From: a bacterium
GTDB taxonomy: Bacteria; Patescibacteriota; Saccharimonadia; CAILAD01; GCA-016700035
Direction of reading: 5' to 3'
Assembly (NCBI GenBank): GCA_016700035.1
Contig: CP064998.1
Coordinates: 267,848 to 331,847 of the forward strand
Length of the DNA: 64,000 bases
The notes under the pieces were generated by a model that had not been told where the DNA came from, did not search any database, and was given only the letters and a program-made list of their open reading frames with translations. This document shows, in pieces, positions 1 to 64,000 of the stretch. The translations under genes and the position numbers were made by a program. Numbering within the stretch: the stretch's first letter is position 1; each line of letters opens with the position of its first letter.

Positions 1-3
1 GGT

Positions 4-786
4 ATGCGTGACCCTGCGAGAATGCATCATTACATGGTTGGTGCACTGGAGGGTCGAGCGGTGTTGGATTCCGTTCGGGCACTTGGGAATCTTCCGCTCA
101 CTAAAGATAGGGCTAACACCGAGGCAGTTATTATGGGTGGCTATTCGCAGGGTGGACATGCTGCTTATTGGGCGGATGAAATTGCCTCAACCTATGCGCC
201 TGAAATTAAGATTAAGGGCGTGATTGGGTTTGGTCCGGTTACAGATGTAAGGCGGACTTTAACCGATACGACGCAGGGGGCTAATATCCTCTGGTTTGGG
301 CCTTATTTACTATATAGCTACAGCGATTGGTATAAGGAAACGTATCCGGTTTCACAAATTTTAATGTCACCATACGCCGAGAATCTAGCCGGTGATATAG
401 CTAGAAATTGTATTGACACCAATATTACCTATTGGGGCAATAAGAGTATTGGTCGGGTTTATACTCCTCAATTTATTGCTGCAATGCAGACTGGTTCGGT
501 GGCAAGTATATCTAAAGAGTTCGATGCACGTATGCAAGAAAATCTTACAGCCGATGTAAAAACCGATAGTAAAAAGGCAATTTTTCATGGCCAGCTCGAT
601 AATGTGGTGTTGCCAGGCCAATCACAGGATGCCGTGAGCCGCCTGTGTCGGCTAGGTAGCACCATAACCTTTAAGCGTTATCCTAGTGCAACTCATTACA
701 CAACGATGGCACAGAGCTTTAACGATTCGGTCAATTGGATGAGGGCAGTTGGGGCTGGCACTCAGACTCCAAACGACTGCCAATAA
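4..786 (+). CDS. Secreted alpha/beta-hydrolase (lipase/esterase-like), 5'-truncated at window edge
   Basis: ORF runs from the window start; GYSQGG nucleophile-elbow (GxSxG) motif; Cys pairs typical of secreted lipases. Family assignment is tentative. Confidence 0.5.
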   Translation: MRDPARMHHYMVGALEGRAVLDSVRALGNLPLTKDRANTEAVIMGGYSQGGHAAYWADEIASTYAPEIKIKGVIGFGPVTDVRRTLTDTTQGANILWFGPYLLYSYSDWYKETYPVSQILMSPYAENLAGDIARNCIDTNITYWGNKSIGRVYTPQFIAAMQTGSVASISKEFDARMQENLTADVKTDSKKAIFHGQLDNVVLPGQSQDAVSRLCRLGSTITFKRYPSATHYTTMAQSFNDSVNWMRAVGAGTQTPNDCQ

Positions 787-835
787 AAAACACCCGCTTA
801 GGACGGGGTTTTTATCAGCACGTGCTTATATGTTT

Positions 836-1141
836 TTAGGCGGTAATTGAGTCAATTATTAGCACGGTCTTATGTTGACGGTGTCCGCGCATAGTTTTTT
901 GGCGCTTTTTGGCCTTATACTTTAGGACCATCACTTTATCTGACTGTTTATCAGCGGTGCGTACTGAGGCCACTACTTTTGCACCGGCAACATGTGGTGT
1001 GCCAACTTGTACTTTATCACCATCAATAACTAAGAGTGGTTCAAAAGTAATATTTTTCTCTTCGCCCAATAGCTCGGTCTCAATGGTCTGACCCTTTTCG
1101 ACTAGGTATTGGTGATTTCCGGCTTGAATTACTGCTAACAT
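836..1141 (-). CDS. rplU: 50S ribosomal protein L21
   Basis: 101 aa; 'MLAVIQAGNHQYLVEKGQTI...VKVMVLKYKAKKRQ' is typical L21 sequence. Confidence 0.85.
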   Translation of the reverse strand: MLAVIQAGNHQYLVEKGQTIETELLGEEKNITFEPLLVIDGDKVQVGTPHVAGAKVVASVRTADKQSDKVMVLKYKAKKRQKTMRGHRQHKTVLIIDSITA

Positions 1142-1282
1142 ATTCTTTCTCGTTTAGGACAACAATAAAGTATTCTATCAGGTTTGGGTAAAAATGTAAA
1201 TACTTGCCTGAATTACTATAAAGAAACTTCAGTTTCTTGGTATACTAGAATAAAGATTAAGAGAGGGTGAAGACAGACTTTC

Positions 1283-2038
1283 GTGGTTATTATTGCAGTT
1301 GCAAATCAAAAAGGTGGTGTTGGTAAAACAACAACCACAGTAAATCTCGGTGCCTATATGGCGCGGGTTGGTAAGCGAGTTCTAATTGTGGATTTAGACC
1401 CGCAAGGTAATGCGAGTTCGGGCTTAGGCATTGATAAGCAAAATCTTAATCACTCATTATATGACGTACTGGTTGACGCAGTGCCGTTGGGGAGCGTAAC
1501 GTACAAGACAAAGTATAAAAACTTGTCGATTATTCCGGCTAGCGCAGTACTAGCAGCGGCTGAGGTGGAATTAACTAAAATAGACCAACGGGAATCACGC
1601 TTAAAACAAGCCCTCACTAATGCTCCATACGACATAGTCTTGATTGATTGTCCGCCATCGCTAGGTCTTCTGACCGTAAATGGCTTAGTGGCAGCCAATC
1701 GGTTGCTGATTCCGGTGCAGGCTGAATATTATGCACTGGAGGGCTTAGGGCAACTTTTGGCAACTATGCAACGGGTTAAGCAGGCCCTTAACCCTACTTT
1801 GGAGTTGGTTGGTGTTGTACTGACGATGCATACTGCTCGAACATCACTATCGCAAGCGGTAGCGCAAGAAGTGGAGCGTCACTTTCCCGATATGGTATGC
1901 TCAACAGTGATCCCGCGCAATATTCGACTGGCTGAAGCCCCGAGCCATGCAAAGGCGATAGTGGATTATGACAGATTTAGTAAGGGGGCTAGGGCCTATA
2001 AAGCGCTTGCCAAGGAGGTACTCACACGTGTCAGCTAA
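1283..2038 (+). CDS. parA: Chromosome partitioning ATPase ParA/Soj
   Basis: Deviant Walker A 'KGGVGKTTT'; 251 aa; GTG start; immediately followed by parB. Confidence 0.85.
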   Translation: MVIIAVANQKGGVGKTTTTVNLGAYMARVGKRVLIVDLDPQGNASSGLGIDKQNLNHSLYDVLVDAVPLGSVTYKTKYKNLSIIPASAVLAAAEVELTKIDQRESRLKQALTNAPYDIVLIDCPPSLGLLTVNGLVAANRLLIPVQAEYYALEGLGQLLATMQRVKQALNPTLELVGVVLTMHTARTSLSQAVAQEVERHFPDMVCSTVIPRNIRLAEAPSHAKAIVDYDRFSKGARAYKALAKEVLTRVS

Positions 2039-2936
2039 AGCTTCAAAGCCAAGTCGATTAGGGCGCGGATTAGATGCACTAATCCCAACCGAAGTAGATG
2101 AGTTTGCCAGTCGTGAAGTTTCTGAAACTCTACATCTGGAGAGTGAAGATGCCATTCATAAAATATCAGTTGGCTTAGTCGATCCTAACCCATTTCAGCC
2201 ACGGAAGGAGTTTCGAGAAGAGGATTTGGCTGATTTGGCTGCATCAATTAAAGAACATGGTGTTGTTCAGCCACTAGTTGCAACAAAACAGGGTGATCGT
2301 TACCAGTTAATTGCTGGTGAGCGTCGCCTACGTGCTTCAAAGTTAGCTGGCAAGAAAACCGTACCAGTAATTTTGCGTAGTTTTGATGAACAGCAACAGT
2401 TAGAAGTGGCAGTGATTGAAAATATCCAGCGAGCCGAGCTATCACCACTGGAGTTAGCTGTAGCTTACCAGAAACTGATCGATCAGTTTAATTTAACGAC
2501 AGAGGCAATTGCCGGGCGAGTTGGTAAGGCAGCTCCAACTGTGCGTAATATATTGCGACTTCTTAAGCTGCCGTATGAGGCAAAAAAAGCCCTACAGGAA
2601 GGGCAGATTGTTGAAGGGCAGGCGCGAGCCATTCTAACTATCGAGGACTCTAAAGATCAGTTGAAGATGTTGGATATGATAACTCATCAAGAAATGACGG
2701 TCCGCCAAGCTGAAGAGATTGCTCGCAATTGGAAACAGGATAAGGAGTTAATATCTAAGCGGGTAGAGAAGAAAATATCAGATTATCAGTCGATAATTGA
2801 TGGGCTGGAAAAGCATCTAGGCACCAAAGTAGAGGTTCTTAATAATGCTCAGGGTGGGCGTGTAGTTATCCGTTTCTACTCTCAAGAAGAGCTGACCAGA
2901 ATATATGAAGATATTACTGGCGAGACTCTAGTTTAG
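2028..2936 (+). CDS. parB: Chromosome partitioning protein ParB/Spo0J
   Basis: ParB-box 'GERRLRA' and HTH region. In-frame GTG at 2028 is preceded by a perfect AAGGAGG (2011-2018), so I prefer it over the longer tracked ORF starting at 1968. Overlaps the parA stop. Confidence 0.8.
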   Translation: MSAKASKPSRLGRGLDALIPTEVDEFASREVSETLHLESEDAIHKISVGLVDPNPFQPRKEFREEDLADLAASIKEHGVVQPLVATKQGDRYQLIAGERRLRASKLAGKKTVPVILRSFDEQQQLEVAVIENIQRAELSPLELAVAYQKLIDQFNLTTEAIAGRVGKAAPTVRNILRLLKLPYEAKKALQEGQIVEGQARAILTIEDSKDQLKMLDMITHQEMTVRQAEEIARNWKQDKELISKRVEKKISDYQSIIDGLEKHLGTKVEVLNNAQGGRVVIRFYSQEELTRIYEDITGETLV

Positions 2937-2945
2937 CTATAGTAG

Positions 2946-3800
2946 TTACATACTATATTGTGGTGGTGAGAGTTGGCCAAACTCATAAACTGGGAGTAGT
3001 CGTAGAGAAGCCGTACCAACCATTCGGTTCATCGGAATTGGGCCAAAATAGCGCGAGTCTTGGCTAGCTTGTGGATTACGGTTATCACCTAAAACAAATA
3101 CTTCACCTTCACCTACAGTGGTGTCAACTTCACCTTCCAGTGCAATATTGCCAACATAGCTTTCATTTAAAACAACGCCAGTGGGATGATCGTTGTTAAA
3201 AATAGTGACAGTGCCATTCTTAATGACGACTCTCTCACCCGGCAGGCCGATAGCTCGCTTGATAAAGTAGATATCGGTGGGAAAATCTGGTGGATTAAAA
3301 ATAAGTACCTGGCCTCGATGAATGTCGAGTTTGGATGATTGGCCGGTGAGTTTTTTCCAGCTAACATCAAACTTTGAAACAATGAGATAATTACCATTTT
3401 GGAAGGTTGGCTCCATCGACTGTCCATCGACGTACCAGGCCTGAAAGATGAAGTTATGAACAATAAAGACCAGCCCAGCTGGAATTAGCACCCAGGAGAT
3501 TAGAAAACTAACAAGGCGACGCCATAGGGGTTTTTCAGCTTCTTCTTCAGTTTCAGAATTATTATCCGCATCATTATTTACAGGCTCTGGGGCTGGAGGA
3601 TTAGCTGGAGCTGGAGTTGGAGTGGTGCCTATTGGTGTCTGGTTGGGCGGCGGTATAATGGTAGCTTGTGGCTCACTTTCTACTCTCTGAGATAGTGGTA
3701 CAGGTTGAGACAATTGGCTAACTGGCACCTGATTTGGCCCCGCCGTTGCTGGGTTAGGGCTGGCTGGAGTCTGCCCATTAATTTGGTTTGGGTCGGTCAT
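2946..3800 (-). CDS. lepB: Signal peptidase I (LepB) with a ~100-aa Pro/Thr-rich N-terminal extension
   Basis: Catalytic-region motifs 'DGQSMEPTF' and 'GDNRNPQASQDSRYFGPIP'. TM segment after a low-complexity, proline-rich N-terminus. Confidence 0.8.
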   Translation of the reverse strand: MTDPNQINGQTPASPNPATAGPNQVPVSQLSQPVPLSQRVESEPQATIIPPPNQTPIGTTPTPAPANPPAPEPVNNDADNNSETEEEAEKPLWRRLVSFLISWVLIPAGLVFIVHNFIFQAWYVDGQSMEPTFQNGNYLIVSKFDVSWKKLTGQSSKLDIHRGQVLIFNPPDFPTDIYFIKRAIGLPGERVVIKNGTVTIFNNDHPTGVVLNESYVGNIALEGEVDTTVGEGEVFVLGDNRNPQASQDSRYFGPIPMNRMVGTASLRLLPVYEFGQLSPPQYSM

Positions 3801-3876
3801 ACATATCCAGTATAGCTGAATCTTCGTTTCTGTGCATTGGTTTTCGAACTAGTGCATCCTCCTATATACTATACTT

Positions 3877-5253
3877 ATGCTATTGCGAAAACGTGCAGAA
3901 GATTCAAACCAACATCCTGTGGCTGAAAATGGTTCGTATACAGCGTTTCGAAAACGAAGATTTTCACGTCGCTCTAAGATTATAGTAGCTGTTTTGGTAG
4001 TTTTTCTACTGGCCGTACCAATAGTGTTATTGGCTAAAAGTCTCTATGCCTACAAGTCGATTGTACAGACTCATACTGGCGTATCGAGTGAGGTGCTCAC
4101 TAAAAAAGACACTGAGTTTGATTCTAAAACTGAAGCTGATGGCAGAGTAAATATCCTCTTGCTTGGCGTTGGAGATGCTGGGCATGCTGGTTCTACTCTT
4201 GCTGACACCATGATAGTTGCTAGTATTGATCCTGAGACAAAAGATGTTGCGATGTTGTCTTTGCCTCGCGATTTGTACGTATCAATTCCCAAAAATGGCA
4301 AGAACAAGATAAATGCCGCGCATGCCTTTGGTGAACTAAAAAAGGTAGGAGAAGGGCCAAATCTTTCAAAAGAAGTAGTTGGGCAAGTTTTGGATATTCC
4401 AATTCATAATTATTTAAGGGTCGATTTTACGGGTTTTAAAAAGGTAGTTGATGTTTTGGGTGGTGTGTCGGTTGATGTCCCTCAAGCTCTGTTGGATCCA
4501 GAATATCCTTGCGAAAAAGATGAAAGACGGGCCTGTGGTTTTTCATTGCAGTCTGGTACGCAGGCTATGAATGGATCGCTGGCTTTGCAGTATGCGCGAT
4601 GTCGTAAGGGGAATTGTGGTGATGATTTTGGTCGTGCCAGCCGACAGCAGCAAGTTTTGATGGCGTTACGGAAAAAGGCCCTACAACTCTCCACGCTAAC
4701 TAACCCAACTAAATTAGCTAATGTTATTGATACGGCTGGATCGCATATTAGAACCGATTTAACAATGGCTGAGTTGACACGTTTAGCCGATATCTTAAAA
4801 GATGTGAAGTCTGAGCAAGTTCGCTCTAAAGTCATTGATTCTGAGAGTGAAAAATTGGTGCAAACCGCTACGATTGCCGGAGCTAGTGTGGTAATTCCGG
4901 TGGAAGGTGATGGAAAGTTTGATCATATTCGGAATTTTACCCATAGTTTGTTTTATGATAGACATATTGCCGATGAGAAAGTACCGGTGACAATTATTGA
5001 TGCTTCGACTAACCCTAAGCTTGTTACGGCTACGGTAGAGCGCCTTAAGGGGTATGGTTATAAGGTTGTTGAAGTGCAGAAAGTTGAACCGAAAACTAAT
5101 TCAGAACTAATTGACGGTACTGGCGGTAAGGCAAAATATACCAGACGTTATCTTGAGGCTCGATTTGGGCTGACTGCCAGTGAGAGTACGGCTCATGGCG
5201 AAGGTGTTACTCTGATTATTGGTAGTAAGAATAATATCAAAAATGGAGATTAA
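3877..5253 (+). CDS. LytR-CpsA-Psr (LCP) family cell-wall glycopolymer transferase
   Basis: N-terminal TM; LCP core 'VNILLLGVGD...STLADTMIVASID...MLSLPRDLYVSIP'; C-terminal LytR_C-like region. Confidence 0.75.
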   Translation: MLLRKRAEDSNQHPVAENGSYTAFRKRRFSRRSKIIVAVLVVFLLAVPIVLLAKSLYAYKSIVQTHTGVSSEVLTKKDTEFDSKTEADGRVNILLLGVGDAGHAGSTLADTMIVASIDPETKDVAMLSLPRDLYVSIPKNGKNKINAAHAFGELKKVGEGPNLSKEVVGQVLDIPIHNYLRVDFTGFKKVVDVLGGVSVDVPQALLDPEYPCEKDERRACGFSLQSGTQAMNGSLALQYARCRKGNCGDDFGRASRQQQVLMALRKKALQLSTLTNPTKLANVIDTAGSHIRTDLTMAELTRLADILKDVKSEQVRSKVIDSESEKLVQTATIAGASVVIPVEGDGKFDHIRNFTHSLFYDRHIADEKVPVTIIDASTNPKLVTATVERLKGYGYKVVEVQKVEPKTNSELIDGTGGKAKYTRRYLEARFGLTASESTAHGEGVTLIIGSKNNIKNGD

Positions 5254-5255
5254 CA

Positions 5256-6035
5256 GTGGTCCGTAGGGGGAATTTCTTAACACCATCACAGCGCATATTG
5301 ATTACTCACATTCTGTGTTTGGCGGTTGCACTAGGCATAACAATGTTGGGTGGATCGTGGGTTTGGCTGGCGGTTATTGCAACCACCACCATTACTGTTG
5401 TTACGGTGTCTCGGCTTTTAGTGCAGCGATCAGGTAGGATAGTTTTTACTCGCTCGCTTGAGCCGGTTATTTTAGTAGTCTTTGGTCAGCTTTATCTCGG
5501 CTTATTACAGCTAACGTATGAGCTGCCATTGTGGCAACAGGCTGGTTTTTTGATAATTATTTTTGTTCTGCAGATACGATATTTATTAATGCAGTTTAGG
5601 AGTCAGGTTGCCCATACTCAAACCGGCTTTACAGCTCTGTTATTACTACTAGTCAATACAACATGGGTTTTAATGCTCAGTCGCGATGCGGTAGCTGGCT
5701 TTATAACTATTATTATTGCCTGGTTGGTAAATTATATTGTGGTGCATTATTGGCTGGAGCGAATAGGTTATCATAATTCGTTTTTAGCGGCTGTTTGGTC
5801 GCTTATAGCAGTAGAGATGTTAGTAATAGCAAGTTCTGCATTGGTATTTTATACCATCCCGCTAACTCTCTTGGTGGTCTCACGGACGGCATTATTTCTG
5901 GCAGTTATTGCATATACTTGGGGTAGTATGCTCACACTACACTCCCGACGCAAGCTATCAAAAAAGCTGGTGGTTGAGTATGGTATGATTTGTGGGTTTT
6001 TACTGATAGTATTGCTGGTAATGACGGGAATGTAG
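5256..6035 (+). CDS. Polytopic membrane protein, function unknown
   Basis: 259 aa with ~7-8 hydrophobic helices; GTG start 2 nt after the LCP stop (possible co-transcription). No recognisable motif. Confidence 0.5.
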   Translation: MVRRGNFLTPSQRILITHILCLAVALGITMLGGSWVWLAVIATTTITVVTVSRLLVQRSGRIVFTRSLEPVILVVFGQLYLGLLQLTYELPLWQQAGFLIIIFVLQIRYLLMQFRSQVAHTQTGFTALLLLLVNTTWVLMLSRDAVAGFITIIIAWLVNYIVVHYWLERIGYHNSFLAAVWSLIAVEMLVIASSALVFYTIPLTLLVVSRTALFLAVIAYTWGSMLTLHSRRKLSKKLVVEYGMICGFLLIVLLVMTGM

Positions 6036-6092
6036 TTTAAGATTTAAGTTAACTCTCAGCTTGGGGTGTCATATATAGAGATGGAGGAATGA

Positions 6093-7307
6093 ATGCAAGA
6101 AGAATCAAGTCGATTGAAAAAAGATAAAACGAGTAATGTGAGCAGTGTTTCGTCAGGGCCGCCGATAAATTTAGATGTGGCAAAAAAACCAGTAAATAAG
6201 TCGGGTGGTGGACCCGGCTGGGGGCTGACTGTACTTCTAGCATTTGTGGCTGGTGTTCTAGGGGCGGCGCTTTTTATGCGCTTTATGCCGGTCGGTCAAA
6301 AAAATGCCGTTGAGCAATCTAAGCAAGTTACTTTACAGGAAAATTCAGCCACGATTGATTTAGTAAAGAAGGTTGGGCCGAGTGTAGTATCGATTAATAC
6401 TTCCACCACCGTGCAGAGTTTCTTTGGTGCTCAAGAGCAGGAAGGTGCTGGTACGGGCGTAATTGTCAGCTCTGATGGGCTAATTTTAACCAATAAGCAT
6501 GTAGTGCAGGGAGCCAGTACGGTTACCGTTACCAATACTGATGGCAAGCAATTTCAGGGTAAGATTTTAGCTGTTGATAGTACTAACGATATTGCTTTTG
6601 TAAAGGTTGAGGCGACAGGCCTGCCAGCCGCTGAGCTGGGTGATTCTGAAAATGTTGAGGTAGGGCAGAAGGCGATTGCGATTGGTAATGCACTGGGTGA
6701 GTATAGCAATACTGTTACTACTGGCGTTATATCTGGTAAGCAACGCCCCGTGCAGGCTTCGGATGGACAGGGGAATACCGAGACTTTAACCAATCTCTTT
6801 CAGACTGACGCCGCAATCAATCCGGGTAATTCAGGTGGACCTCTGCTTAATATAGACGGTCAGGTAATTGGCATTAATACGGCGGTAGCAAGCGGCAATA
6901 ACGCTCAAAATATTGGCTTCGCTATTCCGATTAATCAGGTTAAAGGCGCCTTGGAGTCGGTTCAAACTCGTGGTGTAATAGTCCGACCTTATATTGGTGT
7001 ACGCTACGTGATGTTGACCGATAGTTTTGCCGAGCGCAATGGCTTGCCCGTCAAACAAGGTGCACTTTTGCGTGGTGATGACCAAACTATTGCAGTGGTA
7101 GCTGGTTCGCCAGGTGCTAAGGCTGGTTTGCGTGAGGGTGATATTATCACTAAAATTAACGACAAGGAAGTGACACGTGAGAATCCGCTACAGAGCGTGA
7201 TTGTAACTTATAGCCCGGGCGATACTGTAAAAGTAACTTATTGGCGCGAAGGTAAGGAGCAGACAGTAGACGTGAAGCTCGAAGAAGCTCCACAAGCAAC
7301 TGAGTAA
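6093..7307 (+). CDS. htrA: HtrA/DegP-family serine protease with PDZ domain
   Basis: Trypsin-like motifs 'TNKHVV' and 'GNSGGPLLN'; C-terminal PDZ; N-terminal TM anchor; GGAGG RBS 5 nt upstream. Confidence 0.8.
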   Translation: MQEESSRLKKDKTSNVSSVSSGPPINLDVAKKPVNKSGGGPGWGLTVLLAFVAGVLGAALFMRFMPVGQKNAVEQSKQVTLQENSATIDLVKKVGPSVVSINTSTTVQSFFGAQEQEGAGTGVIVSSDGLILTNKHVVQGASTVTVTNTDGKQFQGKILAVDSTNDIAFVKVEATGLPAAELGDSENVEVGQKAIAIGNALGEYSNTVTTGVISGKQRPVQASDGQGNTETLTNLFQTDAAINPGNSGGPLLNIDGQVIGINTAVASGNNAQNIGFAIPINQVKGALESVQTRGVIVRPYIGVRYVMLTDSFAERNGLPVKQGALLRGDDQTIAVVAGSPGAKAGLREGDIITKINDKEVTRENPLQSVIVTYSPGDTVKVTYWREGKEQTVDVKLEEAPQATE

Positions 7308-7384
7308 AGCAGAAAATAAAAAGAAAGTACCCACCCAAACAAGATGTTCGGGCGGGTGTGGAGAGTTTACGGAGAGCTCGCGGG

Positions 7385-7846
7385 TCAGGCGTGGAGGTCG
7401 TGACCCTTTTTGGAGTTGCGCAGATCGGTGATCCACATGGCGCCGAACCAGGCGAGACCAACCAGCATCATCGCTACATTGATTGCAATGACGTTGCTGG
7501 TTTGCTCGAGTGCTCGACGATTCATCCGGTCTTGCCAGGTATCGCCAGTGAAGACGAAACTCAACACACCAGTTGCTACCATGCAGGTCGCGTAGAAGGT
7601 GCAGAGCTTCATCCAGAGTGGGAATTCCGGGAAGAGAGGTTGGTTGTGGAAGGCTCGTGCTGTGATTAGGGCAGCAACGAGCAGACCGGTGCTGGACCCC
7701 AGAACGGTCAGGACGTACGTGGCGTTGATGATGCTACGCGAATTTGTTTCGCAGGCGAGCTCGAAGATCGCCTGTAGCCCCATTAGGGAGGCGGAGAAGA
7801 TCATGAGGGCTAGTACGGGCCGGACTTTCTGCTTGTTCGTAGGCAT
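7385..7846 (-). CDS. Four-helix membrane protein, unknown function (high-GC gene)
   Basis: 153 aa with 4 predicted TM helices. Local GC is clearly above the flanks, ~56 % by eye. Confidence 0.4.
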   Translation of the reverse strand: MPTNKQKVRPVLALMIFSASLMGLQAIFELACETNSRSIINATYVLTVLGSSTGLLVAALITARAFHNQPLFPEFPLWMKLCTFYATCMVATGVLSFVFTGDTWQDRMNRRALEQTSNVIAINVAMMLVGLAWFGAMWITDLRNSKKGHDLHA

Positions 7847-7904
7847 TTTTTTAGAGCCTTTCGCTCGATGGTGCGGTATGTATATTACAATATTTACAGT
7901 TAAA

Positions 7905-7961
7905 AGTCAATACAAGACACAAAAGGAAAAGCACCCATGTAATACCTGCAGGGCAGGATGA
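7905..7961 (-). terminator. Putative intrinsic terminator downstream of the 72-aa membrane-protein gene
   Basis: Stem AAGCACCC/GGGTGCTT (7919-7926 / 7954-7961) with a structured loop (inner CCTGC/GCAGG). On the minus strand it is followed by TTTTCCTTTTGT. Confidence 0.35.
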
Positions 7962-8116
7962 ACGGGTGCTTGTTGGGGCAGTTGTATCTTGATCTCTTTT
8001 TAGGTAGAGATTGTATACTCATCGCCAACTGCCATGGCGCCTCCCTCGCGTCTATTTTTAAAAGACACTTCGACTTCACAGTCGATTTTACCTCCGGGGG
8101 AGAGGTGAAAGTCGAG

Positions 8117-8335
8117 TTAGCGTCGGTTGCGACGCTCACGCTCACGGCGAGCGCCTTCTTCGAGTGCGACCTTGAAGGCCACCAAGAAGAAGAGAAAGCC
8201 CACCATGGCGATCGCATAGCCGATCACATCGGCGACACCTTCCCAGGTGTCAATCACCCAGAAAGCGCCGACGGTTATGGCGAAGCTGATCGCCACCGCC
8301 ACCACCTCGGCCACCTGCTCTTGTCTGTCGCTCAT
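8117..8335 (-). CDS. Small two-helix membrane protein with Arg/Glu-rich tail, unknown function (high-GC gene)
   Basis: 72 aa. Strong RBS AAGGAGGG 5 nt upstream of the ATG on the minus strand. ~60 % GC, against ~47 % in the flanks. Confidence 0.45.
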   Translation of the reverse strand: MSDRQEQVAEVVAVAISFAITVGAFWVIDTWEGVADVIGYAIAMVGFLFFLVAFKVALEEGARRERERRNRR

Positions 8336-8573
8336 TGCGCCCTCCTTGCATCTTCGGCGCAGTGCCAGGGCTGATGCATCTGCCCTTCCTCGATCTTTTA
8401 AAAATCGGGATCCAAACAGTAAGCGTAACTAAACGGGGTGCTTACGGTTGTCTCGAGCCCGATTTCTTTGGGTATCAAGAGGAAGGTAAGGTAGGAAGGT
8501 GCTCATCTTTTTATAGAAGATGATGCTAAATATAATAGCATAACTAATATAAAAAGTCAATAGTTTTGGGGTA

Positions 8574-9386
8574 CTATTTATTAAAGCCCAGTATGAAGTA
8601 GTCTTGAAAAATCTTCGTGAGGCCAGAGGTTTTGGCGAGCTTGATGAGCTCGTCTTGTTGCCAGGGGTCTGATTCGGTCCAGACTTGGGGTTTGTTATAG
8701 ATGAAGTCTGGTAGATCGGCAAAGAATTTTCGGTATAAATCTAATCCATCATCTGCGCCACCAAATAATGCCACAGCTGGTTCATTTTGCACTTCGGGCA
8801 TTAGCTCCATCTTGTGCGTTACATAGGGCAAGTTTGCTACGATGACGTCAAACTTGCCGTCGATGTTATCAAATAGGTCAGACTGTATGAATTCAATTTT
8901 GGTATCATTGCCGAGAAGAGTTTTTGCGTTCTCCCGAGCCAGCTCCAGTGCGTTGAGGCTCACCTCACTAGCGATAACGCGCAGGTCTGATCGCAAGTAC
9001 TTTATTGCAATTGCCATCGCTCCGGAGCCTGTACCAATATCGAGCACTCGCGCTCCTTGTGGCGCGTGTTTAATTACTTCGGCAACAATCGTCTCGGTTT
9101 CCACGCGTGGCGTGAGGGCACGTTCGTCTATCTTAAACTCTAGTCCTGCAAACTCTCGCACACCCAAAACGTAGCTCATCGGAATACGACCAGCTCGTTT
9201 ATTAACATAGCTTTGAGCTAGGTTTAGCTCAGTTTGACTCAAAATCGTATCATGATGAGCTAGTAACCAGGCTCGGTCTCGCTCTAGTGTGTGGGCCAGT
9301 ATGACTTCAGCGTCAGTTTGTGCGCCCTCAATGTTGGCGGCCTTAAGAGTAGCCCGGGTAGATTCTAAAAAGTCACAAATTTTCAT
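8574..9386 (-). CDS. prmC: Release-factor glutamine N5-methyltransferase PrmC (HemK)
   Basis: SAM-binding 'VLDIGTGSGAMAI'; 'VANLPYV' (NPPY-like); 4-nt ATGA overlap with prfA, the classic prfA-prmC operon arrangement. Confidence 0.75.
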   Translation of the reverse strand: MKICDFLESTRATLKAANIEGAQTDAEVILAHTLERDRAWLLAHHDTILSQTELNLAQSYVNKRAGRIPMSYVLGVREFAGLEFKIDERALTPRVETETIVAEVIKHAPQGARVLDIGTGSGAMAIAIKYLRSDLRVIASEVSLNALELARENAKTLLGNDTKIEFIQSDLFDNIDGKFDVIVANLPYVTHKMELMPEVQNEPAVALFGGADDGLDLYRKFFADLPDFIYNKPQVWTESDPWQQDELIKLAKTSGLTKIFQDYFILGFNK

Positions 9387-10444
9387 GTTTGCTTGGCGAG
9401 AGCTTGATCAATGTCAGCTTGTTTAAGGGCTTCGTGGTGTTCATCTAGTGCACCATCCATAAACCGCGTTAGGCCATGGGTGGTGAAGCTAATGCGGTGA
9501 TCAGTGATGCGGTCTTGAGGGAAGTTATATGTGCGAATCTTCTCAGAGCGGTCACCGGTACCGATTTGTGAAAGCCTGGCATCACCAAGCTCCTGGCGAC
9601 GCTTTTCCTCTTCTAGAGCTAGCAGGCGAGAACGCAAAACATTCATAGCTTTAGCTCGGTTTTTAATCTGGCTCTTCTCATCCTGGCAGGTTACCACAAT
9701 ACCGGTTGGCAGGTGGGTAAGACGGACGGCTGAGTCGGTGGTGTTAACACTTTGTCCGCCATGTCCGGAGGAGCGATAAACATCAACTCGAACTTCATTA
9801 TCGGCAATCTCCAGCTCGGTTTCCTCGGCTTCTGGCAGTACGGCAACAGTTACGGTGGAGGTATGAATGCGGCCCTGACTTTCGGTGGCTGGTACGCGTT
9901 GGACTCGATGTACGCCAGATTCGTATTTAAATTGGCCATAAGCTTCTAGGCCGGAAGCCTCGATGATGATTTCTTTATAGCCACCGACTTCATTGGGGCT
10001 TTCCGAGAGCATAGTTAGCTTTAGGTTGTGGGTTTCGGCAAATCGGCCATACATGCGCGCGAGCTCGCCGGCAAAGAGTGAGCTTTCATCGCCACCGGCA
10101 CCGGCCCGGATTTCGATAATAGCAGTTTTATTATCATTGGGGTCGGCAGGCACGAGGGCGGTTCGAACTTTATCTTGGAGGCCTTCCAGCTTTGTTTCAA
10201 GCTCAGGAACTTCAGCTCGTGCTAGCTCACCCATTTCCGCATCATTAGCTAGGGCTTTGGCGTCTTTTAGTTCGGCTTCGGTCTTCTGTACATCAAGAAA
10301 CAGCTCTAGCCGACTCTGTAAATCACGTTGTTCGTGCACCAAACTAGCTGCTTTGGCGCTGGCATAGATTTCGGGGCGCGCAAGCTCGGCCTCGAGCTCG
10401 GCGAGACGGATGTTAAGTTTGTCGATGGTGGCTTGGTCAATCAT
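9383..10444 (-). CDS. prfA: Peptide chain release factor 1
   Basis: RF1 tripeptide 'PAT' in 'VQRVPATESQGRIHTST'; GGQ motif 'SSGHGGQSVNTTDSAVR'. Confidence 0.9.
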   Translation of the reverse strand: MIDQATIDKLNIRLAELEAELARPEIYASAKAASLVHEQRDLQSRLELFLDVQKTEAELKDAKALANDAEMGELARAEVPELETKLEGLQDKVRTALVPADPNDNKTAIIEIRAGAGGDESSLFAGELARMYGRFAETHNLKLTMLSESPNEVGGYKEIIIEASGLEAYGQFKYESGVHRVQRVPATESQGRIHTSTVTVAVLPEAEETELEIADNEVRVDVYRSSGHGGQSVNTTDSAVRLTHLPTGIVVTCQDEKSQIKNRAKAMNVLRSRLLALEEEKRRQELGDARLSQIGTGDRSEKIRTYNFPQDRITDHRISFTTHGLTRFMDGALDEHHEALKQADIDQALAKQT

Positions 10445-10517
10445 GGTATTTTGATTAATTTCATTTTACAGCAGAAAGACGCCCAGCTGTAGGGCGCCTT
10501 TCTAAACTTTAAAAAGA

Positions 10518-10907
10518 TTATTCTCCGTCAGCTTTGGCTTTGGCTGCGGGCTTGGTAGATTTTTTAGTATCTTTTGTTACGGTATCGACGGTGTGATCTT
10601 TAAGTTCGGCCTTAATTTCTTTTAGTGAAGTTTTAGCATCTTTGGGCGTCTTAGTGGCCTTTTCTTTCTTGGTAGTTTTTGGCTTGGCAGACTGTTTTAA
10701 CTCACCACTTTTTTTGCGCAAAGCTTCAAAGCGATCAACTCGACCCGCGGTGTCGACGAGTTTTTGCTTGCCGGTGTAGAACGGATGGCAATTTGAGCAA
10801 ATTTCTACAGTGATTTCTGGGACAGTAGAGTGGCTCGAAAAAGTAGTGTCGCAACCCAGGCAAGTAACCTTGGTTTCGACCCAATCTGGATGAATATTAG
10901 CTTTCAT
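10518..10907 (-). CDS. rpmE: 50S ribosomal protein L31 with a ~60-aa Lys/Thr-rich C-terminal extension
   Basis: 'MKANIHPDW...CxxC...[24 protein letters not shown]' is the L31 zinc-ribbon core. A long KT-rich tail follows. Confidence 0.8.
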
Positions 10908-10994
10908 AACCTCAGTATCTTACCAGGTTTGACAGCTTGGGTCAAGGATGAATATAATTAAGCATAACAAACTTAATTAAAAAAGGAAAAAATA

Positions 10995-11597
10995 ATGCCA
11001 GAGCCACATAATCCAGAGCATGCCTCAGATAGCCAGCGAGATTTTAAGCCGTCGGTGCCAGATTTGAGGCCAAATCTAGGAGAGTATCAAACAATTGGAA
11101 CTGGCAATCCGGATCGTGGTTTAGCTACGCACTTTGAGAATAATGAGGTAGGCGAGGAAGCAGACTCCTTGCGTCGTGATCACAGAGGATTTAATACGAT
11201 GCGCGAAACACACCAAGAAAATGCTCGAGATAGTCGTGAGAGGTTTGGTGATGCACACAATGCAATTTGGGAGCTAAAATTCGCCTTTGACGATACTGAT
11301 CCGGAGAATTTAATGGACAGAGCAGTGTTATTGGAGGCTCAAAAAATTCTTGAAAAGCGCAGGGATGAATCCGGAGAATGGATACATTCGGAAGAGCGGA
11401 AGGCTGATACAGCTGAGCTAGGTTATCATCGAAATGATATAGAGGCTCGCAATCATTATTACACCAACGAAGAGGCTTATAAAAACCAAGCGGTGAATGA
11501 CTATCGTCGTGCGCAGGCCACCAACCCAGAGCGCTACCCAGAAGATCTAAATTATCCTGGTTATACCGATCAGGCTCCATCGCCAGAGCGGTCTTAA
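10995..11597 (+). CDS. Hydrophilic, charged hypothetical protein
   Basis: 200 aa with no TM segment; AAGGAAAAAA purine-rich RBS; no recognisable motif. Confidence 0.4.
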   Translation: MPEPHNPEHASDSQRDFKPSVPDLRPNLGEYQTIGTGNPDRGLATHFENNEVGEEADSLRRDHRGFNTMRETHQENARDSRERFGDAHNAIWELKFAFDDTDPENLMDRAVLLEAQKILEKRRDESGEWIHSEERKADTAELGYHRNDIEARNHYYTNEEAYKNQAVNDYRRAQATNPERYPEDLNYPGYTDQAPSPERS

Positions 11598-11702
11598 ATT
11601 TACTCTAGACTTTAAGTAGCTTGTGGTTTTTTAAAGGGGTATTGATTGATGCTTGGTCTGGGGTGTTAATTTTTTAAAGATACTTTCAAATAAGAAAAGA
11701 AG

Positions 11703-11730
11703 AGCCCACATCATGTGATATGGGCTTTTT
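11703..11730. terminator. Bidirectional intrinsic terminator between convergent genes
   Basis: Hairpin AGCCCA(c)AT / AT(a)TGGGCT with T5 on the plus strand and a T-rich run on the minus strand. Confidence 0.5.
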
Positions 11731-11758
11731 GGGATAAAAACGACTTGATGAGCTTTCT

Positions 11759-12109
11759 CTATGAGGTCGTGGCCAGTACAGGGCGCGCGACGACCGATCC
11801 GGCTTCGAGCTCGGCCAGCAATTCAATGTCTTTGCGTGAAATCGGGCGACGACGGGTGCGACGCAGGCCACTGCTGGGACGGGTAGGTCGGATAATGTGT
11901 GGGGCCTTGTCGGGGATGTTGCTGACAGCAGCAGCCCAGTAGCCCTCGGGGCAATGGCATAGGGCAATCACCACTGTGTAGTCACCGCAAATGACAGTAT
12001 GGACATACTGACTCGTCCAGCTTACTGGAGTGAAGTGAAGCTCACGCACCAGAGCATCTGCCGCCCAGTCTGGACAGCAGGCTCGATGTACACACTCTTC
12101 GGAATTCAT
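11759..12109 (-). CDS. Small Cys/His-rich protein, possible metal-binding, unknown function (high-GC gene)
   Basis: 116 aa with Cys at 6, 11, 12, 41, 51 and 53 and a basic C-terminal tail 'RRTRRRPISRK'. RBS AAGGGGGAA 4 nt upstream. GC ~58 %. Confidence 0.4.
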   Translation of the reverse strand: MNSEECVHRACCPDWAADALVRELHFTPVSWTSQYVHTVICGDYTVVIALCHCPEGYWAAAVSNIPDKAPHIIRPTRPSSGLRRTRRRPISRKDIELLAELEAGSVVARPVLATTS

Positions 12110-12375
12110 GGTTCCCCCTTGTTTTTTAGAAGTCTGTGTGTTGGATTTCGACCGTTTTTATCTATCGAGATGGATACTTCACACCTCGAATATTCGTTTC
12201 TGAACCCTCTAAAGTTCAGGATTAAGGTTCGACTTTTTGAAAAGAAAAAGTACTTACTAATATTATACTCCCCACCGTCAATACTTTTCTATGTGGGTGG
12301 AGGCTTGAATTCTTTAAAGCTGGAAATAACCATACTTTATTTTAGATAATGCAGAAAAGGGTACTAACCACAACA

Positions 12376-12410
12376 CCCCCTGCTCATACGAACAGGAGGT
12401 GTTGATTGTG
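12376..12410 (-). terminator. Putative terminator downstream of the Rpf-like gene
   Basis: 9-bp stem CACCCCCTG/CAGGAGGTG with one mismatch; T-rich tract follows on the minus strand. Confidence 0.3.
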
Positions 12411-12432
12411 GCCTATAGGGCCAGGCTTTAAT

Positions 12433-12990
12433 TTACATTAAGCCAAGCTTACGGGCGCACGATGGCCATGGACTCCAACCGCGACGGGCTTGAGTTTCAC
12501 GAGCCTTGGCGTCTTGAACTTCTGGTGGAGCGAGGTCGGGCCTCGAAAATCCACCGAAGTTGGCCCAAGTGCTAATGCTGTACTGATAGGCACCGAAGTA
12601 GCCATTGCCAGTATTTTTGGTGTAGTCACCACCAGCCTCACAGAAGCGGAGCTTCGCAAAAGCGTCAGATCCACCAATTACTAGTGGAGCGGCTTTTTGG
12701 ATGGCTTTATGAGCTATCTGCCTAGCTTTCTGAGTAGCTTTTCGGCTCGCTCCTTCAGTAGCTTGAGCGGCGCGCAACGGACTTCCGACAGCTTCATCAA
12801 AGCTTGGTTTAATCGATGCGATCACCAGGGGCTGGTGAGTGTTGGTGACAAGTTGGATTTTATGGGTGCTTGTGCTACCAGCTTGAGCGATATGCGTTAG
12901 CTGGGCGGTGGCTGGGAGTTGCACAGCCTGTGAAGCCACCTGAGCGAATATCATGACGGCAGAGGTCATAATATGTGTGTAGATACGCAT
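12433..12990 (-). CDS. Secreted resuscitation-promoting-factor (Rpf)-like transglycosylase domain protein
   Basis: N-terminal signal peptide. C-terminal 'CEAGGDYTKNTGNGYFGAYQYSISTWANFGG...GWSPWPSCARKLGL' matches the Rpf domain signature of actinobacterial Rpf (CE-GG-NTGNG-FYGG-QF-TW...WP-C-KLGL). Confidence 0.7.
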   Translation of the reverse strand: MRIYTHIMTSAVMIFAQVASQAVQLPATAQLTHIAQAGSTSTHKIQLVTNTHQPLVIASIKPSFDEAVGSPLRAAQATEGASRKATQKARQIAHKAIQKAAPLVIGGSDAFAKLRFCEAGGDYTKNTGNGYFGAYQYSISTWANFGGFSRPDLAPPEVQDAKARETQARRGWSPWPSCARKLGLM

Positions 12991-13371
12991 AGGTCTCTTG
13001 GGAACCCAAGAAGAACTACTCCTATTCTACCCTCCACCTCACACCTGTACGTATGGTGTCGAGCTGTGACAGCAACGTACGCTTTAGGGGTGTTAAGCCT
13101 CTTGAAAGCAAAATGACCTTACCAGGGGTAGGGCCGTATTGATTCAAGATCGCGGACTATATTACTAAATCACAAGCACTTTGTCAAGGCCTATTTTGGG
13201 ACTTTTTTGATATATGGTGGTTGATTATTTTTTATAAAGTTGACTCTTATCTGTAAATCCGGTAAAGTGAGTAGGCTAAGTTATTAATGTTACAGTAGCT
13301 TCACGAGTGAGCTAGTAAAGCCACTCATCTTCCTCCCGCTCGGGACGGAGCTACCTACGAAAGAAGGAAGT

Positions 13372-14130
13372 ATGCCAACTAAGAAAACCGCTACCGCTGT
13401 AGCAAAATCAGATAAAACTATTGCTGTAAAAGAGCTCTTGCAGGCTGGTGCCCATTTTGGACATCGTACCGAGCGCTGGCACCCAAAGATGTCTCCATAT
13501 ATTCACGGTGCTCGGGGTGGCGTGCATATTATCGATCTCGTCCAAACCGAGGATTTACTCGAGGAAGCTGAGAAATTTGTACGCCAAATTACTGCTCAGG
13601 GGAAAGAAGTGCTGTTTGTTGCTACTAAGCGCCAAGCTAAAGTGATTGTCACCGAAGCTGCTAAAAGCGCTGGTATGCCATACGTTACGCATCGTTGGCT
13701 CGGTGGAATGATGACCAACTGGGAAACTATCTCGAAGCGAATTCGACACTTGAAAAAGCTCGAGGTTGCTCGAGCTGATGGTAGTCTGGATCGTATGACT
13801 AAGAAAGAGCGCCTATTAATTGATAATGAGATTGAGAAACTGACCAAGGTATTTTTAGGTGTAAAAGAGCTTGAGGGTGCTCCAGGTGCAATTTTTGTAG
13901 TGGATGTGATGCGCGAAGAGACTGCTATTAAGGAAGCAAAGACGCTTAAAATTCCAGTTATTGCTATGGCCGACACAAATGCTAACCCAGAGTTGGTTGA
14001 TTATGTTATTCCTGCCAATGATGATGCAATCCGTTCAATTCAGCTAATTACTGGTCGAATCGCACGAGCCGCTTCTGAAGGCAAGGCCGAATATGACGCA
14101 AAAACCAAACAAGATGTGGAGGAGAAGTAA
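13372..14130 (+). CDS. rpsB: 30S ribosomal protein S2
   Basis: 252 aa; 'LLQAGAHFGHRTERWHPKM' and 'WLGGMMTNW' are S2 signatures; ~380-nt upstream leader. Confidence 0.9.
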   Translation: MPTKKTATAVAKSDKTIAVKELLQAGAHFGHRTERWHPKMSPYIHGARGGVHIIDLVQTEDLLEEAEKFVRQITAQGKEVLFVATKRQAKVIVTEAAKSAGMPYVTHRWLGGMMTNWETISKRIRHLKKLEVARADGSLDRMTKKERLLIDNEIEKLTKVFLGVKELEGAPGAIFVVDVMREETAIKEAKTLKIPVIAMADTNANPELVDYVIPANDDAIRSIQLITGRIARAASEGKAEYDAKTKQDVEEK

Positions 14131-14133
14131 AAT

Positions 14134-14724
14134 ATGACAATTGCAGTTGCTGACATTCAAAAATTACGTCAAATGACTGGCGCCGGCATGATGAAGGCCA
14201 AAGAGGCATTAGAAGAAGCTGGTGGTGACATTGAAAAAGCTCAGGAAATTCTCCGCATAAAAGGTATGGCGAGCGCCGACAAGAAGGCTGATCGTGTGGC
14301 TGGTGCTGGTATGATTGGCAGCTATGTGCATGGTGGGCGGATTGGTGTATTGGTAGAAGTTAATTGTGAGACCGATTTTGTAGTGAAGACGGCTGATTTT
14401 CAGGAGCTAGTAGAAGAGCTTTCTCTGCATATTGCCGCGATGAATCCACAGTACGTAAAGCGTGATGAAGTGCCAGAGGAAGTGATTGCTAAAGAAAAAG
14501 CTTTGTTTGAGGATGAAGTGAAGGAATCTGGTAAGCCCGCCGAGCATGCCACGAAAATTGTTGAAGGTAAGGTGGATAAGTGGATGGCTAGTATTTGCTT
14601 ATTAGAGCAACCTTATTATAAGGACGATAAGCAAACCATCGAAGATCTCGTGAAGGCTGCCATCGGTAAGCTGGGTGAGAATATTGTGGTGCATCGTTTT
14701 GTGCGCTTAGAGCTGGGTGCTTAA
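14134..14724 (+). CDS. tsf: Elongation factor Ts (short, single-core form)
   Basis: 'IQKLRQMTGAGMMKAKEALEEAGGDIEKAQEILR' UBA-like N-terminus; 196 aa; follows rpsB by 3 nt. Confidence 0.85.
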   Translation: MTIAVADIQKLRQMTGAGMMKAKEALEEAGGDIEKAQEILRIKGMASADKKADRVAGAGMIGSYVHGGRIGVLVEVNCETDFVVKTADFQELVEELSLHIAAMNPQYVKRDEVPEEVIAKEKALFEDEVKESGKPAEHATKIVEGKVDKWMASICLLEQPYYKDDKQTIEDLVKAAIGKLGENIVVHRFVRLELGA

Positions 14725-14751
14725 GTAGCTCGCATAGGCTACAATATAAGT

Positions 14752-15309
14752 ATGCAAGAAATTACTCGTAATACTGAAGAAGTGATGAAGCGTGGTTTGG
14801 AATATTTTCAGACTGAGCTGGATGGCGTGCAGGCTGGACGAGCTAACACTAGCCTGATTGAAGGCGTGAAAGTAGATGCCTATGGTCAGGAGATGACGAT
14901 GAAGCAAGTGGGGACAATTTCCACGCCAGATGCGCGTACTTTGCAGGTTCAGGTGTGGGATCAGGCTTTAGTGACTGCGGTGGAGAAAGCTATTCGTGAC
15001 GATTCTTCGCTTGGCCTATCGCCTGCTACCGATGGCAATATGGTACGTATGCAAATTCCGGCCATGACCGAGGAACGACGGCAATTATTAGTAAAAGGGC
15101 TTTCAGAAAAGCTTGAAGCGGCTAATGTTACATTGCGCAATGCTCGCCATGACGGACTAAAAAAAGCTAAATCTGCCAAAGAAGATGGCTCGATGCCAGA
15201 AGATGAATATTTTAAGACCGAAAAAGCGCTGGATGAACTAACCCGCGAATATCAGAGTAGGGCTCAGCAAATCTTTGAAACTAAAAAGCAAGAAGTCTTA
15301 ACTGTCTAG
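14752..15309 (+). CDS. frr: Ribosome recycling factor
   Basis: 185 aa; typical RRF sequence ('LQTELDGVQAGRANTSLIEGVKVDAYG...'). Confidence 0.9.
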   Translation: MQEITRNTEEVMKRGLEYFQTELDGVQAGRANTSLIEGVKVDAYGQEMTMKQVGTISTPDARTLQVQVWDQALVTAVEKAIRDDSSLGLSPATDGNMVRMQIPAMTEERRQLLVKGLSEKLEAANVTLRNARHDGLKKAKSAKEDGSMPEDEYFKTEKALDELTREYQSRAQQIFETKKQEVLTV

Positions 15310-15362
15310 CTTGATATTTATATAGCTTCATAATTAATATCGGTTAGTTCGTACTAGTTTAA

Positions 15363-15450
15363 ACTTCTGGCTCTATGTGGTTAGAGCTATCGGTCTACTT
15401 ACTTTTGGTAGCTATCTAGTCCGTCAGTATGGTATTGGGTGGAAAATTAG
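15363..15450 (+). pseudogene. Remnant of the 3' end (TM anchor + basic tail) of an NHL-cassette gene
   Basis: ~85 % nt identity to 18068-18151 and 63426-63506. Translates to NFWLYVVRAIGLLTFGSYLVRQYGIGWKIRRN*, matching NFWLYVVGAISLLGAGSYLVRQYSRR* of the intact copies. There is no upstream ORF. Confidence 0.45.
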
Positions 15451-15589
15451 GCGTAACTAATAAAGCCTACATCAATATAGTTAACGTATATTAAAATATC
15501 ATGGCTATCAATAAATCATAGGCTTGCCATCTAAAATAATAGTAGTTATGATTAATGCAATAGTTAGAATAACTATATTTAATAAGCAT

Positions 15590-18151
15590 ATGCCAACAAA
15601 AACTCCCAGCCTAATCAATAATCAATCTAAGCTTAATTTGCGTTGGAATAGCCTATGGCTTATAACAGCTATATTCACAGTACTCTTGCTAGCGATTGGT
15701 TATTTTGCCGTACCGTATGTTCGGGCTGCTGGTGAAATTACGTATAATGGCTGTATTAATTGCCCGCCATCCAATGGTATAGCCGGGCCAACTGATACAG
15801 CCATTGATTCACAAGGTAATATATATGTATTAATGAGGGATGTAGAATTTGGAGGGGTTGCTAAGTTTAGTAGTGCAGGTACTTTATTGACGCGTTGGGG
15901 AGGGTATGGTTCGGATTTAGGTAATCTTGGATCCGGTCCATATGGGATCGCAGCCGATGCTAGCGATAATATTTATGTGGCAGATACCGGCAATAATCGT
16001 ATTCAAAAATTTGGTAGCAATGGGCAAAATCCATCATCATTTGGTGCGTATGGAACAGCAGAAGGGCAATTTAATGCTCCGAAAGATATAGTGGTGGATG
16101 GGTTAAGCATATATGTAGTAGATCAATTGAACCATCGTATCCAAAAATTTGATAATAACTGGAACTTTGTTATGACGTGGGGCTGGGGTGTAGACGATGG
16201 TTCGGCTGCATTTCAAATTTGTACATCGGGTTGTCAGGCTGGTGCTTCGAACTCAGGTGGCTTTAGCGCGCCAGATGCTATAACGGTGGATAGCAATCAT
16301 GATGTTTATGTTTATGATGATAGTAGAGTACAAAAATTTAGTAGTACAGGAACACTACTAAATAGTGTTGGTAGCTCTGGGTCGGGATCCGGTGAGTTTT
16401 CGGGTTCTTATGGTGGTGTTGACGTAGATTCTAGTGATAATTTATATGTTGTTGATGACGGTAATAGTAGGGTACAGAAATTTAATTCAGCCGGCGTGTT
16501 TCAAGAGTCTTTTGGTGGATATGGTAATAGTGCCAATGATGAATTTAGTAGCCCACAGGGAATAATGGTAGACACTGCAGATAATGTTTATGTTTCAGAT
16601 TCCGGTAATAGTCGAGTGCAGAAGTTTTCCAATGCTGTTTACCAACAGACATTTGGCACCAGTTTGCCTGGCTGGTCGCAGGGTCTCTTGGCAAGTGGTG
16701 CTGGCATTATGTTTGGTGGTAGATCAGATACAGATAGTCAGGGTAATTTATACATACCGGAGATCATGGGGAATCGGATTAGTAAATATAATAGTAGCGG
16801 TACGCGCATTGGTTTATGGGGAGGTTATGGTAGTGGACCTGGTGAGTTTAGCGAGCCTTCTTCAGTGGCGGTAGATACTAGCGATATGGTTTATGTTTCA
16901 GATACATCTAACAGACGCATTCAGAAATTTGATAGTTCCGGCAATCAACTACAAGAGTTTGGTGCATATGGATCTGGAGATCAGCAATTAGATACGGGGT
17001 ATGGTGGAGGTATAGCTCTGGATGGCGCTAATAATGTGTATGTAGCCGATACCGGCAATCATCGCATTCAACGATTCAACTCGGCTGGAGTTTCAGATTT
17101 GCGTTGGGGTAGTTATGGCATGGACGCAGGTGGGGAAATGAATAAACCAAATGCAGTAGCTATAGATAGTTCAGGCAATATTTATGTAGCAGATGGTGAG
17201 AACCCTCGCATTCAGAAGTTTTCATCTTCTGGTACGTTTATTATGATGTGGGGCTGGGGTGTTGATGATGGTTCGCAGGAGTTGCAAGTCTGTACGAGTG
17301 GCTGTCAGGCTGGACTACAGGGTAAGGGTACTGGGCAATTCTATAATTTATCTGACATCTCAATTGATTCGGCAGATAACGTTTATGTGTCGGATGGAAT
17401 GATAGGTGTTATGAAATTTGATACAAGTGGCAATTATATAGGCAAGTACTCTCAATCACTAACTGACACCCAGTTAGTCTATTCGCAGGGGCTTGCAATT
17501 GATAAGAAAACTCCCGGTCTCCTTCATGCCTCATCGTATTTTTGGGCAGTTAAACTCTGCGACACTGATGTCTCCACTAATAACTGCTCTGGCCCTAACG
17601 ATGGTGGCGGTAATACTGGTGGTGGAGAGGAATCTAGTACCTACTTCTACAACAACTCCTCCAATGACTCCATCACTTACCTAATAGCCCCAGACACTGC
17701 CACTAACTTCTCTCTGTCTGGCGTAGACTATGCTAGTTTACAAAAAGATGGATCCAATCTCTTCCCAGCTGGTCTCACAAGCTTTAACTTTGACACCACT
17801 CCTAACTCTGCTACAACCATTACCATCTACTACGATCTACCCGGTGCCCCAACAGGCTATACGGCTCGTAAATACAATCCAGCCAACCAAACCTATGCCG
17901 ATATTCCAGGAGCTATCATCGCCCGGGAAGATTACAGCGGTAAGAGTCGCCTCAAACTAACTTACTCCATCACAGACAATGGACCACTCGATCAAGATCC
18001 TACCCCAGGCCACGTAGTAGACCCAGTTGGTCTAGCTACTACCTCTACCTTCCTAGCTAGTACTGGCCTAAATTTCTGGCTCTATGTAGTTGGAGTCATC
18101 AGCCTACTTGGTGTTGGTGGCTATCTAGTCCGTCAATATAGTCGACGGTAG
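15590..18151 (+). CDS. Surface protein: N-terminal signal anchor, NHL-repeat beta-propeller(s), conserved C-terminal stalk domain, LAxTG-type cell-wall sorting signal
   Basis: Recurrent 'D.GNnRIQKF' NHL motifs. C-terminus '...DPVGLATTSTFLASTGLNFWLYVVGVISLLGVGGYLVRQYSRR'. Start set at the M aligned with the paralogue at 60918 (MPTKTPSLIN); the tracked ORF starts 66 nt earlier. Confidence 0.7.
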   Translation: MPTKTPSLINNQSKLNLRWNSLWLITAIFTVLLLAIGYFAVPYVRAAGEITYNGCINCPPSNGIAGPTDTAIDSQGNIYVLMRDVEFGGVAKFSSAGTLLTRWGGYGSDLGNLGSGPYGIAADASDNIYVADTGNNRIQKFGSNGQNPSSFGAYGTAEGQFNAPKDIVVDGLSIYVVDQLNHRIQKFDNNWNFVMTWGWGVDDGSAAFQICTSGCQAGASNSGGFSAPDAITVDSNHDVYVYDDSRVQKFSSTGTLLNSVGSSGSGSGEFSGSYGGVDVDSSDNLYVVDDGNSRVQKFNSAGVFQESFGGYGNSANDEFSSPQGIMVDTADNVYVSDSGNSRVQKFSNAVYQQTFGTSLPGWSQGLLASGAGIMFGGRSDTDSQGNLYIPEIMGNRISKYNSSGTRIGLWGGYGSGPGEFSEPSSVAVDTSDMVYVSDTSNRRIQKFDSSGNQLQEFGAYGSGDQQLDTGYGGGIALDGANNVYVADTGNHRIQRFNSAGVSDLRWGSYGMDAGGEMNKPNAVAIDSSGNIYVADGENPRIQKFSSSGTFIMMWGWGVDDGSQELQVCTSGCQAGLQGKGTGQFYNLSDISIDSADNVYVSDGMIGVMKFDTSGNYIGKYSQSLTDTQLVYSQGLAIDKKTPGLLHASSYFWAVKLCDTDVSTNNCSGPNDGGGNTGGGEESSTYFYNNSSNDSITYLIAPDTATNFSLSGVDYASLQKDGSNLFPAGLTSFNFDTTPNSATTITIYYDLPGAPTGYTARKYNPANQTYADIPGAIIAREDYSGKSRLKLTYSITDNGPLDQDPTPGHVVDPVGLATTSTFLASTGLNFWLYVVGVISLLGVGGYLVRQYSRR

Positions 18152-18390
18152 AAGGGGTGACTCAGAGCACTGTTGCTTAATAAGCAAACAACACTGTATT
18201 TGACGACCAATCTCTTGCATCTATAGCCCTAACCATAAGTACATTAATGTCTTGTATGAGAGAGTAGTTAGGTAGAGCATTAAATCAAGCACCCTCAAAA
18301 AACACCCAATCTACCCTCACACCCAATCTGGTTATGCTACAATACTAGAAAGAGTATAAGAGAAGAGTATTAAGAGGGTGTATAAAACAA

Positions 18391-21121
18391 GTGATATCAC
18401 GCAATAAATTACATACTGTTAGTTCTAAATTTAATAAAAAGCTACTACTAGCCCTTACATTATCAGTCCTATCTCTAGCAGTAGTCTGGACTACTGCCAT
18501 TCTAACCGAAACACATATTGCTCAAGCTGCCCCGGGTGATTGGCAATGGCAGAAGCGTAGTAATGGGATTGTGGGAGATGCCCTATATTCATTGTCCATA
18601 GCCAGCTCCACTGACGGCACTAAACTAGCTATGGCAAATTTGAACCCAGCAATAAATACTGGCTACATCTACACCTCCACCGACTCTGGTGCCAGTTGGA
18701 CCGAACAGAATAGCGCTGGCCAACGAACCTGGACATCCATCACCAGCTCAGCAGATGGCACTAAGCTAGCTGCTGTAGAAAATCATTGGGATGATAATCT
18801 AGGCCAAACAGTCGGCTCCATCTACACCTCCACCGACTCTGGCGTTAGCTGGAATGAACAAACCGCGGCTGGCTCCAGAGACTGGCAATTCATCACCAGC
18901 TCGGCTGATGGCACTAAGCTAGCCGCTGTAGTAAATGATGAGGATAATGGCGGTGGCTACATCTACACCTCCACCGATTCCGGTGCCACCTGGACCGAAC
19001 GCACTAGCGCTGGCCAACGAGAATGGCAATCCATAACCAGTTCAGCTGATGGCACTAAGCTAGCCGCTGTAGAAAACCATTGGGATAATAACTTAGGTCA
19101 ACAAGTTGGCTACATCTACACCTCCACCGATTCCGGTGCCACCTGGACCGAACGCACTAGCGCTGGCCAACGAGAATGGCAATCCATAACCAGTTCAGCT
19201 GATGGCACTAAGCTAGCCGCTGTAGAAAACCATTGGGATAATAACTTAGGTCAACAAGTTGGCTACATCTACACCTCCACCGACTCTGGTGCCAGTTGGA
19301 CCGAACAGAATAGCGCTGGCCAACGAACCTGGACATCCATCACCAGCTCAGCAGATGGCACTAAGCTAGCTGCTGTAGAAAATCATTGGGATGATAATCT
19401 AGGCCAAACAGTCGGCTCCATCTACACCTCCACCGACTCTGGTGCCAGTTGGACCGAACAGAATAGCGCTGGCCAACGAACCTGGACATCCATCACCAGC
19501 TCAGCAGATGGCACTAAGCTAGCTGCTGTGGCTGCCATGGATTCTGTCTATACTTCAACAAATTCCGGCGTTAGCTGGACTGAGCAAACCGTAATGGGTA
19601 GTAGAATGTGGTATTCGGTTGCTTCAGATAGTAGTGGTACTAAGCTAGCAGCTGCATCAATCTACGGCTACATCTACACCTCCACCGACTCAGGTGCCAC
19701 CTGGACCGAGCAAACTAGCTCTGGCCAACGAACCTGGGCATCCATAATCAGCTCGGCCGATGGCACTAAGCTAGCGGCTGTAGATGGTCTAGATAATAAC
19801 GGCTACATCTACACCTCCACTGACTCTGGCGCCAGCTGGACAGAACAAACTAGTGCTGGTCAACGAAACTGGAACTCCATAACCAGCTCGGCTGATGGCA
19901 CTAAGCTAGCCGCTGTAGATAATGATAACGGTAATGGCGGCTACATCTACACATCCACCGACTCTGGCGTTAGCTGGAATGAACAAACCGCGGCTGGCTC
20001 CAGAGACTGGCAATCCATCACCAGCTCGGCTGATGGCACTAAGCTCGCAGCTGTAGATAATAATAACGGCTACATCTACACCTCCACCGACTCTGGCGCC
20101 AGCTGGACCGAGCAAACTAGCTCTGGCCAACGAACCTGGGCATCCATAATCAGCTCGGCTGATGGCACTAAGCTAGCAGCTGTAGCTGGTGGCTTTGGTG
20201 ATGACGGCTACATCTACACCTCCACCGACTCTGGCGCCAGCTGGACAGAACAAACTAGCGCTGGTCAACGAGGCTGGTACTCTATAGCCAGCTCGGGTGA
20301 TGGCACTAAGCTAGCCGCTGTAGATAGTAATAACGGCTACATCTACACCTCCACCGATTCTGGCGCAAGCTGGACTGAGCAAACTAGTGCTGGTAGTAGG
20401 CTGTGGATTTCGGTTGCTAGCTCTAGCGCTGGAGATAAGCTAGTAGCATTAGCTCATTTTGGCAACATCTACACCGGCACCATAGAACAAAGAAGTAGTT
20501 GACCCACCAGAACCTCCAACTCCTCCAACCTCCAACACCTCCAACCTCACCACTCCCTCTAGCCCTATCTCAGCCTTCTCTCTCCGCCCAGTCTCTATCT
20601 CTACTCCCACAGGTACTAACATAACCTCTAGCTCTACAGTCCCAGAATCTAGCCTAGTAACTCAAGACCCTAACAACCAATACCCACTAGGTCTAGTAAA
20701 CTTTAGCTTTACTACTAACCAAAGCTCTAACCAAGTAGTCCTAACCTTCATAACTAATCTAACCCCAAACCAAGTAACACCTAAAAAGTATAACCCCAGT
20801 ACTAATACCTACACTAACTTACCAACTTCTGCTAATGCTGTAGTGAGTGAAACTACCATCGATGGTAAACATGCTCTAACCCTAACCTATACCATCATAG
20901 ACAATGGTGAACTAGACCTAGACCCTACAGCTGGTACTATCTCTGACCCAGTTGGTCTAGCGGTATCTAACTCTACCTATGACCAATTAGCAAGTACGGG
21001 GGAGAATACTCAACCAATACTACTAACGGCTGTGTTACTGCTAGTGAGTGGCATGATTATGATTGCTGGAGTTTTATGGGCATTTAGCAGAAGGAAGATA
21101 CATATCCAAGGGGGAAGGTAA
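18391..21121 (+). pseudogene. BNR/Asp-box repeat beta-propeller surface protein, frame disrupted by a 1-nt insertion near 20486-20494 (or a sequencing error)
   Basis: ORF 18391-20502 (703 aa, ~14 'IYTSTDSGxSWTEQ' Asp-box blades) stops at TGA. The downstream frame (20493-21121) encodes the stalk + LASTG + TM + RRK module that is contiguous in the intact paralogue 53848-56481. The paralogue reads 'atagaaggcgaagta' where this copy reads 'atagaacaaagaagta' (+1 nt). Confidence 0.55.
18661..19442 (+). repeat. Perfect intragenic direct repeats inside the BNR gene
   Basis: 182-nt identical copies at 18661-18842 and 19261-19442. Perfect tandem duplication of a 153-nt (51-aa blade) unit at 18955-19107 and 19108-19260. 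Read directly from the sequence. Confidence 0.85.
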
Positions 21122-21126
21122 TAACT

Positions 21127-23178
21127 GTGAGAAATTCAAGACTTATTAAATTAACTGCACTAACTAGACTAGCTAGCCTTACAAAAAACACTAACTACTT
21201 ATTACTATCCGTACTAATAACCCTAACTTCACTACTGCCCATACTACTACCAGCTACAGCAACAGCTGCACCATCCACTCCACCAGACTCTTGTTTTAGT
21301 TTTAATAGTGGCACTCAAACAATAGAGGATTATTATGATTACGAAGCCAACAACAATTCTAACCCTGCTTGCACCAGAGAAGTGATTATACCCAGCGCGA
21401 TTGGCGGCAATCTCGTTACTACTATTGGTTACGAGGCATTCTCTCAAAACCAACTCACCAGCGTCACCATCCCAAACTCCGTAACCTCTATTAGTGGCGA
21501 AGCTTTTAGTAGTAATCAACTCACCAGCATAACTATCCCTAACTCAGTCACTACTATTGGTTATTCTGCTTTCGCTGACAACCAACTCACCAGTGTTGTA
21601 ATACCTAACTCCGTGACTTCTATTGGTTCCGGTACCTTCCGCGACAACCAACTCACCAGTGTCACGATTGAGGGTAGTATTACAACAGCAGGGGGTAATG
21701 AATTTAGTAGTAACCCTATCCAAACCTTCACTTACGGCCTAGATACCTATACATCTTCAGACCCCCTAACAGAAGATTGTTTTGCCTTTGATGGCAGTAA
21801 TATAATAACTGGCTTTAACAAAGCAGATATAGCTACAATTAGAGACCACAGTAATGCTTGCTTAAACCCTAATGTAAATATACCTAGTACAATAGGCGGT
21901 AATTCTGTGACTACTATTGGTAACGAGGTTTTTATGTTAAGTCAAATCTCCAATGTCAATATACCAAATTCTGTTACAAGCATAGGTTTTGCAGCATTTG
22001 TCGGAAATAGACTCACCAGTGTTACTTTTCCTAACACGCTTTCTACTATTGGTGGATATGCTTTTAATCATAACCAAATTACTGAGGTAACTATTCCAGA
22101 CTCAGTTACTACATTAGGCTTACTTGCATTTGATCTTCAAACTAAACCAGGCGGAACAAGCTTGATGGATCTGCAAATGAGTGGACTTGACCCTCAAGTC
22201 ACTCAAGCCTTTATTGACAGCGTAATCTACACCAACATCTATGCCAGCCCTAGCCAAGTAACAGCTCTAAGTCTAGCTGATTCAGAATTGACCGAAGCAG
22301 ATATTATGAGCGAAGATATCAACGCCGACGGCGACCAAACAGACATAATCTCTGGCCAACTCATCAACCCAAGTAGAGTAACCGCCACCTACAAAGACAC
22401 AAACGGTAATACTATTGCCCCCAGCACTACAGCTACCGGCACAGGTTTGTCTTCCTACCTAGCAGTAGATAACCCAACCAATGATCTAGGCCTGTACTAC
22501 CGAGCTGGTGGTAGCTACACTGTACCAACCGCCCCTACCATTGCTGGCTACACTATCCAAACTACTCCAAGTAACATAGCTAGCCTATCTGCTGGAGACA
22601 ATCAAATCAACTATATCTATACAGCTAACAGCAACAATGAAGACAACACACTTTCCACACCTCTCTCCAACAACACCACCAGCTACCTAGTCTTGCCAGA
22701 TGATGTAACTAACCCTAGCTTTACTACTACACCAACTAACACTATCCCTAGTGACACAGCCTATTCCTTCCCAACTAGTCTAGTATCCTTTCAATTTGAT
22801 ACCACACCTGGATCAACTAAAGCTATAACCCTATACTTTGATCTTCCTGGTAACCCATCAGACTACACAGCCAGAAAGTATGACACCAATAACCATAGCT
22901 TTAGTACTATAACCTCAGCCACCATAACCAGAGAAACCTATAACAACAAATCTCTACTAAAACTAACCTACAACATCACCGATGGAGGTCTACTAGACCA
23001 AGACCACACAATCAACGGAACCATCATAGATCCAGTAGGTTTAGCTACTAACACAGTTGGTGCACCACAGACTGGAGTGGAGCGCTGGGGGAGTGGTTGG
23101 GTTGAGGATGCACTGGATGGAATTGTGGCATTTGGTATTGGTCTATGGAAACAGAGGACTGCTTTAGGTTGGTTTTGA
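21127..23178 (+). CDS. Surface protein with BspA-type leucine-rich repeats and C-terminal stalk domain
   Basis: Signal peptide (…LLPATATAAPSTPPDSCF). ~22-aa repeats 'NQLTSVTIPNSVTSIG..AF'. Stalk domain 'YTARKYD...LKLTYNITDGGLLDQD...IDPVGLA' then 'APQTG'. GTG start 5 nt after the BNR gene stop. Confidence 0.65.
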   Translation: MRNSRLIKLTALTRLASLTKNTNYLLLSVLITLTSLLPILLPATATAAPSTPPDSCFSFNSGTQTIEDYYDYEANNNSNPACTREVIIPSAIGGNLVTTIGYEAFSQNQLTSVTIPNSVTSISGEAFSSNQLTSITIPNSVTTIGYSAFADNQLTSVVIPNSVTSIGSGTFRDNQLTSVTIEGSITTAGGNEFSSNPIQTFTYGLDTYTSSDPLTEDCFAFDGSNIITGFNKADIATIRDHSNACLNPNVNIPSTIGGNSVTTIGNEVFMLSQISNVNIPNSVTSIGFAAFVGNRLTSVTFPNTLSTIGGYAFNHNQITEVTIPDSVTTLGLLAFDLQTKPGGTSLMDLQMSGLDPQVTQAFIDSVIYTNIYASPSQVTALSLADSELTEADIMSEDINADGDQTDIISGQLINPSRVTATYKDTNGNTIAPSTTATGTGLSSYLAVDNPTNDLGLYYRAGGSYTVPTAPTIAGYTIQTTPSNIASLSAGDNQINYIYTANSNNEDNTLSTPLSNNTTSYLVLPDDVTNPSFTTTPTNTIPSDTAYSFPTSLVSFQFDTTPGSTKAITLYFDLPGNPSDYTARKYDTNNHSFSTITSATITRETYNNKSLLKLTYNITDGGLLDQDHTINGTIIDPVGLATNTVGAPQTGVERWGSGWVEDALDGIVAFGIGLWKQRTALGWF

Positions 23179-23243
23179 GTAATATTGATAATTTCTGTTA
23201 TATTTCAGCCAAGTTTCAGTCAAAGTCGGCTATACTATAGGTA

Positions 23244-24323
23244 ATGGTTTTGATTATTCTGCTTGTATTATTCATATTTTCTGCCTTGGTGATTGCGCAT
23301 GAGTGGGGGCACTTTATTGTAGCGCGCCGCAATGGGATTAGGGTACATGAGTTTGGCATTGGTTTTCCGCCTAAGCTTTGGGGGAAGAAAAAAGGTGAAA
23401 CCCTCTATACGATTAATTTACTACCATTGGGTGGCTTTGTGCGCTTGGAAGGAGAAGACAATGAGTCGAAGGGGCCAAAAAGCTTTGCCTCGAAATCGCT
23501 CTGGGTAAAAACCAAGGTGCTGATGGCTGGTGTGGCAATGAATGCCCTGATTGCCTACGTTATTTTTGTTTATTTAGCGGCTACTGGTATTCCGCAAATT
23601 TTTCCATTTGAGATGCCAAATTTTGGCTTCGTACAACCAATTCAGGCTGAGGCGCCAAAGTTAGTGATCTTTCAAGTGGGCGAAGGCTCGGCTGCAGAAT
23701 CGGCCGGCTTGAGCACTGGTGATACACTAGTTTCTTTAAACGGTAGAAGCTTTACAAATGAGTCCGACCTAAAAGCTTACACCACAGAGATTAAGGGCCA
23801 GAAAGCTACAGTGGTATTTATTCAGGCTGGTGAGCAAAAAACTCGTGAAGTTACACTTGGGGCCGATGCCGATAAGGGGGTGTTGGGCGTAGTAGCACTA
23901 CCGCAGGCGAAGGAAAAATATACCTGGTATGCGGCACCGTTTGCGGCCATTGGGTTGATGTGGCAGTCGCTGGTGGCTACAGTGGTGGCATTTTTGGGAG
24001 CCATCTGGACACTGATTTCTCGTGCTACGGTAGCTGAAACGGTGACTGGGCCGGTGGGTGTAACGGCAGTTTTTGGGCAAGTGGTAAAATTTGGCCTCGA
24101 TTATGTTTTGGTGCTGGTGGCTTCAATATCTATTTCGCTAGCGGTTATTAATGCCCTGCCATTACCAGCTTTGGATGGCGGTAGATTATTCTTGTTGGTA
24201 CTTCGACGCATAGGAATTCCGATAAGTGAAAAACAAGAAGGCTGGGTGCATTTAGCCGGATTTGCTCTACTAATTATTTTTGGCATAATTATTGCTATTT
24301 CAGATATAACAAGATTTTTTTAA
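23244..24323 (+). CDS. rseP: RseP-like site-2 protease (M50 zinc metalloprotease with PDZ)
   Basis: 'HEWGHF' HExxH in the first TM; PDZ segment; C-terminal 'LNALPLPALDGG' motif. Confidence 0.75.
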   Translation: MVLIILLVLFIFSALVIAHEWGHFIVARRNGIRVHEFGIGFPPKLWGKKKGETLYTINLLPLGGFVRLEGEDNESKGPKSFASKSLWVKTKVLMAGVAMNALIAYVIFVYLAATGIPQIFPFEMPNFGFVQPIQAEAPKLVIFQVGEGSAAESAGLSTGDTLVSLNGRSFTNESDLKAYTTEIKGQKATVVFIQAGEQKTREVTLGADADKGVLGVVALPQAKEKYTWYAAPFAAIGLMWQSLVATVVAFLGAIWTLISRATVAETVTGPVGVTAVFGQVVKFGLDYVLVLVASISISLAVINALPLPALDGGRLFLLVLRRIGIPISEKQEGWVHLAGFALLIIFGIIIAISDITRFF

Positions 24324-24329
24324 GGCAAA

Positions 24330-25079
24330 GTGATGCGTATTAGGGTGCTTCCAAGTCGTGTGACGGCATGGCGCGAATCTGTTCCATTTGACGCAAGGGA
24401 TGCTTTGGCAGCTCTGAGTCTGCCGATAATCTTACCGGTTTTAGCATATTTAACGATAGAATTTTGGTATAAACTAGGATTTTTGCCGAGCTGGATTCAA
24501 CCAATACTGGGTGGGTCACCAATCGCCTTAGCGCTTCAGTATGCGTTAACCCTAGTGACTGAAATCATCATCTTGCTAGTGTTAGTAAAAAAACGTGGGG
24601 CAGGAAAGCTGGGGCTTGGGCTACGTAGAACGAGTGATGTTTGGTATTTGGTAGCTTTTGGTCTGTATTTTGCTCAAATAGCTTTAATAATAGCAATTTT
24701 TGCAGTGGTTAATGTATTGCTACCAGGCGTAGATACTGAACAGGAGCAGGCAGTTTTTGAGTTTGGTAGGAATGGCTGGGGATTTTGGCTGGCTGCTATT
24801 AGCTCGGTGGTGATTGCACCAATAATTGAAGAATTACTTTTTCGTGGTATTTTGTTTGCTGGCTTGGCTCGCCGTTGGCCGGTGTGGCTGGCGGCAGTTT
24901 TATCATCATTAGCATTTGCTCTTTTGCATGGGCAAGTTAATGTTGGGATTTACACCTTTATATTAGGAATGTTGTTGAGTTGGTGCTATGTGCGATCGGG
25001 TAGCTTGTATCCTGGTATGTTAGTTCATTTTTTAAATAATCTCGTGGCATTTGCGTTATTAACACAAGCCTCTGGGTAA
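24330..25079 (+). CDS. CPBP-family (CAAX/Abi) intramembrane metalloprotease
   Basis: 'EELLFRG', 'FALLHG' and 'HFLNN' motifs in a polytopic membrane protein. Confidence 0.65.
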   Translation: MMRIRVLPSRVTAWRESVPFDARDALAALSLPIILPVLAYLTIEFWYKLGFLPSWIQPILGGSPIALALQYALTLVTEIIILLVLVKKRGAGKLGLGLRRTSDVWYLVAFGLYFAQIALIIAIFAVVNVLLPGVDTEQEQAVFEFGRNGWGFWLAAISSVVIAPIIEELLFRGILFAGLARRWPVWLAAVLSSLAFALLHGQVNVGIYTFILGMLLSWCYVRSGSLYPGMLVHFLNNLVAFALLTQASG

Positions 25080-25139
25080 TTAAGCTAAAAGATCTGACTC
25101 CTCTAGTAACAGGTCGTTACTCCTGATAAACTAAGAGTA

Positions 25140-26210
25140 ATGAAATTGCCGAGAGTCCGTCTACCAGAGTTTATAGGACGGCTGTCTCACGATATTGGTA
25201 TCGATTTGGGGACAGCTAATACTTTGGTTTATCTGCGCGGTAAAGGCATTATTATTGATGAGCCAAGTGTGGTGGCGGTAAATAATAAAACGCGTCAGAT
25301 TCTTGCGATTGGTGATGAGGCGAAGCGGATGGTTGGCAAAACTCCAGCTAATATTGTTGCCTCGCGTCCGTTGGTGGATGGGGTGGTGTCAGATTTTGAG
25401 GTGACTGAGCAGATGCTTAAGTATTTTATAAATAAAGTGCATAAGGCTCATTTTGCGCTAATTCCACGTCCGCGGGTGGTGATTGGTATTCCTTCTGGGG
25501 TAACTGAAGTAGAGAAGCGAGCGGTGGAAGATGCCGCTACTAATGCTGGTGCGCGGTCAGCTTTTTTGATTGAAGAGCCAATGGCGGCTGCTGTGGGGGC
25601 AGAATTGCCGGTGCATGATGCGGCTGGCTCGATGATTGTAGATATTGGTGGTGGTACCAGTGAAGTGGCAGTTATTTCTTTGGGTGGCATTGTGGCGTCT
25701 CGATCAATTCGGATAGCCGGCGATGAGCTAACAGAAGATATTATTGCTTTTTCTAAGGAAGAGTTTAACCTGCAGGTTGGGGAGCGGACGGCCGAAGCGA
25801 TTAAGCTATCGGTTGGCTCGGCTTGCGAGCTAGAACATACGCTAGAGGCACCGATTCGTGGTCGCGATATAATTACGGGATTACCAAAGGAAGTTATCAT
25901 TAACTCTGATCAGGTTCGCACAGCTCTTTCTAAGTCGGTGCGAGCTATAGTAAATGCAGTGAAGGACACTATTGAAGAAACACCACCAGAGTTGATTGCC
26001 GATATTATGGATCGGGGTATTCATCTGGCTGGCGGTGGAGCATTATTGCGGGGCTTGGATGAGCTACTCACTCAGCAAACTAAAATGCCGGTGGTAATTG
26101 TTGATGATCCATTAACGGCGGTGGCGCGCGGTACAGGGGCTGTTTTAGAGGATATTGATATGCTCAAAGATGTGTTGGTGTCGACGCAGTATGAAAAAAT
26201 CCCACGCTAG
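25140..26210 (+). CDS. mreB: Rod-shape-determining actin homologue MreB
   Basis: 'IGIDLGTANTLVY', 'DIGGGTSEVAVIS' and 'GIHLAGGGALLRGLD' motifs. Confidence 0.9.
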   Translation: MKLPRVRLPEFIGRLSHDIGIDLGTANTLVYLRGKGIIIDEPSVVAVNNKTRQILAIGDEAKRMVGKTPANIVASRPLVDGVVSDFEVTEQMLKYFINKVHKAHFALIPRPRVVIGIPSGVTEVEKRAVEDAATNAGARSAFLIEEPMAAAVGAELPVHDAAGSMIVDIGGGTSEVAVISLGGIVASRSIRIAGDELTEDIIAFSKEEFNLQVGERTAEAIKLSVGSACELEHTLEAPIRGRDIITGLPKEVIINSDQVRTALSKSVRAIVNAVKDTIEETPPELIADIMDRGIHLAGGGALLRGLDELLTQQTKMPVVIVDDPLTAVARGTGAVLEDIDMLKDVLVSTQYEKIPR

Positions 26211-26222
26211 GAGGAGGAAGAT

Positions 26223-27026
26223 ATGCAACGCTCAAAGCCTCATACTCGTACTCGAATTATCGTGCTAGTTTCATTAATAATAGTTTCGGTCGTGATAGCT
26301 TTTCAATTGTTGGGCTTGTGGCGACCTTTTCGGATTGTGCTTGATACCTTAACCCAGCCTATTGTGCGGGTTTCTTCAGGCTTTGGGCGGTGGGCAGGTA
26401 ATAATATGGCTACAATTGGTTCGTTGGGGCGCTTGAGCCAAGATAATGCCGACTTGCAACGACGTATTAACGAGAAGGATAGTGAGCTAGTGCGATTGAA
26501 GGAGCTAGAGAAAGAGAATGATTTATTGCGAGCTCAATTAAATTTTTCTGAAGAGCAGAAGCTGGACTTAGTAGGGGCACGCGTGGTGGCTTATAGCCCT
26601 GATAATGTGCGGCACAATATTACTTTGGATGTTGGTCGATCGGATGGGGTGGAGCCTGGTATGGCAGTGGTTAGTTCGGGGGCGATCATCGGTAAAATTG
26701 AACAAGTGCATGACGAAACAAGTGAAGTATTTTTGGTAAGCGATCCAGAATTTCGGGTTCTTTCTATGACGCAAGGTGGTCGAGCTAGAGGTATTGTACG
26801 GGGCCAGCTGGGTAGTGGTTTGCGGATGGAGCAGATTGCTCAAAATGAAGTTATTACAACTGGAGAGTATGTGGTTAGTGCTGGTAGTGATAGGGTGCCG
26901 AAGGGTTTGCCGATTGGTATTGTTGAGTCAATCGACCGGAGTGATAATGAAATTTTTCAGGCTGCTAATATTAAGCCAATAGTTGATACTAGACGACTGG
27001 AAATTGTTTTTGTGGTGAAAGGCTAA
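26223..27026 (+). CDS. mreC: Rod-shape-determining protein MreC
   Basis: N-terminal TM, coiled-coil, C-terminal beta domain; position directly after mreB. Confidence 0.75.
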   Translation: MQRSKPHTRTRIIVLVSLIIVSVVIAFQLLGLWRPFRIVLDTLTQPIVRVSSGFGRWAGNNMATIGSLGRLSQDNADLQRRINEKDSELVRLKELEKENDLLRAQLNFSEEQKLDLVGARVVAYSPDNVRHNITLDVGRSDGVEPGMAVVSSGAIIGKIEQVHDETSEVFLVSDPEFRVLSMTQGGRARGIVRGQLGSGLRMEQIAQNEVITTGEYVVSAGSDRVPKGLPIGIVESIDRSDNEIFQAANIKPIVDTRRLEIVFVVKG

Positions 27027-27027
27027 A

Positions 27028-27525
27028 ATGATTCGCGCTAGAATCATAATTTTAGCCATAATTATTGGCTTAGTGCAGATAAGTCTGCACGCTATGGATA
27101 CGAATTGGGTAATCCCAAACTTAGTGCTTATTTTTGTGGTGTGGTTTGCGCCAAAACTAGATTATCTACCAATGACAATGTTGGTAATTTTGTTGAGCGT
27201 ATTAGTTGAGGTGAGTAGTTTGTTGCCGGTGGGCATTATTACATTGAGTTTATTTTTGGTGATGTTGGCTTCGAAGTTGGTGTTTCGCGGTAGCTATGAT
27301 ACCGATAAGTGGACTTTTCAACTGGCTTTAGTGGCAGTAGCTACAGTGGTATTTAACCTGATTTTTTACGCAACACTACCGGGCGAGGCAATGATTGGTC
27401 GACTTGGTTATGTGGGCATACGCATACTGCTGGAGGTGTTGTATAATGGCGCTATACTGTTACTCGTTGTGGGCTTGAGTGATAGGCGCATACAGACCCA
27501 TCAACATTATCGTTTGCCGCAGTAA
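27028..27525 (+). CDS. mreD: Rod-shape-determining protein MreD (membrane)
   Basis: 165-aa multi-TM protein between mreC and mrdA. The call rests on position and hydrophobicity. Confidence 0.55.
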   Translation: MIRARIIILAIIIGLVQISLHAMDTNWVIPNLVLIFVVWFAPKLDYLPMTMLVILLSVLVEVSSLLPVGIITLSLFLVMLASKLVFRGSYDTDKWTFQLALVAVATVVFNLIFYATLPGEAMIGRLGYVGIRILLEVLYNGAILLLVVGLSDRRIQTHQHYRLPQ

Positions 27526-27589
27526 TTGGTAATTAAGGGGTATATTATCGCTCGATCAATTTTTGGAAATTATAGTGCCGGCCAAGATA

Positions 27590-29523
27590 TGAAGGCATCG
27601 CGCAGGGAGCAAAAAGTTACCGATAGTGAAGCTTGGTCGGTAGCAATTCTGCCTGGCAGTGATGAAAATCGTTCTGGTTCAGAGATGAGCTTTGCGCATT
27701 TGAAGTGGTTTATTGCGGTGGCCGGCGTAGTTGGTGTGGTGCTTGTAGGTCAGCTCTTTAACTTACAGGTAGTGCAGGGTGCGCGTAATCAGTCGCTAGC
27801 CGATGGGAACCGGATTCGCCAAAATGTTATTCGTGCACCGAGAGGGGCGATTTATGATAGTAAGGGTGAGCTCTTGGCACGCAATGTGGCCAACTTTGAC
27901 TTGGTTGCAACAGCTGCTCGCTTACCGAGAAAAAATGATGAGCGGCGACAAGTGTATGAGCAACTCAGTAAGATTGTTGGGCAGTCACCTGAAGAGATTC
28001 AGACTAAAGTTGAAAAGGATGGATCGGCTTCACCGTTACCCACTCTTATTCAGGAGAGTGTACCGCGTGATATAGCGTTGGCTGTTGAAGAGCAAAAAGC
28101 CAGTTTGCCAGGGATTGATTTGGATACCAATCCAATTCGTGAGTATTTGGATGGCGGAATGCTAGCTCATTTTTTGGGGTACACAAGCCGTATATCAGCC
28201 GAAGATCTAAAGAATAATAAAGATTATCGACCAACCGACTACATAGGTAAGGTCGGTATTGAACGAGCTTATGAAGACGATCTAAAAGGTGAGGCTGGAG
28301 CGGAGCAGTCGGAGGTTGATGCAACTGGCAAGCCAATTAAAGTGTTAGCTGCCAAAGATCCGACGGCTGGAAATTCTCTTAATTTAACAATTAACTTTGG
28401 CTTGCAGAAGGCAATGAGTGAGGCATTAGCGCGGGAAGCCACGACAGCTGGCTCGGGGCGTGGGGCGGCCGTGGCGATAGATCCACGCAACGGGCAGATT
28501 TTAGCTGCAGCTAATTATCCAAACTACGACAATAATCTATTTGCTAAAGGTATTAAGCAGGATGTTTATCAGTCGCTTTTAAATGATCCAAACCGGCCGC
28601 TTTTTAATAAAGTGGCGGGTGGAAACTATCCGGTTGGTTCGACGATCAAGCCATTTGTTTCGGCGGCAGCTTTTCAGGAGAATATCATCAATGCCTCCAC
28701 TACAGTGGTAGACCAGGGCAAGTTAGACATTCCGAATCAGTACGACCCGTCAATCGTTTATACTTTTAAGGGATGGAAGCCCGAAGGTCTGGGAACGGTT
28801 GATGTATATCGGGCAATATCGATGAGTTCGGATATTTTTTATTATATGGTTGGCGGTGGCTATCAGAACTTTAAGGGGCTGGGTATTAATCGCTTGTTGG
28901 AGTATTACAAAAAATTTGGCTTTGGCACAAAGACTGGCCTAGATATTGGTGATGAAACAGCCGGTTATTTGCCAAGTCCGGCTATTAAGAAGAAAAATAC
29001 TGGTGAAGATTGGTATGTGGGAGACACTTATAACGTTTCGATTGGTCAGGGTAATTTTATGGCTAGCCCGCTCCAGCTAGCAACAGCACTTTCGACTATC
29101 GCTAATGGGGGGACTCTTTATAAACCGTATATGGTAAAGGAGGTGGTTGACGAAAATGGGAAAGTTGTTCGAGAGCTAAAACCTCAAGTGGTGCGCTCCG
29201 ACTTTATTAAGCCAGAATACATCAATATGGTGCAAAAAGGCATGCGTCAAACTATGGAATCGGGTACTGGCTGTTGTTCAACAAATCGAGAAGTGCCAGT
29301 ACCGGTGGCTGGCAAGAGTGGGACGGCCGAAACTAGCTCGGAGGGGTTTGACGTAAAAAATAAGCGCTCACGTCCGCATGCCTGGTTTGAGGCTTATGCG
29401 CCGTATGATAAGCCAGAAATTTTAGTAGTAGCCTTGGTAGAATATTCTGGTGAGGGTGCAGAATTTGCTTTGCCGGTGGTACGCGATTCATTGAAATGGT
29501 ATTTTACAGAAGGGAAGAAATAA
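27590..29523 (+). CDS. mrdA: Penicillin-binding protein 2 (elongation transpeptidase)
   Basis: TM then dimerisation domain. Transpeptidase motifs 'STIKP', 'SSD' (…AISMSSDIF) and 'KSGTA'. Start is uncertain: ATG 27590 is chosen here, ATG 27685 is an alternative, and the tracked TTG at 27526 is unlikely. Confidence 0.8.
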
Positions 29524-29608
29524 CTGCTAAAATTTGCTTGACGTAGAGATATGTAGCGTGCAATAATACGTTCCGACAAGGATTAAAACCTGGTGGAGCA
29601 AATTCTGT

Positions 29609-29637
29609 AAGGCTCAGTGATTTGAGGCCTTTTTTTC
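29609..29637 (+). terminator. Intrinsic terminator between mrdA and greA
   Basis: Hairpin AAGGCTCA-gtgattt-GAGGCCT followed by T7. Confidence 0.45.
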
Positions 29638-29677
29638 TTAGAGATGTTCCATATGGAGGAGGGTACAAGGAGTTATT

Positions 29678-30139
29678 ATGAATAAAAAAGCAATTTATGT
29701 TACTCGTGAGGGAATAGAAAAATTACGAGCCGAGCTTGATGATTTGGTTAATGTGCAACGTAAGAAGATAGCCACCTCTTTAAAGGAAGCCAAGGAGTTT
29801 GGTGATCTATCTGAGAACGCAAGCTGGGATGATGCTAAGGAGCGCCAAGCTTTTATTGAGGGGCGAATTGCTGAGATTGAAAATATCCTAAAGAATGTTG
29901 TAGCCATCGAAAAAGGTAATGCTAATAAAGTTGACGTCGGCTCAACGGTGCATGTTGAACTAGAAAGTGGCACCCAAGAGTTTCAGATTGTTGGATCGAC
30001 CGAAGCTGATCCTACGGCTGGCAAGATTTCAAATGAAAGTCCGATTGGCAAAGCTCTACTCGGGAAAAAACCTGGTGACGAGGTAGAGGTGGAAGTTCCG
30101 GCTGGCATAATCGTATATAAGATTCAAAAAATTAGCTAA
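29678..30139 (+). CDS. greA: Transcription elongation factor GreA
   Basis: 153 aa with coiled-coil N-terminus and FKBP-like C-terminus; AAGGAG RBS. Confidence 0.85.
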   Translation: MNKKAIYVTREGIEKLRAELDDLVNVQRKKIATSLKEAKEFGDLSENASWDDAKERQAFIEGRIAEIENILKNVVAIEKGNANKVDVGSTVHVELESGTQEFQIVGSTEADPTAGKISNESPIGKALLGKKPGDEVEVEVPAGIIVYKIQKIS

Positions 30140-30236
30140 TAAAATAGAATCATTTAGGATTAAGGCCACTCTAAGCGGAACAGAGTGGCTTTTTTTTAGG
30201 GTAGATATAATAGAAAACTGGTAAGATAGTAAGGAT

Positions 30237-31793
30237 ATGGATAATCAGACTTCAAAATATTGGCTTAATACAATTTTAGACAAAATTACTGCTCGTAAGT
30301 CGAGCGGTAGGATTTTAGTGGCTTCGGGCATTACTCCATCTGGGCCCTATCACGTGGGTCATGCACGCGAGATTCTAACTGCTGAGGCCATACGTCGCGG
30401 ATTGGAGGGGCAGAACCGAGAAGCCTTACATATCCATAATGTTGACGACTCGGATGTTCTACGCAAGCGCTATCCGTATTTACCGGAGTCTTTTGAAAAA
30501 GAGGTGGGTAAGCCAGTCTATTTAGTCCCTGCACCAGATGGCAGTACTGGTAGCTATGCTGATTATTATTTCTCGGAGTATGCTAGTGCAGCAAAAAAGC
30601 TGGAGATACCGATGGAGATCTGGCGCTCGCACGAGGAGTATCAGCGTGGCGTGTTTGCCGATGCGATTATTACTGCACTGACTCGGCGCGATGAGATTGC
30701 TAAGATTTTAGAAGTTGTTTCTCAACGTGAAGTCGCTAGAGATTGGCAACCGATTCAGATTCTAGACATCACTACTAATAACTTACGAACGGCTGAGTTT
30801 TTAGGCTTTGATGCGGGTACTTATATGGTGGAGTATCGCGCTTCGGATGGTGCTATCCATCAGGCTGATGTTCGGACGGGCGCCGTGAAGTTGGATTGGC
30901 GTGTGGATTGGCCGGCGCGTTGGGCTATTTTAGGTGTGGATGTGGAAGGTTTCGGTAAAGAACACGCTACTAAGGGTGGTAGTTATGATACCGGAGCAGC
31001 TATTGTGCGTGAGATATTTGATGCTGAGCCACCAATTCCGGTGCCATTCAATCCGATTAACCTAAAGGGAGACAATCAGAAAATGAGCTCTTCTTTGGGG
31101 AATTTAGTGACAATTGGTGATGCTCTTAAGGTTATACCTCCTGATATTTTGCGCTACTTTGTCTTTAAGAGCTTACCGCAGAAAGTCTTAGCCTTTGATA
31201 CTGGAGTTGGTATGGCGCAATTAATTGACGAGTATGCTACAACTGAGATGGCAGTACGTGCTGGAGAGCCAACCGTCTTTCGTGAGGCTTGGGAGATATC
31301 GGTTTTAGATCAGAGTCATGCCACAGTTTCGACAGTACCTTTTACGCACCTGGCCACCGTCTATCAGGCGGCTCAAGGTGATAATGAAAGGGTGTTGGAG
31401 CTATTAACTAAGACCGGGCACGCTCAAGCCGTACGAGAAGATGCTACCGTAATTGAGCGCGAGCTGGAATATGTGGCGGCCTGGTTAGAAAAGTTTGCAC
31501 CAGAGTCAATTAAGTTCACTGTTTTAGAGACTACCCCCAAGTTGGATTTGAGTGTATCTCAGCAGGATTTCTTGAGTGGCTTAGTTGAGCGACTTAATCA
31601 AGTTGCCTGGGAGGGAGATGTCTTACAGGCCACAATCTTTGCTGTGGCTCAGGCGGTCGAATTGCAGCCCAAGCAGGCCTTTTCAACTCTATACGAAGCG
31701 TTTATTGGCAAAACTGCTGGACCAAAGCTAGGGCCATTTTTAGTTAGCCTGGAAAAAGATTTTGTTTTGGCTCGACTGAGAGATTTACTCTAG
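30237..31793 (+). CDS. lysK: Class I lysyl-tRNA synthetase (archaeal/spirochaete type)
   Basis: Collinear with class I LysRS: 'SGITPSGPYHVGHAREI' (HIGH region), 'GAVKLDWRVDWPARW', 'KMSSSLGN' (KMSKS region) and C-terminal 'FLVSLEKDFVLARL'. Confidence 0.8.
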   Translation: MDNQTSKYWLNTILDKITARKSSGRILVASGITPSGPYHVGHAREILTAEAIRRGLEGQNREALHIHNVDDSDVLRKRYPYLPESFEKEVGKPVYLVPAPDGSTGSYADYYFSEYASAAKKLEIPMEIWRSHEEYQRGVFADAIITALTRRDEIAKILEVVSQREVARDWQPIQILDITTNNLRTAEFLGFDAGTYMVEYRASDGAIHQADVRTGAVKLDWRVDWPARWAILGVDVEGFGKEHATKGGSYDTGAAIVREIFDAEPPIPVPFNPINLKGDNQKMSSSLGNLVTIGDALKVIPPDILRYFVFKSLPQKVLAFDTGVGMAQLIDEYATTEMAVRAGEPTVFREAWEISVLDQSHATVSTVPFTHLATVYQAAQGDNERVLELLTKTGHAQAVREDATVIERELEYVAAWLEKFAPESIKFTVLETTPKLDLSVSQQDFLSGLVERLNQVAWEGDVLQATIFAVAQAVELQPKQAFSTLYEAFIGKTAGPKLGPFLVSLEKDFVLARLRDLL

Positions 31794-31812
31794 GGTGGTA
31801 TAATATAAGTAT

Positions 31813-33039
31813 ATGTTAGCTCCCGCCTATATTCGAGAAAATACTGATGAGGTGCGTACTGTAATTGCGCGTCGTGGCATGAACGTTGATTTGGATCGAT
31901 GGCTGAAATTAGATGTCCGTCGAGCCGAGCTTATTCCGCTTGTCGATACAGCTCGCTCCAAACTCAAGCTAGATGGTAAGCCAACTGAAGAGCAACTTAT
32001 TCAGCTTCAGAAAGATAAGCAAGATCTGGCTCGTCATGAAGAGGAGCTTAAGTATATTGAAGCCGAGTGGCAACGACTACTAGAAGATATTCCAAATTTA
32101 ATTGCCGACGGCACTCCAGAAGGAGGTGAAGATGCTAGCGTGGAGATCCGTACCGGCGGAACTAAGCCAGTTTTTAGTTTTCCGCCAAAGGACCACCTGG
32201 CATTGAATGAAAAACTTAACTTTATCGACTTCGAGCTTGGCGCAAAAGTAGCCGGTAGCCGATTTTATTATTTACGCGATAAAGGGGTGCGTCTATGGGA
32301 TGCTGTGCAGGCTTTAGCTAAGGCAGAATTGCATCAGCGCGGTTTTGAGCTTTTGTATGTGCCGCATATGGTAAATTCTCGGGTAGCTGCAGGTACTGGG
32401 TTTTTACCGCGTGGCGAGGAGCGGCAAATTTATCAGGCGGAAGGTGAGGATCTAAATATGATTGCTACCGCTGAGCTGCCCCTCACCGGCTTTGCTATGG
32501 ATGAGGTAATTGATGTGACTGCGCCTCTATTGCTTTCGGCATCTTCACCTTGCTACCGTTTGGAAGCTGGGGCCTATGGCAAATTTTCTAAGGGGCTTTA
32601 TCGAGTGCATCAGTTTGAAAAGTTGGAAATGTATATTTATTGCCAACCAAATGAGAGCGAACGGCTTTTAGAAGAAATTCTAGCTATAGAGGAAGCGCTG
32701 TGTGAGCGTTTAGAGATTCCGTACCATGTTATCCGTATTCCCGATGGTGACTTGTCGGCGCCGGCCTATAAAAAGTATGATCTTGAATATTGGAGTCCAG
32801 TCGATGAGAGTTATCGTGAGTTGACGAGTTGTAGTAATTGTACGGATTATCAGGCTCGCCGACTCAATATTCGTTATCGGTCAGCAGACGGTACACTGGT
32901 CCACCCACACACCTTAAATGGCACGGCGGTTACTTCGAGCCGAACCTTGATTGCGCTTTTGGAGAATCATCAAACCGAAGATGGGCGAGTCCGCCTACCT
33001 TCAGCTTTAGCAAGTTATTATGGGGAGGAATACTTATGA
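31813..33039 (+). CDS. serS: Seryl-tRNA synthetase
   Basis: N-terminal coiled-coil arm; class II motifs; 408 aa. Confidence 0.9.
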   Translation: MLAPAYIRENTDEVRTVIARRGMNVDLDRWLKLDVRRAELIPLVDTARSKLKLDGKPTEEQLIQLQKDKQDLARHEEELKYIEAEWQRLLEDIPNLIADGTPEGGEDASVEIRTGGTKPVFSFPPKDHLALNEKLNFIDFELGAKVAGSRFYYLRDKGVRLWDAVQALAKAELHQRGFELLYVPHMVNSRVAAGTGFLPRGEERQIYQAEGEDLNMIATAELPLTGFAMDEVIDVTAPLLLSASSPCYRLEAGAYGKFSKGLYRVHQFEKLEMYIYCQPNESERLLEEILAIEEALCERLEIPYHVIRIPDGDLSAPAYKKYDLEYWSPVDESYRELTSCSNCTDYQARRLNIRYRSADGTLVHPHTLNGTAVTSSRTLIALLENHQTEDGRVRLPSALASYYGEEYL

Positions 33040-33389
33040 TGAAATATACTATTGCTGCACGTAAGCTTGAGGTGGATCGCGAGCTAACGGGCTACATTGA
33101 GCGTAAAATTGCCAAATTAGACCGTTATTTTCCCAGACAACATCGGCCAGTTGGTGTGAGTATTGAGTTGCATCGTGATGAGTCCGCCACACCTGACAGG
33201 CGGTATGTTGTGTCGGCTCGTATAGAGGTTCAGGGTCCAGATATATTTGCTGAAACAGCGACCATCAATCCGCATAGTGCGATTGATATTTTAGAGGCTA
33301 AGCTTAAGGAGCAGATTCGTAAATACAAAGCAAAGCATGCACCAAAAAGAGTGACTCTAAAGCGCAGCAGAATATTGGAATCAGAATAA
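33036..33389 (+). CDS. hpf: Ribosome hibernation-promoting factor (short HPF/YfiA)
   Basis: 117 aa 'MMKYTIAARKLEVDRELTGYIERKIAKLDRYFP...'. Start ATG 33036 overlaps the serS TGA; GGGGAGGAA RBS at 33022-33030. The tracked ORF from 32838 overlaps serS and is rejected. Confidence 0.7.
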   Translation: MMKYTIAARKLEVDRELTGYIERKIAKLDRYFPRQHRPVGVSIELHRDESATPDRRYVVSARIEVQGPDIFAETATINPHSAIDILEAKLKEQIRKYKAKHAPKRVTLKRSRILESE

Positions 33390-33449
33390 AACTTCATATG
33401 AATTTAAGGGGGTTCACAGGTTGTATCTGGTACAATAGAAAGGTTAGCT

Positions 33450-36062
33450 ATGGCGATTAATCTAAAAACACTTTTTGGCGATCCAAATGCGCGTGAAATT
33501 AAAAAAGCACGAGTACGTGTGGATCGTATTAACACACTCGATTCTGAGATCCAAAAACTTTCCGATAAGGCACTGCGGTCTGAAACAGATAAGTTTAAGC
33601 AACAACTTCAAGATGGTAAGAGTTTAGATGGTATTTTGGAGCGAGCTTTTGCTGTGGTACGCGAAGCTAGTGCACGCGTTATTAACCAAAAACACTTTGA
33701 TGTGCAATTAGTTGGTGGAATTGTGTTGCACGAGGGTAAGATTGCTGAGATGCGCACCGGTGAGGGTAAAACTTTGGTTGCTACAGCCCCATTGTATCTG
33801 AACGCCTTGAAGGGTGAAGGTGCGCATTTGGTTACCGTCAATGATTATTTGGCTCGGATTGGCGCTGGTTGGATGGGGCAAGTTTATCATTTTCTTGGCT
33901 TGTCCTGCGGGGTGATTATGCATGATGCCGCCTATCTTTATGACCCTGAGTATACCGATGATCAGCACGCCGACGAGCGCTTACGACACTTGCGCCCAGT
34001 TACGCGCAAGGAAGCGTATGGGGCTGATATTACCTATGGCACAAATAACGAATTTGGCTTTGATTATTTGCGCGATAATATGGTTCAACACGTTGATCAG
34101 ATGGTGCAGCGTAGCTTGAACTTTGTAATTGTTGATGAGGTTGACTCAATTTTAATTGATGAGGCTCGTACACCATTGATTATTTCCCAGGCTAATGCCA
34201 AGCCAACCGATCGGTACTATACTTTTGCTAAAATTGCTCAGTCGCTCAAGCGGGATGAAGATTATACTGTTGATGAAAAACAGCGCGCCGTTAGCTTGTC
34301 GGAAAAAGGAATTACTAGAATTGAAAAGGCTTTGGGGGTTGATAATGTCTATGAGGCCGGACGGATTGAGGATGTACATCACATCGAGTCGGCTTTAAAG
34401 GCCGAGGCTATTTTTCAGAAAGAGAAAGATTATGTTGTTACTCCTGATGGCGAGATTGTAATTGTAGACGAGTTTACTGGGCGTCTTTTACCTGGTCGAC
34501 GCTACAGCGAAGGCTTACATCAGGCTATTGAAGCCAAAGAAGGTGTGACTATTCAGCAGGAAAGCCAAACCTTAGCCACTATTTCTTTCCAGAATTTATT
34601 CCGTTTATATGACAAGCTGGCTGGTATGACTGGTACGGCTGCTACTGAAGCTGAGGAGTTTGGCAAGATCTACAAGCTGGATGTCACCACTATTCCCACC
34701 CATCGCCCAATGGTCCGTCAAGATATGCCAGACCGGATTTATAAAACGCTAGTTGGTAAATTTCAGGCTGTGGTTGAGGATGTGCGAGAGCGTCATGAGA
34801 AAGGTCAGCCAGTACTCTTGGGTACGGTATCAATTGAGAAGAACGAACTGCTGAGCCGAATGCTAACTAAGGCTGGGGTGCCACATCGAGTTTTAAATGC
34901 TAAAAATAATGAGGCGGAAGCAGAGATCGTGGCATCTGCCGGTCAGCCAGGGGCGGTTACTTTGGCAACTAATATTGCCGGTCGAGGAACTGATATTGTG
35001 CTGGGTGAAGGTGTTAATGACCTGGGTGGGTTGCATGTAATCGGTACCGAACGTCATGAGTCGCGACGAATTGATAATCAGTTGCGTGGGCGGGCTGGAC
35101 GACAGGGCGATGCTGGCTCGAGCCAATTTTATGTTTCGTTAGAAGATGATCTAATGCGGATTTTTGGGAGTGAAAAGCTTGCTTCGATGATGGGGGCTTT
35201 GGGTCTACCGGAGGATACGCCGATAGAAAATCGGATGGTTTCGCGTTCTTTGGAGTCGGCCCAGAAGAAAGTTGAAGGTCATAACTTTGATACGCGCAAG
35301 CATTTGGTTGACTATGACGACGTGATGAACCAGCATCGTGAGATTATTTATGCTCGTCGCCGACGCGTACTCAAGCAAGACTCACTCAAAGATGACATTT
35401 TACCGTTGTTTGACGCGGAGTTTCAGGCGCTTTTAGAGTCTCATACCGACCCACAAACTGAAATTTTAAATATTACTACGCTTGCCGAAGCGGTGCGTGA
35501 TGTTATTCATTTGCCGAAAGACTGGGAGAAATCAGTTGAGAGTCGTGATAAAGAGGCTCTAGCAACGGAGTTTATGGGGATAACCAAAGATCTATATCGT
35601 TCGCGCGAGATGGAATTTGGCGATGAGGGTGTGATGGTGATTGAGCGTTTAGTGAACCTCAAGACGATTGATACGGCCTGGCTGGAACATCTGGAAGCAA
35701 TGGATCATTTGCGTGACGGCATTGGCTTGCGTGGCTATGGGCAACGTGATCCGCTGGTTGAATATAAAGCTGAAGCTTTTCGAATGTTTAAGATTTTGAC
35801 ACGTCGAATTGATTCAGAGATAGTCCATACCTTATTTAAGGTACGAGTTGATATTACGGCTCAACCTGAAGATGAGGCAATCGAAACCGAAATTACTCAG
35901 GGAGCACAGCAGGCTGTGACGTCTGGACCAACTGAATCTGGTAAGGTGTCACGACAAAAAGCCCTCAGAGATTCGGAGCGTTCTGGGCGTGAAGTGGGGC
36001 CAATTCGGCGGACGGCATCAATTACTAAAAAGAAGTCTAAAAAGAAGAAGAAGCGACGCTAG
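33450..36062 (+). CDS. secA: Preprotein translocase ATPase SecA
   Basis: 870 aa with Walker A '[14 protein letters not shown]', DEAD-like '[21 protein letters not shown]', and a basic C-terminal tail. Confidence 0.9.
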
Positions 36063-36101
36063 ACTTTATTTAACTTAAGCTTTCTTGCTATCATAAGTAG
36101 T

Positions 36102-39100
36102 ATGGTAGAAAAACAAGGCCCTAATATTGGCGACGCCACACCAGAAGGTGTTGGGAAACTAGCTCGTGAACTGCGCGAGATTGAGCAAAAGATGCAAAGA
36201 GCCTTTGATGAGCGCGAGTGGGCGATTGAAGATCCGGATATTGATCGAGGTAATGCTTCGCTGGAGCGGGCTGATACAGACTTAGAACGCTTGAAGAGTG
36301 AGCGGAGTCGTGTTTTAAACGAAATGGCCGGTCGGTTTGAGGGCCAGAGTGGTGATGAGCCCCTAATACCGGTTAAAGATGGAACCACTCGGCCAGAAGT
36401 TCAGCCAACACTAACTACCAAGCCCGAAATTAGCCCCGATGACCCCTATCGCTTTGCCGGCCGACCAACTGATGAGATAAAGCGTAGCTTGCGTGGAATG
36501 AAGGGCTGGCGCGGTGTTGAGACACGAGTTAATCGTCGATTTGGTGATTCGTTGGGTGGTAGTGTGGCGCCAGCAGAGATTTTTCTTAATGAGTTAGCAC
36601 GCGAAGTAAAAGATGGGATGAGGCCTGTTACGCGGTCGCTGTGGTCCGAATATTATGATCGCTATAATCCAGACGGTACGGTGAATCCCGAGCCAGCTAA
36701 AAAGCAACCAAAAAATAATTCAGATAAATATCAGCCACAGGCTCAAGCTAAAAAAGCTCAAACTAAGACGCAAGGAACAAAAACTACTCAGCGAGTTAGG
36801 TATTTTGACCCAGATGATCACGATCCAGCCGATGAAGCCGAACGGTATAATGTGCCACCTGAAGAGTGGAGGCAATCAACTCACGACGAGGTCTTGCACG
36901 GTGGTAGTGAAAGTGGTTATGATGAGGACGATATATTAGATAGGAGAGACAAAATGCGATCATCTGGAGGAACTGGACCTGAAACTGGAACTGAACCTGA
37001 ACCTGACTCAGAGACAAGAGATCCGATGCGCCATCTCGACAGTGATTTAAGTGGTGACTTGCGTGATATCCTGGAAGGGCGCAGTGGTGGTGAAGAGCAA
37101 AGGCGTGCGCTAGAAGATAATGACACTGAGGCTTTCTATGGTGCACCACCTAGCCCGATTGCCAATGAAACTGACCGTATTATTGATGAGAATGATACCG
37201 AAGCTTATTATTCAACTTCACGTGGCACGCAGACAACTAGAACTGGAGCGTCAGGTGTGCAGACTAATTTTGATCGACCCACTCCACCAACCCCAGCTGG
37301 TAATACCGAAGCCCAGCCTCAGCCCATGAGTCGGGTTGAGCGTCGGGAGTCGATTGAGAATAATTATGAGTTCGAAATTGGTGGCGTGACGTTTAAAAAT
37401 GGTGAAATAGTTGATTATACGGAAGCCGATGGCGATAAGGCTCGACATATGGTAATTCAGAAGATTGGCGAAAATCCACCCAACTTAAAACTACTTAATT
37501 TGGAAACTGGTACAGAATTTGCTATTAGCGAGCAGAGTATTTCGCGTATTGAAAAGCTGCAAGATGCTGGTGGCAGGCCGCCTGAAGATGATGATGACGA
37601 TGGTGAAGGTAGAAGGCGTGAAGGTGGAGAGCCATACCAGCGTGGAAGCTACATTGATGGAGTACCGAAGGTCCCTGCTCCAGGTGAGGTTTTAGCTCTT
37701 GCTGAAGGGGCACGCTTAAATGTTGACGCACAAATTCAGGCAGTAGCTCAGGCCAAGGAGCAGCGGGAAAAATTCTTTGGTCGTAATGAGCCTGATCAGG
37801 CAGGGCTGGATTCTGCTAACCAAGGCCTAGAGAATGCTTATGCGCAGTATATGGATAATTGGTCGGCTGTATTGGCGGACTATCGTGGAGTTGAAAACGA
37901 CTTAAATGATTATAAGACAGACATGCAGGAGAAAATTACAGTATTAGATCAGTCTATTGCACGACTGGAGGCCAATACTACTCTGCCACCAGAGTTGCGT
38001 CAATATCGGATTAATATTCGTCGTGAGCGTATGCTAGAGGCTCGCGCAGCTATACAGAAGTGCGATCAGCAAATTGAAGCCCTACATCGAGGTGTGGAGA
38101 GTGTGGTGAGGCAAATTGAAATAGAAATGACGCTGGAGATGGCGCAGACTCGCTCAAAGATTGAGGCAGCCCAGTGCGCACTCAAGGTGGGTACTAAATC
38201 TGAGAAATTCCGTACTTTCTGGCGGTCTAAGAATGGTCGTCGGGCGCGTTTGGCAGTTGGTGCCGCCCTTGGTATAACTGGTGCGATGATTGCCATGACA
38301 GGTGTTGGCGCTGGGGTGGGTAGTGCTATGGTAGCTGGAGCCGGTGCTGTGATGCGCGGTACAGGTGGTTTTATGGCTACTGAAGCTGGCTGGAATATGT
38401 TGCATAATCGCCGAGCTGATAAGGCGGATTTGCGTGGCCGCCAAGATAGATGGGGTGCTCAGACGGCTAGAACACAATTTGAGGCCGGCCGTGATATGGG
38501 CTATATGACTGAACATGCCGAGGCTTTAGGGGCTGAGAATATGTCTGAAGCTGAACTGGCGGCATTTTTAGAGGCAAATGCCGGGGCGCTATATGGTGAG
38601 CGAATACTACGTGGTGCTCTAGCTGGTAATGTAGAATCATCTGCGGCGGTGGCTGGCGCATTATTGCAATCTCAGCTCGATCGCGTTAATAGTGACGCTA
38701 AGTCTAACCGTCGAGCTAAGCGAGGAGCCGCCGTGGTTGGTGTGGCGGCAGCTGCAGCACCGTTTGTTCTCAGGCATTTCCTAGATGGTCCACCAACCCA
38801 TGAGCCACCAAAAGGCCCACCAAAGCCACCTACTCCAGATTCTCCATATGATCCTAATGCGGCCCGTATGAGGGGGATCTTGAGTACCGATGAGAGCGCG
38901 GCTCAGAACTGGCAAACCATGACAGATCACTATCGCACGTTAAGTCCTTCTGAGCAGGCTGTATATAAAGCTGCAGAGCAAGCCTACGATAAGGGCTACG
39001 AAGCCGCATTAAAGGGCATGCACTTGTCGCATGCTGAATTAGATAGGGTTAACTTTATATTAGGTCGAGGATCCTTTGATGTTGGTAATGAGCAGATGAC

Positions 39101-39203
39101 GCAAATTACGCGTAGTATCGCACAGCAAGTTCAGAATGGCGCATCAACTGAGAGTATTTTAAAGCTTTACGGTATGCCGACAGATCGCTTAACTGGAGCT
39201 TGA
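36102..39203 (+). CDS. Giant (1033-aa) hypothetical protein: N-terminal coiled-coil, acidic low-complexity middle, coiled-coil, glycine-zipper membrane segment, Pro-rich C-terminal domain
   Basis: Long uninterrupted ORF with no signal peptide. 'GAALGITGAMIAMTGVGAGVGSAMVAGAGAVM' and 'AAVVGVAAAAAPFVL' hydrophobic segments. Short repeat 'DNDTEAFYG/ENDTEAYYS'. No recognisable enzymatic motif. Confidence 0.55.
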   Translation: MVEKQGPNIGDATPEGVGKLARELREIEQKMQRAFDEREWAIEDPDIDRGNASLERADTDLERLKSERSRVLNEMAGRFEGQSGDEPLIPVKDGTTRPEVQPTLTTKPEISPDDPYRFAGRPTDEIKRSLRGMKGWRGVETRVNRRFGDSLGGSVAPAEIFLNELAREVKDGMRPVTRSLWSEYYDRYNPDGTVNPEPAKKQPKNNSDKYQPQAQAKKAQTKTQGTKTTQRVRYFDPDDHDPADEAERYNVPPEEWRQSTHDEVLHGGSESGYDEDDILDRRDKMRSSGGTGPETGTEPEPDSETRDPMRHLDSDLSGDLRDILEGRSGGEEQRRALEDNDTEAFYGAPPSPIANETDRIIDENDTEAYYSTSRGTQTTRTGASGVQTNFDRPTPPTPAGNTEAQPQPMSRVERRESIENNYEFEIGGVTFKNGEIVDYTEADGDKARHMVIQKIGENPPNLKLLNLETGTEFAISEQSISRIEKLQDAGGRPPEDDDDDGEGRRREGGEPYQRGSYIDGVPKVPAPGEVLALAEGARLNVDAQIQAVAQAKEQREKFFGRNEPDQAGLDSANQGLENAYAQYMDNWSAVLADYRGVENDLNDYKTDMQEKITVLDQSIARLEANTTLPPELRQYRINIRRERMLEARAAIQKCDQQIEALHRGVESVVRQIEIEMTLEMAQTRSKIEAAQCALKVGTKSEKFRTFWRSKNGRRARLAVGAALGITGAMIAMTGVGAGVGSAMVAGAGAVMRGTGGFMATEAGWNMLHNRRADKADLRGRQDRWGAQTARTQFEAGRDMGYMTEHAEALGAENMSEAELAAFLEANAGALYGERILRGALAGNVESSAAVAGALLQSQLDRVNSDAKSNRRAKRGAAVVGVAAAAAPFVLRHFLDGPPTHEPPKGPPKPPTPDSPYDPNAARMRGILSTDESAAQNWQTMTDHYRTLSPSEQAVYKAAEQAYDKGYEAALKGMHLSHAELDRVNFILGRGSFDVGNEQMTQITRSIAQQVQNGASTESILKLYGMPTDRLTGA

Positions 39204-39230
39204 TAAGTTTTTAAGGTAAAGGAGTAAAAT

Positions 39231-39569
39231 ATGAATCCAGTACAGACAAATCAACCAGATATTTTCACCAGGCTCGGTATGGCTTCGGCTAGCGATGAGC
39301 AAAAACAACAGTTAGCCGAGCAGTTGGCAGACCTGACTATGACACGAGTTTTGAGTAAAGTAGCTGACCAAATTTCAGAAGAGCAGATGGCCGAACTGGA
39401 GCGCTTAATCGACGCCGGTGGCGATCAGGTGGATGATCGATTGCGTCAGTTAGTACCAGGTTATGATGAGCTAGTGGCCTCAACTGCTCGAGAGGTTGGC
39501 GATAAATTGGTTGCCGATCAGCAGGCTGTACTTGCTAAAATGCGTGAAAAAGCCGCTCAGCAACACTAA
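39231..39569 (+). CDS. Small all-helical hypothetical protein (possible partner or chaperone of the giant protein)
   Basis: 112 aa; strong RBS AAAGGAG 7 nt upstream; predicted helix-turn(GG)-helix; 27 nt after the giant ORF. Confidence 0.45.
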   Translation: MNPVQTNQPDIFTRLGMASASDEQKQQLAEQLADLTMTRVLSKVADQISEEQMAELERLIDAGGDQVDDRLRQLVPGYDELVASTAREVGDKLVADQQAVLAKMREKAAQQH

Positions 39570-39666
39570 GAATAACCAATAAAAACATTGACCATGCTAT
39601 GTATTTATGGTATGGTTCTTTTGTTATTTGTACCTGACAATCTACGACCCTACGAAGGGAAGAGCA

Positions 39667-41097
39667 ATGAACGACAAGAGTATGAGCTGGGAGGAATTCC
39701 AGCAGGCCGATCCGGCTGAGCTGGTTGCTCAGTGTGGTGCGTTGTCGGATGCCGATTCGAACGGCACTAAGTCTGGCACTACACCTCGACGCGTCCAGCT
39801 CAAGGCTGGAACGCTGGTGGCACGCCTCATCGAGGCTGACTCAACGCTAGACGAGGCGTCGGCACTGCGAGTGCTCGAGCAGATCCTCAATGAGGGTCGG
39901 ACCGAGCCACAGCAACAGCCAGTAGTCTTGCGTAGTGGCAGTCAATTCGTGCCGGCTTCGCTGGCTGATGCGGTTGATGTCTACATCGCCGGTCTGTCAG
40001 TTGAGTCGATGACTTCGGATGCCAATCTGGCTGAAGAGTCGCACGAAGGCACTTCAGAATCCAGCGATGAGCCACCGCCTTTTTACGGCGATGTGCCCAC
40101 GCAGGATTTTCAGGTTCCGAATGAAGATTCGGATCACGACGAGCCGATCTACGTCGTGGAGTTGCTCGGCGATGAGCCATTGTCCTTGGACGAGCTCATC
40201 ACTCAAGCCAAGCAGAGGTTGTTACCAGTAGCCAATCAGGCCTACGAATATCTGCATAACAAGCAGGAGCATGAGGCCAATGCGGTTGCTGGCGAACTAG
40301 CCAAGATGCTGTGGTACTTTGCCACCGTCATATACCGCACTGCCGGCTGGGATGACGAGCGCATCGAAGCTCAGCTCTGCAAGGGTAAGGATAGCGAAAT
40401 CGTAACCGATCCCAATCGGATGCGGTTTGCTTGGTTCCAGCGGACGGCGCACGCCATGTTCCGTCAAGAGACCAAGACGCCAGAGCAGTTCTTGGCCGAG
40501 TTCAAGTTCCCAGGGCTAGCTCGACGTAAGCCAGCGCCCGCGCAGCAGCCGGATAATCAGGAGCTTCCTTCTGATGAAGATCTGGCCGATGTGGTGAGCG
40601 ATACGGCTTGGGCTGATGAGGGTGATGCACTACCGCCAGCTGATGAGGCTGAGTCGGTGGTGATTGAGCCTGGCCCGATCGTTGTCGACGAAGTTGATGG
40701 GCGTCGCCGAGTTTCTAGTGGCGATATCCCTCCGCATCCGCGTCATATTGTGTATGGTGGCGGGCCGAAGCCTTCGACTGAGAGGTCGGTGCGCGAGCGG
40801 CTCGATGCTTTGCGTGATAGCTTGGCAGCCACGGTTGACGATGCGGCAACGGATGATTCCGATATTGAGACGCCGGCTAGTGACGAGTCGCCTTTGGGTG
40901 GCGCAATCGGTGGGCGAGAGCGCTCGGATGAGTCGATTCTGGCCAACCTACCGGATGAGGTGGTGCTTGCGGCCATCGATACTGTTCTGGCGGACTCCGA
41001 CCCAGAGCAGTGTTGGGCCTATCGTTCACCGCTAGCGGTGCGTGAGGAGGCCGACCGGCGTCTACTTGTGGAGTATCGTCAGCTGAGTGCTGCTTGA
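39667..41097 (+). CDS. Acidic hypothetical protein (moderately high GC)
   Basis: 476 aa from ATG 39667 (GAAGGGAAG upstream). Asp/Glu-rich with no TM segment. GC ~55-58 %. Confidence 0.45.
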   Translation: MNDKSMSWEEFQQADPAELVAQCGALSDADSNGTKSGTTPRRVQLKAGTLVARLIEADSTLDEASALRVLEQILNEGRTEPQQQPVVLRSGSQFVPASLADAVDVYIAGLSVESMTSDANLAEESHEGTSESSDEPPPFYGDVPTQDFQVPNEDSDHDEPIYVVELLGDEPLSLDELITQAKQRLLPVANQAYEYLHNKQEHEANAVAGELAKMLWYFATVIYRTAGWDDERIEAQLCKGKDSEIVTDPNRMRFAWFQRTAHAMFRQETKTPEQFLAEFKFPGLARRKPAPAQQPDNQELPSDEDLADVVSDTAWADEGDALPPADEAESVVIEPGPIVVDEVDGRRRVSSGDIPPHPRHIVYGGGPKPSTERSVRERLDALRDSLAATVDDAATDDSDIETPASDESPLGGAIGGRERSDESILANLPDEVVLAAIDTVLADSDPEQCWAYRSPLAVREEADRRLLVEYRQLSAA

Positions 41098-41188
41098 TAT
41101 TTCGCTGGGGTGGGCTGGGTAATACCAACTCGCCCTATTTTTTTGTTAACAATCTTTGGCATAAGCATATTGACTTTATTAAAAACTA

Positions 41189-41217
41189 TTGCAAAATTAC
41201 TACTTTTATGCTATTAT
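41189..41217 (+). promoter_or_regulatory. Sigma70-like promoter (TTGCAA-17-TATTAT) in an AT-rich spacer immediately upstream of the high-GC gene pair
   Basis: Read from the sequence; it sits 65 nt upstream of ATG 41282. Confidence 0.4.
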
Positions 41218-41281
41218 GCGTGAGTAATCGTACCTAGCCCGGGTGTCAGAGACTCCCGGCACAACAACCCCAGGAGGGGAA

Positions 41282-42073
41282 ATGACCAATCGCACAGCAA
41301 GGACTGAGGCGGCTGAGATCGCCCTGGCCCGGCACCACCGTGCCGAGCATGACAACTTCGAGCGTCAGCTCGAAGAGGTGGGCGTCGAGATCGCCCGCTT
41401 GAACGCGGCCATCGCCGACCGGAACGACGAGCTGACCCAGGCGGCCAGCCAGACGTTCCGAACCATCCTCCGTGAGGAGGTGGCACAGTTGGAGCGCCAG
41501 CTGGCTGAGCGTGGCGCCGAGCAGCAGGACATCCTGCAGCAGCTCGGTACGCTCCGCACCACCGTGGCGAACCACGACCGTCGCCTCGGCACGCTGGAGA
41601 GCAGGACGACCTGCCTGCGCGGCGATGTCGACGGGCTGCAGGCCCATTCTGAGGCGCATGCCTCGGCGATCTCGCAGATCCAGGCTGCCAACGGCTGGAT
41701 CCCGCCGGCTGCTGCTGCGGTCGCCGGCTTCATCACCTACCTCTTCATCGAGTGGGTGGTGGACGCTTGGCGCGTTGGCCAGGTGTCCACCCACATCCAG
41801 TGGGCCTGGACTCTGGCTGTCGCCGCGATCGTTGGGCTCATCACGAGCCTGCTGACGGGTGAAGGGCACATCAGTGCCCGGACTAGCTCGTCGGCATCGG
41901 CGGGAGCGGGCACCACACCCGCACTCCCACCGGCCGACCAGCCGGTTACCGCCACACAGGTGGTGGCAACACCGGCACCGGCACCGGCAGGTCAGGTGGC
42001 ACCGCCACCCCCTCCCACTGGTCAGTTTCCGACCGTGCAGGCTGCAGCCGCAGCCGTCGCACAGACGAACTGA
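41282..42073 (+). CDS. Hypothetical coiled-coil membrane protein with Ala/Pro-rich tail (very high GC)
   Basis: ATG 41282 preceded by AGGAGGGG. Long coiled-coil, then 2 TM helices, then a PAPAPAG/PPPPPTG tail. ~65-68 % GC by eye. Antisense ORFs in the track are high-GC artefacts. Confidence 0.5.
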   Translation: MTNRTARTEAAEIALARHHRAEHDNFERQLEEVGVEIARLNAAIADRNDELTQAASQTFRTILREEVAQLERQLAERGAEQQDILQQLGTLRTTVANHDRRLGTLESRTTCLRGDVDGLQAHSEAHASAISQIQAANGWIPPAAAAVAGFITYLFIEWVVDAWRVGQVSTHIQWAWTLAVAAIVGLITSLLTGEGHISARTSSSASAGAGTTPALPPADQPVTATQVVATPAPAPAGQVAPPPPPTGQFPTVQAAAAAVAQTN

Positions 42074-42079
42074 CTCGCT

Positions 42080-42125
42080 CCTCTAGGGCCTTCGGGCCCT
42101 AGAGGAAACTCTTTCAAGTTTTATT
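42080..42125 (+). terminator. GC-rich hairpin terminator
   Basis: Perfect 11-bp stem CCTCTAGGGCC-TTCG-GGCCCTAGAGG (tetraloop) followed by a T-rich stretch. Confidence 0.5.
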
Positions 42126-42238
42126 CTGGCCTGGAGTACAAATCTCTGGTAAAGCAGAGGTAAGTTCTCAAAGTCAGAACCAGAACCTGAACATCCATGT
42201 GTCGCCGAGAGCGACACCGATCCGAAAGGAGGTGCGCC

Positions 42239-43348
42239 ATGCGCGCACCCAAGTCACCTCAGCAGAAGTTCTTCTTTGGGCTTCTGGGGGCAGCGGCAGC
42301 ACTGCTGCTAGCCTTCCCCGTCATCACGGCGATCGCCGACCCAGGTCCGCCCGATGCCGGCGCCGACCCAACCACCACCACGGTGGCTCCGGCCACGTGT
42401 GGCGCCACGCCGCACTTCTTTGCTCGCGATACCGCAGGTAACCAGTTCGGCCCTCCGGCTCCGGAGGATCCGGCCAACGTGGCAGCCACGCAGGCGGACT
42501 TCGCCGCGCGACGCTGCGCTGACGCCGCCCTATTGGTGGGTGACTCCGAGTATCTCTTCAACGAGTTCTCGGATCCCGCCATCCGCGTCCAGAAGACCAT
42601 CGATTTGATGGCCAACCCGGACGCCTGGTCTCTGGCTGAACTCCGCTTCCAGGCGCGTCTCAACGAGGCCACCAAGGTGGAGATCGTCGAGATGGGTGGC
42701 CGCTATCAGACCATGGACATGGTGGACCAGGGGAGAATCATCCCTGAAATCTACCAGATCCCGGTCGAAGCCAAGCCGTTCCGCGTGATCCGCTACACGT
42801 TCCCGGACGGGTCCGTGAAGCAGTTCAAGCTGAACTGTGGGTATCAGCCGGTGGAGCAGAACTTCCCGGCCAGTGTGCCAGGATCGGGAGCTCCGCCGGC
42901 GCCGAACCAGCCGTCGCACCCGGTCAAGCCGGCAAAGCCCGGTAAGCCCGGACGGCCGACCACCACGGTGCCGACAACGGTCAAGCCCGGCAAGTGCGCC
43001 GGACAGACCGGGCCGTACTGTGGCAAGCCAGACTCCGGTCCGGAGTTCGACCCCGTCAACTCCAACCCGCAAAAGCCGACCCCGGGCTACGTGCCCGGCA
43101 ACGCCGAGCGGGTGATCGACCAGCAGAACCGAGACGCGGAAGCGACTCGGAACGGCGCCGATCCCTACCGGCCGACCCAGTACGGCACACCCGGCACGGG
43201 CACTGGCTCTGGCGTCACCACGCCATCTGGTGCAACCGACGGGCCGTCTGGCACCACCACCGGTGGAAGTGCCGGGGCCTCCAACCCCGACATGAACACC
43301 AATGTCGGTGGCCAGACCAATACGGGCACAGTGGCTCCGCCTCCGTGA
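42239..43348 (+). CDS. Secreted hypothetical protein with Pro/Thr/Gly-rich C-terminal region (very high GC)
   Basis: ATG 42239 preceded by AAGGAGG. Signal peptide 'FFFGLLGAAAALLLAFPVITAIA'. Globular middle with Cys pairs. Low-complexity PTTTVPTT / GTGTGSG tail. Confidence 0.5.
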   Translation: MRAPKSPQQKFFFGLLGAAAALLLAFPVITAIADPGPPDAGADPTTTTVAPATCGATPHFFARDTAGNQFGPPAPEDPANVAATQADFAARRCADAALLVGDSEYLFNEFSDPAIRVQKTIDLMANPDAWSLAELRFQARLNEATKVEIVEMGGRYQTMDMVDQGRIIPEIYQIPVEAKPFRVIRYTFPDGSVKQFKLNCGYQPVEQNFPASVPGSGAPPAPNQPSHPVKPAKPGKPGRPTTTVPTTVKPGKCAGQTGPYCGKPDSGPEFDPVNSNPQKPTPGYVPGNAERVIDQQNRDAEATRNGADPYRPTQYGTPGTGTGSGVTTPSGATDGPSGTTTGGSAGASNPDMNTNVGGQTNTGTVAPPP

Positions 43349-43385
43349 CCGTGGCCTGAGCTTTCGGATGTTCAGGTCTTTCTAG

Positions 43386-43425
43386 CCCCAGGGCGCCTCG
43401 TGCGCCCTGGGGTTTTTCCTTTTAT
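43386..43425 (+). terminator. Strong intrinsic terminator closing the high-GC block
   Basis: Perfect 11-bp stem CCCCAGGGCGC-ctcgt-GCGCCCTGGGG followed by TTTTTCCTTTTATT. Confidence 0.6.
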
Positions 43426-43461
43426 TGGGTTAAGCCAGAAATAAAAGCATAACCAAAACCA

Positions 43462-43490
43462 TTGACAAAATACTATAATTCTGATACAAT
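43462..43490 (+). promoter_or_regulatory. Sigma70-like promoter TTGACA-17-TACAAT upstream of the LPQTG protein gene
   Basis: Consensus -35 and near-consensus -10 with 17-nt spacing; ~150-nt leader to ATG 43642. Confidence 0.4.
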
Positions 43491-43641
43491 ACTTAAGTCA
43501 TTCACACCAGGTGTGATGGAGTTACTTAACAGCGCGAATATCGTTTCCCAACAGAAGCAAAAGTTCTTGACGACTGTAAGAAATTATCAAATAACCGTAA
43601 GCTTTTTCCGCTCAAATTTTGAGTGGTGAAAGGAGAAGCAC

Positions 43642-44829
43642 ATGAAAATTTCGGCTAAGCTCCGTTATGCTGTGCTGGCAACTGCTCTTATTGCAGTTCC
43701 GGCCGTAGCTGGTGCTACTAGTCAGGTTGCCTTAGAGGGTCGTACTGCAGTTGCTAACCAAACTGCTGGTGCTACCACCTATACAAAATCGACTAGTGCT
43801 AAAACCGATGAAGTGGTAAAAGTACAGATTTGGTACCACAACAAAGAAGAAGCCAACTCTGGTAAAGTAGCAAACAATCTTAAAGTAAAAATCGATCTCC
43901 CAACTCAAACTGGCAAAAGCCAAGTTGTTAAGGGAACCATAAGTGCTGATAACGCTAATACCGTTACCGACACTGCAAACGTCAACCTCGCTCTGGATCA
44001 GAGCCGTCTGGAATATATTCCAGGTTCCGCTCAGTGGCGCCACAACAAGGGTACCAACGAGCAGCCCAACTGGGTAACTGAATCTATCAGTGACCAAGTT
44101 GTTGGAACTGGAATTGTTCTTGAGAACGCAAAGCCTTGCTTCAACTACGAAGCCAATGTTACAGTACTTGCTCGGGTTAAAACTCCTGCAGTTTCGATCA
44201 CTAAACAAGTTCGTGTACTTGGTGAAAAAGAGTGGAAGACTGAAAACACCGCCAAAGCTGGTGACACACTTGAGTACTTGATTTCCTACAAAAACGAAGG
44301 CAATACAACTCTCAAGAACGTTATCATTGCTGATAACATGCCAGCTAACGTTACCTACGTACCAGGTACTACGATGATTAAAAATGCATCAAATCCAACT
44401 GGTACAAAAGTAAACTCTGACAATATCACCAAAGGTGGTATTAATGTCGGAAATTACACCCCAGGTAGCAATGGTTTTGTATGGTTCCAGGCTAAGATTG
44501 ATTCAAATCTAAAACCAGGTAACTATACCTTCAAGAACGTTGGTATTGTGAAGCCAGAAGGTATGGGTGAATACTTCAATGCAGCAAAAACTACGGTTGT
44601 TGTTGCACCGAAGCCAACTACCCCACCTACTACTCCACCTACGCCAATTACTCCAAAGCCTACAACTCCAGTAACTCCGGTAACCCCTGAGCAGCCTAGC
44701 TTGCCTCAGACTGGTATCGAAACTGGCGTAGCAGGTCTGTTGGGAACGGGTGGTCTCACCTATGCTGGTTATTTCTACCGAAAGAGCCGTAAAGGTTTGA
44801 GTACTGCGCTTAAAAACGTTGTAAAGTAA
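43642..44829 (+). CDS. Cell-wall-anchored protein with a DUF11-like repeat domain and an LPQTG sortase signal
   Basis: Signal peptide. 'GDTLEYLISYKNEGNTTLKNVIIADNMPANVTYVPGT' is a DUF11-type motif. PT-rich linker, then 'LPQTG', a TM helix and 'YRKSRKG'. Confidence 0.65.
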   Translation: MKISAKLRYAVLATALIAVPAVAGATSQVALEGRTAVANQTAGATTYTKSTSAKTDEVVKVQIWYHNKEEANSGKVANNLKVKIDLPTQTGKSQVVKGTISADNANTVTDTANVNLALDQSRLEYIPGSAQWRHNKGTNEQPNWVTESISDQVVGTGIVLENAKPCFNYEANVTVLARVKTPAVSITKQVRVLGEKEWKTENTAKAGDTLEYLISYKNEGNTTLKNVIIADNMPANVTYVPGTTMIKNASNPTGTKVNSDNITKGGINVGNYTPGSNGFVWFQAKIDSNLKPGNYTFKNVGIVKPEGMGEYFNAAKTTVVVAPKPTTPPTTPPTPITPKPTTPVTPVTPEQPSLPQTGIETGVAGLLGTGGLTYAGYFYRKSRKGLSTALKNVVK

Positions 44830-44857
44830 CAGACTACAGCTTGTAGTCTTACGGCCA

Positions 44858-44900
44858 AACTCCCCAAGTGAGGAAAATCTCATGCGGGGAGTTTTGGTTT
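44858..44900 (+). terminator. Intrinsic terminator after the LPQTG protein gene
   Basis: CTCCCC…GGGGAG hairpin followed by TTTTGGTTT. A second perfect 8-bp hairpin AGACTACA-gct-TGTAGTCT at 44831-44849 has no T-run. Confidence 0.45.
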
Positions 44901-44934
44901 ATAGGAAAAGCTATAGCAGGTATAATAATTACTG

Positions 44935-46023
44935 ATGAAACCAATAATTGATCGTTTAACGAGGCTTTTAGAGCAGGTGCAGGGGGCAATCAGCCAACTT
45001 CATCTGGACTCTGAGCAAAAGGTGCTTGACGAGCTGGAGGCTCGCATGCTGGCGCCTGATTTTTGGTCCGACCAGGGTGAGGCGCAAAAAATTAGCCAAG
45101 AAGTGGCTATGCTTCGAAAATTTATTGATAGCTGGCGCGTTATGGAAGATTCGATTAAAACCATGCTTGAACTGGCTCAGATATCTGACGAATCATTGCT
45201 TGACGCTTTAACTAAGTCTACAGACGAGATTGAAGACTCGGTTCGGCAGATGATGATTACTGTTAAGCTGGCTGGTGATTATGATAAGAATACGGCTATT
45301 GTGCAGATTTCGGCTGGAGTTGGTGGCACAGATGCTCAAGATTGGGCTGAGATGCTACTTACGATGTACTCGCGAGCAGCTGAAAAGCTCGATTTGGTTG
45401 CTAGTTTGGTGGATATCTCACGCGGTGAAGAGGCGGGGATAAAGTCGGCCACGCTAGAAATTACTGGTCCATTTGCTTTTGGTAAGCTTAAGAGTGAAAA
45501 AGGGGTGCATCGGCTGGTGCGTCTTTCACCATTTAATAGTGATAGCTTACGTCAGACCAGTTTTGCGTTGGTAGATGTGGTACCAGAAATTCCAATGGAG
45601 GGAATTGATTTAGATGAGAAGGATCTGCGGATTGATGTGTATCGAGCTGGTGGACATGGCGGCCAGAGTGTTAATACAACCGATTCAGCGGTGCGAGTTA
45701 CTCATCTTCCGACCGGAATTGTGGTTTCTATTCAAAATGAGCGCTCGCAACTCAAAAATAAGGCTAAGGCACTATCTATTTTAGGGGCTAAGTTGGCGGA
45801 ATTGGCGCGTGAACAACATCTGGAATCAATCGCTGAATTACGTGGTAAAGTACAGTCAGCTGATTGGGGTCAACAGATCCGGAGCTATGTCTTACACCCT
45901 TATAAAAAGGTTAAAGATCATCGCACTGGCTATGAAACCAGCGATACCGAAGCGGTTTTAGCTGGTGAGATTGAGCCATTTATTGAAGCTTACTTATTAA
46001 AGACTCTCGATAAAAAGTCATAA
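44935..46023 (+). CDS. prfB: Peptide chain release factor 2 (single uninterrupted frame)
   Basis: RF2 tripeptide 'SPF' in 'RLSPFNSDSLRQTSFA'; GGQ motif 'AGGHGGQSVNTTDSAVR'; 362 aa with no internal frameshift site. Confidence 0.85.
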   Translation: MKPIIDRLTRLLEQVQGAISQLHLDSEQKVLDELEARMLAPDFWSDQGEAQKISQEVAMLRKFIDSWRVMEDSIKTMLELAQISDESLLDALTKSTDEIEDSVRQMMITVKLAGDYDKNTAIVQISAGVGGTDAQDWAEMLLTMYSRAAEKLDLVASLVDISRGEEAGIKSATLEITGPFAFGKLKSEKGVHRLVRLSPFNSDSLRQTSFALVDVVPEIPMEGIDLDEKDLRIDVYRAGGHGGQSVNTTDSAVRVTHLPTGIVVSIQNERSQLKNKAKALSILGAKLAELAREQHLESIAELRGKVQSADWGQQIRSYVLHPYKKVKDHRTGYETSDTEAVLAGEIEPFIEAYLLKTLDKKS

Positions 46024-46039
46024 AATATCAAATTAACTG

Positions 46040-46068
46040 TTGACATAACAAGCATAAGCGTGTAATAT
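46040..46068 (+). promoter_or_regulatory. Sigma70-like promoter TTGACA-17-TAATAT at the head of a ~450-nt leader preceding the ABC exporter
   Basis: Consensus -35, 17-nt spacer and near-consensus -10, read directly from the sequence. Confidence 0.45.
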
Positions 46069-46517
46069 AGGTGCATTATGAATACTATAAGTCTTATTAT
46101 CCAACTGCCAACACCTGGCTTGTTTTCAGCGTACGTCGATGAAGCGACTGTTTCTCGCGTCGTAAGACTCGTGGTTATTTGAGCTACTTAGCTGTAGCAA
46201 CTGAACTCTTTTTATAAAACATCTGTTGAATCAGACATATTTTTCAAGAATAGATCAGGACTTATCCACGAGGATAACAAATCTTGGTTCTATGGTCTAT
46301 ATTATGTCTCTTTAACAACTTTGTGAATTTTGGTAAAAATATCTGTTTTTGATTGATTTTAAAAATAAAGAATATTTTTAGTGGCCTTTTCTGGGGTGGT
46401 GCTGATGCATACGCACCGCCACGGAGGTGGTTTTTCTCTTAGCCTAGAGCTTTAAAACTTCACTCCGAATCTTCACAAGTAAAGATTAGCCGACCATCCA
46501 CTGATGAAAGGATTGCT

Positions 46518-48281
46518 ATGCTACGACGATACCTAGCTCTATACAGAGCGATGGGACAGTACGAGCGTTGCCAGCAAGAACGCGGTGCTATTGTGCGGAA
46601 CATCTGGCTCACCCTGGCCTTTATGTTGGTTGGTGAGACGATGTTGCTTTTTCAGGCTTATCCCTTGAAGATGTACATCGATACCGGCTTGCACAGCGAT
46701 CGGGTGTTACGTTGGACAATTGGTGTAACGATTGCGGTTCTGGTGGCTTACGGGATTGAGGAAGCTTTTGACCGTTTGGCCGACCGCTACCGTTTTCGCG
46801 CTCTGTGGGGGAATTATGCCCTCATCAATGTACTGGGTGCACAGCATTTGCTGGCACTTGGCACGACTTATCACACCGAGAATTCGGCTGGTGAGAAGGA
46901 TTCGATTGTGGCACGTAACCATAAAAAGGTTGATGTTTTGACAGATCAGATCTGTTTTAATGTCGTACCACTGTGCTTTCGGATTGTAGCAATTCTTGTT
47001 TTCAGTTTTACGGCTGATTGGCGAGCCGGGCTTTTGGCCTTGAGCTCAGTTATTCTCTATGGCGCAACGATGTTGTGGTCGCAGAGTTTGAGCCGTCCGC
47101 ATTTCGTAAAATACCGGGCGCAAATGAAGTATCTGGAAAAGTCTGAAGCCGAGCTTTCGCACCATGCCATCACCATTGATGAGCAAGGTTTGACGCGAGA
47201 GTTTGCCGATCGTCATGCCGAGAGCATGGACGAGCTGGTGGCTTCGGAGCGGGTAGCTGTGCCGAAATGGCGTCAGCACCTCGGTTATCAGATGATTTGT
47301 TTGGCCTTCTTGCGCGCCACTTACTATCCAGTTGCCCTGCTGGCCTGGAGGGGTGGTGTATCAGTTGGTACTTTGATTCTACTGTCTGGTATTTTGGAGC
47401 GTATGTGGAGCAATCTCAATCGCTTCCAGGAATTGCAGCGTGTTTTGCGTGAAGGTTTGCCGGCTCTCGATGAGCTGACGGAGCTTTTTAAGACTCAGCC
47501 TGAAGTGGTTGCACCACTCAAGCCAGTGCTCATCACAAATCCACGTGGTGAAATTGCTTTTTCCGATGTTACATATCGTTATGGTGATAGTGGTCAGCCA
47601 GCTTTGAGTGGCATCAACTTTACAATTCACCCAGGTGAGATGGTTGCGCTGGTAGGGCGTTCTGGTAGTGGTAAGTCAACTTTGGCGCGTCTGGTGATGC
47701 GCCTGTATGACCCTACTACTGGAAAAGTTAGTTTTGATGGCGTAGATTTGCTAGAAATCTGTCCGCAGTATCTGCGACGCGAATTAATTGGTTATGTAGC
47801 ACAAGACAACGTGCTGTTTGACCGCTCGATTGGTGACAATATCCGCTTGGGCTGTATTGATGCCGCAGAAGATGCTGTGCGTCAGGCCGCTGAGATGAGC
47901 GCAATTGCTGATTTTATCGAGTCTCTTCCAGAAGGATATGACACGATTGTTGGTGAGCGTGGTATCAAGCTCAGTGGTGGTCAGCGGCAACGATTGGCTC
48001 TAGCTCGCGCTTTGATCAAGCGACCAGCCTTGTTGGTTCTCGATGAGCCAACTAGTGCTTTGGATGCCCAAAGTCAGGATTTCGTTAAGATTACACTGCG
48101 TAAGCTGGCTGAGAGTCAGGATTTGTCGGTGCTAATTATTGCTCATCGCCTGTCGACGATTGAGCCGGCCGATCGGATTGTTTCAATGCAAGACGGTCGA
48201 GTCGAGTTTGTTGGCACAGCCGAAGAGCATGAAGCCTTTAATGGCATTTACTGCGATCTCAAGCGCCGAGAGAGCTTGTGA
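46518..48281 (+). CDS. ABC exporter, fused permease/ATPase (type I exporter fold)
   Basis: 6-TM N-terminal domain; NBD with Walker A 'GRSGSGKST', signature 'LSGGQRQR' and Walker B 'LLVLDEPTSALD'. No C39 peptidase domain. Confidence 0.8.
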   Translation: MLRRYLALYRAMGQYERCQQERGAIVRNIWLTLAFMLVGETMLLFQAYPLKMYIDTGLHSDRVLRWTIGVTIAVLVAYGIEEAFDRLADRYRFRALWGNYALINVLGAQHLLALGTTYHTENSAGEKDSIVARNHKKVDVLTDQICFNVVPLCFRIVAILVFSFTADWRAGLLALSSVILYGATMLWSQSLSRPHFVKYRAQMKYLEKSEAELSHHAITIDEQGLTREFADRHAESMDELVASERVAVPKWRQHLGYQMICLAFLRATYYPVALLAWRGGVSVGTLILLSGILERMWSNLNRFQELQRVLREGLPALDELTELFKTQPEVVAPLKPVLITNPRGEIAFSDVTYRYGDSGQPALSGINFTIHPGEMVALVGRSGSGKSTLARLVMRLYDPTTGKVSFDGVDLLEICPQYLRRELIGYVAQDNVLFDRSIGDNIRLGCIDAAEDAVRQAAEMSAIADFIESLPEGYDTIVGERGIKLSGGQRQRLALARALIKRPALLVLDEPTSALDAQSQDFVKITLRKLAESQDLSVLIIAHRLSTIEPADRIVSMQDGRVEFVGTAEEHEAFNGIYCDLKRRESL

Positions 48282-48322
48282 GGTACTTACCCTTCTGCAA
48301 TTATGTAGGAGGGTTTTTTAAG

Positions 48323-49576
48323 TTATTCGATTCGTTCTAAGGTGGCACCGAGGGCTTGTAGGCGTTCTTCAATCCGTTCGTAACCACGATCGATGTGTTC
48401 AATACGGTCAATCATAGTGGTGCCTTGGGCAATCAGAGCGGCAATAAGAATAGTAGCTCCAGCGCGAATGTCAAAGCTAATAAGATCGGCGCCAGCCAGT
48501 GGTGTGGGGCCGGTAATTAGTCCAGTGTGAGTGTCGCGGATAGCTACGGCTGCTCCCATACGTTGGAGCTCAAACAGATACTGTAAGCGACCTTCATAGA
48601 GAGTTTCAAATATTTCTGATGTACCAGCACATTGGGTAAGTAGAACGGCCAGTGGTGCTTGGAGGTCGGAAGGAAAATTCGGGTAGGGTTGAGTGCGGAC
48701 ACTAACAGCTTGATAGTCGCCACCGGACAGAATGTGAATAGTTTTGTCATCAGGTAAACGGTATTCCACACCGATCTGGTCAAATAGCGTAAGCAATACG
48801 TCGTGTTCATCACGCAAAAAATCATGCACCACGACATCACCGCGCGAAGCCGCCGCTGCAATGGCGATGGTGCCACTCTCTAGCTGATCGGGTGGGACGC
48901 GAAAGTGGGCACCATGTAGCTTGGCGACACCATGAATGATTAGGTTGTGAGTGCCAACTCCTTCAATTTGCGCACCCATTTGACACAAAAGATTACAGAG
49001 CTCGACGACATGGGGTTCGAGTGCTACCATGCGTAGCTCGGTCGTGCCACTGGCTAGCACAGCGGCCATTATGGCATTTTCAGCACCAGTTACAGTTAGT
49101 TCACCGAGGACAATTCGACCTCCTTGAGGCTGACCAGAGATAGTAATATGGCTACGATTGCGCTCCACAGTTAGCCCCATAGCTTGAAATGCCTTGAGGT
49201 GGGAGGCAAGTGGTCGGGCGCCAATAATATCGCCACCTGGCTGGGCGGCAGTGATCTTACCAAGTCGTGCAACGGCCGACCCAAGTACCAGTACGGAGGC
49301 TCGCATTTTTGCTGTTAATTCGTCTGGTATAGTGGCGGTGGCTAGTGAGTTGGCTTGAATAGTGACAGTGTGGCCTTCGCGCCGAACTGAAGCGCCGAGT
49401 GAAGCAAGGATGTTGAGCATCACATCAACATCAGATATTTGAGGGACATTTTCTAACGTTAGCGGCTCATCTGTTAGGAGGCTGGTAGCCAGCATTGGCA
49501 AAACGGCATTTTTAGACCCAGCCGTAAACCATTCTCCGCGCAGGTGAGTGGGGCCAGTGATGGCAAGCTTTGTCAT
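48323..49576 (-). CDS. murA: UDP-N-acetylglucosamine 1-carboxyvinyltransferase
   Basis: 417 aa; typical MurA/EPSP-fold sequence with the catalytic Cys region ('…GGDIIGARPL…'). Confidence 0.9.
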   Translation of the reverse strand: MTKLAITGPTHLRGEWFTAGSKNAVLPMLATSLLTDEPLTLENVPQISDVDVMLNILASLGASVRREGHTVTIQANSLATATIPDELTAKMRASVLVLGSAVARLGKITAAQPGGDIIGARPLASHLKAFQAMGLTVERNRSHITISGQPQGGRIVLGELTVTGAENAIMAAVLASGTTELRMVALEPHVVELCNLLCQMGAQIEGVGTHNLIIHGVAKLHGAHFRVPPDQLESGTIAIAAAASRGDVVVHDFLRDEHDVLLTLFDQIGVEYRLPDDKTIHILSGGDYQAVSVRTQPYPNFPSDLQAPLAVLLTQCAGTSEIFETLYEGRLQYLFELQRMGAAVAIRDTHTGLITGPTPLAGADLISFDIRAGATILIAALIAQGTTMIDRIEHIDRGYERIEERLQALGATLERIE

Positions 49577-49629
49577 AATTATATTGTAGCAGGCTTTTTA
49601 TTGTTGGTGACAAGTCCACAAGCTCAAGC

Positions 49630-50334
49630 GTGTATGCTAAAATAAGTGCATACGTGATTTTACTTGATCGAGTTTCAGTGATGTATCCAAATAAGACGGT
49701 CGCTCTGTCGGGCGTTAGTTTGCATATTCAGCCAAAAGAATTCGTTACAGTAGTTGGCTCATCTGGGGCTGGTAAATCGACACTGATTCGCTTACTTATA
49801 AAAGAAGAATCTCCAACCAGTGGCAAGATAATAGTTGGCTCAATTGATTACGATACTATTGGAAAAACTAGTATTCCTCATTTGAGGCGTCGGATTGGGG
49901 TGGTGTTTCAGGACTTTAAACTACTACCAAACCTTACCGTGTATGAAAATGTAGCTTTTGCGCTGGAGGCCAGTGGGGTACGGACTTCGGAAATTAAGCG
50001 GGCTGTGCCGAAGATCTTGCAGTTGGTTGGGTTGGCTGAAAAAGCTAACAACTATCCGCGTGAGATTTCTGGCGGTGAAAAGCAACGTGTTGCGATTGCC
50101 CGTGCTTTGGTGCGTAATCCAAAAATTTTGATTGCCGATGAGCCAACTGGTAATCTTGATCCCAAAAACTCTTGGGATATCATCGAACTACTCTTAAAAA
50201 TCAATAAATTTGGCACAACAGTACTTCTCACAACCCATAATAAAGAAATTGTCAATGCCTTGAAGCGTCGAGTAATTACAATCCAGAATGGACGCATCTT
50301 AAAAGATGAAAAAGTCGGGCGGTACGTTCTATAG
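49630..50334 (+). CDS. ftsE: Cell-division ABC ATPase FtsE
   Basis: 'GSSGAGKSTL', 'ISGGEKQRVAIARAL', 'ILIADEPTGNLD'; followed by ftsX. The start (GTG 49630 vs ATG 49681) is uncertain. Confidence 0.8.
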   Translation: MYAKISAYVILLDRVSVMYPNKTVALSGVSLHIQPKEFVTVVGSSGAGKSTLIRLLIKEESPTSGKIIVGSIDYDTIGKTSIPHLRRRIGVVFQDFKLLPNLTVYENVAFALEASGVRTSEIKRAVPKILQLVGLAEKANNYPREISGGEKQRVAIARALVRNPKILIADEPTGNLDPKNSWDIIELLLKINKFGTTVLLTTHNKEIVNALKRRVITIQNGRILKDEKVGRYVL

Positions 50335-50362
50335 TGGAAGCGAGTAGGAGGGTGAAACCATA

Positions 50363-51274
50363 ATGATAACGCTGTGGCGCATGTTTAAAACTGGGTTTAG
50401 AAATCTGTTTCGTAATGCCTGGCTTTCGATTGCCGCTACTGCCATTATGGTGGTGACTTTGGTAATTGTGGCATTCTTTGCCTTCTCAGCATTATTTTTA
50501 CAGAACCAGCTAGCAGCTGTGCGTGACAAGATCGACCTGACTGTTTTCTTGAAGGATGAAGCTACTCCAGACCAAGTCAAGAAATTGCAGGCCAATATTC
50601 AGGTAATGCCCAATGTTAAAGAAGTTAAATATGTTTCAAAAACTGATGCTTTGGAGCGTTTGCGCAATAGCTCTAAAGATGGCGAACAATTAGCTAAAAC
50701 GGCGGCTGATATTGGCAACCCACTCCCAGCTTCTTTGGAGGTGCGGACTGCCACTTTGGAAGATTTAGACTCGTTAAATAGTCAGATAAAATCGGATGGA
50801 GCCGCTACCATTGTGGCAAGTACCAGCAATGACGATAGTGATGTACGACGTAAGGTGGTGGATAGAATTGTTTCTATCTCACGCGGAGTTTCCCAGGTTG
50901 GAACAGTAATTTCGGCAGCCTTTTTACTAATTAGTCTAATGATTATCTTTAATACTATTCGCATGGCGATTTTTACCCGGCGCGAAGAAATTGAGATTAT
51001 GAAGTTAGTTGGTGCAACAAACTGGTATATTCGAGGGCCTTTCCTCATTGAAGGAGCGATGTATGGGGTGATTGGTGCAACTATTGCGATGGCCATTACT
51101 CTGCCACTAATTAACGTTGCTAAACCACTATTTACCAGCTATTTTAATGCTAGCGAAGTGGTAACTTTTGTGACCGATCGGATCTTTTTAGTGACACTGG
51201 CGATGTATACACTTGGGATTGTCATTGGTACATTATCTAGTTTTCTAGCTATTTCGAGGCACTTGAAGCTTTAG
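50363..51274 (+). CDS. ftsX: Cell-division permease-like protein FtsX
   Basis: 303 aa; TM1, large extracellular domain, 3 C-terminal TM helices; AGGAGGG RBS. Confidence 0.75.
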   Translation: MITLWRMFKTGFRNLFRNAWLSIAATAIMVVTLVIVAFFAFSALFLQNQLAAVRDKIDLTVFLKDEATPDQVKKLQANIQVMPNVKEVKYVSKTDALERLRNSSKDGEQLAKTAADIGNPLPASLEVRTATLEDLDSLNSQIKSDGAATIVASTSNDDSDVRRKVVDRIVSISRGVSQVGTVISAAFLLISLMIIFNTIRMAIFTRREEIEIMKLVGATNWYIRGPFLIEGAMYGVIGATIAMAITLPLINVAKPLFTSYFNASEVVTFVTDRIFLVTLAMYTLGIVIGTLSSFLAISRHLKL

Positions 51275-51346
51275 CGGTTTTTGTGTTAGACTAATGGCGA
51301 TGCTTACTGCTTTGAAATAAACAAGGGGGTAGAAGCAAAAAGGAGG

Positions 51347-52462
51347 GTGATGATCTTAAGTCGACATCAAAAAGCCACAAATAAATACCAACGCTATGGA
51401 CGCATAATCTCTATTTTAATCGCAGTTGGTGTTTTTGGCGTTCTAGCACCAACGGCACTGGCAGTTGATTATGACTCACAAATCAATGCCCTAAGAGATC
51501 AGATTAATCAGAATAAAAACTCTGCCAATCAAAAACGTGCTGAGGGTAATACATTACAAGCCAAAGTAGCGGCATTAAATGCTGAGATTTCGGCTGCACA
51601 GAGTGCGTTAAATTTGACTCGAACTGAAATTACTAAGACTACTGAGGAGTTAGACCGTCAAAATGCTGAATTAAATCAGCAAATTGAAAACTTGAAGCAA
51701 AATCTAAAGACAATGTATAAGGATCGCGATGTGACACCTATGGAGGTGCTGGCTTCAAGTGAGAACCTGTCTGATTTTGTTGGTAAACAGCAGTACATGG
51801 ACGACCTAAAGGATAAGATAGAGTCTAATATTGCAGAAATTAGTCGCTTAAAGGCGGAATTGGAACAGAAAAAAGTTGCATTGACAGAAAAAGCTACGGC
51901 CGAGAAAGCCCAGGTTGCAAATATTGCCGAAAAGCGAGCAGAGCAACAAGCACTACTAGCGCAGACCAGGGGTGAAGAAGCTGCTTATCAAAATATAGTA
52001 AAACAGAATGAGTCGCAGTTGGCAGCCGTGTTTGCAGCCCGGGCTGAAGAAATTCGACGCAATGCCGCAGCTGGTGGTAGTTTTAGGCCGGGTGGTCAGT
52101 GTGGTGGTGGATATCCAGACGTGTGGTGTCGTGCTGCGCAAGATAGCCTAGTGGATGATTATGGCTATTACAATCGTGAGTGCGTCAGCTATGCGGCCTG
52201 GAAACGAGCGTCAATTGGGCGTATGGTGCCGCGCTATTGGGGTAATGCTAATCAGTGGTGGCCTCGTGGAAGTGCTAGTGTAACCCCCGCCTACGGAGAT
52301 ATCGTGGCTTGGCCCAATGGTCCTTGGGGGCATGTTGCAATCGTAGAATCTAATAATGGTGACTCTATTACTATTAGCGAATACAATTACAGTCCGCGTG
52401 GTGGCTTTTCGACACGGACAATTCCATTTAGTCAGTTAGGCAACGCACGCTACATTAAATGA
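51347..52462 (+). CDS. PcsB-like peptidoglycan hydrolase: signal peptide, long coiled-coil, C-terminal CHAP domain
   Basis: CHAP motifs 'ECVSYAAWK', 'NQWW' and 'GHVAIVE…ITISEYN'; coiled-coil heptads; AAAGGAGGG RBS. Confidence 0.7.
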   Translation: MMILSRHQKATNKYQRYGRIISILIAVGVFGVLAPTALAVDYDSQINALRDQINQNKNSANQKRAEGNTLQAKVAALNAEISAAQSALNLTRTEITKTTEELDRQNAELNQQIENLKQNLKTMYKDRDVTPMEVLASSENLSDFVGKQQYMDDLKDKIESNIAEISRLKAELEQKKVALTEKATAEKAQVANIAEKRAEQQALLAQTRGEEAAYQNIVKQNESQLAAVFAARAEEIRRNAAAGGSFRPGGQCGGGYPDVWCRAAQDSLVDDYGYYNRECVSYAAWKRASIGRMVPRYWGNANQWWPRGSASVTPAYGDIVAWPNGPWGHVAIVESNNGDSITISEYNYSPRGGFSTRTIPFSQLGNARYIK

Positions 52463-52487
52463 GCTATCTATAGAATAAATTATCAAC

Positions 52488-53615
52488 ATGCTACACAAAA
52501 ATAAAAATAAATCAGGCCGGTTATTTCGCGCTATATTTGGTGGATTATTTCTGTTTGTAGCAGTGGTGTCGGCGACGGTGTGGTACCAAGCTCAACCAGC
52601 TCATGCCGATGATTTACAGCCTTTAATAGATGCTGTAACGCGTCAAATTCAAGATAATCAAGCTATAGTTAACCAAAAACAAGCCGAAGGTGACACATTG
52701 CAAAATCGGCTGACCGCGATTCAAGCTGAACTGTCGGCTGCTCGATCAAATCTAGAGCTAACTCGTCTGCGTATCGATCAAACCAAACTAGATCGCAAGA
52801 ATACCGAAGCTGATCTTAAAAAGACTACCGAGTTATTACGTCAGAATATCGCAGCTGCTTATAAGCAGGGGGATATATCGCCAATTGAGATCTTAGCCTC
52901 GAGCGAAAATCTGTCAGATTTTGTTGGCCGTCAGGAGTATTATGATGCACTACGTAAGAAAATTACCGAAAATGTGGATAGCATAAAGCTAGCCAAGAAA
53001 CAGCTGGAAGAATTTTCGCGCCAATTAAAAATCAAGGAAGAGCAACAGCGCTTAGAAGAAAAGGCAATTGCTGCCAAAGAAACAGAGCAGGCAGAGTTAC
53101 TGGCTAAGACGCGGGGCGATGAGGCAATTTATCGCGCATTAGTTGAAGCCGATACGACGCGGCTTGCTACCTTGCGGGCTCAGCAGTCGGCCGCTATTGC
53201 GGCTCAGAGTTTGGGGCGTAACTTTTCATTAACTACGGAATATCCTTGGACTGCGGTTGAGCCATTCCCGAGTCGCGGTGTAGACCCTTGGGGCTTTTAT
53301 TATCGACAATGTACTAGCTATGCGGCCTGGAAACGAGCCTCAATTGGCCGACCATTACCAGCTTGGGGATTTTTGGGGCCGGCTAATGCTAAGCAGTGGC
53401 CAGAATGGGCTGGTAAATTTGGTATGCGTGTAGATACAACTCCAGAAGTAGGAGCAGCTGCAGTTTATCCAGTGGGAGAGTATGGGCATGTCATGATTGT
53501 AGAGGGTATAGTATCAAATGGTGCGCAAGTGTTAGTTTCGGAGTTTAATGCTGATTGGGGTGGGCATTATTCACAGTCGCTGTGGCCAGTAAGCTCTCTT
53601 ATTTTTATCCATTAG
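52488..53615 (+). CDS. Second PcsB-like coiled-coil/CHAP hydrolase (paralogue)
   Basis: Same architecture; CHAP motifs 'QCTSYAAWK', 'KQWPEW' and 'GHVMIVEG'. ~35-40 % identity to the upstream copy. Confidence 0.7.
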   Translation: MLHKNKNKSGRLFRAIFGGLFLFVAVVSATVWYQAQPAHADDLQPLIDAVTRQIQDNQAIVNQKQAEGDTLQNRLTAIQAELSAARSNLELTRLRIDQTKLDRKNTEADLKKTTELLRQNIAAAYKQGDISPIEILASSENLSDFVGRQEYYDALRKKITENVDSIKLAKKQLEEFSRQLKIKEEQQRLEEKAIAAKETEQAELLAKTRGDEAIYRALVEADTTRLATLRAQQSAAIAAQSLGRNFSLTTEYPWTAVEPFPSRGVDPWGFYYRQCTSYAAWKRASIGRPLPAWGFLGPANAKQWPEWAGKFGMRVDTTPEVGAAAVYPVGEYGHVMIVEGIVSNGAQVLVSEFNADWGGHYSQSLWPVSSLIFIH

Positions 53616-53796
53616 AATGTCATTATTTACTATTTAACTTAATCACTATACCAGAACCAGAAGAGAGGGTAATTAACAGCTTGTTCACTAAGCACTCTAC
53701 CAACACATATAGTTCATATACGGACACTCTTTACAGATTTGTAAAATTAAGTTTTTTGGGTATTTTTAAATTCTTATGCTAAACTTTAACTAAGCA

Positions 53797-53814
53797 TTAG
53801 TACTTAAGTACTAA
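53797..53814. promoter_or_regulatory. 18-bp perfect palindrome TTAGTACTTAAGTACTAA in a conserved upstream module (candidate operator)
   Basis: Perfect inverted repeat, re-occurring with one mismatch at 63595-63612 within a ~90-nt duplicated 5' region. Confidence 0.35.
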
Positions 53815-53847
53815 TAAAGTATTCTAATGAGGGAGCTATACTTTTTA

Positions 53848-56481
53848 ATGAACCAACTAATAGCAAAGTTAATACATCAGCCATCAACCAATCTCAAAAC
53901 TAATCTATCTACAACTACCCAGTCCATCAAAACTAACAAACTATCTCTAGCCTTCCGTCTAACTCTAGGCCTAGTCTTATTCTCTGCTGTACTAATAGGC
54001 ATCAACCACCAATCCAAAGCATTAGCAGAAGTAAACAACAACTACACCTGGACCCAACGCAAGAATGGGTTTGTTGGCGATCAAATGAGCTGGTCCTCTA
54101 TCACCAGCTCCGCCGACGGCACCAAACTAGCTGCTGTAGCTAGGAACGGCTCCATCTACACCTCGGCTGATTCTGGCACCACCTGGACTGAACAAACGGC
54201 GGCTGGCTCCAGAGACTGGCTCTCCATCACCAGCTCGGCTGATGGCACTAAACTAGTTGCTGTAGTAAGCGGTGGCTCCATCTACACCTCCACCGACTCC
54301 GGCACCACCTGGACAGAGCAAACGGCGGCTGGATCCAGATACTGGATCTCCATCGCCAGCTCCGCTGACGGCACCAAACTAGCTGCAGTAGATAATGACG
54401 GTGGCTCCATCTACACCTCGGCTGATTCTGGCGCTACCTGGAGTGAACAAACAGCGGCTGGATCCAGATACTGGACATCCATCGCCAGCTCCGCTGATGG
54501 CACTAAGCTAGCCGCTGTAGCAAATGGCGGCAGCATCTACACCTCGGCTGATTCTGGCACCACCTGGACAGAGCAAACGGCGGCTGGATCCAGATACTGG
54601 ATCTCCATCGCCAGCTCCGCTGACGGCACCAAACTAGCTGCAGTAGCAAATGGTGGCTCCATCTACACCTCGGCTGATTCTGGCACCACCTGGACAGAGC
54701 AAACGGCGGCTGGATCCAGATACTGGTACTCCATCACCAGCTCCGCCGACGGCACTAAGCTAGCTGCTGCAACATACGGCGGCTCCATCTACACCTCCAC
54801 TGATTCTGGCGCTACCTGGAGTGAACAAACGGCGGCTGGCTCCAGAAGCTGGTACTCCATCACCAGCTCCGCCGACGGCACTAAACTAGCTGCTGTAGCT
54901 AGGAACGGCTCCATCTACACCTCTACTGACTCTGGTGCCACCTGGACAGAGCAAACGGCGGCTGGATCCAGATACTGGATCTCCATCGCCAGCTCCGCTG
55001 ACGGCACTAAACTAGCAGCCGTAGCATATAACGGCTACATCTACACCTCCACCGACTCTGGCGTTACCTGGACAGAACAAACCGCGGCTGGCTCCAGAAA
55101 CTGGTACTCCATCACCAGCTCCGCCGACGGCACCAAACTAGCTGCAGTAGATAATGACGGTGGCTCCATCTACACCTCGGCTGATTCTGGCGCTACCTGG
55201 AGTGAACAAACAGCGGCCGGTTCCAGAGACTGGTCCTCCATCACCAGCTCCGCCGACGGCACTAAGCTAGCTGCTGCAACATACGGCGGCTCCATCTACA
55301 CCTCCACTGATTCTGGCGCTACCTGGAGTGAACAAACGGCGGCTGGCTCCAGAAACTGGCGCTCCATCACCAGCTCGGCTGATGGCACTAAACTAGTTGC
55401 TGTAGTAAGCGGTGGCTCCATCTACACCTCCACCGACTCCGGCACCACCTGGACCGAACAAACTAGCGCTGGCTCCAGAAGCTGGCAATCCATCACCAGT
55501 TCCGCCGACGGCACCAAACTAGCTGCTGTAGTAAATGATGGCTCCATCTACACCTCGGCTGATTCTGGCGTAACTTGGTTATTGGTAAGTTTAGCTCCAG
55601 ATATTTACCCGCTTACTGCTACATATGCCAGTTCTAATAGCCAGCTATTTATTGGAGGAGCCAAGATAATAGATATGGATAATATGATATTTGAAAATGC
55701 CCTCTACACTTCAAATGACAACGGTCAGACTCTTACCGATATATCTATGCCAAACTCTTCAAAGTATTGGATCTCCATCACCAGCTCCGCTGACGGCACC
55801 AAACTAGCTGCTGTAGTAAGTGGCGGCTCCATCTACACCGGCAGCATAGAAGGCGAAGTAGTAGATCCACCAACTCCACCACCAAGCTCCAACACCGCTC
55901 AACTCACCACCCCCACTAGCCCTCTCTCTACCTTCTCTCTAAAACCAGTATCTCTAACCACCCCCACTGGCACTACCATTAACTCTAGCTCTACTGTCCC
56001 AGAATCTTCCCTAGTAACCCAAGACAACAACAACCAATACCCACTAGGCCTAGTAAACTTTAGCTTTACCACTAACCAAAGCTCTAACCAAGTAGTATTA
56101 AACTTTGAAACAGACTTAAAACCAAACCAAGTAACACCCAGAAAGTATAATCCTAACTCTAAGACCTATACCAACTTACCTACTAACGCTAATGTATCTA
56201 TAACCGAAACCACTATAAATAATAAACACTATCTAGTTCTAACCTATACCATCATAGACAATGGTGAACTAGACCTCGATCCAGCAGCTGGTACTATCTC
56301 TGACCTAGTCGGACTAGCCGTATCTAACTCTACCTATGACCAACTAGCGAGTACTGGGGAGAATACTCAACCAATACTACTAGCTACGGTACTATTTCTA
56401 GTAAGTGGCATAATTATAGTTGCTGGAGTTCTAGGGGTATTTAGTAGAAGGAAGATGCATATCCAAGTGGGAAGGCAATAA
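53848..56481 (+). CDS. BNR/Asp-box repeat beta-propeller surface protein with stalk domain and LASTG sorting signal (intact paralogue)
   Basis: ~14 blades 'SIYTS(A/T)DSG(A/T)TW(S/T)EQTAAGSR.W.SI(T/A)SSADGTKLAAV'. PT-rich linker and stalk '…LTYTIIDNGELDLDP…'. Ends 'LASTGENTQPILL' + TM + 'SRRK'. Start is set at the M conserved with 63646. Confidence 0.65.
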   Translation: MNQLIAKLIHQPSTNLKTNLSTTTQSIKTNKLSLAFRLTLGLVLFSAVLIGINHQSKALAEVNNNYTWTQRKNGFVGDQMSWSSITSSADGTKLAAVARNGSIYTSADSGTTWTEQTAAGSRDWLSITSSADGTKLVAVVSGGSIYTSTDSGTTWTEQTAAGSRYWISIASSADGTKLAAVDNDGGSIYTSADSGATWSEQTAAGSRYWTSIASSADGTKLAAVANGGSIYTSADSGTTWTEQTAAGSRYWISIASSADGTKLAAVANGGSIYTSADSGTTWTEQTAAGSRYWYSITSSADGTKLAAATYGGSIYTSTDSGATWSEQTAAGSRSWYSITSSADGTKLAAVARNGSIYTSTDSGATWTEQTAAGSRYWISIASSADGTKLAAVAYNGYIYTSTDSGVTWTEQTAAGSRNWYSITSSADGTKLAAVDNDGGSIYTSADSGATWSEQTAAGSRDWSSITSSADGTKLAAATYGGSIYTSTDSGATWSEQTAAGSRNWRSITSSADGTKLVAVVSGGSIYTSTDSGTTWTEQTSAGSRSWQSITSSADGTKLAAVVNDGSIYTSADSGVTWLLVSLAPDIYPLTATYASSNSQLFIGGAKIIDMDNMIFENALYTSNDNGQTLTDISMPNSSKYWISITSSADGTKLAAVVSGGSIYTGSIEGEVVDPPTPPPSSNTAQLTTPTSPLSTFSLKPVSLTTPTGTTINSSSTVPESSLVTQDNNNQYPLGLVNFSFTTNQSSNQVVLNFETDLKPNQVTPRKYNPNSKTYTNLPTNANVSITETTINNKHYLVLTYTIIDNGELDLDPAAGTISDLVGLAVSNSTYDQLASTGENTQPILLATVLFLVSGIIIVAGVLGVFSRRKMHIQVGRQ

Positions 56482-56483
56482 CT

Positions 56484-58052
56484 GTGAGTAATCTAAGACT
56501 GACTAAATTAACTACACTAAATAGACTAACAAGTTTATTTAAGAGAACTAACTACCTAGCCCTTAGCCTAATAATAAGCCTAACCTCAATTCTACCCATA
56601 CTACTACCAGCCTCGGCAAATGCTGCTCCATCCACCCCACCAGATTCTTGCTTTAACTTTGATTCAGGTACAGGCACTATTACCGATTATTATGACTATG
56701 AGGGCAACAACAACTCTAACCCCGCCTGCACCAGAGAACCCATTATACCCGGCACGATTGGTGGCAATGTAGTAACTGTAATTGGTAGCTCTGCCTTCTC
56801 TAGCAAACAACTCACCAGCGTTACAATTGGTAACTCTGTAACTTCTATTGATGAAGGTGCCTTCGCTGGCAACCAACTCACCAGCGTCATCATTGGTAAC
56901 TCTGTAGCTTCTATTGGTGGCTCTGCTTTTAATGCCAATATGCTTGAAACTGTAACTTTATCTAGTAATTTGTCGGGTCTTACGAGTGGTACAATTTTTA
57001 CCAATAATAAGATCCAAGAAATGCAAATACCTGATTCAATAACACTTATTGATACTTATACTTTTTTTGCACAGTCGCCAATAGGTGCAGGCTCTTATTA
57101 TGCTTTTATGAATAATGATTACTCTGCTCTAAACCAATACATGGCGACTAGTTGGTATGCTCGGTTGTTTACTAGCCCGGGGAATCCTAATAATCTTACA
57201 GATTCTTATGCTGTGGAGAGTGTCTTTGGTATGGATATGAACTCTGATGGTGATATGAACGACTCAATTGGTGGCCACCTCATCAACCCAAGTAGAGTAA
57301 CCACCAACTACAAAGACACAAATGGCAACACCATTGCCCCCAGCACCACAGCTACTGGCACAGGTTTATCTTCCTACCTAGCAGTAGACAACCCAACTAA
57401 TAACCTAAGCTTGTACTACAAAGCTGGTAATAGCTACACCGTACCACCAGCCCCATTTATACCTGGCTACACCATCCAAACCACACCAAGTAACATAGCT
57501 AGCCTAACAGCTGGTAATAACTCTATAGACTATATCTATACAGCTAACAGTAACAATGAAGACAACACACTCTCCACCCCACTCTCCAACAGCACCACTA
57601 GCTACCTAGTCCTACCAGATGATGTAACTAACCCTAGCTTTACTACTACACCAACTAACACTATCCCCAGTGATACAGCCTACTCCTTCCCAACTAGCCT
57701 AGTATCCTTTCAATTCGACACCACACCTGGATCAACTAAAGCTATAACTCTGTACTTTGATCTTCCCGGTAACCCATCAGACTACACAGCCAGAAAGTAC
57801 GACACCAATAACCATAGCTTTAGTACCATAGCCTCGGCAACCATAACTAGAGAAACCTATAACAACAAATCTCTACTAAAACTAACCTACAACATCACAG
57901 ACGGAGACAACCTAGATCAAGACCACACAGTCAACGGAACAATCATAGACCCAGTAGGTTTAGCTACTAACACAGTTGGTGCACCACAGACTGGAGTGGG
58001 GCGATGGGAGAGTAGTTGGGTTGCTACAATTCTTAGCTTCTTTGGGCTATAG
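56484..58052 (+). CDS. BspA-type leucine-rich-repeat surface protein (shorter paralogue of 21127-23178)
   Basis: Signal peptide, LRR_5-like repeats, and a stalk domain nearly identical at nt level to 22330-23100. Ends '…GAPQTGVGRWESSWVATILSFFGL*'. Confidence 0.6.
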   Translation: MSNLRLTKLTTLNRLTSLFKRTNYLALSLIISLTSILPILLPASANAAPSTPPDSCFNFDSGTGTITDYYDYEGNNNSNPACTREPIIPGTIGGNVVTVIGSSAFSSKQLTSVTIGNSVTSIDEGAFAGNQLTSVIIGNSVASIGGSAFNANMLETVTLSSNLSGLTSGTIFTNNKIQEMQIPDSITLIDTYTFFAQSPIGAGSYYAFMNNDYSALNQYMATSWYARLFTSPGNPNNLTDSYAVESVFGMDMNSDGDMNDSIGGHLINPSRVTTNYKDTNGNTIAPSTTATGTGLSSYLAVDNPTNNLSLYYKAGNSYTVPPAPFIPGYTIQTTPSNIASLTAGNNSIDYIYTANSNNEDNTLSTPLSNSTTSYLVLPDDVTNPSFTTTPTNTIPSDTAYSFPTSLVSFQFDTTPGSTKAITLYFDLPGNPSDYTARKYDTNNHSFSTIASATITRETYNNKSLLKLTYNITDGDNLDQDHTVNGTIIDPVGLATNTVGAPQTGVGRWESSWVATILSFFGL

Positions 58053-58160
58053 GTTAGCAAGGTATATTTGAATAATTCAAATGATGCTTTAGGGTGTTGA
58101 CTTGCTTGCTATGTTTTCTAGCTATATCTTAGAATTGGTATTAGTAAATAAGGTGGGTGG

Positions 58161-60833
58161 GTGAAGAAAAAGTTACAACGAAGAACAGCAGTAGTTAAAA
58201 GTCATATTGTGGCTCGGCTGGAAGTAGTTATTCCGTGCCATAACGAAGCCGAGACGCTACGGGATAATATTGAAAAAGTTGTTGCGTTTTTGGCGCAAAA
58301 TTTTTCTGATGACTGGTATATATCCATCGTAGATAGTGGTAGTACTGATGACACGCGAAAGATCGCTCAAGATTTAGCTCATAATTATAAGTCGGTGAAA
58401 GTACTTACTATAAATGAGCCTGGTCGAGGGTTGGCGCTTCGGATGGCAATTCGAGCCAGTCGGGCAGAATTTCTAGTATACATGGATGAAGATTTGTCGA
58501 CCGATTTGGAAATTGTTCCTCAGATACTAGAAGCACTTGATAAGCAACCAAAGACTTTTATAACTGCTAGTCGATTCATGCGAGAGTCGGTAGTTCGTCG
58601 TAGTTGGTTAAGGCGGGTTATGTCGATTGGCTATTCGTGGCTAGCACGGATATTTTTATCAATTAACGTTAAAGACCTGCAGTGTGGCTGTAAGGGTTTT
58701 CGCGTGAGTGACGTGAAGCCGATATTGGCTAAGGTGCAGGATAATCAGTGGTTTTTTGATACAGAGCTTTTTTATAGGGCGCGACAAGATGGATATAGCC
58801 TAGTGGAGCTGCCAGCACACTGGCAAGAGTCAAGCCGGACAAGCGTACGGTATGGCTCAACGATTTATAGATTTCTACGCGGGTTGAATCGTTTGGCACA
58901 TGAACGCAGTAAGTGGCGCCATCTGGATGCAGTAATTTTGGCCTCTCTACTAATATTGTTTTCAGGCCTGACAATACCCGCACTGTTAAAAAATGGTTGG
59001 GCAAATTCTTACTATACAGCCGCGGCATTAGCGGGCGCTAAAAGTTGGCAAGCCTTTTTCTTTGGGGGTTTTGATATGGCTGGTTATATATCCGTAGATA
59101 AGCCGCCTCTTGCAATATGGGTATCGGCCTTATCGGTGCGGATTTTAGGAACGCATGGTTGGGCGGTGCTTTTGCCCCATGTTTTAGCCGGCATAGCGAC
59201 AATGGCTGTAGTTTATGTGATGGTGAGGCGTTATTTTGGTACATTATCAGCTTGGGTGGCAGGTGTGTTTTTTGCCTTTACGCCAATTGCGGTAGTGGTT
59301 TTTAGATACAACAATCCTGATGCCGTTTTAACTCTTTGCCTAACATTAGCCACTTACGCTTTTTTGCGAACCCTCGAACGGCCAAGTTGGCGCTGGTCAA
59401 TATTGGCCGGCAGTATGGTTGGTGCGGCCTTTATGACGAAGATGCTCCAAGCGCTGATAGTGGTTCCGGTATTTATAGTGGGTTATTTTATGTTTGCCAA
59501 GCCAAATTGGCGTCAGCGCTGGCGCGATCTAATTGTGGCGTCATCAGCATTCTTAATTGCCTCTTTGTGGTGGCCGATTGTAGTGTGGGTAACGCCAGCA
59601 AGCAGTAGGCCATACATCGGCGGAACGGTTACGAATAATATATGGGAATTGATTGTTGGTTATAACGGATTAAATCGGTTACTTGGCAAGGATTGGTATC
59701 AGCCCACTGGCGAATTGCTGGGGGCAGCATTTGGTGGCCATATTGGAATCTTGCGATTTTTTAATGAGGCTTTTGGCTCGGTGATAGCCTGGGCACTCCC
59801 GTTAGCGTTATTGCTTGGAGGATTGTTGGTGACGCAGATGTGGCAAGCAAGAGCTTCGAAGCAATTTCGGGCAGTTGTGGTTTGGCTATTATTCGTCGGT
59901 TTGCATATTCTAACGATTAGCTTTACAAAAGGTACAATTCACCCCCACTATGCTGTTGTGATAGCTCCTATGGTAGCCTCGTTAGTTGCGGTGGCTTTTT
60001 GGTATTTTCGCGAAATAATTTTATTGCGCGACTATGATTCATGGGGGCTACTCTTAGGGATATTAATTATTGTTTTTAGCGCTAGTTTATTGCCTCTGTT
60101 TTTCTGGAAGGGAAGAGTATGGCCTCTATGGATAGTTGCGGTATCGATTGGCCTGGCGGTATTGGTGTTTGGTTTTTACGTGGTAGGGCGATTACGGAAA
60201 AGTAGTAGATTATTGTTGATTACTTGCTGGCTAGCTAGCTTGGCGCTGATTTTTGCACCGGCCGTATCAAGCTTAGCATCGGCACAATCTCAGCAGAGTG
60301 GGTTTATTATTTCAGCCGAGCCACTATCGGCAGATGTGTTAAAGCTTTGGCCTCCAGCTACTGAGTTACCGCCATTGATAAAGGACTTTTTGGAGCAGAA
60401 TAGGGGGTCTACCAAGTGGATTGCCACTTCAATTACTAGCTATGATGTATCGGCAGTAGAGATTTCAACTGGCCAGCCGGCTATGGCAATTGGTGGCTTT
60501 AGTGGTGTTGATAACCCGATGAGTTTGAATGAGTTTATAGATAAAGTTAAGTCTGGTGAGGTACGTTATTTTATAGTTAATCGGCGCCAATCTAGTGAGG
60601 TTAGGCAATGTGGGCTGACTTTTCGATTTGATGCTCGCAAGGAAAATAATAGCCGCACGCGAGTTGAGCAGTGTGATGTAGCCAAACTAGATCATGATGA
60701 AAAATCATCCAATAATATTGCTGTTTGGGCGCAACAACACAGTCGTATTGGCGAGGTGGAGTTTAAAGACTGGGAAATTTACGACTTGAGCTCTAAACTT
60801 GTGCCACCTAATGCTGCCGGGCCGACTCATTAA
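58161..60833 (+). CDS. Fused glycosyltransferase: N-terminal GT2 (polyprenol-phosphate sugar synthase-like) + C-terminal GT-C fold PMT/ArnT-like (PMT_2/YkcB-type) domain
   Basis: GT2 part: 'VVIPCHNEAETL', 'ISIVDSGSTDDT', 'YMDEDLSTD'. The C-terminal ~550 aa has ≥11 TM helices and an early 'DKPPLAIW' loop typical of PMT/ArnT family GT-C enzymes. Confidence 0.7.
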   Translation: MKKKLQRRTAVVKSHIVARLEVVIPCHNEAETLRDNIEKVVAFLAQNFSDDWYISIVDSGSTDDTRKIAQDLAHNYKSVKVLTINEPGRGLALRMAIRASRAEFLVYMDEDLSTDLEIVPQILEALDKQPKTFITASRFMRESVVRRSWLRRVMSIGYSWLARIFLSINVKDLQCGCKGFRVSDVKPILAKVQDNQWFFDTELFYRARQDGYSLVELPAHWQESSRTSVRYGSTIYRFLRGLNRLAHERSKWRHLDAVILASLLILFSGLTIPALLKNGWANSYYTAAALAGAKSWQAFFFGGFDMAGYISVDKPPLAIWVSALSVRILGTHGWAVLLPHVLAGIATMAVVYVMVRRYFGTLSAWVAGVFFAFTPIAVVVFRYNNPDAVLTLCLTLATYAFLRTLERPSWRWSILAGSMVGAAFMTKMLQALIVVPVFIVGYFMFAKPNWRQRWRDLIVASSAFLIASLWWPIVVWVTPASSRPYIGGTVTNNIWELIVGYNGLNRLLGKDWYQPTGELLGAAFGGHIGILRFFNEAFGSVIAWALPLALLLGGLLVTQMWQARASKQFRAVVVWLLFVGLHILTISFTKGTIHPHYAVVIAPMVASLVAVAFWYFREIILLRDYDSWGLLLGILIIVFSASLLPLFFWKGRVWPLWIVAVSIGLAVLVFGFYVVGRLRKSSRLLLITCWLASLALIFAPAVSSLASAQSQQSGFIISAEPLSADVLKLWPPATELPPLIKDFLEQNRGSTKWIATSITSYDVSAVEISTGQPAMAIGGFSGVDNPMSLNEFIDKVKSGEVRYFIVNRRQSSEVRQCGLTFRFDARKENNSRTRVEQCDVAKLDHDEKSSNNIAVWAQQHSRIGEVEFKDWEIYDLSSKLVPPNAAGPTH

Positions 60834-60917
60834 ATAGAAGACCTTGTTTATTGGTATTAAACTAGTTATGATTACATGGAAGATATATTAATCGTAGTCA
60901 GTTAAGGATAAGGACAT

Positions 60918-63506
60918 ATGCCAACAAAAACTCCCAGTCTAATCAATAGTAGATCCAACATCAGTTTACGCTGGAACAATCTATGGCTACTAGTGGCTGT
61001 ATTTGTGGTGCTCTCATTGGCAGTTGGTTATTTTGCTCTACCATATGTACGGGCTGCTGGTGAAATTAACCAAATAGGGTGTATTAACTGTCCGCCAGAT
61101 GGGGCATTTGGCTTACGAGATGCTGGCGATGTAGCTATCGACACGAGTGGTAATGTATATGTTACGCGCAATGATAATACGAGCCATATAGTTAAGCTTG
61201 ACTCTGCCGGTAATATGGTTAGTTCATTCGGGCCATACGGAACTGGTAACGCTGAGTTTGAGGGGGTTCGGGGAATTGCAGTTGATAGCTCCAATAGTAT
61301 TTATGTGATAGAGGGTACATATAATAAGGTTAAAAAGTTTAATTCAGACGGTACATTTGTTTTAGAGTGGGACGGTAGTGCAGGTGCTGGCGGTCAACTC
61401 AGTAATCCTGCCGATCTCGCGGTGGACTCCAGTGGTAATATCCTTGTGGTAGATACCAATAATAATCGTATTCAAAAGTTTAACAGCTCAGGCGTGTATC
61501 AATCAGATTTTGGCAGTAATGGTACTGGTGATGGGCAGTTTAGTTATCCTTCCGATCTCACGGTGGACTCCAGTGGTAATATTTATGTTGCAGATACCGA
61601 CAATCATCGTATTCAAAAGTTTAACAGCTCAGGCGTGTATCAGTCACAGTTTGGCAGTAATGGTACTGGTGATGGGCAGTTTAGTTATCCACGCGGGATT
61701 ACAATAGATAGTGCAGATAATATTTATGTTGCAGACACCTCTAATAATCGCATTCAAAAGTTTAATAGCTCTCATGTATTCCAGACGGAATGGGGTAGTA
61801 GCGCAAGTTCTTATGGTGCTGAACCGGGAGAGATGAGCGGGCCTAAAGGTATAGCACACGATAGTAGTAATAATATATATATCGCCGATCAATATAACAA
61901 TCGCGTACAGAAATTTACTTCAACTGGTAGCCTAATTACCCAATATGGAACTACAGGATTAAGCTCATACGGTGGCTATGAAGACTCTTATGGTAATGGT
62001 GGGTCTGGTAATAATGTGCGTTTCAATACACCCGCTGGAACAGCAGTAGATCATGATGGTAATACCTATGTGAGTGATGCAGATAATAGTAGGATTATGA
62101 AGTTTAATAGCGCTGGTAATTTTGTTAGCCAGATTGCTAGTAGCTCAGTGGGCTCATATGGCGAGCCATCCAATGGTTCGAATAATGGAGAGTTTGAGTA
62201 TCCTATGGGTATGGTGACCGATGCTAGCAATAACCTTTATGTTGCAGATGTTGGCAATAACCGCATCCAGAAATTTAACAGCTCAGGAGCTCATCAACTT
62301 AGCTTTGGTGGCAACGGACCATATGGAGGTGGTAGTGGGGATGGTCAACTTATGATGCCATTCGACGTTGCCTTGGATGGGACGGGCAATATATATGTTG
62401 CCGATATGTCCAATGACCGTTTGCAGAAGTTTGATTCGAGTGGGAACTATCTTGCTAAGACTACTAGTGCTGTGTCTTCACTGGGTGGAGTGGTGTCGGC
62501 TGAAAGTTTTGGTGATGTTCAGATGCTTGGCGGTGTTGATGCTAGTGAAGCTGGAGGGCCGGTATCTGTGGCGGTTGGACCAGATGGAAATGTTTGGGCG
62601 CTGACGTATGGTAAGCTACTTAAATACAGCGCCAATCTAGAGCCAATTCAAAATTGGGATATTTCAGATGGCTTTACGTATATGAGCATCGGAGTTAGGG
62701 TGGATAAGGATAATAATGTTTATATTGGGCAATTTAATGACAGTGGCCCTGGTGGTCGGTTACTAAAATTTGATTCAAGCGGCAATCAGGTGGGCGTATG
62801 GGATGATGGGTATCGTATGGATGAATTTATGCCTATGCTCCCAGCAATCGATCCGGAGATTGATGGACGCTTGGCGGTGCCTAGTGTGATGCAGAATAAA
62901 GTTGTCTTCCTCTGCGACACCGATGTCTCCACCAATAACTGCTCTGGCCCTAACGATGGTGGTGGCAACTCTGGTGGTGGAGAGGAATCTAGTACCTACT
63001 TCTACAACAACTCATCCAATGATTCCATCACTTATCTAATAGCCCCAGACACTGCTACTAACTTCTCTCTGTCTGGTGTAGACTACGCTAGTTTACAAAA
63101 AGATGGATCTAATCTCTTCCCAGCTGGTCTCACAAGCTTTAACTTTGACGCCACCCCTAACTCTGCTACCACCATTACTATCTACTACGATCTACCCGGT
63201 GCTCCAACAGGCTACACAGCTCGTAAATACAATACCGCCAATCAAACCTATGCCGATATTCCAGGAGCTACCATTACCCGAGAAGACTACAGCGGTAAGA
63301 GTCGTCTAAAGCTAACTTACTCCATCACAGACAATGGACCACTCGATCAAGATCCTACTCCAGGCCACGTAGTAGACCCAGTTGGTCTAGCTACTACCTC
63401 TGCCTTTCTAGCTAGTACTGGTCTAAACTTCTGGCTCTATGTAGTTGGAGCCATCAGCCTACTTGGTGCTGGTAGCTATCTAGTCCGTCAGTACAGTCGG
63501 CGGTAG
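60918..63506 (+). CDS. NHL-repeat surface protein with stalk domain and LASTG sorting signal (paralogue of 15590-18151)
   Basis: 'NNRIQKFNSSG' NHL motifs. C-terminal 590 nt are about 93 % identical (by eye) to 17575-18151. Ends 'LASTGLNFWLYVVGAISLLGAGSYLVRQYSRR'. Confidence 0.7.
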   Translation: MPTKTPSLINSRSNISLRWNNLWLLVAVFVVLSLAVGYFALPYVRAAGEINQIGCINCPPDGAFGLRDAGDVAIDTSGNVYVTRNDNTSHIVKLDSAGNMVSSFGPYGTGNAEFEGVRGIAVDSSNSIYVIEGTYNKVKKFNSDGTFVLEWDGSAGAGGQLSNPADLAVDSSGNILVVDTNNNRIQKFNSSGVYQSDFGSNGTGDGQFSYPSDLTVDSSGNIYVADTDNHRIQKFNSSGVYQSQFGSNGTGDGQFSYPRGITIDSADNIYVADTSNNRIQKFNSSHVFQTEWGSSASSYGAEPGEMSGPKGIAHDSSNNIYIADQYNNRVQKFTSTGSLITQYGTTGLSSYGGYEDSYGNGGSGNNVRFNTPAGTAVDHDGNTYVSDADNSRIMKFNSAGNFVSQIASSSVGSYGEPSNGSNNGEFEYPMGMVTDASNNLYVADVGNNRIQKFNSSGAHQLSFGGNGPYGGGSGDGQLMMPFDVALDGTGNIYVADMSNDRLQKFDSSGNYLAKTTSAVSSLGGVVSAESFGDVQMLGGVDASEAGGPVSVAVGPDGNVWALTYGKLLKYSANLEPIQNWDISDGFTYMSIGVRVDKDNNVYIGQFNDSGPGGRLLKFDSSGNQVGVWDDGYRMDEFMPMLPAIDPEIDGRLAVPSVMQNKVVFLCDTDVSTNNCSGPNDGGGNSGGGEESSTYFYNNSSNDSITYLIAPDTATNFSLSGVDYASLQKDGSNLFPAGLTSFNFDATPNSATTITIYYDLPGAPTGYTARKYNTANQTYADIPGATITREDYSGKSRLKLTYSITDNGPLDQDPTPGHVVDPVGLATTSAFLASTGLNFWLYVVGAISLLGAGSYLVRQYSRR

Positions 63507-63594
63507 AAAGTGAGCCCCATAGTAGGGGATTTTAAACCGCTGGCATATAGTGAATATGCAAAACATAACCTCTATGCTAAACTTTAACTAAGCA

Positions 63595-63612
63595 TTAGCA
63601 CTTAAGTACTAA
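63595..63612. promoter_or_regulatory. Second copy of the palindromic upstream element (TTAGCACTTAAGTACTAA)
   Basis: Part of a ~90-nt region near-identical to 53771-53847. Confidence 0.3.
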
Positions 63613-63645
63613 TAAAGCACTCTAATAAAGGGATTTATACTTTTA

Positions 63646-64000
63646 ATGAACCAACTAATAGCTAAGTTAATACACCAGCCAACAACCAAGCTTAAAACTA
63701 ATCTATCTACAGCTACCCAGTCCATCAAAACCGACAGTATAACTAACACAACCAAAAGACTAAACTACCTAACTCTTAGCCTACTAATAAGCCTAACCTC
63801 AATACTGCCAATACTACTACCAGCTACAGCTAATGCTGCCCCATCCACCCCACCAGATAGTTGCTTTGACTACACCACCAACCTAGGTGAAGTAACAATT
63901 ACCGATTACTACGACCACGAAGCCAACAACAACTCCAATCCCGCCTGTACCAGAGAAGTTATTATACCTAGCATTATTGGCGGTAACTCTGTAACTTCTA
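63646..64000 (+). CDS. Mosaic surface protein, 3'-truncated by window end: BNR-cassette-type N-terminal leader fused to LRR-cassette-type signal peptide/LRR start
   Basis: 'MNQLIAKLIHQPTTKLKTNLSTATQSIKT' matches the N-terminus of 53848. '…LLPATANAAPSTPPDSCF…YYDHEANNNSNPACTREVIIPS' matches the mature N-terminus of the LRR proteins 21127 and 56484. Confidence 0.5.
   Translation, partial: MNQLIAKLIHQPTTKLKTNLSTATQSIKTDSITNTTKRLNYLTLSLLISLTSILPILLPATANAAPSTPPDSCFDYTTNLGEVTITDYYDHEANNNSNPACTREVIIPSIIGGNSVTS

What the first reader, a model, noticed from the sequence alone, without database searches (positions are those of the whole stretch)
17575..18151. Shared C-terminal 'stalk + LAxTG' sorting module on three unrelated surface-protein architectures
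NHL proteins (15590-18151, 60918-63506), BNR proteins (18391-21121, 53848-56481) and LRR proteins (21127-23178, 56484-58052) all end with a ~100-aa domain. Its consensus is roughly SFxFDTTPxS…ITxYxDLPGxPxxYTARKY(N/D)…LKLTYxITDNGxLDQDxTxGxIxDPVGLA. In the NHL and BNR copies it is followed by LASTG, then a ~20-aa hydrophobic helix, then an RR/RRK tail. The motif + TM + basic tail organisation is the canonical Gram-positive cell-wall sorting signal, and LAxTG is the motif class recognised by class E sortases. The neighbouring DUF11 protein (43642-44829) instead uses LPQTG. Two motif classes imply two sortase specificities, and no sortase gene lies in this window. The stalk domain itself matches no family I can name.
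Basis: partly seen in the sequence, partly recalled or inferred. Interest (0 to 1): 0.65.

Follow-up and report, generated by a model that had tools for sequence, protein, structure and literature searches.

The report
Sortase-anchored surface proteins sharing one pedestal
Six neighbouring surface-protein genes of a Saccharibacteria-like bacterium share a C-terminal module: a catalogued 'choice-of-anchor U' domain followed by a sortase-type cell-wall sorting signal, which is an ordinary way for such bacteria to display varied adhesin-like proteins.

Summary
NHL, BNR and LRR proteins in two copies of a three-gene cassette end in the same roughly 95-125 aa beta-sandwich. In the NHL and BNR copies it is followed by LASTG, a roughly 21-aa hydrophobic helix and an RR/RRK tail.

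The 'stalk' is not unassigned. It is NCBIfam NF041766, the choice-of-anchor U domain (36.6-57.6 bits, cutoff 32). An exhaustive search found 1,448 cluster representatives, almost always with the domain just before a C-terminal sorting signal.

The window is part of a 916-kb GenBank contig (NHL2 = QQS27240.1). Its nearest relatives are all Candidatus Saccharibacteria.

No sortase lies in the window, and I could not reach the rest of the genome. In 10 of 36 non-redundant related loci a sortase gene sits within about 5 kb of such a gene, and directly beside it in seven. LAxTG substrates pair mainly with a Saccharibacteria-specific 'TLYSC' sortase family that is not class E by NCBIfam. [A/V/S]PxTG substrates pair with class-F-like sortases.

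The 'two specificities' idea is therefore supported by comparison. The 'class E' label is not.

The LRR copies carry GAPQTG with non-canonical tails. One BNR copy is frameshifted.

Verdict: a new member of a known kind, of modest interest.

The parts
15590..18151 (+). NHL1: signal peptide or anchor, NHL beta-propeller, linker, choice-of-anchor U domain, LASTG sorting signal
   Evidence: ORF and translation. PF01436 NHL 181 bits. NF041766 45.8 bits at aa 725-816.
17675..18040 (+). NHL1 pedestal: nine-strand beta-sandwich. The NF041766 core is 17762-18037.
   Evidence: AlphaFold2 model mc2c62b17d1d5: pLDDT about 90 over residues 30-130 of the last 165 aa, with strands starting at residue 8. Coordinates.
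18053..18148 (+). NHL1 sorting signal: LASTG (18053-18067), hydrophobic helix LNFWLYVVGVISLLGVGGYLV, basic tail RQYSRR
   Evidence: Helix 141-163 in the model. TIGR01167 14.7 bits against a cutoff of 15.9.
17555..18153 (+). 3' module block, 93% identical in DNA to 62910-63508 (NHL2). The rest of the two genes is unalignable as DNA.
   Evidence: blastn. In the last 199 codons, 32 differ synonymously and 9 non-synonymously. Overall amino-acid identity is 49%.
60918..63506 (+). NHL2, identical to GenBank QQS27240.1: NHL propeller, choice-of-anchor U (63117-63392), LASTG (63408-63422), TM segment, RQYSRR
18391..20502 (+). BNR1 N-terminal part (signal peptide and BNR/Asp-box propeller), ended by a frameshift
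20486..21121 (+). BNR1 C-terminal part in the +1 frame: S/T/P-rich linker, choice-of-anchor U (20681-20962), LASTG (20987-21001), TM segment, SRRK tail
   Evidence: It is 78% identical to the BNR2 C-terminus. NF041766 26.8 bits for the 92-aa ATG/GTG-delimited ORF.
53827..56481 (+). BNR2 (intact): BNR propeller, S/T/P linker, choice-of-anchor U (56038-56319), LASTG (56344-56358), TM segment, SRRKMHIQVGRQ
   Evidence: NF041766 36.6 bits; TIGR01167 16.5 bits.
21127..23178 (+). LRR1: BspA-type LRR, MucBP, choice-of-anchor U (22768-23046), GAPQTG (23062-23076), then the atypical tail VERWGSGWVEDALDGIVAFGIGLWKQRTALGWF
   Evidence: (57.6 bits). No TIGR01167 hit.
56484..58052 (+). LRR2: LRR, MucBP, choice-of-anchor U (57687-57965), GAPQTG (57981-57995), then an 18-aa tail VGRWESSWVATILSFFGL with no basic end
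   Evidence: (56.4 bits). DNA homology to LRR1 ends at 58023/23104, inside the tail.
43642..44829 (+). DUF11-repeat protein with a canonical LPQTG (44701-44715), TM segment and RKSRK sorting signal. It has no choice-of-anchor U domain.
   Evidence: TIGR01451 and TIGR01167; 21.6 bits.
15345..15429 (+). Orphan relic of an NHL-type sorting-signal coding sequence in the frr-NHL1 spacer. It reads ...RTSLNFWLYVVRAIGLLTFGSYLVRQY...
   Evidence: 85% identity to 63409-63493. Translation.

Best explanation
These are Sec-exported, sortase-anchored surface proteins of a Saccharibacteria-type (CPR/Patescibacteria) bacterium.

Architecture of each protein:
- an N-terminal signal peptide;
- a variable passenger domain (NHL propeller, BNR propeller, or BspA-type LRR plus MucBP);
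- a low-complexity linker;
- a conserved beta-sandwich 'pedestal', the choice-of-anchor U domain (NCBIfam NF041766);
- 5-13 residues later, a tripartite cell-wall sorting signal.

Proposed mechanism, inferred by analogy with characterised sortases:
1. The hydrophobic helix and basic tail hold the exported protein in the membrane.
2. A membrane-bound sortase, encoded outside this window, cleaves between T and G of LASTG.
3. The sortase transfers the protein to a peptidoglycan precursor.
4. The folded pedestal ends up at the wall and the passenger projects outward.

The pedestal is a reusable adaptor that travels with the signal. The 3' module is kept nearly identical between paralogs whose passengers have diverged or been exchanged.

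In this lineage LAxTG is most likely read by a Saccharibacteria-specific sortase family with a TLYSC active-site motif, not by an actinobacterial class E enzyme. [A/V/S]PxTG and LPxTG signals are probably read by a second, class-F-like sortase.

The LRR copies (GAPQTG plus short or aberrant tails) may be released or only weakly retained.
For: Shown:
- The stalk is NF041766 above cutoff in five proteins.
- The family is large: 1,448 representatives at E <= 1e-3 and 831 at E <= 1e-10. The domain almost always ends 10-60 aa before the C-terminus.
- Of 163 relatives, 74 have LAxTG + TM + basic, about 15 have L[S/G/T]xTG variants, and 32 have xPxTG + TM + basic.
- TIGR01167 is at or above cutoff for the BNR2 and DUF11 tails, and just below for NHL1.
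- The model shows a confident beta-sandwich followed by a C-terminal helix.
- All genome relatives are Candidatus Saccharibacteria. NCBI already names one relative 'choice-of-anchor U domain-containing protein [Ca. Saccharimonadales]'.
- Twelve ORFs with PF04203 above its gathering score lie in 11 of the 37 related loci (375 kb in total). L023 duplicates L006, so this is 10 of 36 non-redundant loci. In seven loci the sortase abuts or overlaps the substrate gene; in the others it is 1.3-5 kb away.
- Motif and sortase type pair up. TLYSC sortases sit next to LADTG/LANTG/LPNTG genes (L006, L008, L024, L027). A TIYTC sortase sits next to a LANTG gene (L020). Class-F-like NL[M/I]TC sortases sit next to APDTGYG/PPDTGFG/APNTGFG genes (L030, L033, L040).
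- Both sortase families are abundant, with 1,493 and 798 homologs at E <= 1e-10.

Literature:
- Sortases and predicted sorted proteins occur in a TM7 genome (PMC3812714).
- More than half of CPR genomes encode a sortase family (PMC6744442).
- 'Choice-of-anchor' denotes domains found next to alternative C-terminal anchors (10.1101/2023.03.06.531300).

Inferred:
- signal peptides, read by eye from the sequences;
- cleavage at T-G and attachment to peptidoglycan.
Against: - No sortase gene is in the 64-kb window, and I could not inspect the rest of the 916-kb contig. None of the top 120 hits for either sortase family lies on a contig of that length.
- The NHL tails fall just below the TIGR01167 cutoff (14.7 vs 15.9).
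- The pairing of motif class and sortase family rests on a handful of loci and has one exception. In L012 a class-F-like sortase follows a LAETG gene.
- The LRR tails lack a canonical hydrophobic segment and basic tail.
- No biochemical evidence exists for any Saccharibacteria sortase substrate.
- The role of the pedestal is inferred only from its position and conservation.
Confidence: 0.75

Rival explanations
1. The LAxTG proteins are substrates of a bona fide class E sortase of the actinobacterial type. Such an enzyme might have been acquired from the actinobacterial hosts of Saccharibacteria.
For: LAXTG is the signal class attributed to class E enzymes (PMC5148588). One close homolog of the LAxTG-adjacent sortases, P0268 (64% identity), is named 'class E sortase [bacterium]' by NCBI. 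A. oris SrtA (5utt) is among the best solved matches.
Against: The LAxTG-adjacent sortases of relatives score 34-63 bits on NF033747, whose cutoff is 160. That is equal to or below their class C and D scores. Their best PDB matches are class D and C enzymes, at the same weak level (27-30 bits) as the class E enzyme, and SrtE1 (5cuw) is not matched by the profile. The Tyr of the class E 'GHY' motif aligns with Arg ('WHR[F/Y]'). The active-site motif is TLYSC, not TLxTC.
Confidence: 0.12
2. The C-terminal helix is simply a permanent membrane tail anchor. LASTG is a conserved juxtamembrane sequence that no sortase cleaves.
For: No sortase is in the window. The NHL tail is marginally below the TIGR01167 cutoff.
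Against: The x-x-x-T-G motif is conserved at a fixed distance before the helix in about 120 of 163 relatives, while the flanking residues vary. Sortase genes lie within about 5 kb in 10 of 36 non-redundant loci, and directly beside the substrate gene in seven. A basic tail is present, as in canonical signals.
Confidence: 0.08
3. The pedestal is a GAIN/ZU5-like autoproteolytic juxtamembrane domain. It would release the passenger by self-cleavage, for example at the conserved Asp-Pro of the last strand.
Confidence: 0.04

Closest known systems
Choice-of-anchor U domain-containing proteins (NCBIfam NF041766)
   Same: All five intact proteins match the model above its curated cutoff. The domain has the family's defining position, directly N-terminal to a C-terminal sorting signal.
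   Different: Nothing essential differs. In this lineage the following signal is nearly always sortase-type (LAxTG or xPxTG), and no PEP-CTERM or T9SS tail appeared among the top 150 relatives. The fold extends about 30 aa upstream of the 92-position model. Pfam has no model for it.
LAXTG substrates of actinobacterial class E sortases, e.g. Streptomyces chaplins with SrtE1/SrtE2 (PMC5148588)
   Same: The pentapeptide class is the same (Ala at P3), and so is the tripartite signal architecture.
   Different: The sortases that sit next to LAxTG genes in relatives are not class E by HMM score or by the hallmark Tyr. The organism is a CPR bacterium, not an actinobacterium. The substrates are large propeller or LRR proteins with a folded pedestal.
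Canonical LPXTG cell-wall anchored adhesins of Firmicutes (TIGR01167 / PF00746)
   Same: Signal peptide, passenger, wall-proximal region, motif, TM segment, basic tail. The window's DUF11 protein is a textbook case with LPQTG.
   Different: P3 is Ala in four of the genes. The wall-proximal region is a folded beta-sandwich rather than a Pro/Gly/Ser/Thr-rich spacer.
GAIN subdomain B and ZU5/FIIND beta-sandwiches
   Different: There is no sequence similarity and no autoproteolytic motif. The similarity is at the level of general beta-sandwich topology.

Membership tests
Choice-of-anchor U domain (NCBIfam NF041766) | HMM score at or above the curated cutoff of 32 bits | tested here: met
   NHL1 45.8, NHL2 45.3, BNR2 36.6, LRR1 57.6 and LRR2 56.4 bits. 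The 92-aa BNR1 fragment covers only profile positions 57-92 and scores 26.8.
Choice-of-anchor U domain (NCBIfam NF041766) | Located immediately N-terminal to a C-terminal protein-sorting signal, on otherwise unrelated proteins | tested here: met
   The domain ends 5-13 aa before LASTG or GAPQTG in all six genes. The arrangement is the same in about 140 of 163 relatives. Meaning of the name.
Sortase (LPXTG-type) cell-wall sorting signal | Pentapeptide x-x-x-T-G followed by a hydrophobic segment of about 20 aa and a positively charged C-terminal tail | tested here: met
   Met by NHL1, NHL2, BNR1 (C-terminal frame), BNR2 and the DUF11 protein. Not met by LRR1 and LRR2.
Sortase (LPXTG-type) cell-wall sorting signal | TIGR01167 LPXTG_anchor score at or above 15.9 bits | tested here: inconclusive
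   BNR2 16.5 and DUF11 21.6 (met). NHL1 14.7, just below the cutoff. The LRR tails give no hit. The model is trained mainly on LPXTG.
Sortase (LPXTG-type) cell-wall sorting signal | N-terminal Sec signal peptide | tested here: inconclusive
   Basic n-regions, hydrophobic cores and AxA-like sites (VRA-AG, AQA-AP, SKA-LA, ATA-AP, ANA-AP) are visible in the translations. No signal-peptide predictor was available.
Sortase (LPXTG-type) cell-wall sorting signal | A sortase (PF04203) encoded in the same genome | not testable with these tools
   None is in the window. Relatives have sortase genes within about 5 kb of such genes in 10 of 36 non-redundant loci.
Sortase (LPXTG-type) cell-wall sorting signal | Cleavage between T and G and amide linkage to peptidoglycan | not testable with these tools
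   Requires proteomics or biochemistry.
Class E sortase system (LAXTG) | Ala at P3 of the sorting motif | tested here: met
   LASTG occurs four times in the window. LAxTG occurs in 74 of 163 relatives.
Class E sortase system (LAXTG) | Cognate sortase belongs to class E (NF033747 at or above 160 bits; conserved Tyr in the beta3/beta4 loop) | tested here: not met
   Tested on the LAxTG-adjacent sortases of relatives, not on this genome's own enzyme. NF033747 gives 34-63 bits, no better than class C or D. The 'GHY' Tyr of the class E enzyme 5utt aligns with Arg in 'WHR[F/Y]'. One homolog carries the NCBI name 'class E sortase', so the naming is not unanimous.
GAIN / ZU5-FIIND autoproteolytic domains | Conserved cleavage motif (H-L|T/S, or S-F|S) between the last two strands | tested here: not met
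   No such conserved residues appear in the 27-sequence alignment. The fold match is weak, with Z no higher than 7.4.

The most novel reading that the evidence does not exclude
Saccharibacteria run two lineage-specific sortase circuits on one shared pedestal domain.

1. A CPR-specific 'TLYSC' sortase family evolved LAxTG specificity independently of actinobacterial class E enzymes.
2. A class-F-like sortase reads [A/V/S]PxTG signals. These include a previously undescribed variant without a transmembrane segment, in which the motif is followed only by about 10 residues with the consensus L-x-x-[Y/H/F]-W-L-L-x-[L/V]-K, or by 1-2 residues. This variant is typical of LRR-type passengers such as the window's LRR genes.

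Such short-tailed proteins might be ligated to another protein or released, rather than wall-anchored.
Probability: 0.3. Interest if true: 0.55.

Novelty: new member of a known kind. Interest (0 to 1): 0.3.

Why it matters
Saccharibacteria live attached to host bacteria, and their surface proteins are the obvious candidates for host recognition. Very little is known about how those proteins are displayed.

This locus shows that propeller and LRR adhesin-like proteins are built on one interchangeable 'pedestal plus sortase signal' cassette, and that the cassette is homogenised between paralogs.

The comparative data suggest which sortase family reads which motif. That gives a concrete list of enzyme-substrate pairs to test in cultivable strains.

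It does not reveal a new kind of system. Both the domain and the type of signal are already catalogued.

Tried and rejected
1. **First sortase motif scan.** The regular expression was wrong and could not match T-L-x-T-C, so those negatives are void. The corrected scan and the Pfam scans replace them.

2. **Rescue of the LRR tails by another frame.** No alternative frame after GAPQTG encodes a TM segment plus basic tail. The same holds after the early stops in L012, L013 and L016.

3. **Locating this genome's sortase.**
   - Exact-product look-ups for NHL1, NHL2, LRR1 and the BNR1 fragment were not on record.
   - The frr and GT-PMT look-ups gave only contigs of at most 7.7 kb, which break in the repeated genes.
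   - The genome is not among the GTDB representatives, where the best stalk identity was 60%.
   - Two sortase profile searches listed no hit on a 916,044-bp contig.

5. **CPBP/Rce1-like protease at 24330-25079 as an alternative sorting enzyme.** Rejected. The CPBP-linked signals described so far have an invariant Cys. These tails have none, and the gene sits in an RseP/MreBCD context.

6. **Autoproteolytic reading of the pedestal.** No nucleophile motif is present.

7. **PEP-CTERM or T9SS tails.** None appeared among the top 150 relatives.

8. **High-GC island ORF 42197-43348.** No match in the phage or plasmid collections.
Full report
**What is in the sequence.**

The window (46.6% G+C) carries two copies of a three-gene cassette.
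- Copy 1: NHL1 (15590-18151), BNR1 (18391-21121) and LRR1 (21127-23178).
- Copy 2: BNR2 (53827-56481), LRR2 (56484-58052), an inserted GT2-PMT glycosyltransferase gene (58161-60833), then NHL2 (60918-63506).
- A third LRR gene starts at 63646 and runs off the end of the window.

Pfam confirms the passenger domains: NHL repeats, BNR/Sortilin-type propellers, and BspA-type LRR_5 plus MucBP.

All six genes end in the same module (alignments A1 and A2). Similarity between architectures is far beyond chance. BLASTP on the last 165 aa gives E = 5e-24 for NHL1 vs BNR2, 7e-41 for NHL1 vs LRR1, and 2e-16 for BNR2 vs LRR1.

In NHL1, NHL2 and BNR2 the domain is followed after 5-13 residues by LASTG, a hydrophobic stretch of about 21-24 residues and a basic tail (RQYSRR, or SRRKMHIQVGRQ).

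- BNR1 is interrupted by a +1 frameshift near 20486-20502. Its stalk and signal lie in a second frame.
- The LRR genes do have a motif, GAPQTG. What follows is not a canonical hydrophobic segment plus basic tail.

**What the 'stalk' is.**

It is a catalogued family: NCBIfam NF041766, the choice-of-anchor U domain. The five intact proteins score 36.6-57.6 bits against a curated cutoff of 32. Pfam has no model for it, which is probably why it looked unassigned.

'Choice-of-anchor' is the label used for domains of surface proteins that occur next to alternative C-terminal anchors (10.1101/2023.03.06.531300).

An exhaustive HMM search with the six stalks found 1,448 cluster representatives at E <= 1e-3 and 831 at E <= 1e-10. 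The domain almost always ends 10-60 residues before the C-terminus.

An AlphaFold2 model of the last 165 residues of NHL1 gives a confident nine-strand beta-sandwich (pLDDT about 90 for residues 30-130), followed by a disordered LASTG region and a C-terminal helix.

**Whose genome.**

NHL2 is 100% identical to GenBank QQS27240.1, 'SMP-30/gluconolactonase/LRE family protein [bacterium]', on a contig of 916,044 bp.

All 17 related loci from reference genomes are Candidatus Saccharibacteria or Patescibacteria, with stalk identity up to 60%. NCBI already names one relative 'choice-of-anchor U domain-containing protein [Candidatus Saccharimonadales bacterium]'.

The organism is therefore very probably a member of the Saccharibacteria. 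This is an inference from nearest relatives, because no marker-gene phylogeny was run.

**Is the tail a sortase signal?**

The architecture is canonical.
- TIGR01167 reaches its cutoff of 15.9 bits for BNR2 (16.5) and for the DUF11 protein with LPQTG (21.6). NHL1 just misses it at 14.7. The LRR tails do not hit at all.
- Among 163 relatives, 74 carry LAxTG + TM + basic and about 15 carry L[S/G/T]xTG variants.
- Another 32 carry [A/V/S/T]PxTG + spacer + TM + basic, and about 22 have the motif followed by 16 residues or fewer.

No ORF in the window has a sortase domain (Pfam; corrected motif scan). My first motif scan was faulty and should be ignored.

I could not read the rest of the genome. 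Exact-product look-ups reach only short metagenome contigs that break in these repeated genes. Neither sortase profile search listed a hit on a 916,044-bp contig.

**Comparative evidence for the sortase link.**

The 37 related loci total 375 kb. Eleven of them contain 12 ORFs with PF04203 above its gathering score. L023 duplicates L006, so this is 10 of 36 non-redundant loci. In seven loci the sortase abuts or overlaps the substrate gene; in the others it lies 1.3-5 kb away. They fall into three groups.

- **Group I.** Found in L006/L023, L008, L024 and L027. The proteins are 63-71% identical to each other, with active site ...LSAHRF...KLTLYSC...DGR. They lie next to LADTG, LANTG or LPNTG genes.
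- **A single 'TIYTC' sortase.** In L020 it overlaps the end of a LANTG gene.
- **Group II.** Found in L030, L033, L040, L037 (two copies) and L012, with active site NL[M/I]TC. These score 96-116 bits on the class F model NF033748, whose cutoff is 166.
  - In L030, L033 and L040 they lie next to PPDTGFG, APNTGFG or APDTGYG genes.
  - In L037 and L012 they lie near the short-tailed GAPNTGLGALGRR* and GVPETGIR* genes.
  - There is one exception: in L012 the sortase directly follows a LAETG gene.

Both families are large, with 1,493 and 798 homologs at E <= 1e-10.

It does not support the class E label.
- The LAxTG-adjacent sortases (group I and L020) score only 34-63 bits on the class E model, whose cutoff is 160, and no better than on the class C and D models.
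- The nearest solved structures to group I are class D, C and E enzymes, all at 27-30 bits.
- The Tyr of the class E 'GHY' motif aligns with Arg in 'WHR[F/Y]' (rationale in PMC5148588).

The same paper reports that SrtE1 accepts either Ala or Pro at P3. Two motifs alone would therefore not have proved two enzymes.

Published genomics already places sortases and predicted sorted proteins in TM7, and a sortase family in more than half of CPR genomes (PMC3812714; PMC6744442).

**How the module behaves in evolution.**

NHL1 and NHL2 are 49% identical overall. Their last 599 bp are 93% identical in DNA, and of the last 199 codons 32 differ synonymously and 9 non-synonymously. The first roughly 190 bp, which encode the signal peptide, are also alignable (76% identity). 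The propeller-coding parts are not.

An 85-bp relic of the same sorting-signal sequence lies orphaned between frr and NHL1, at 15345-15429. The DNA homology between LRR1 and LRR2 ends inside the tail, nine codons after TG, which explains their different endings.

Together these indicate recombination or gene conversion that keeps the 'pedestal plus signal' cassette uniform while the passengers diverge or are exchanged.

**Most likely mechanism.**

1. Sec export.
2. Retention in the membrane by the C-terminal helix and basic tail.
3. Cleavage at T|G by a membrane sortase encoded elsewhere in the genome.
4. Transfer to a peptidoglycan precursor.

The folded choice-of-anchor U pedestal then sits at the wall and presents the propeller or LRR passenger.

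Steps shown here:
- domain identity and fold;
- signal architecture;
- family-wide conservation;
- sortase neighbourhood in relatives.

Steps inferred:
- signal-peptide cleavage;
- the actual sortase of this genome;
- T-G cleavage and wall linkage;
- any role of the pedestal beyond spacing.

The LRR proteins, with GAPQTG and aberrant tails, belong to a recurrent short-tail class and may be released or handled differently.

**Verdict.**

It remains untested on one point, whether this genome has a sortase.

This is a new member of a known kind. The only potentially new elements are the Saccharibacteria-specific sortase-motif pairing and the short-tail signal without a transmembrane segment. Both were seen in relatives rather than in the flagged interval.

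Noticed in passing
window 20486-20502 (BNR1): A +1 frameshift splits BNR1 into 18391-20502 and 20486-21121. 'ata gaa caaa gaa gta' stands where BNR2 has 'ata gaa ggc gaa gta'. This is either a pseudogene or a homopolymer error in a long-read assembly.
   Followed up: partly
window 15345-15429: An orphan 85-bp relic of an NHL-type sorting-signal coding sequence lies in the frr-NHL1 spacer. It is 85% identical to 63409-63493. This is a trace of past recombination or deletion among the paralogs.
   Followed up: partly
window 63646-64000: A third LRR gene begins here and runs off the window. Its N-terminal leader (MNQLIAKLIHQPTTKLKTNLST...) resembles the N-terminus of BNR2 rather than those of LRR1 and LRR2, so the leaders also appear to be shuffled.
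   Followed up: no
window 23077-23175 and 57996-58049; P0023, P0024, P0025, P0031, P0044, P0059, P0066, P0069, P0081, P0105, P0131; L016 1-1857: A recurrent sorting-signal variant without a transmembrane segment: [S/A/T][P/A][N/D]TG followed by about 10 residues with the consensus L-x-x-[Y/H/F]-W-L-L-x-[L/V]-K, then a stop. It is frequent on LRR passengers. No NCBIfam model covers it. The window's LRR tails start similarly (V-G/E-R-W) and then diverge.
   Followed up: partly
L012 7427-8443, L013 9566-10393, L037 1087-3687; P0030, P0032, P0035, P0067, P0107, P0140: Choice-of-anchor U proteins that stop 1-8 residues after the motif (GVPETGIR*, GVPDTGL*, GAPNTGLGALGRR*). No TM segment is encoded downstream in any frame in L012 and L013. 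L012 and L037 have class-F-like sortases within 5 kb.
   Followed up: partly
L007 2054-3406, L011 2090-4222, L012 300-1679; P0051, P0153: Another tail class: motif, TM segment and basic residues, followed by a conserved cytoplasmic extension of about 45 aa (...YRKHKKPL..DP..Y[T/S]xxHHx[K/R]VVx[I/L]Px(2)KYR...). Its function is unknown. In L012 the gene is followed directly by a class-F-like sortase.
   Followed up: no
window 58161-60833: A fused GT2 (polyprenol-phosphate sugar synthase-like) and PMT_2/YkcB_C glycosyltransferase sits inside cassette 2. The BNR and LRR proteins have S/T/P-rich linkers, so O-glycosylation of these surface proteins is plausible. An LCP-family gene lies at 3877-5253.
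   Followed up: no
window about 40000-43400: A high-GC island (57-63% against a background of about 45%) lies just upstream of the LPQTG DUF11 gene. Its Ala/Pro/Arg-rich ORFs (39607-41097, 41243-42073, 42197-43348) have no Pfam match. The last ORF has no match in the phage or plasmid collections. The island looks like foreign, actinobacteria-like DNA.
   Followed up: partly
L001 7070-7659 (ENA ERZ27275291 k141_49851): This metagenome contig is collinear with window 10471-18144 at 96.4% identity. Its last 590 bp are 100% identical to the NHL2 3' module (62910-63499), not to the NHL1 module. This is either gene conversion in that strain or an assembly jump in the repeat.
   Followed up: partly
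window 23244-25079: An RseP-type M50 protease and a CPBP (Rce1-like) intramembrane protease lie immediately downstream of cassette 1, followed by mreB, mreC, an unassigned ORF and PBP2. The CPBP enzyme is probably unrelated to sorting, because the tails contain no Cys.
   Followed up: partly
window 49630-53615: An FtsE/FtsX pair is followed by two paralogous proteins with a C-terminal CHAP domain (51347-52462, 52488-53615). This is a PcsB-like cell-separation arrangement directly upstream of cassette 2.
   Followed up: no

Follow-up and report, generated by a model that had tools for sequence, protein, structure and literature searches.

Genomic and pathogenicity islands are stretches of deviant composition that carry surface or secreted proteins inside a core neighbourhood. 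A block of six genes (g1 to g6), flanked by secA and prfB in a genome of the tiny epibiotic Saccharibacteria (TM7) and contained in the window analysed here (a stretch of 64,000 nucleotides of contig CP064998.1), resembles them in this respect. The block differs from islands by its lack of mobility genes, tRNA and repeats and by its clade-wide, syntenic presence. Furthermore, its deviation is towards higher GC, concerns three coding sequences only (g3 to g5) and is upheld by an ongoing substitution bias instead of decaying. In bacteria capable of natural transformation, recombining surface-antigen loci, such as the pneumococcal capsule/pspA and neisserial surface genes, share with g3-g5 divergent alleles between conserved flanks, a mosaic strain ancestry and rapid protein evolution. 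However, these loci are not known to be enriched in GC, whereas the g3-g5 cassettes are strongly enriched and two of the three (g3 and g4) have a predicted location mainly in the cytoplasm. Sortase-anchored fibrillar adhesins and pilin-like proteins of the CLIPPER (DUF11) type (PMC12617251) resemble the product of g6 by its signal peptide, DUF11/DUF7619-type Ig-like domains and LPXTG motif. Nevertheless, these adhesins have a long tandem-repeat stalk, whereas g6 is short (395 aa, about two domains), lacks a recognised adhesive tip domain and in every case has a g5-type membrane or secreted protein as its partner.

The block lies among cell-envelope and division genes (mreBCD-pbp2 ... hpf-secA-g1 to g6-prfB-ABC-murA-ftsEX; Table 1). 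The hpf gene has a counterpart in the relative L081 (117-aa gene call), and the 39-bp gap between secA and g1 (GC 0.26) is terminator-free. The six ORFs reported by the preliminary description are present at the coordinates that it gave. The refined ATG starts of g3, g4 and g5 are each preceded by an RBS and match the gene calls of a relative whose SecA is 98% identical. The dN/dS of the six genes is 0.01–0.19 by comparison with one close relative (dS being mostly neighbour-like), so that they are genuine genes. The protein features described initially were also recovered: helices and glycine zippers in g1, an acidic g3 of the length announced, high GC in g4 and g5, DUF11 and LPQTG in g6. In line with the proposed lack of a recognisable catalytic motif, Pfam, NCBIfam, PADLOC and PHROGs gave no enzyme-family match. 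Sequence, profile and structure searches did not match any block protein to a known fold or enzyme family, nor did the remote-homology searches point to housekeeping roles.

Table 1. Coordinates of the genes and signals of the secA-prfB region in the window.
Feature	Position	Strand	Characteristics
hpf (ribosome hibernation factor)	33036..33389	+	ATG 33036; Pfam Ribosomal_S30AE, E = 3e-15; upstream anchor
secA	33450..36062	+	ORF; Saccharibacteria SecA 81-88% identical
g1	36102..39203	+	1033-aa membrane protein; GC3 0.38, normal composition; dN/dS 0.11
g2	39231..39569	+	112-aa helical DUF5663-type protein, g1 partner; PF18908 19.6 bits, below 23.7 cut-off
g3 promoter	39588..39616	+	TTGACC-17-TATGGT, TG-extended; consensus scan; conserved in five genomes
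g3	39667..41097	+	476-aa acidic protein, largely disordered, predicted cytoplasmic; pI 4.3; GC3 0.61; dN/dS 0.18; raw ORF 39607/39667-41097
g3 terminator	41108..41144	+	hairpin and T-tract; arms conserved in five genomes
g4 promoter block	41157..41217	+	ultraconserved TGGCATAAGCATATTGAC ... TTGCAA-17-TATTAT; consensus scan, cross-genome conservation
g4	41282..42073	+	263-aa protein; GC 0.68; GC3 0.78; no lysine; raw ORF 41243/41282-42073
Hairpin 3' of g4	42080..42105	+	weak terminator or stabiliser; compensatory double changes in 7/12 pairs
g5 leader block	42173..42196	+	24-nt conserved GTCAGAACCAGAACCTGAACATCC, 5' of g5; unique within window
g5	42239..43348	+	369-aa protein; GC 0.66; GC3 0.79; raw ORF 42197/42239-43348
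g5 terminator	43384..43424	+	strong, intrinsic; 13-bp stem, 10 GC pairs, T-tract; compensatory changes
g6 promoter	43462..43490	+	TTGACA-17-TACAAT, TG-extended; 11/12 consensus matches; conserved in five genomes
g6	43642..44829	+	395-aa sortase-anchored surface protein; signal peptide, CLIPPER/DUF11-type Ig-like domains, LPQTG; GC3 0.37
prfB	44935..46023	+	PCRF and RF-1 domains; downstream anchor

The block was initially viewed as an inserted accessory island, possibly an effector module. Its recent horizontal acquisition would fit the interruption of the hpf-secA-prfB order known from Firmicutes, the foreign composition of g3-g5 and the surface and secreted proteins among its products. In addition, the slot is occupied by other genes in deeper Saccharibacteria: different genes follow secA in L015, L020 and L026, and the secA-prfB interval of Southlakia epibionticum contains an insulinase, a hypothetical gene, murD and htpX (PMC10633639 Table S1). 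However, the block holds a syntenic position in each relative with contig coverage of the secA-prfB slot, i.e. in more than 15 independent assemblies with SecA identity ranging from 98% to ~62–65% (L081, L082, L087, L088, L005, L007, L003, L004, L008, L009, L011, L016, L039, L065 and L085, with a variant in L001), and no presence/absence polymorphism was found. Because of this synteny across the clade, the island proposal fails and such an acquisition is highly improbable; what stands is that the block is clade-specific and partly aberrant in composition. Moreover, no tRNA, integrase, transposase or other mobility gene, flanking repeat or phage match was found at the block, g1, g2 and g6 have a native composition, and the spacers hold native AT-rich promoters kept across species. 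The identity of the g5 domain correlates with that of SecA (rho 0.40, p = 0.001). An assembly chimera, in which the GC-rich stretch would come from another organism, could explain why GC jumps abruptly within a metagenome-type sequence. Its probability is negligible, as the arrangement is repeated in these assemblies, which come from separate studies and include a 701-kb contig and a 1.19-Mb chromosome, and the flanking genes and spacers are continuous and native. The block is best explained as a Saccharibacteria gene cluster that is specific to one clade and passed on vertically; this reading as a whole, with an envelope-spanning module and with g3-g5 genes that are GC-biased today, is moderately probable.

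The cluster consists of three modules: g1 and g2, then g3-g5, which are split by conserved spacers, and g6. g1 and g2 have a normal composition and directly adjoin secA. From AF2 secondary structure, hydrophobic segments and an ortholog alignment, the protein g1 is predicted to comprise an N-terminal helical hairpin in the cytoplasm, a long acidic/basic region that is disordered and a small beta domain. These are followed by a long coiled coil (long helices at residues 527–696), a glycine-zipper TM hairpin (715–747), a third hydrophobic glycine-zipper TM segment (872–895), a Pro-rich linker and a C-terminal helical domain. It has no match in Pfam, PDB or Foldseek. The g2 ortholog of L081 is listed as PF18908, DUF5663 paralogues (23–32 bits) occur in the same cluster of relatives, and DUF5663 proteins recur in relatives next to large proteins. 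According to sizes and annotation, SEML1_0161-0163 of S. epibionticum (a hypothetical protein of 767 aa ahead of two DUF5663 proteins, 142 and 144 aa long; PMC10633639 Tables S1, S2) resemble the loci L009 and L039 of this clade, where a 750–785 aa protein is found with a 140–142 aa DUF5663 protein and a 112 aa protein. These three genes, which are essential or growth-defective by Tn-seq (PMC10633639), are located after infB, whereas g1-g2 are located after secA.

The statement that the block carries its own promoters and terminators was confirmed: near-consensus promoters precede g3, g4 and g6, hairpins follow g3, g4 and g5, and these signals are conserved across species. No convincing promoter was detected for g5. 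In L005, the g3 terminator has a perfect 11-bp stem, and compensatory stem changes were observed in the hairpins that follow g4 and g5. The spacers around g3-g5 are better conserved than the coding sequences on both sides; thus, the g4 promoter spacer is 79–80% identical to those of L005/L007, versus 76% for the secA CDS and 55–58% for the g4 CDS. The leader block GTCAGAACCAGAACCTGAACATCC, also found in L003, L005, L007, L081 and L082, could pair with a T-rich stretch located 3' of the g4 hairpin, a pairing for which no supporting covariation was found. The leader of g6 extends ~150 nt beyond its promoter.

The coding sequences of g3-g5 evolve fast, and homologous recombination swaps them among strains, the breakpoints lying close to gene borders. 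g3 is hypervariable (it shares ~29% of its amino acids with its L005 counterpart, versus 87% for SecA). g4 would combine a coiled coil on the cytoplasmic side with two TM helices and a tail rich in Pro and Ala, and lysines are rare in its orthologs (0/263, 0/267, 2/245, 2/241, 0/228, 1/240 and 1/329). g5 has an N-terminal signal/anchor, a globular domain of ~160 aa (4 helices and a beta sheet, with an invariant LxCGxQPV), a stalk rich in Pro and Thr, and a Cys motif. Among three strains, the nearest neighbour changes from gene to gene, i.e. their ancestry is mosaic. g5-g6 of the window are closer to L003 than to L005/L007, whereas SecA shows the opposite. Diversifying pressure probably acts on these variable cassettes.

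The GC3 of the three cassettes contrasts with a window median of 0.41 (MAD 0.04). The GC excess affects all three codon positions and only the coding sequences, the spacers having a GC of 0.42–0.52. Relatives with a background GC3 of 0.33–0.59 show a GC3 excess at the same position, where all GC3 outliers across 14 loci are found, except one ORF of the window. The rate of W→S changes per W site is 0.505 in g4-g5 versus 0.188 in the flanks (2.7 times; Fisher p = 9e-11) and that of S→W changes is 0.198 versus 0.239, implying an equilibrium GC3 of 0.72 versus 0.44; these rates are rough, as substitutions were polarised by parsimony from three taxa in a recombining region, and the known parsimony artefact acts against the W→S result and not in its favour. 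The bias has the same direction at codon positions 1 and 2. Thus, g3-g5 are kept at ~0.65–0.68 GC, regardless of the background, by a currently GC-biased substitution process.

Acquisition of g3-g5 long ago from a high-GC donor such as an actinobacterial host, followed by slow drift to the recipient composition without any special force, would account for the codon usage (GCC, GGC, ACC, CCG, CTG, ATC, TTC, AAG) and for the Arg-over-Lys, Ala/Pro/Gly-rich composition, both like those of high-GC genomes; Actinobacteria are indeed the hosts of cultivated Saccharibacteria (PMC10633639). This origin is very unlikely, as GC3 is unchanged despite a dS of 0.39–0.52 between close strains and all lineages with a g5 identity of only 26–38% retain a GC of ~0.65–0.68. 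Neutral amelioration is rejected (p = 3e-9), the observed S→W:W→S counts (75:48) being of the equilibrium type whereas flank rates predict about 90:18. Furthermore, all five examined contexts of g5-family members look like Saccharibacteria, and members located elsewhere have a normal GC3. Translational selection, i.e. the ordinary codon bias that goes with very high expression, would agree with the strong and conserved promoters and terminators, with the C-ending codons that dominate two-fold families and with the milder NNC preference of g6. It is nonetheless improbable, since the shift is absent from rpsB, tsf and frr (TTC 0%, ATC 18%, AAG 48%), GC1 and GC2 are also raised, with Arg in place of Lys, and the W→S bias extends to positions 1 and 2.

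GC-biased gene conversion at a long-lived recombination hotspot is another candidate cause. The conserved spacers would be homology anchors for the exchange of divergent cassettes, and mismatch repair of the heteroduplex would favour G/C. Natural competence in Saccharibacteria (PMC10633639), the mosaicism seen directly, with its breakpoints near gene borders, the raised dN/dS of the cassettes, the GC increase at all codon positions and a W→S fixation bias at synonymous and probably also non-synonymous sites all agree with it. However, g6, prfB, the ABC gene and g1 switch ancestry too, yet have a normal GC3, and the explanation is weakened because g6, prfB and the ABC gene recombine without GC-richness. 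The sharp GC boundaries coincide with coding sequences, an objection that is weak because the spacers are strongly constrained. Equal absolute GC is reached from very different genome backgrounds. The reported effects of gene conversion on bacterial GC3 are of a few percent and not +0.4, which also counts against it, so that this cause is possible but doubtful. We lean slightly towards selection on the nucleotide composition of the g3-g5 coding sequences or mRNAs, which is proposed only tentatively. To our knowledge, neither cause has a bacterial precedent of this size, and we know of no mechanism selecting for GC in three particular genes.

g6 matches TIGR01451 (47 bits), PF24595 (33), PF01345 (25) and the LPXTG anchor TIGR01167 (17.2), and its nucleotide identity among the three strains is 96–99%. 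Pairs of g5-like and g6-like genes recur at other places in other genomes (L083, L084, L086 and L085).

Taken as a whole, the products of the block could be viewed as follows, the model resting on architecture and context because no homolog of known function or fold was detected. They would assemble across the envelope as a surface, attachment or polarity scaffold. The g1 N-terminus, g2, g3 and the g4 coiled coil would be cytoplasmic, g1, g4 and the g5 anchor would lie in the membrane, and the g1 C-terminal domain, g5 and the wall-anchored g6 would be external, according to a topology read from hydrophobic segments and AF2 models with a low mean pLDDT (50–56) and shallow alignments. Such a scaffold recalls Caulobacter PodJ/PopZ and Mycoplasma terminal-organelle proteins by its large membrane protein, in which a coiled coil is combined with a disordered region and an external domain, by its acidic proline-rich disordered partners and by the one-pole attachment of the bacteria. 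However, it shares zero detected sequence or fold similarity with them, so that this is an analogy of working and not of membership. The sortase-anchored CLIPPER protein, its secreted partner, the hypervariable cassettes and the strain mosaicism make a role at the surface or in host contact plausible. Within this cluster, an active bias that holds three genes far above the genome GC is unusual.

The six genes (g1 to g6) lying between secA and prfB constitute a clade-wide, vertically inherited cluster organized in three modules, and not the inserted accessory island proposed in the preliminary description. All six ORFs were found exactly where that description had placed them. The refined starts of g3, g4 and g5 match the gene calls in L081, a 701-kb JGI contig from a relative with 98% SecA identity. 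Comparison with L081 reveals purifying selection on all six genes (dN/dS 0.01–0.19), with dS values that are mostly neighbour-like (0.16–0.52) and lower for g6 (0.096). The window belongs to a Saccharibacteria (TM7) genome, and its SecA is 81–88% identical to those of uncultured Candidatus Saccharibacteria MAGs. The upstream neighbourhood comprises mreB, mreC, an mreD-like gene, pbp2, greA, lysS, serS, hpf and secA, and the downstream one prfB, an ABC ATPase gene, murA, ftsE and ftsX.

Positions (window coordinates), product lengths and base composition of the secA–prfB interval and of other features of the window. GC3, GC at third codon positions.
Feature	Position	Product (aa)	GC	GC3	Remark
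secA	33450-36062
SecA C-terminus	36020-36062				lysine/arginine run, 11 residues
g1	36102-39203
g2	39231-39569
g3	39667-41097	476	0.58	0.61	start codon with ribosome-binding site
g4	41282-42073	263	0.68	0.78	start codon with ribosome-binding site
g5 leader	42111-42196				small conserved hairpin
g5	42239-43348	369	0.66	0.79	start codon with ribosome-binding site
g6 leader	43491-43641				about 150 nt
g6	43642-44829				LPQTG protein
prfB	44935-46023	362			one uninterrupted ORF; no in-frame stop or +1 frameshift site needed
Other GC3 outlier	7385-7846 (- strand)	153		0.71	multi-pass membrane protein look
Large-ORF set 1	15524-23178				paralogous to set 2
Large-ORF set 2	53827-63506				paralogous to set 1
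Median of 44 window ORFs				0.41	MAD 0.04

The island reading took the Bacillus-type hpf-secA-prfB contiguity as the expected state, but secA and prfB are adjacent in no Saccharibacteria locus examined. When the six proteins were compared by tblastn with the loci retrieved through SecA, and these loci were inspected ORF by ORF, the same block was found in the same secA–prfB slot in L005 and L007 (87% SecA identity), L003 and L004 (77%), L008, L009, L011, L039 and L065 (67–70%), the 1.19-Mb chromosome L016 (62–65%) and, in a variant form, L001. Look-up added L081, L082, L087, L088 and L085, the last with the order secA-(329, 199, g4-like, g5-like, g6-like)-prfB-ftsE-ftsX-pcsB-ctpB. The presence/absence polymorphism anticipated for an island was thus sought by synteny from 98% to about 62% SecA identity, and every locus covering secA–prfB carries the block. 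The cluster is clade-specific: three loci with about 63% SecA identity (L015, L020, L026) have different genes after secA, and the secA–prfB interval of Southlakia epibionticum holds four genes, namely an insulinase-family gene, a hypothetical gene, murD and htpX (PMC10633639 Table S1).

A mobile element was ruled out, as no tRNA was found in the window and the direct repeats flanking the block are short and no more frequent than expected by chance; the domain scan detected no integrase, transposase or other mobility domain in the block. Misassembly was also ruled out, since the arrangement recurs in many independent assemblies. The cluster shares with genomic islands the compositional outlier status of g3-g5 (GC3 0.61–0.79 versus 0.41) and lacks their polymorphism and mobility hallmarks. 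The deviation of g3-g5 recurs in every relative and has reached, or nearly reached, equilibrium, and so gives no sign of recent transfer. The role in host contact put forward together with the island may nevertheless hold.

The first two genes would encode a large membrane protein and its small partner. The g1 protein is predicted to start with a hairpin of helices and a small helical domain, to continue through about 230 disordered residues and a small beta domain into a coiled coil of 170 residues, and then to show a hydrophobic hairpin of glycine-zipper type (residues 715–747), a further TM segment (872–895), a Pro-rich linker and, at the C-terminus, a helical domain. The g2 product matches DUF5663 weakly (19.6 bits, for a PF18908 cut-off of 23.7), its L081 ortholog is listed under PF18908, and four DUF5663 paralogues from the clusters of relatives score above the cut-off (24.8–31.9 bits). 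DUF5663 proteins repeatedly adjoin large proteins in the relatives' versions of the cluster. Some of them also encode a protein of about 1600 aa downstream of a DUF5663 protein: it replaces g1 in L001 (13068-17912) and L013 (12987-17789) and is additional to a g1-like gene in L012 (15568-20457); the L001 copy, the one scanned, has no Pfam match. The pattern seen in L009 and L039 is also that of S. epibionticum, where SEML1_0161, a hypothetical protein of 767 aa, precedes two DUF5663 proteins (SEML1_0162, SEML1_0163). Tn-seq data assign SEML1_0161 and SEML1_0162 to the essential class as of the second time point and SEML1_0163 to the growth-defective class (PMC10633639 Tables S1, S2).

The products of g3, g4 and g5 match no known family, solved structure or fold, and this is also true of g1 and g2. 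In agreement with the reported lack of recognisable catalytic motifs, none of the six proteins gave more than DUF-type or anchor matches or coiled-coil noise when scanned against Pfam, NCBIfam, PADLOC and PHROGs, and single and profile sequence searches of the PDB gave only a marginal match to the g6 anchor region. No phage homologs of g3 and g5 were found by tblastn. The g3 protein is acidic (pI 4.3), mostly disordered and conserved in islands only. The g4 protein is predicted to combine a coiled coil on the cytoplasmic side with two TM helices and then a Pro/Ala tail. The g5 protein begins with a signal or anchor segment. Its domain of about 160 aa, made of four helices and a sheet, contains an invariant LxCGxQPV and precedes a Pro/Thr stalk and a conserved Cys motif. 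An exhaustive profile search among 1.84 billion proteins showed that the family of this domain is small (165 cluster representatives). In the five contexts examined, its members lie either in the secA–prfB cluster or elsewhere in the genome, and those sited elsewhere again have an LPXTG g6-like protein next downstream; g5 and g6 therefore form a recurrent pair. Some proteins at the g5 position (L001 20348-21397; P0014 and P0016) keep the Pro/Thr stalk, the Cys motif and the C-terminal tail and have a different N-terminal domain, which indicates that domains have probably been swapped ahead of a constant tail.

The last gene encodes, as previously claimed, an LPQTG DUF11 protein. Its predicted product has a signal peptide (hydrophobic segment at residues 3–31 behind a basic N-terminus), a CLIPPER/DUF11 domain above the curated cut-offs (TIGR01451, 47.0 bits for a cut-off of 24; PF24595, 33.4 for 27; PF01345, 25.1 for 24.6) and a C-terminal sorting signal made of LPQTG, then GIETGVAGLLGTGGLTYAGYFY, then RKSRK (TIGR01167, LPXTG anchor, 17.2 bits for 15.9). 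It thus shares with CLIPPER/DUF11 sortase substrates the signal peptide, the domain, and the LPXTG motif with its hydrophobic segment and basic tail. The CLIPPER fold, typical of adhesin stalks, is an Ig fold of the CnaA-like isopeptide type (PMC12617251). By its sequence features, g6 is a CLIPPER protein predicted to be anchored by sortase, and it is paired with a g5-type partner. The g6 nucleotide sequences of the window, L081 and L087 are 96–99% identical (dS about 0.05–0.10, versus 0.2–0.5 for the neighbours), suggesting that this putative surface-protein gene recently underwent a sweep or an exchange.

Taken as a whole, the products would build an envelope-spanning surface, attachment or polarity assembly; their predicted topologies and the surrounding envelope and division genes fit such a structure.

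The cluster has its own promoters and terminators, as had been described. No terminator is present in the 39-bp secA-g1 gap, and g1 and g2 are separated by 27 bp. Near-consensus TG-extended promoters precede g3, g4 and g6 and are kept in five genomes; no obvious one was seen upstream of g5. The hairpins 3' of g4 and g5 show compensatory changes, and the arms of the g3 terminator are also conserved. The g5 leader includes a conserved 24-nt block that occurs once in the window and a hairpin with one compensatory change. The block is CA-rich and invariant (GTCAGAACCAGAACCTGAACATCC) and can pair with a T-rich stretch located after the g4 hairpin, a long stem for which no covariation was detected. 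This leader may be a processing or regulatory RNA element. The g6 leader contains blocks conserved across species, e.g., AATAACCATAAGC, and has no match in Rfam, which returned only terminator look-alikes.

The most unusual property of the cluster is the composition of g3-g5. The spacers among them have a GC content of 0.42–0.52 and are under strong purifying selection. Codon choice is flipped in the GC-rich genes (ATC 88% versus 15%, TTC 78% versus 8%, AAG 100% versus 53%). The bias is not limited to synonymous sites: GC1 and GC2 reach 0.64–0.70 and 0.56–0.57 in g4-g5 (0.59–0.60 and 0.37 in secA and prfB), and lysine is replaced by arginine. Relatives with a background GC3 of between 0.33 (L009) and about 0.59 (L085) show a peak of about 0.65–0.68 GC at the corresponding position, likewise accompanied by AT-richer spacers. 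Among 14 loci, all GC3 outliers (at least 0.20 above the locus median) are at the g3-g5 position, with the sole exception of the window ORF 7385-7846. The g5-family members sited elsewhere have background GC3 (0.29, 0.33 and 0.56); therefore, this protein family is not intrinsically GC-rich. Also within the window, the two sets of large ORFs have near-identical N-termini (ORFs 15524 and 60918 both carry MPTKTPSLIN..., and ORFs 21127 and 56484 both begin V.N.RL.KLT.L.RL.SL), each set includes a Thr-rich protein of 700–880 aa, and the local GC skew is reversed at 18–24 kb and 54–58 kb.

Lysine depletion is stronger in g4 than in g3 or g5 despite similar GC. The g4 proteins of the window, L005, L007, L003, L008, L009 and L085 contain 0/263, 0/267, 2/245, 2/241, 0/228, 1/240 and 1/329 lysines for 6.4–9.2% arginine, whereas g5 retains 2.4–3.8% lysine in most lineages. 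The loss in g4 exceeds what GC bias alone would yield. One reading is that g3-g5 are tuned to a high-GC actinobacterial host and that their products or nucleic acids act inside or on it: this action would be why a GC content of about 0.66 is retained together with codon and amino-acid usage resembling the host's, the near-absence of lysine in g4 would dodge lysine-directed host modification, e.g., pupylation, and fast cassette exchange would mirror an arms race with host defences. We consider this highly improbable.

The bias is actively maintained. Synonymous third-position changes were polarized by majority rule among three close strains (window, L081 and L087). Changes from A/T to G/C (W->S) amount to 0.505 per W site in g4-g5 versus 0.188 in the flanking genes (Fisher p = 9e-11), and the reverse changes (S->W) to 0.198 versus 0.239 per S site. 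The implied equilibrium GC3 is 0.72 in g4-g5 and 0.44 in the flanks, for observed values of 0.80 and 0.42. Under neutral decay at flank rates, about 90 S->W and 18 W->S changes are expected, and 75 and 48 were counted (p = 3e-9). This test is conservative, since S->W is inflated by parsimony errors where the sequence is GC-rich. The direction is the same at the first and second codon positions (rate ratio 0.54 versus 1.25). A composition left over from an old transfer from elsewhere and slowly ameliorating is excluded by these counts, which are of the equilibrium type, and such an origin of the GC of g3-g5 is very hard to credit. Ordinary translational selection was also excluded and is, as a cause, decidedly unlikely: the translation genes rpsB, tsf and frr are not shifted towards codons ending in G or C (TTC 0%, ATC 18%, AAG 48%, versus 80–100% in g4-g5, g4 having no lysine codons). 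The idea that g3-g5 are dual-coding or carry a strongly constrained RNA structure was rejected, as their dS is not reduced. The substitution pattern, GC1 and GC2, the replacement of lysine by arginine and the codons of the translation genes together point to a force acting on g3-g5 at the nucleotide level, either selection for GC in the coding sequences or biased gene conversion.

Recombination in this region is evident. Among the three strains, the nearest neighbour of the window is L081 for the 3' part of g1 and for g4, and L087 for g3, prfB and the ABC gene; L081 and L087 are 98–100% identical over the 3' half of g5 and the next spacer. At a deeper level, g5, the following spacer and g6 of the window are nearer to L003 than to L005/L007, and SecA shows the opposite. 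The g3-g4 spacer is 79–80% identical between the window and L005/L007, versus 76% for the secA CDS, 41% for g3 and 55–58% for g4, and such conserved spacers could plausibly serve as homology anchors for swapping divergent cassettes. A DGR-type targeted variable region was rejected, as divergence spans the whole CDS. Biased gene conversion would account for the W->S excess over the surrounding DNA. Mosaic ancestry, clear in g3-g5, also touches normal-GC neighbours; recombination alone therefore does not explain the GC peak. Selection for GC in the g3-g5 coding sequences is, tentatively, slightly favoured over biased gene conversion, each being less likely than not. The g3-g5 cassettes are hypervariable and GC-rich, recombine, and show a W->S bias that is still active; we infer that they are under diversifying pressure.

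The main interest of the cluster is this conserved, actively maintained GC-rich patch, confined to the coding sequences of fast-evolving genes; no region of this kind described in Saccharibacteria was found in the searchable literature. Compositional outliers are routinely read as recent horizontal transfers. This rule fails for g3-g5: although no gene of the loci examined departs more strongly in GC3, they are vertically inherited, keep their position throughout a deep clade and are maintained by the bias. If biased gene conversion is the cause, they would be an unusually clear gene-scale bacterial case; if selection on nucleotide content is, it would point to an unknown requirement of the g3-g5 mRNAs or DNA. 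The host attachment of Saccharibacteria is largely unexplained, and the cluster, which adjoins secretion and cell-division genes, would offer as targets for their biology the g1/DUF5663 module, which may be essential, the recombining cassettes with their hypervariable sequences and a putative sortase-anchored adhesin-like protein.

Follow-up and report, generated by a model that had tools for sequence, protein, structure and literature searches.

In a 64,000-nt stretch of DNA (here called the window) from a Candidatus Saccharibacteria genome, two adjacent genes encode a 1033-aa orphan protein and a 112-aa protein assigned to the DUF5663 family. We found that both are genuine genes under purifying selection, that the larger one has no known family and a narrow distribution, and that the two are constant neighbors. 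We propose, at about even odds, that the pair is a discrete Saccharibacteria-specific module: a scaffold that spans the envelope, together with its obligate partner in the cytoplasm.

The two genes form a unit under purifying selection

Both genes lie on the forward strand with a gap of 27 nt between them, and an intergenic element marks their 3′ boundary:

36102..39203 (+), large ORF (from the ORF list), 1033 aa, orphan Saccharibacteria-specific helical protein, putatively membrane-anchored
39218..39224 (+), Shine-Dalgarno sequence AAAGGAG of the small gene, 6 nt 5′ of the ATG, read from the sequence
39231..39569 (+), small ORF, 112 aa, DUF5663 (PF18908), acidic cytoplasmic four-helix protein
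39588..39617 (+), intergenic element, promoter-like TTGACC-17-TATGGT overlapping a palindrome, then a T-run (pattern scan)

The ORF lengths, the gap and the ribosome-binding site reported in an earlier note on this DNA agree with these coordinates. Both ORFs are real genes under purifying selection: compared with a 92%-identical relative, the large gene has an overall dN/dS of 0.11, with values of 0.03 to 0.07 in its structured parts, and the small gene has one of 0.047. The pair is also native in composition, vertically inherited with core genes and housekeeping-like. Specifically, its GC3 (0.38 to 0.42) is similar to that of the flanking core genes, each gene is single-copy per locus among the related loci, and the divergence of the pair follows that of SecA and SerRS. 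The two genes make up a separate unit because a conserved promoter and palindrome lie 3′ of the small gene, with TTGAC and the −10 region kept in loci whose large proteins share only 30% to 60% identity, and because the genes downstream differ sharply in composition and are missing where the pair sits in other contexts.

The large protein is an orphan restricted to Saccharibacteria

The large protein gave no match in Pfam, NCBIfam, PHROG, PADLOC or PDB, and a profile search of 1.84 billion (1.84e9) representative proteins returned only 21 relatives. The family is an orphan restricted to Saccharibacteria; orphan membrane proteins are common in the genomes of Saccharibacteria and Patescibacteria. 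Searches for effector, toxin, phage and defence signatures found none for the pair. The earlier note had allowed that the protein might prove, by structure or homology, to be a known cytoskeletal or divisome component, and sequence, profile and fold searches with the large protein gave no match to EzrA, DivIVA, MapZ, ZipA, RodZ or SepF. No known family or system fits the pair by sequence or fold, which does not in itself demonstrate a new mechanism.

Predicted cytoplasmic regions of the large protein

The large protein has a helical architecture. Its N-terminus is hydrophilic by inspection and thus carries no signal peptide, as had been noted before. The following features precede the membrane elements:

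36423..36695 (+), conserved N-terminal region, aa 108–198 (DDPYR..GRP..EIK..L....GW...PV...W), dN/dS 0.26
37116..37142 (+), short linear motif DNDTEAFYG, aa 339–347, within an acidic disordered region
37188..37214 (+), second motif copy ENDTEAYYS, aa 363–371, an insertion in the window clade only (window, P0001, P0002)
37365..37562 (+), small beta-rich domain, aa ~422–487, nearly invariant in the close clade, dN/dS 0.027
37704..38231 (+), predicted cytoplasmic three-helix coiled-coil bundle, aa ~535–710, ending in the basic motif KFxxWRxxxxxR

Thirteen of 15 tested family members, each ~900 to 1000 aa long, have the N-terminal region, and a profile search of PDB with this region gave no match. 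Both copies of the internal repeat described in the earlier note are present, but only the first is general: the second is the clade-specific insertion, while other homologues have one invariant copy, in which N340, T342, E343, Y346 and G347 do not vary among the eight closer homologues and which is still recognisable in more distant ones. The compact central segment (GVTFKNGEIV...IQKIG) was located at aa 428–456. The surrounding beta-rich domain, which is diverged or absent in lineage L010, had a designed SH3-like small beta-barrel as its sole profile match (E = 0.004) and is probably an SH3-like small barrel itself. As to the two long coiled coils proposed previously, the AF2 model supports one, a hairpin at aa ~562–681; the N-terminal helical region lies outside the model.

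Predicted membrane elements and topology

The C-terminal third contains two hydrophobic segments that enclose one helical domain and precede another:

38247..38357 (+), Gly/Ala-zipper hydrophobic helical hairpin, aa 716–752 (Kyte-Doolittle peaks)
38358..38717 (+), helical domain flanked by the two hydrophobic segments, aa 753–872, pLDDT 75–87, dN/dS 0.06
38724..38777 (+), predicted transmembrane helix, aa 875–892, Kyte-Doolittle 1.7
38784..38855 (+), proline-rich linker, aa 895–918 (sequence inspection), pLDDT <50
38856..39200 (+), C-terminal six-helix domain, aa 919–1033, pLDDT 73–89

The Gly-rich hydrophobic stretch of the earlier note maps to aa 720–751. In every homologue the hairpin spans 30 to 36 aa, in most cases around a central G-P turn. 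AF2 models it as a helix-turn-helix (pLDDT <50), and it is likely a re-entrant or oligomerising membrane element. Glycine-zipper hairpins of the MICOS Mic10 type have basic flanks and drive oligomerisation and membrane bending. The likeness to Mic10 is an analogy limited to a short Gly-rich hairpin with basic flanks, and the two proteins are unrelated in sequence and size. The second hydrophobic helix (aa 875–892), absent from the previous description, shows zero non-synonymous changes relative to L016.

Between these segments, the domain at aa 753–872 carries the conserved motifs MRGxGGYMGxE and SDAKSNRRAK, is basic at both ends in all 16 aligned homologues and would be cytoplasmic. The proline-rich linker, whose length differs among homologues, would be extracytoplasmic and wall-spanning, and so would the C-terminal domain lie outside the membrane. 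What had been called a Pro-rich C-terminus is in fact a Pro-rich stretch at aa 895–918 followed by a conserved helical domain of ~115 aa, which is kept in 12 family members, is replaced or extended in P0037 and P0050, and gave no match in PDB and Pfam searches. Variation and swapping between lineages affect the disordered regions, the Pro linker and the C-terminal domain; conservation is greatest in the juxtamembrane cytoplasmic motifs.

The charge distribution was uniform among the 16 aligned homologues: +4 to +7 before the hairpin and net basic after it, then +5 to +8 before the second transmembrane helix and near neutral after it (16/16 in each case). Because of this distribution, read by the positive-inside rule, and of an AF2 model built from a shallow alignment, we infer that the large protein would be a resident membrane protein with its N-terminus inside and its C-terminus outside.

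The small protein is assigned to DUF5663

When scanned against Pfam, the small protein scored 19.6 bits against PF18908 (E = 0.0014; profile positions 4–79 of 84), just below the gathering score of 23.7 that Pfam applies as its criterion. PF18908 is precomputed on a 100%-identical database entry (P0008) and on 22 of 23 other homologues, and it is also assigned to the small neighbors in related loci. On these profile matches, we accept the small protein as a presumed DUF5663 member. We know of no literature on this family. The protein is acidic (pI 4.5) and is modeled by AF2 as four helices (pLDDT 83.6), which contradicts the helix-turn-helix-like character suggested for it in the earlier note; a role as a helix-turn-helix DNA-binding regulator was likewise rejected on the criteria of an HTH family profile and a basic DNA-binding surface. 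The small protein is 82% to 100% conserved where the large protein is 56% to 94% conserved, a level comparable to that of housekeeping proteins. As small helical proteins, the chaperones RbcX and Tim9/Tim10 (small Tim) were set beside the DUF5663 partner for comparison. DUF5663 has been flagged as a Patescibacteria-enriched core family (PMC10633639).

The two genes stay together across deep divergence

The earlier note had proposed looking for the pair in other genomes and had named absence of the small gene from homologous loci as refuting. No such absence was seen among the loci read: a DUF5663 gene directly adjoins the large gene in 18 of 18 related loci (~11 lineages, two genomic contexts), three of which were reached via the small protein alone. 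Adjacency persists down to ~20% to 25% identity of the large proteins. The usual context is secA...prfB, and the neighborhood in most lineages reads mreB-mreC-mreD-pbp2 ... secA-[pair]-prfB-ftsE-ftsX-CHAP hydrolase. In L012 and L014, the pair instead sits beside the ribosomal-protein/rpoA gene cluster, and in L014 the gene order is swapped with a 12-nt spacing retained. Because adjacency survives divergence, a change of context and a swap of order, a functional partnership of the two proteins appears well supported, and the large protein may interact physically with the DUF5663 protein.

A similar pair exists in Ca. Southlakia epibionticum ML1, a genetically tractable species, where Tn-seq classed SEML1_0161 and SEML1_0162 both as GD/ES/ES, the pattern of dnaA and dnaN (Wang et al., Cell 2023, PMC10633639 Tables S1, S2). 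SEML1_0161 is a 767-aa hypothetical protein with a helical-bundle domain, and SEML1_0162 (DUF5663) starts 13 nt downstream (PMC10633639). As in the window, a large hypothetical ORF with a long helix bundle is closely followed by DUF5663 in a saccharibacterium, and both genes are functionally unannotated. The two loci differ in the length of the large ORF (767 versus 1033 aa), in the presence of two DUF5663 paralogues (SEML1_0162 and SEML1_0163) after the large ORF in S. epibionticum, and in context (infB ... fmt/def versus secA ... prfB). SEML1_0161 was compared by its length, its position beside DUF5663 and its helical-bundle annotation; the window pair probably corresponds to this essential pair and by analogy may be essential as well.

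Alternative explanations

The large protein could instead be a diverged member or functional analogue of the monoderm division and morphogenesis scaffolds (EzrA, MapZ, RodZ, ZipA, DivIVA class), with DUF5663 as an adaptor to FtsZ, FtsA or MreB, which we regard as unlikely. Monoderm scaffolds such as MapZ/LocZ, EzrA, RodZ and ZipA are anchored in the membrane between a large cytoplasmic part, disordered and coiled-coil, and a small domain outside. The large protein shares this layout, mreBCD-pbp2 and ftsEX are nearby in most lineages, and in S. epibionticum the essentiality calls for the analogous pair look like those for core cell-cycle genes. However, MapZ/LocZ, EzrA, RodZ and ZipA have nothing that corresponds to the Gly-zipper hairpin, to the additional cytoplasmic domain or to the constant DUF5663 neighbor, and sequence and fold searches gave no similarity to the scaffold families. 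In addition, the neighbors are general housekeeping genes, and the pair also occurs beside the ribosomal-protein/rpoA cluster, apart from the mre and fts genes. Taken as a functional analogy, this explanation overlaps with an envelope scaffold rather than competing with it.

Slightly less probable is an alpha-helical pore-former or translocator (ClyA/Hbl- or T3SS translocator-like), which a DUF5663 chaperone would keep soluble, which would be exported, for example, via the saccharibacterial T4SS, and whose Gly-zipper hairpin would insert in the host membrane, e.g., for nutrient extraction. The family profile matches Hbl lytic component L1 (7nmq_A; E = 8.5e-4) in an alignment that starts in the helical bundle and extends into the hydrophobic Gly/Ala-rich hairpin, and the order of long helical bundle, hydrophobic hairpin (~35 to 50 Gly/Ala-rich residues in the compared Hbl-L1/ClyA/Nhe layout) and return helix recalls ClyA-family toxins, of which SmhA and MakA appeared among non-significant Foldseek matches. 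An essential effector would not be at odds with the Tn-seq pattern, because host-interaction effectors of an obligate epibiont may likewise be essential. Saccharibacteria also rely on host metabolites and have an essential T4SS (PMC10633639).

Against this, just one of many ClyA-family PDB entries matched, one that shares the unusual Gly/Ala composition, and the match was driven by the coiled coil and the Gly/Ala-rich stretch; the best Foldseek E-value was 0.35, and SmhA reached a probability of 0.06 and a TM of 0.09. Unlike Hbl-L1, the large protein carries 500 additional residues at its N-terminus, a second transmembrane helix and a C-terminal domain, and it has no Sec signal peptide, Pfam HBL (PF05791) or ClyA match, tripartite operon or significant fold match. 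At the locus, it is flanked by secA and DUF5663, paralogous components do not occur, and T4SS genes are linked in none of the loci read. The basic clusters that flank the hairpin on both sides and precede the second transmembrane helix suit a resident membrane protein. Membership in the ClyA/Hbl/Nhe group was thus rejected on sequence, fold and secretion/operon grounds alike. The earlier note had likened the pair to a secreted or membrane-inserting effector with a chaperone or immunity protein; the pairing stands, but a secreted effector is improbable and an immunity role unlikely. Neither a signal peptide nor a toxin domain was found, the surroundings are not those of a secretion system, and the basic flanks, native composition, single copy, core-gene inheritance and purifying selection all speak against an effector.

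A doubtful variant is a Patescibacteria-specific host-interface device, in which the hairpin, held or targeted by DUF5663, would insert into or fuse with the host membrane at the contact site and form the long-sought conduit by which auxotrophic epibionts would draw metabolites from their hosts; the Hbl-L1-like layout would then reflect functional convergence or very remote kinship with alpha-pore-forming toxins.

It is improbable that the two genes are mere neighbors, co-transcribed passengers of a highly expressed operon with no link between them. DUF5663 is indeed more widespread (Patescibacteria-enriched) than the detectable large-protein family (PMC10633639), but adjacency outlasts divergence to ~20% to 25% identity, a change of context and an order swap with tight spacing.

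The gene order alone, large and then closely small, recalls a polymorphic toxin with its cognate immunity protein, which we consider very improbable. No toxin domain was found (Pfam, NCBIfam, PADLOC), and the pair was rejected as such a system when judged by toxin domain, C-terminal variability and co-variation of the immunity gene. The C-terminal region folds as a small helical domain in the model, both genes occur once per locus with native composition and purifying selection, and one lineage has them in the opposite order. Conservation is far higher in the small protein, a member of a Patescibacteria-wide core family, than in the large one, and an immunity role is unlikely because of this housekeeping-like conservation and because no toxin domain is detectable. 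A prophage remnant encoding a tape-measure-like protein is almost certainly wrong and effectively refuted: the general likeness in length and composition (long, helical, Gly-rich hydrophobic segments) is set against the lack of a PHROG or Pfam match or tail module, no relative on 2.9 million viral contigs, and a conserved position amid core genes (secA) with native base composition and no phage genes nearby.

Proposed function of the module

In the envelope-spanning scaffold that we favor, ~715 cytoplasmic residues would comprise acidic disordered segments with the ND(T)EAFYG motif, the small beta-barrel and the three-helix coiled-coil bundle. The Gly/Ala hairpin, which at 30 to 36 residues is too short for two crossings and has basic flanks, probably enters the inner leaflet and promotes self-association. 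A cytoplasmic helical domain of ~120 aa and one true transmembrane helix would follow, and the proline-rich linker would then bear the ~115-aa helical domain outside the membrane. The DUF5663 protein may be an obligate subunit or assembly factor, most plausibly binding the large protein at its conserved basic core in the cytoplasm. Together, the two proteins could connect partners in the cytoplasm with the cell wall or surface, as a scaffold (a generic term, chosen mainly because other roles fit less well), and would be needed for growth, whether in envelope biogenesis, in division or budding, or in organising the host-contact site.

Saccharibacteria are tiny bacteria that live on other bacteria; together with other Patescibacteria they make up a large share of bacterial diversity, and what many of their essential genes do is unknown. 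The module described here is restricted to one group, paired across deep divergence and under strong purifying selection, and it gives DUF5663 a first concrete partner and context. As an envelope scaffold, the pair would supply a missing element in our picture of division or envelope organisation in these ultra-small cells; as a host-interface device, it would be of immediate relevance to the way epibionts obtain nutrients.

Adjacency of the two genes

The DUF5663 (PF18908) gene directly adjoined the large gene in all 18 of the loci read, which represent approximately 11 distinct lineages, and this constant adjacency is the strongest result of the analysis. In the window, the pair is arranged as follows.

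Features of the gene pair
36102-39203, (+) strand: large gene, ATG start, 1033 aa; begins 39 nt past the secA stop codon
39218-39224, (+) strand: Shine-Dalgarno sequence AAAGGAG, upstream of the small ORF
39231-39569, (+) strand: small gene, 112 aa; 27 nt 3′ of the large gene

Both ORFs are real genes. Specifically, comparison with L016, the locus of a 92%-identical relative, gave a dN/dS of 0.11 for the large gene (0.03 to 0.07 in structured and 0.26 to 0.30 in disordered parts) and 0.047 for the small gene. Each locus carries one copy of each gene, and even the three loci found via the small protein alone still have a homologue of the large protein, with an identity of only 25 to 33%. In two loci (L012 and L014), the pair lies beside a ribosomal-protein/rpoA gene cluster rather than in its usual context, and in L014 (7659-12293) the order is swapped, with the DUF5663 gene upstream of the large gene and a gap of 12 nt. 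Within the close clade, identity was 82 to 100% for the small protein, like that of housekeeping proteins, and 56 to 94% for the large protein. The earlier note had linked the two genes, a claim that homologous loci lacking the small gene would contradict; because the small gene was present in every homologous locus read, the pairing clearly holds, and it is unlikely that the two are chance neighbors.

Genomic context and 3′ boundary of the pair

In the window, greA, class I lysS, serS, hpf, and secA precede, in that order, the large gene and the small gene, which are followed by genes of 496, 276, and 383 aa (p496, p276, and p383), beyond which lie an LPXTG/DUF11 surface protein gene and prfB; murA, ftsE, ftsX, and a CHAP hydrolase gene follow further downstream in relatives. 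The order around the pair is kept in both close and more distant relatives, and the related loci are from Candidatus Saccharibacteria metagenome-assembled genomes.

Intergenic features downstream of the pair
39570-39666, 3′ of the small gene: intergenic region containing promoter-like TTGACC-17-TATGGT with an upstream TG, a palindrome, and a T-run
43384-43414, 3′ of the 383-aa gene: strong intrinsic-terminator-like hairpin (13 bp, 10 GC pairs) with a T-run
43462-43490, just before the LPXTG/DUF11 gene: sigma-70-like promoter (11/12, extended −10)

The 11-bp palindrome overlaps TTGACC-17-TATGGT, is perfect in L016 and in the related locus L001 (ACCATACCATA/TATGGTATGGT), and is next to the T-run. 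This element shows DNA-level conservation even between loci whose large proteins share 30 to 60% identity, and it may be a promoter with an operator, a terminator, or both. An Rfam scan of the region returned no match above threshold; the hairpin at 43384-43414 had sub-threshold matches (sX11, 32 bits versus a cutoff of 70). This terminator and the promoter at 43462-43490 set p496, p276, and p383 apart from the LPXTG gene, and all three genes are missing where the pair occupies other contexts (L012 and L014). Since a conserved promoter-like element follows the pair, and the next genes differ in GC3 and drop out elsewhere, the large and small genes are a discrete unit.

The p496, p276, and p383 genes (39667-43348) have a GC content of 0.58 to 0.68 and a GC3 of 0.61 to 0.78, compared with a GC3 of 0.37 to 0.42 in the pair and flanking genes (secA, the LPXTG gene, and prfB). 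Orthologs occur in four related loci (L001, L009, L011, and L013), and high GC3 (0.67 to 0.85) is retained in those of distant relatives. The anomaly could stem from an ancient acquisition of high-GC DNA, possibly of actinobacterial host origin, that failed to ameliorate, or from a biased process acting locally. The p496 protein evolves very fast (~30% identity where SecA has 87%); its mechanical ORF start (39607) falls inside the conserved promoter/hairpin, its orthologs begin at the equivalent of the ATG at 39667 (MNDKSMSWEEF...), and the true product is probably 476 aa. The 276-aa neighbor (41243-42073) has a coiled coil at its N-terminus, two hydrophobic helices, and a tail rich in Ala and Pro, and its many weak coiled-coil-type matches (Bacillus_HBL, E = 0.19; PHROG "hemolysin," E = 0.004; ESAT6_3, E = 0.075; DruG; LmuB) were not significant.

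The surface protein (43642-44829, 395 aa) has a signal peptide, a DUF11/CLIPPER repeat, and an LPXTG anchor. Its similarity across relatives is mosaic, with an identity of 100% to L016, 90% to L004, and only 69% to L001, with a dS versus L016 of 0.10 (neighbors, 0.2 to 0.5). Because this mosaic pattern is not seen in the neighboring core genes, it suggests recombination or recent exchange. Between greA and serS, the window (30237-31793) and most relatives encode a class I lysyl-tRNA synthetase (PF01921); in L013 (4134-5636), this slot is occupied by a synthetase of class II type, with PF00152 and an OB anticodon domain, which looks like an in-place displacement of synthetase type.

A narrow protein family

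Searches of Pfam, NCBIfam, PHROGs, PADLOC, and PDB sequences returned nothing for the large protein. A word-index protein search yielded 7 homologs; another, with the 16-sequence core alignment, gave a single protein, its candidate list being saturated by low-complexity words. An exhaustive search of 1.84 billion representative proteins with an HMMER profile yielded only 21 relatives at E ≤ 1e-3, at least two of them marginal (P0050 and P0051). None of the family members scanned carried a Pfam domain. Of ~185,000 species genomes, only 3 contained a match to the search patterns. A metagenome scan with a DUF5663 alignment found nothing, and a second scan, with alignment A2, added two loci; no scan patterns could be drawn from the core alignment (A3), given its divergence. 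The large protein is thus an orphan family, narrow and limited to Saccharibacteria. With no PHROG match and no relative found on viral contigs, a phage tape-measure identity was rejected, and a prophage origin of the pair is unlikely. A defense system was likewise rejected, as PADLOC gave coiled-coil noise only, on the 276-aa neighbor.

Architecture and topology of the large protein

Alignments place the most conserved portion of the protein at aa ~405-895. An AlphaFold2 model of aa 515-1033, based on a 16-sequence alignment, was all-helical (pLDDT, 76.6).

Elements of the AlphaFold2 model
aa 535-556, 562-624, and 630-681: three-helix bundle, confident (pLDDT, 83 to 97)
Gly/Ala stretch: helix-turn-helix across it, low confidence
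aa ~755-870: helical domain, confident
aa 875-892: part of a long helix
Pro linker: disordered
C-terminal domain: six helices

The part upstream of the model comprises a conserved N-region (~90 aa), disordered acidic segments in which an ND(T)EAFYG motif is invariant, and a beta-rich domain of small size. Domain-by-domain PDB profile searches (N-region, beta-domain, and C-domain) returned only one weak match, of the beta-rich domain to a designed SH3-like barrel (E = 0.004). P0050, encoded in L014, is the most distant member of the family; its 1430 aa include an additional ~370 aa at the C-terminus, where a LysM-like motif, possibly split, scored below threshold (E = 0.049).

All motifs quoted by the earlier note were found at their expected positions, and its description of the protein needs amending in three respects. 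The Pro-rich stretch is present (aa 895-918) but is not the C-terminus, as a conserved helical domain of ~115 aa comes after it; both copies of the NDTEAYY repeat exist, but the second is an insertion confined to the window's own clade; and aa 875-892 form a second hydrophobic helix. For the small protein, the proposed helix-turn-helix character was tested and rejected, as was an identity as a regulator of that type.

In all 16 aligned homologs, the charge is +4 to +7 before the Gly/Ala element, which is followed by a segment of net basic charge; in the same 16, the charge is +5 to +8 before the second hydrophobic helix and near neutral after it. Since the Gly/Ala element spans only 30 to 36 residues in homologs, with a central G-P in most, a short re-entrant hairpin fits better than two full spans or one span. 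The most economical topology has the N-terminus inside, the hairpin dipping into the inner leaflet, the loop inside, one true transmembrane helix, and the Pro linker and C-domain outside. Conservation agrees with this topology: the juxtamembrane cytoplasmic motifs (KFxxWR...R, MRGxGGYMGxE, and SDAKSNRRAK) are the most conserved features, and the outer domain is swapped out or lengthened in some lineages.

A probable counterpart in Ca. Southlakia epibionticum

In Ca. Southlakia epibionticum ML1, SEML1_0161 encodes a hypothetical protein of 767 aa whose helical-bundle domain is Der p 5-like, SEML1_0162 is a DUF5663 gene beginning 13 nt downstream, and SEML1_0163 is a second one (Wang et al., Cell 2023, PMC10633639). 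In the Tn-seq data of that study (T0/T1/T2), SEML1_0161 and SEML1_0162 were scored GD/ES/ES, as were dnaA and dnaN, and SEML1_0163 was scored NE/GD/GD. DUF5663 is marked there as a core, Patescibacteria-enriched family, one paralog having trigger-factor-C and LTXXQ-like structural matches. The text of the paper does not discuss SEML1_0161-0163, and we found no later papers citing these genes; a literature search covering DUF5663, these genes, and Patescibacteria division scaffolds found no study of the proteins. Judging from the otherwise invariant DUF5663 adjacency, SEML1_0161 is quite probably homologous to the large protein.

Possible functions of the pair

Our best reading, with about even confidence, is that the large protein is a resident membrane scaffold spanning the envelope, with the small one as its obligate cytoplasmic partner. 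In such a scaffold, the glycine-zipper hairpin could serve in self-association or as an inner-leaflet wedge; cytoplasmic partners could be recruited by the bundle, the barrel, and the disordered regions that bear the motif; and the Pro linker and outer domain could extend as far as the wall or the surface. The DUF5663 protein, which is acidic, may bind the basic conserved core of the large protein. Division or budding, envelope assembly, and organization of host-contact sites are candidate processes. The pair is native to Saccharibacteria and inherited vertically, and it is probably required for growth.

The most interesting alternative, that the large protein is a secreted or host-membrane-inserting effector with the small protein as its chaperone, is improbable, and a toxin-immunity pair is also unlikely. 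Since neither sequence nor fold links the pair to a known family or system, and the two genes have not been described together, we class the scaffold candidate and its partner as new at the family level; this implies no new mechanism, and orphan membrane proteins are frequent in such genomes. The significance of the pair would be much higher if it proved to be orthologous to the essential pair of S. epibionticum or to act at the host interface.
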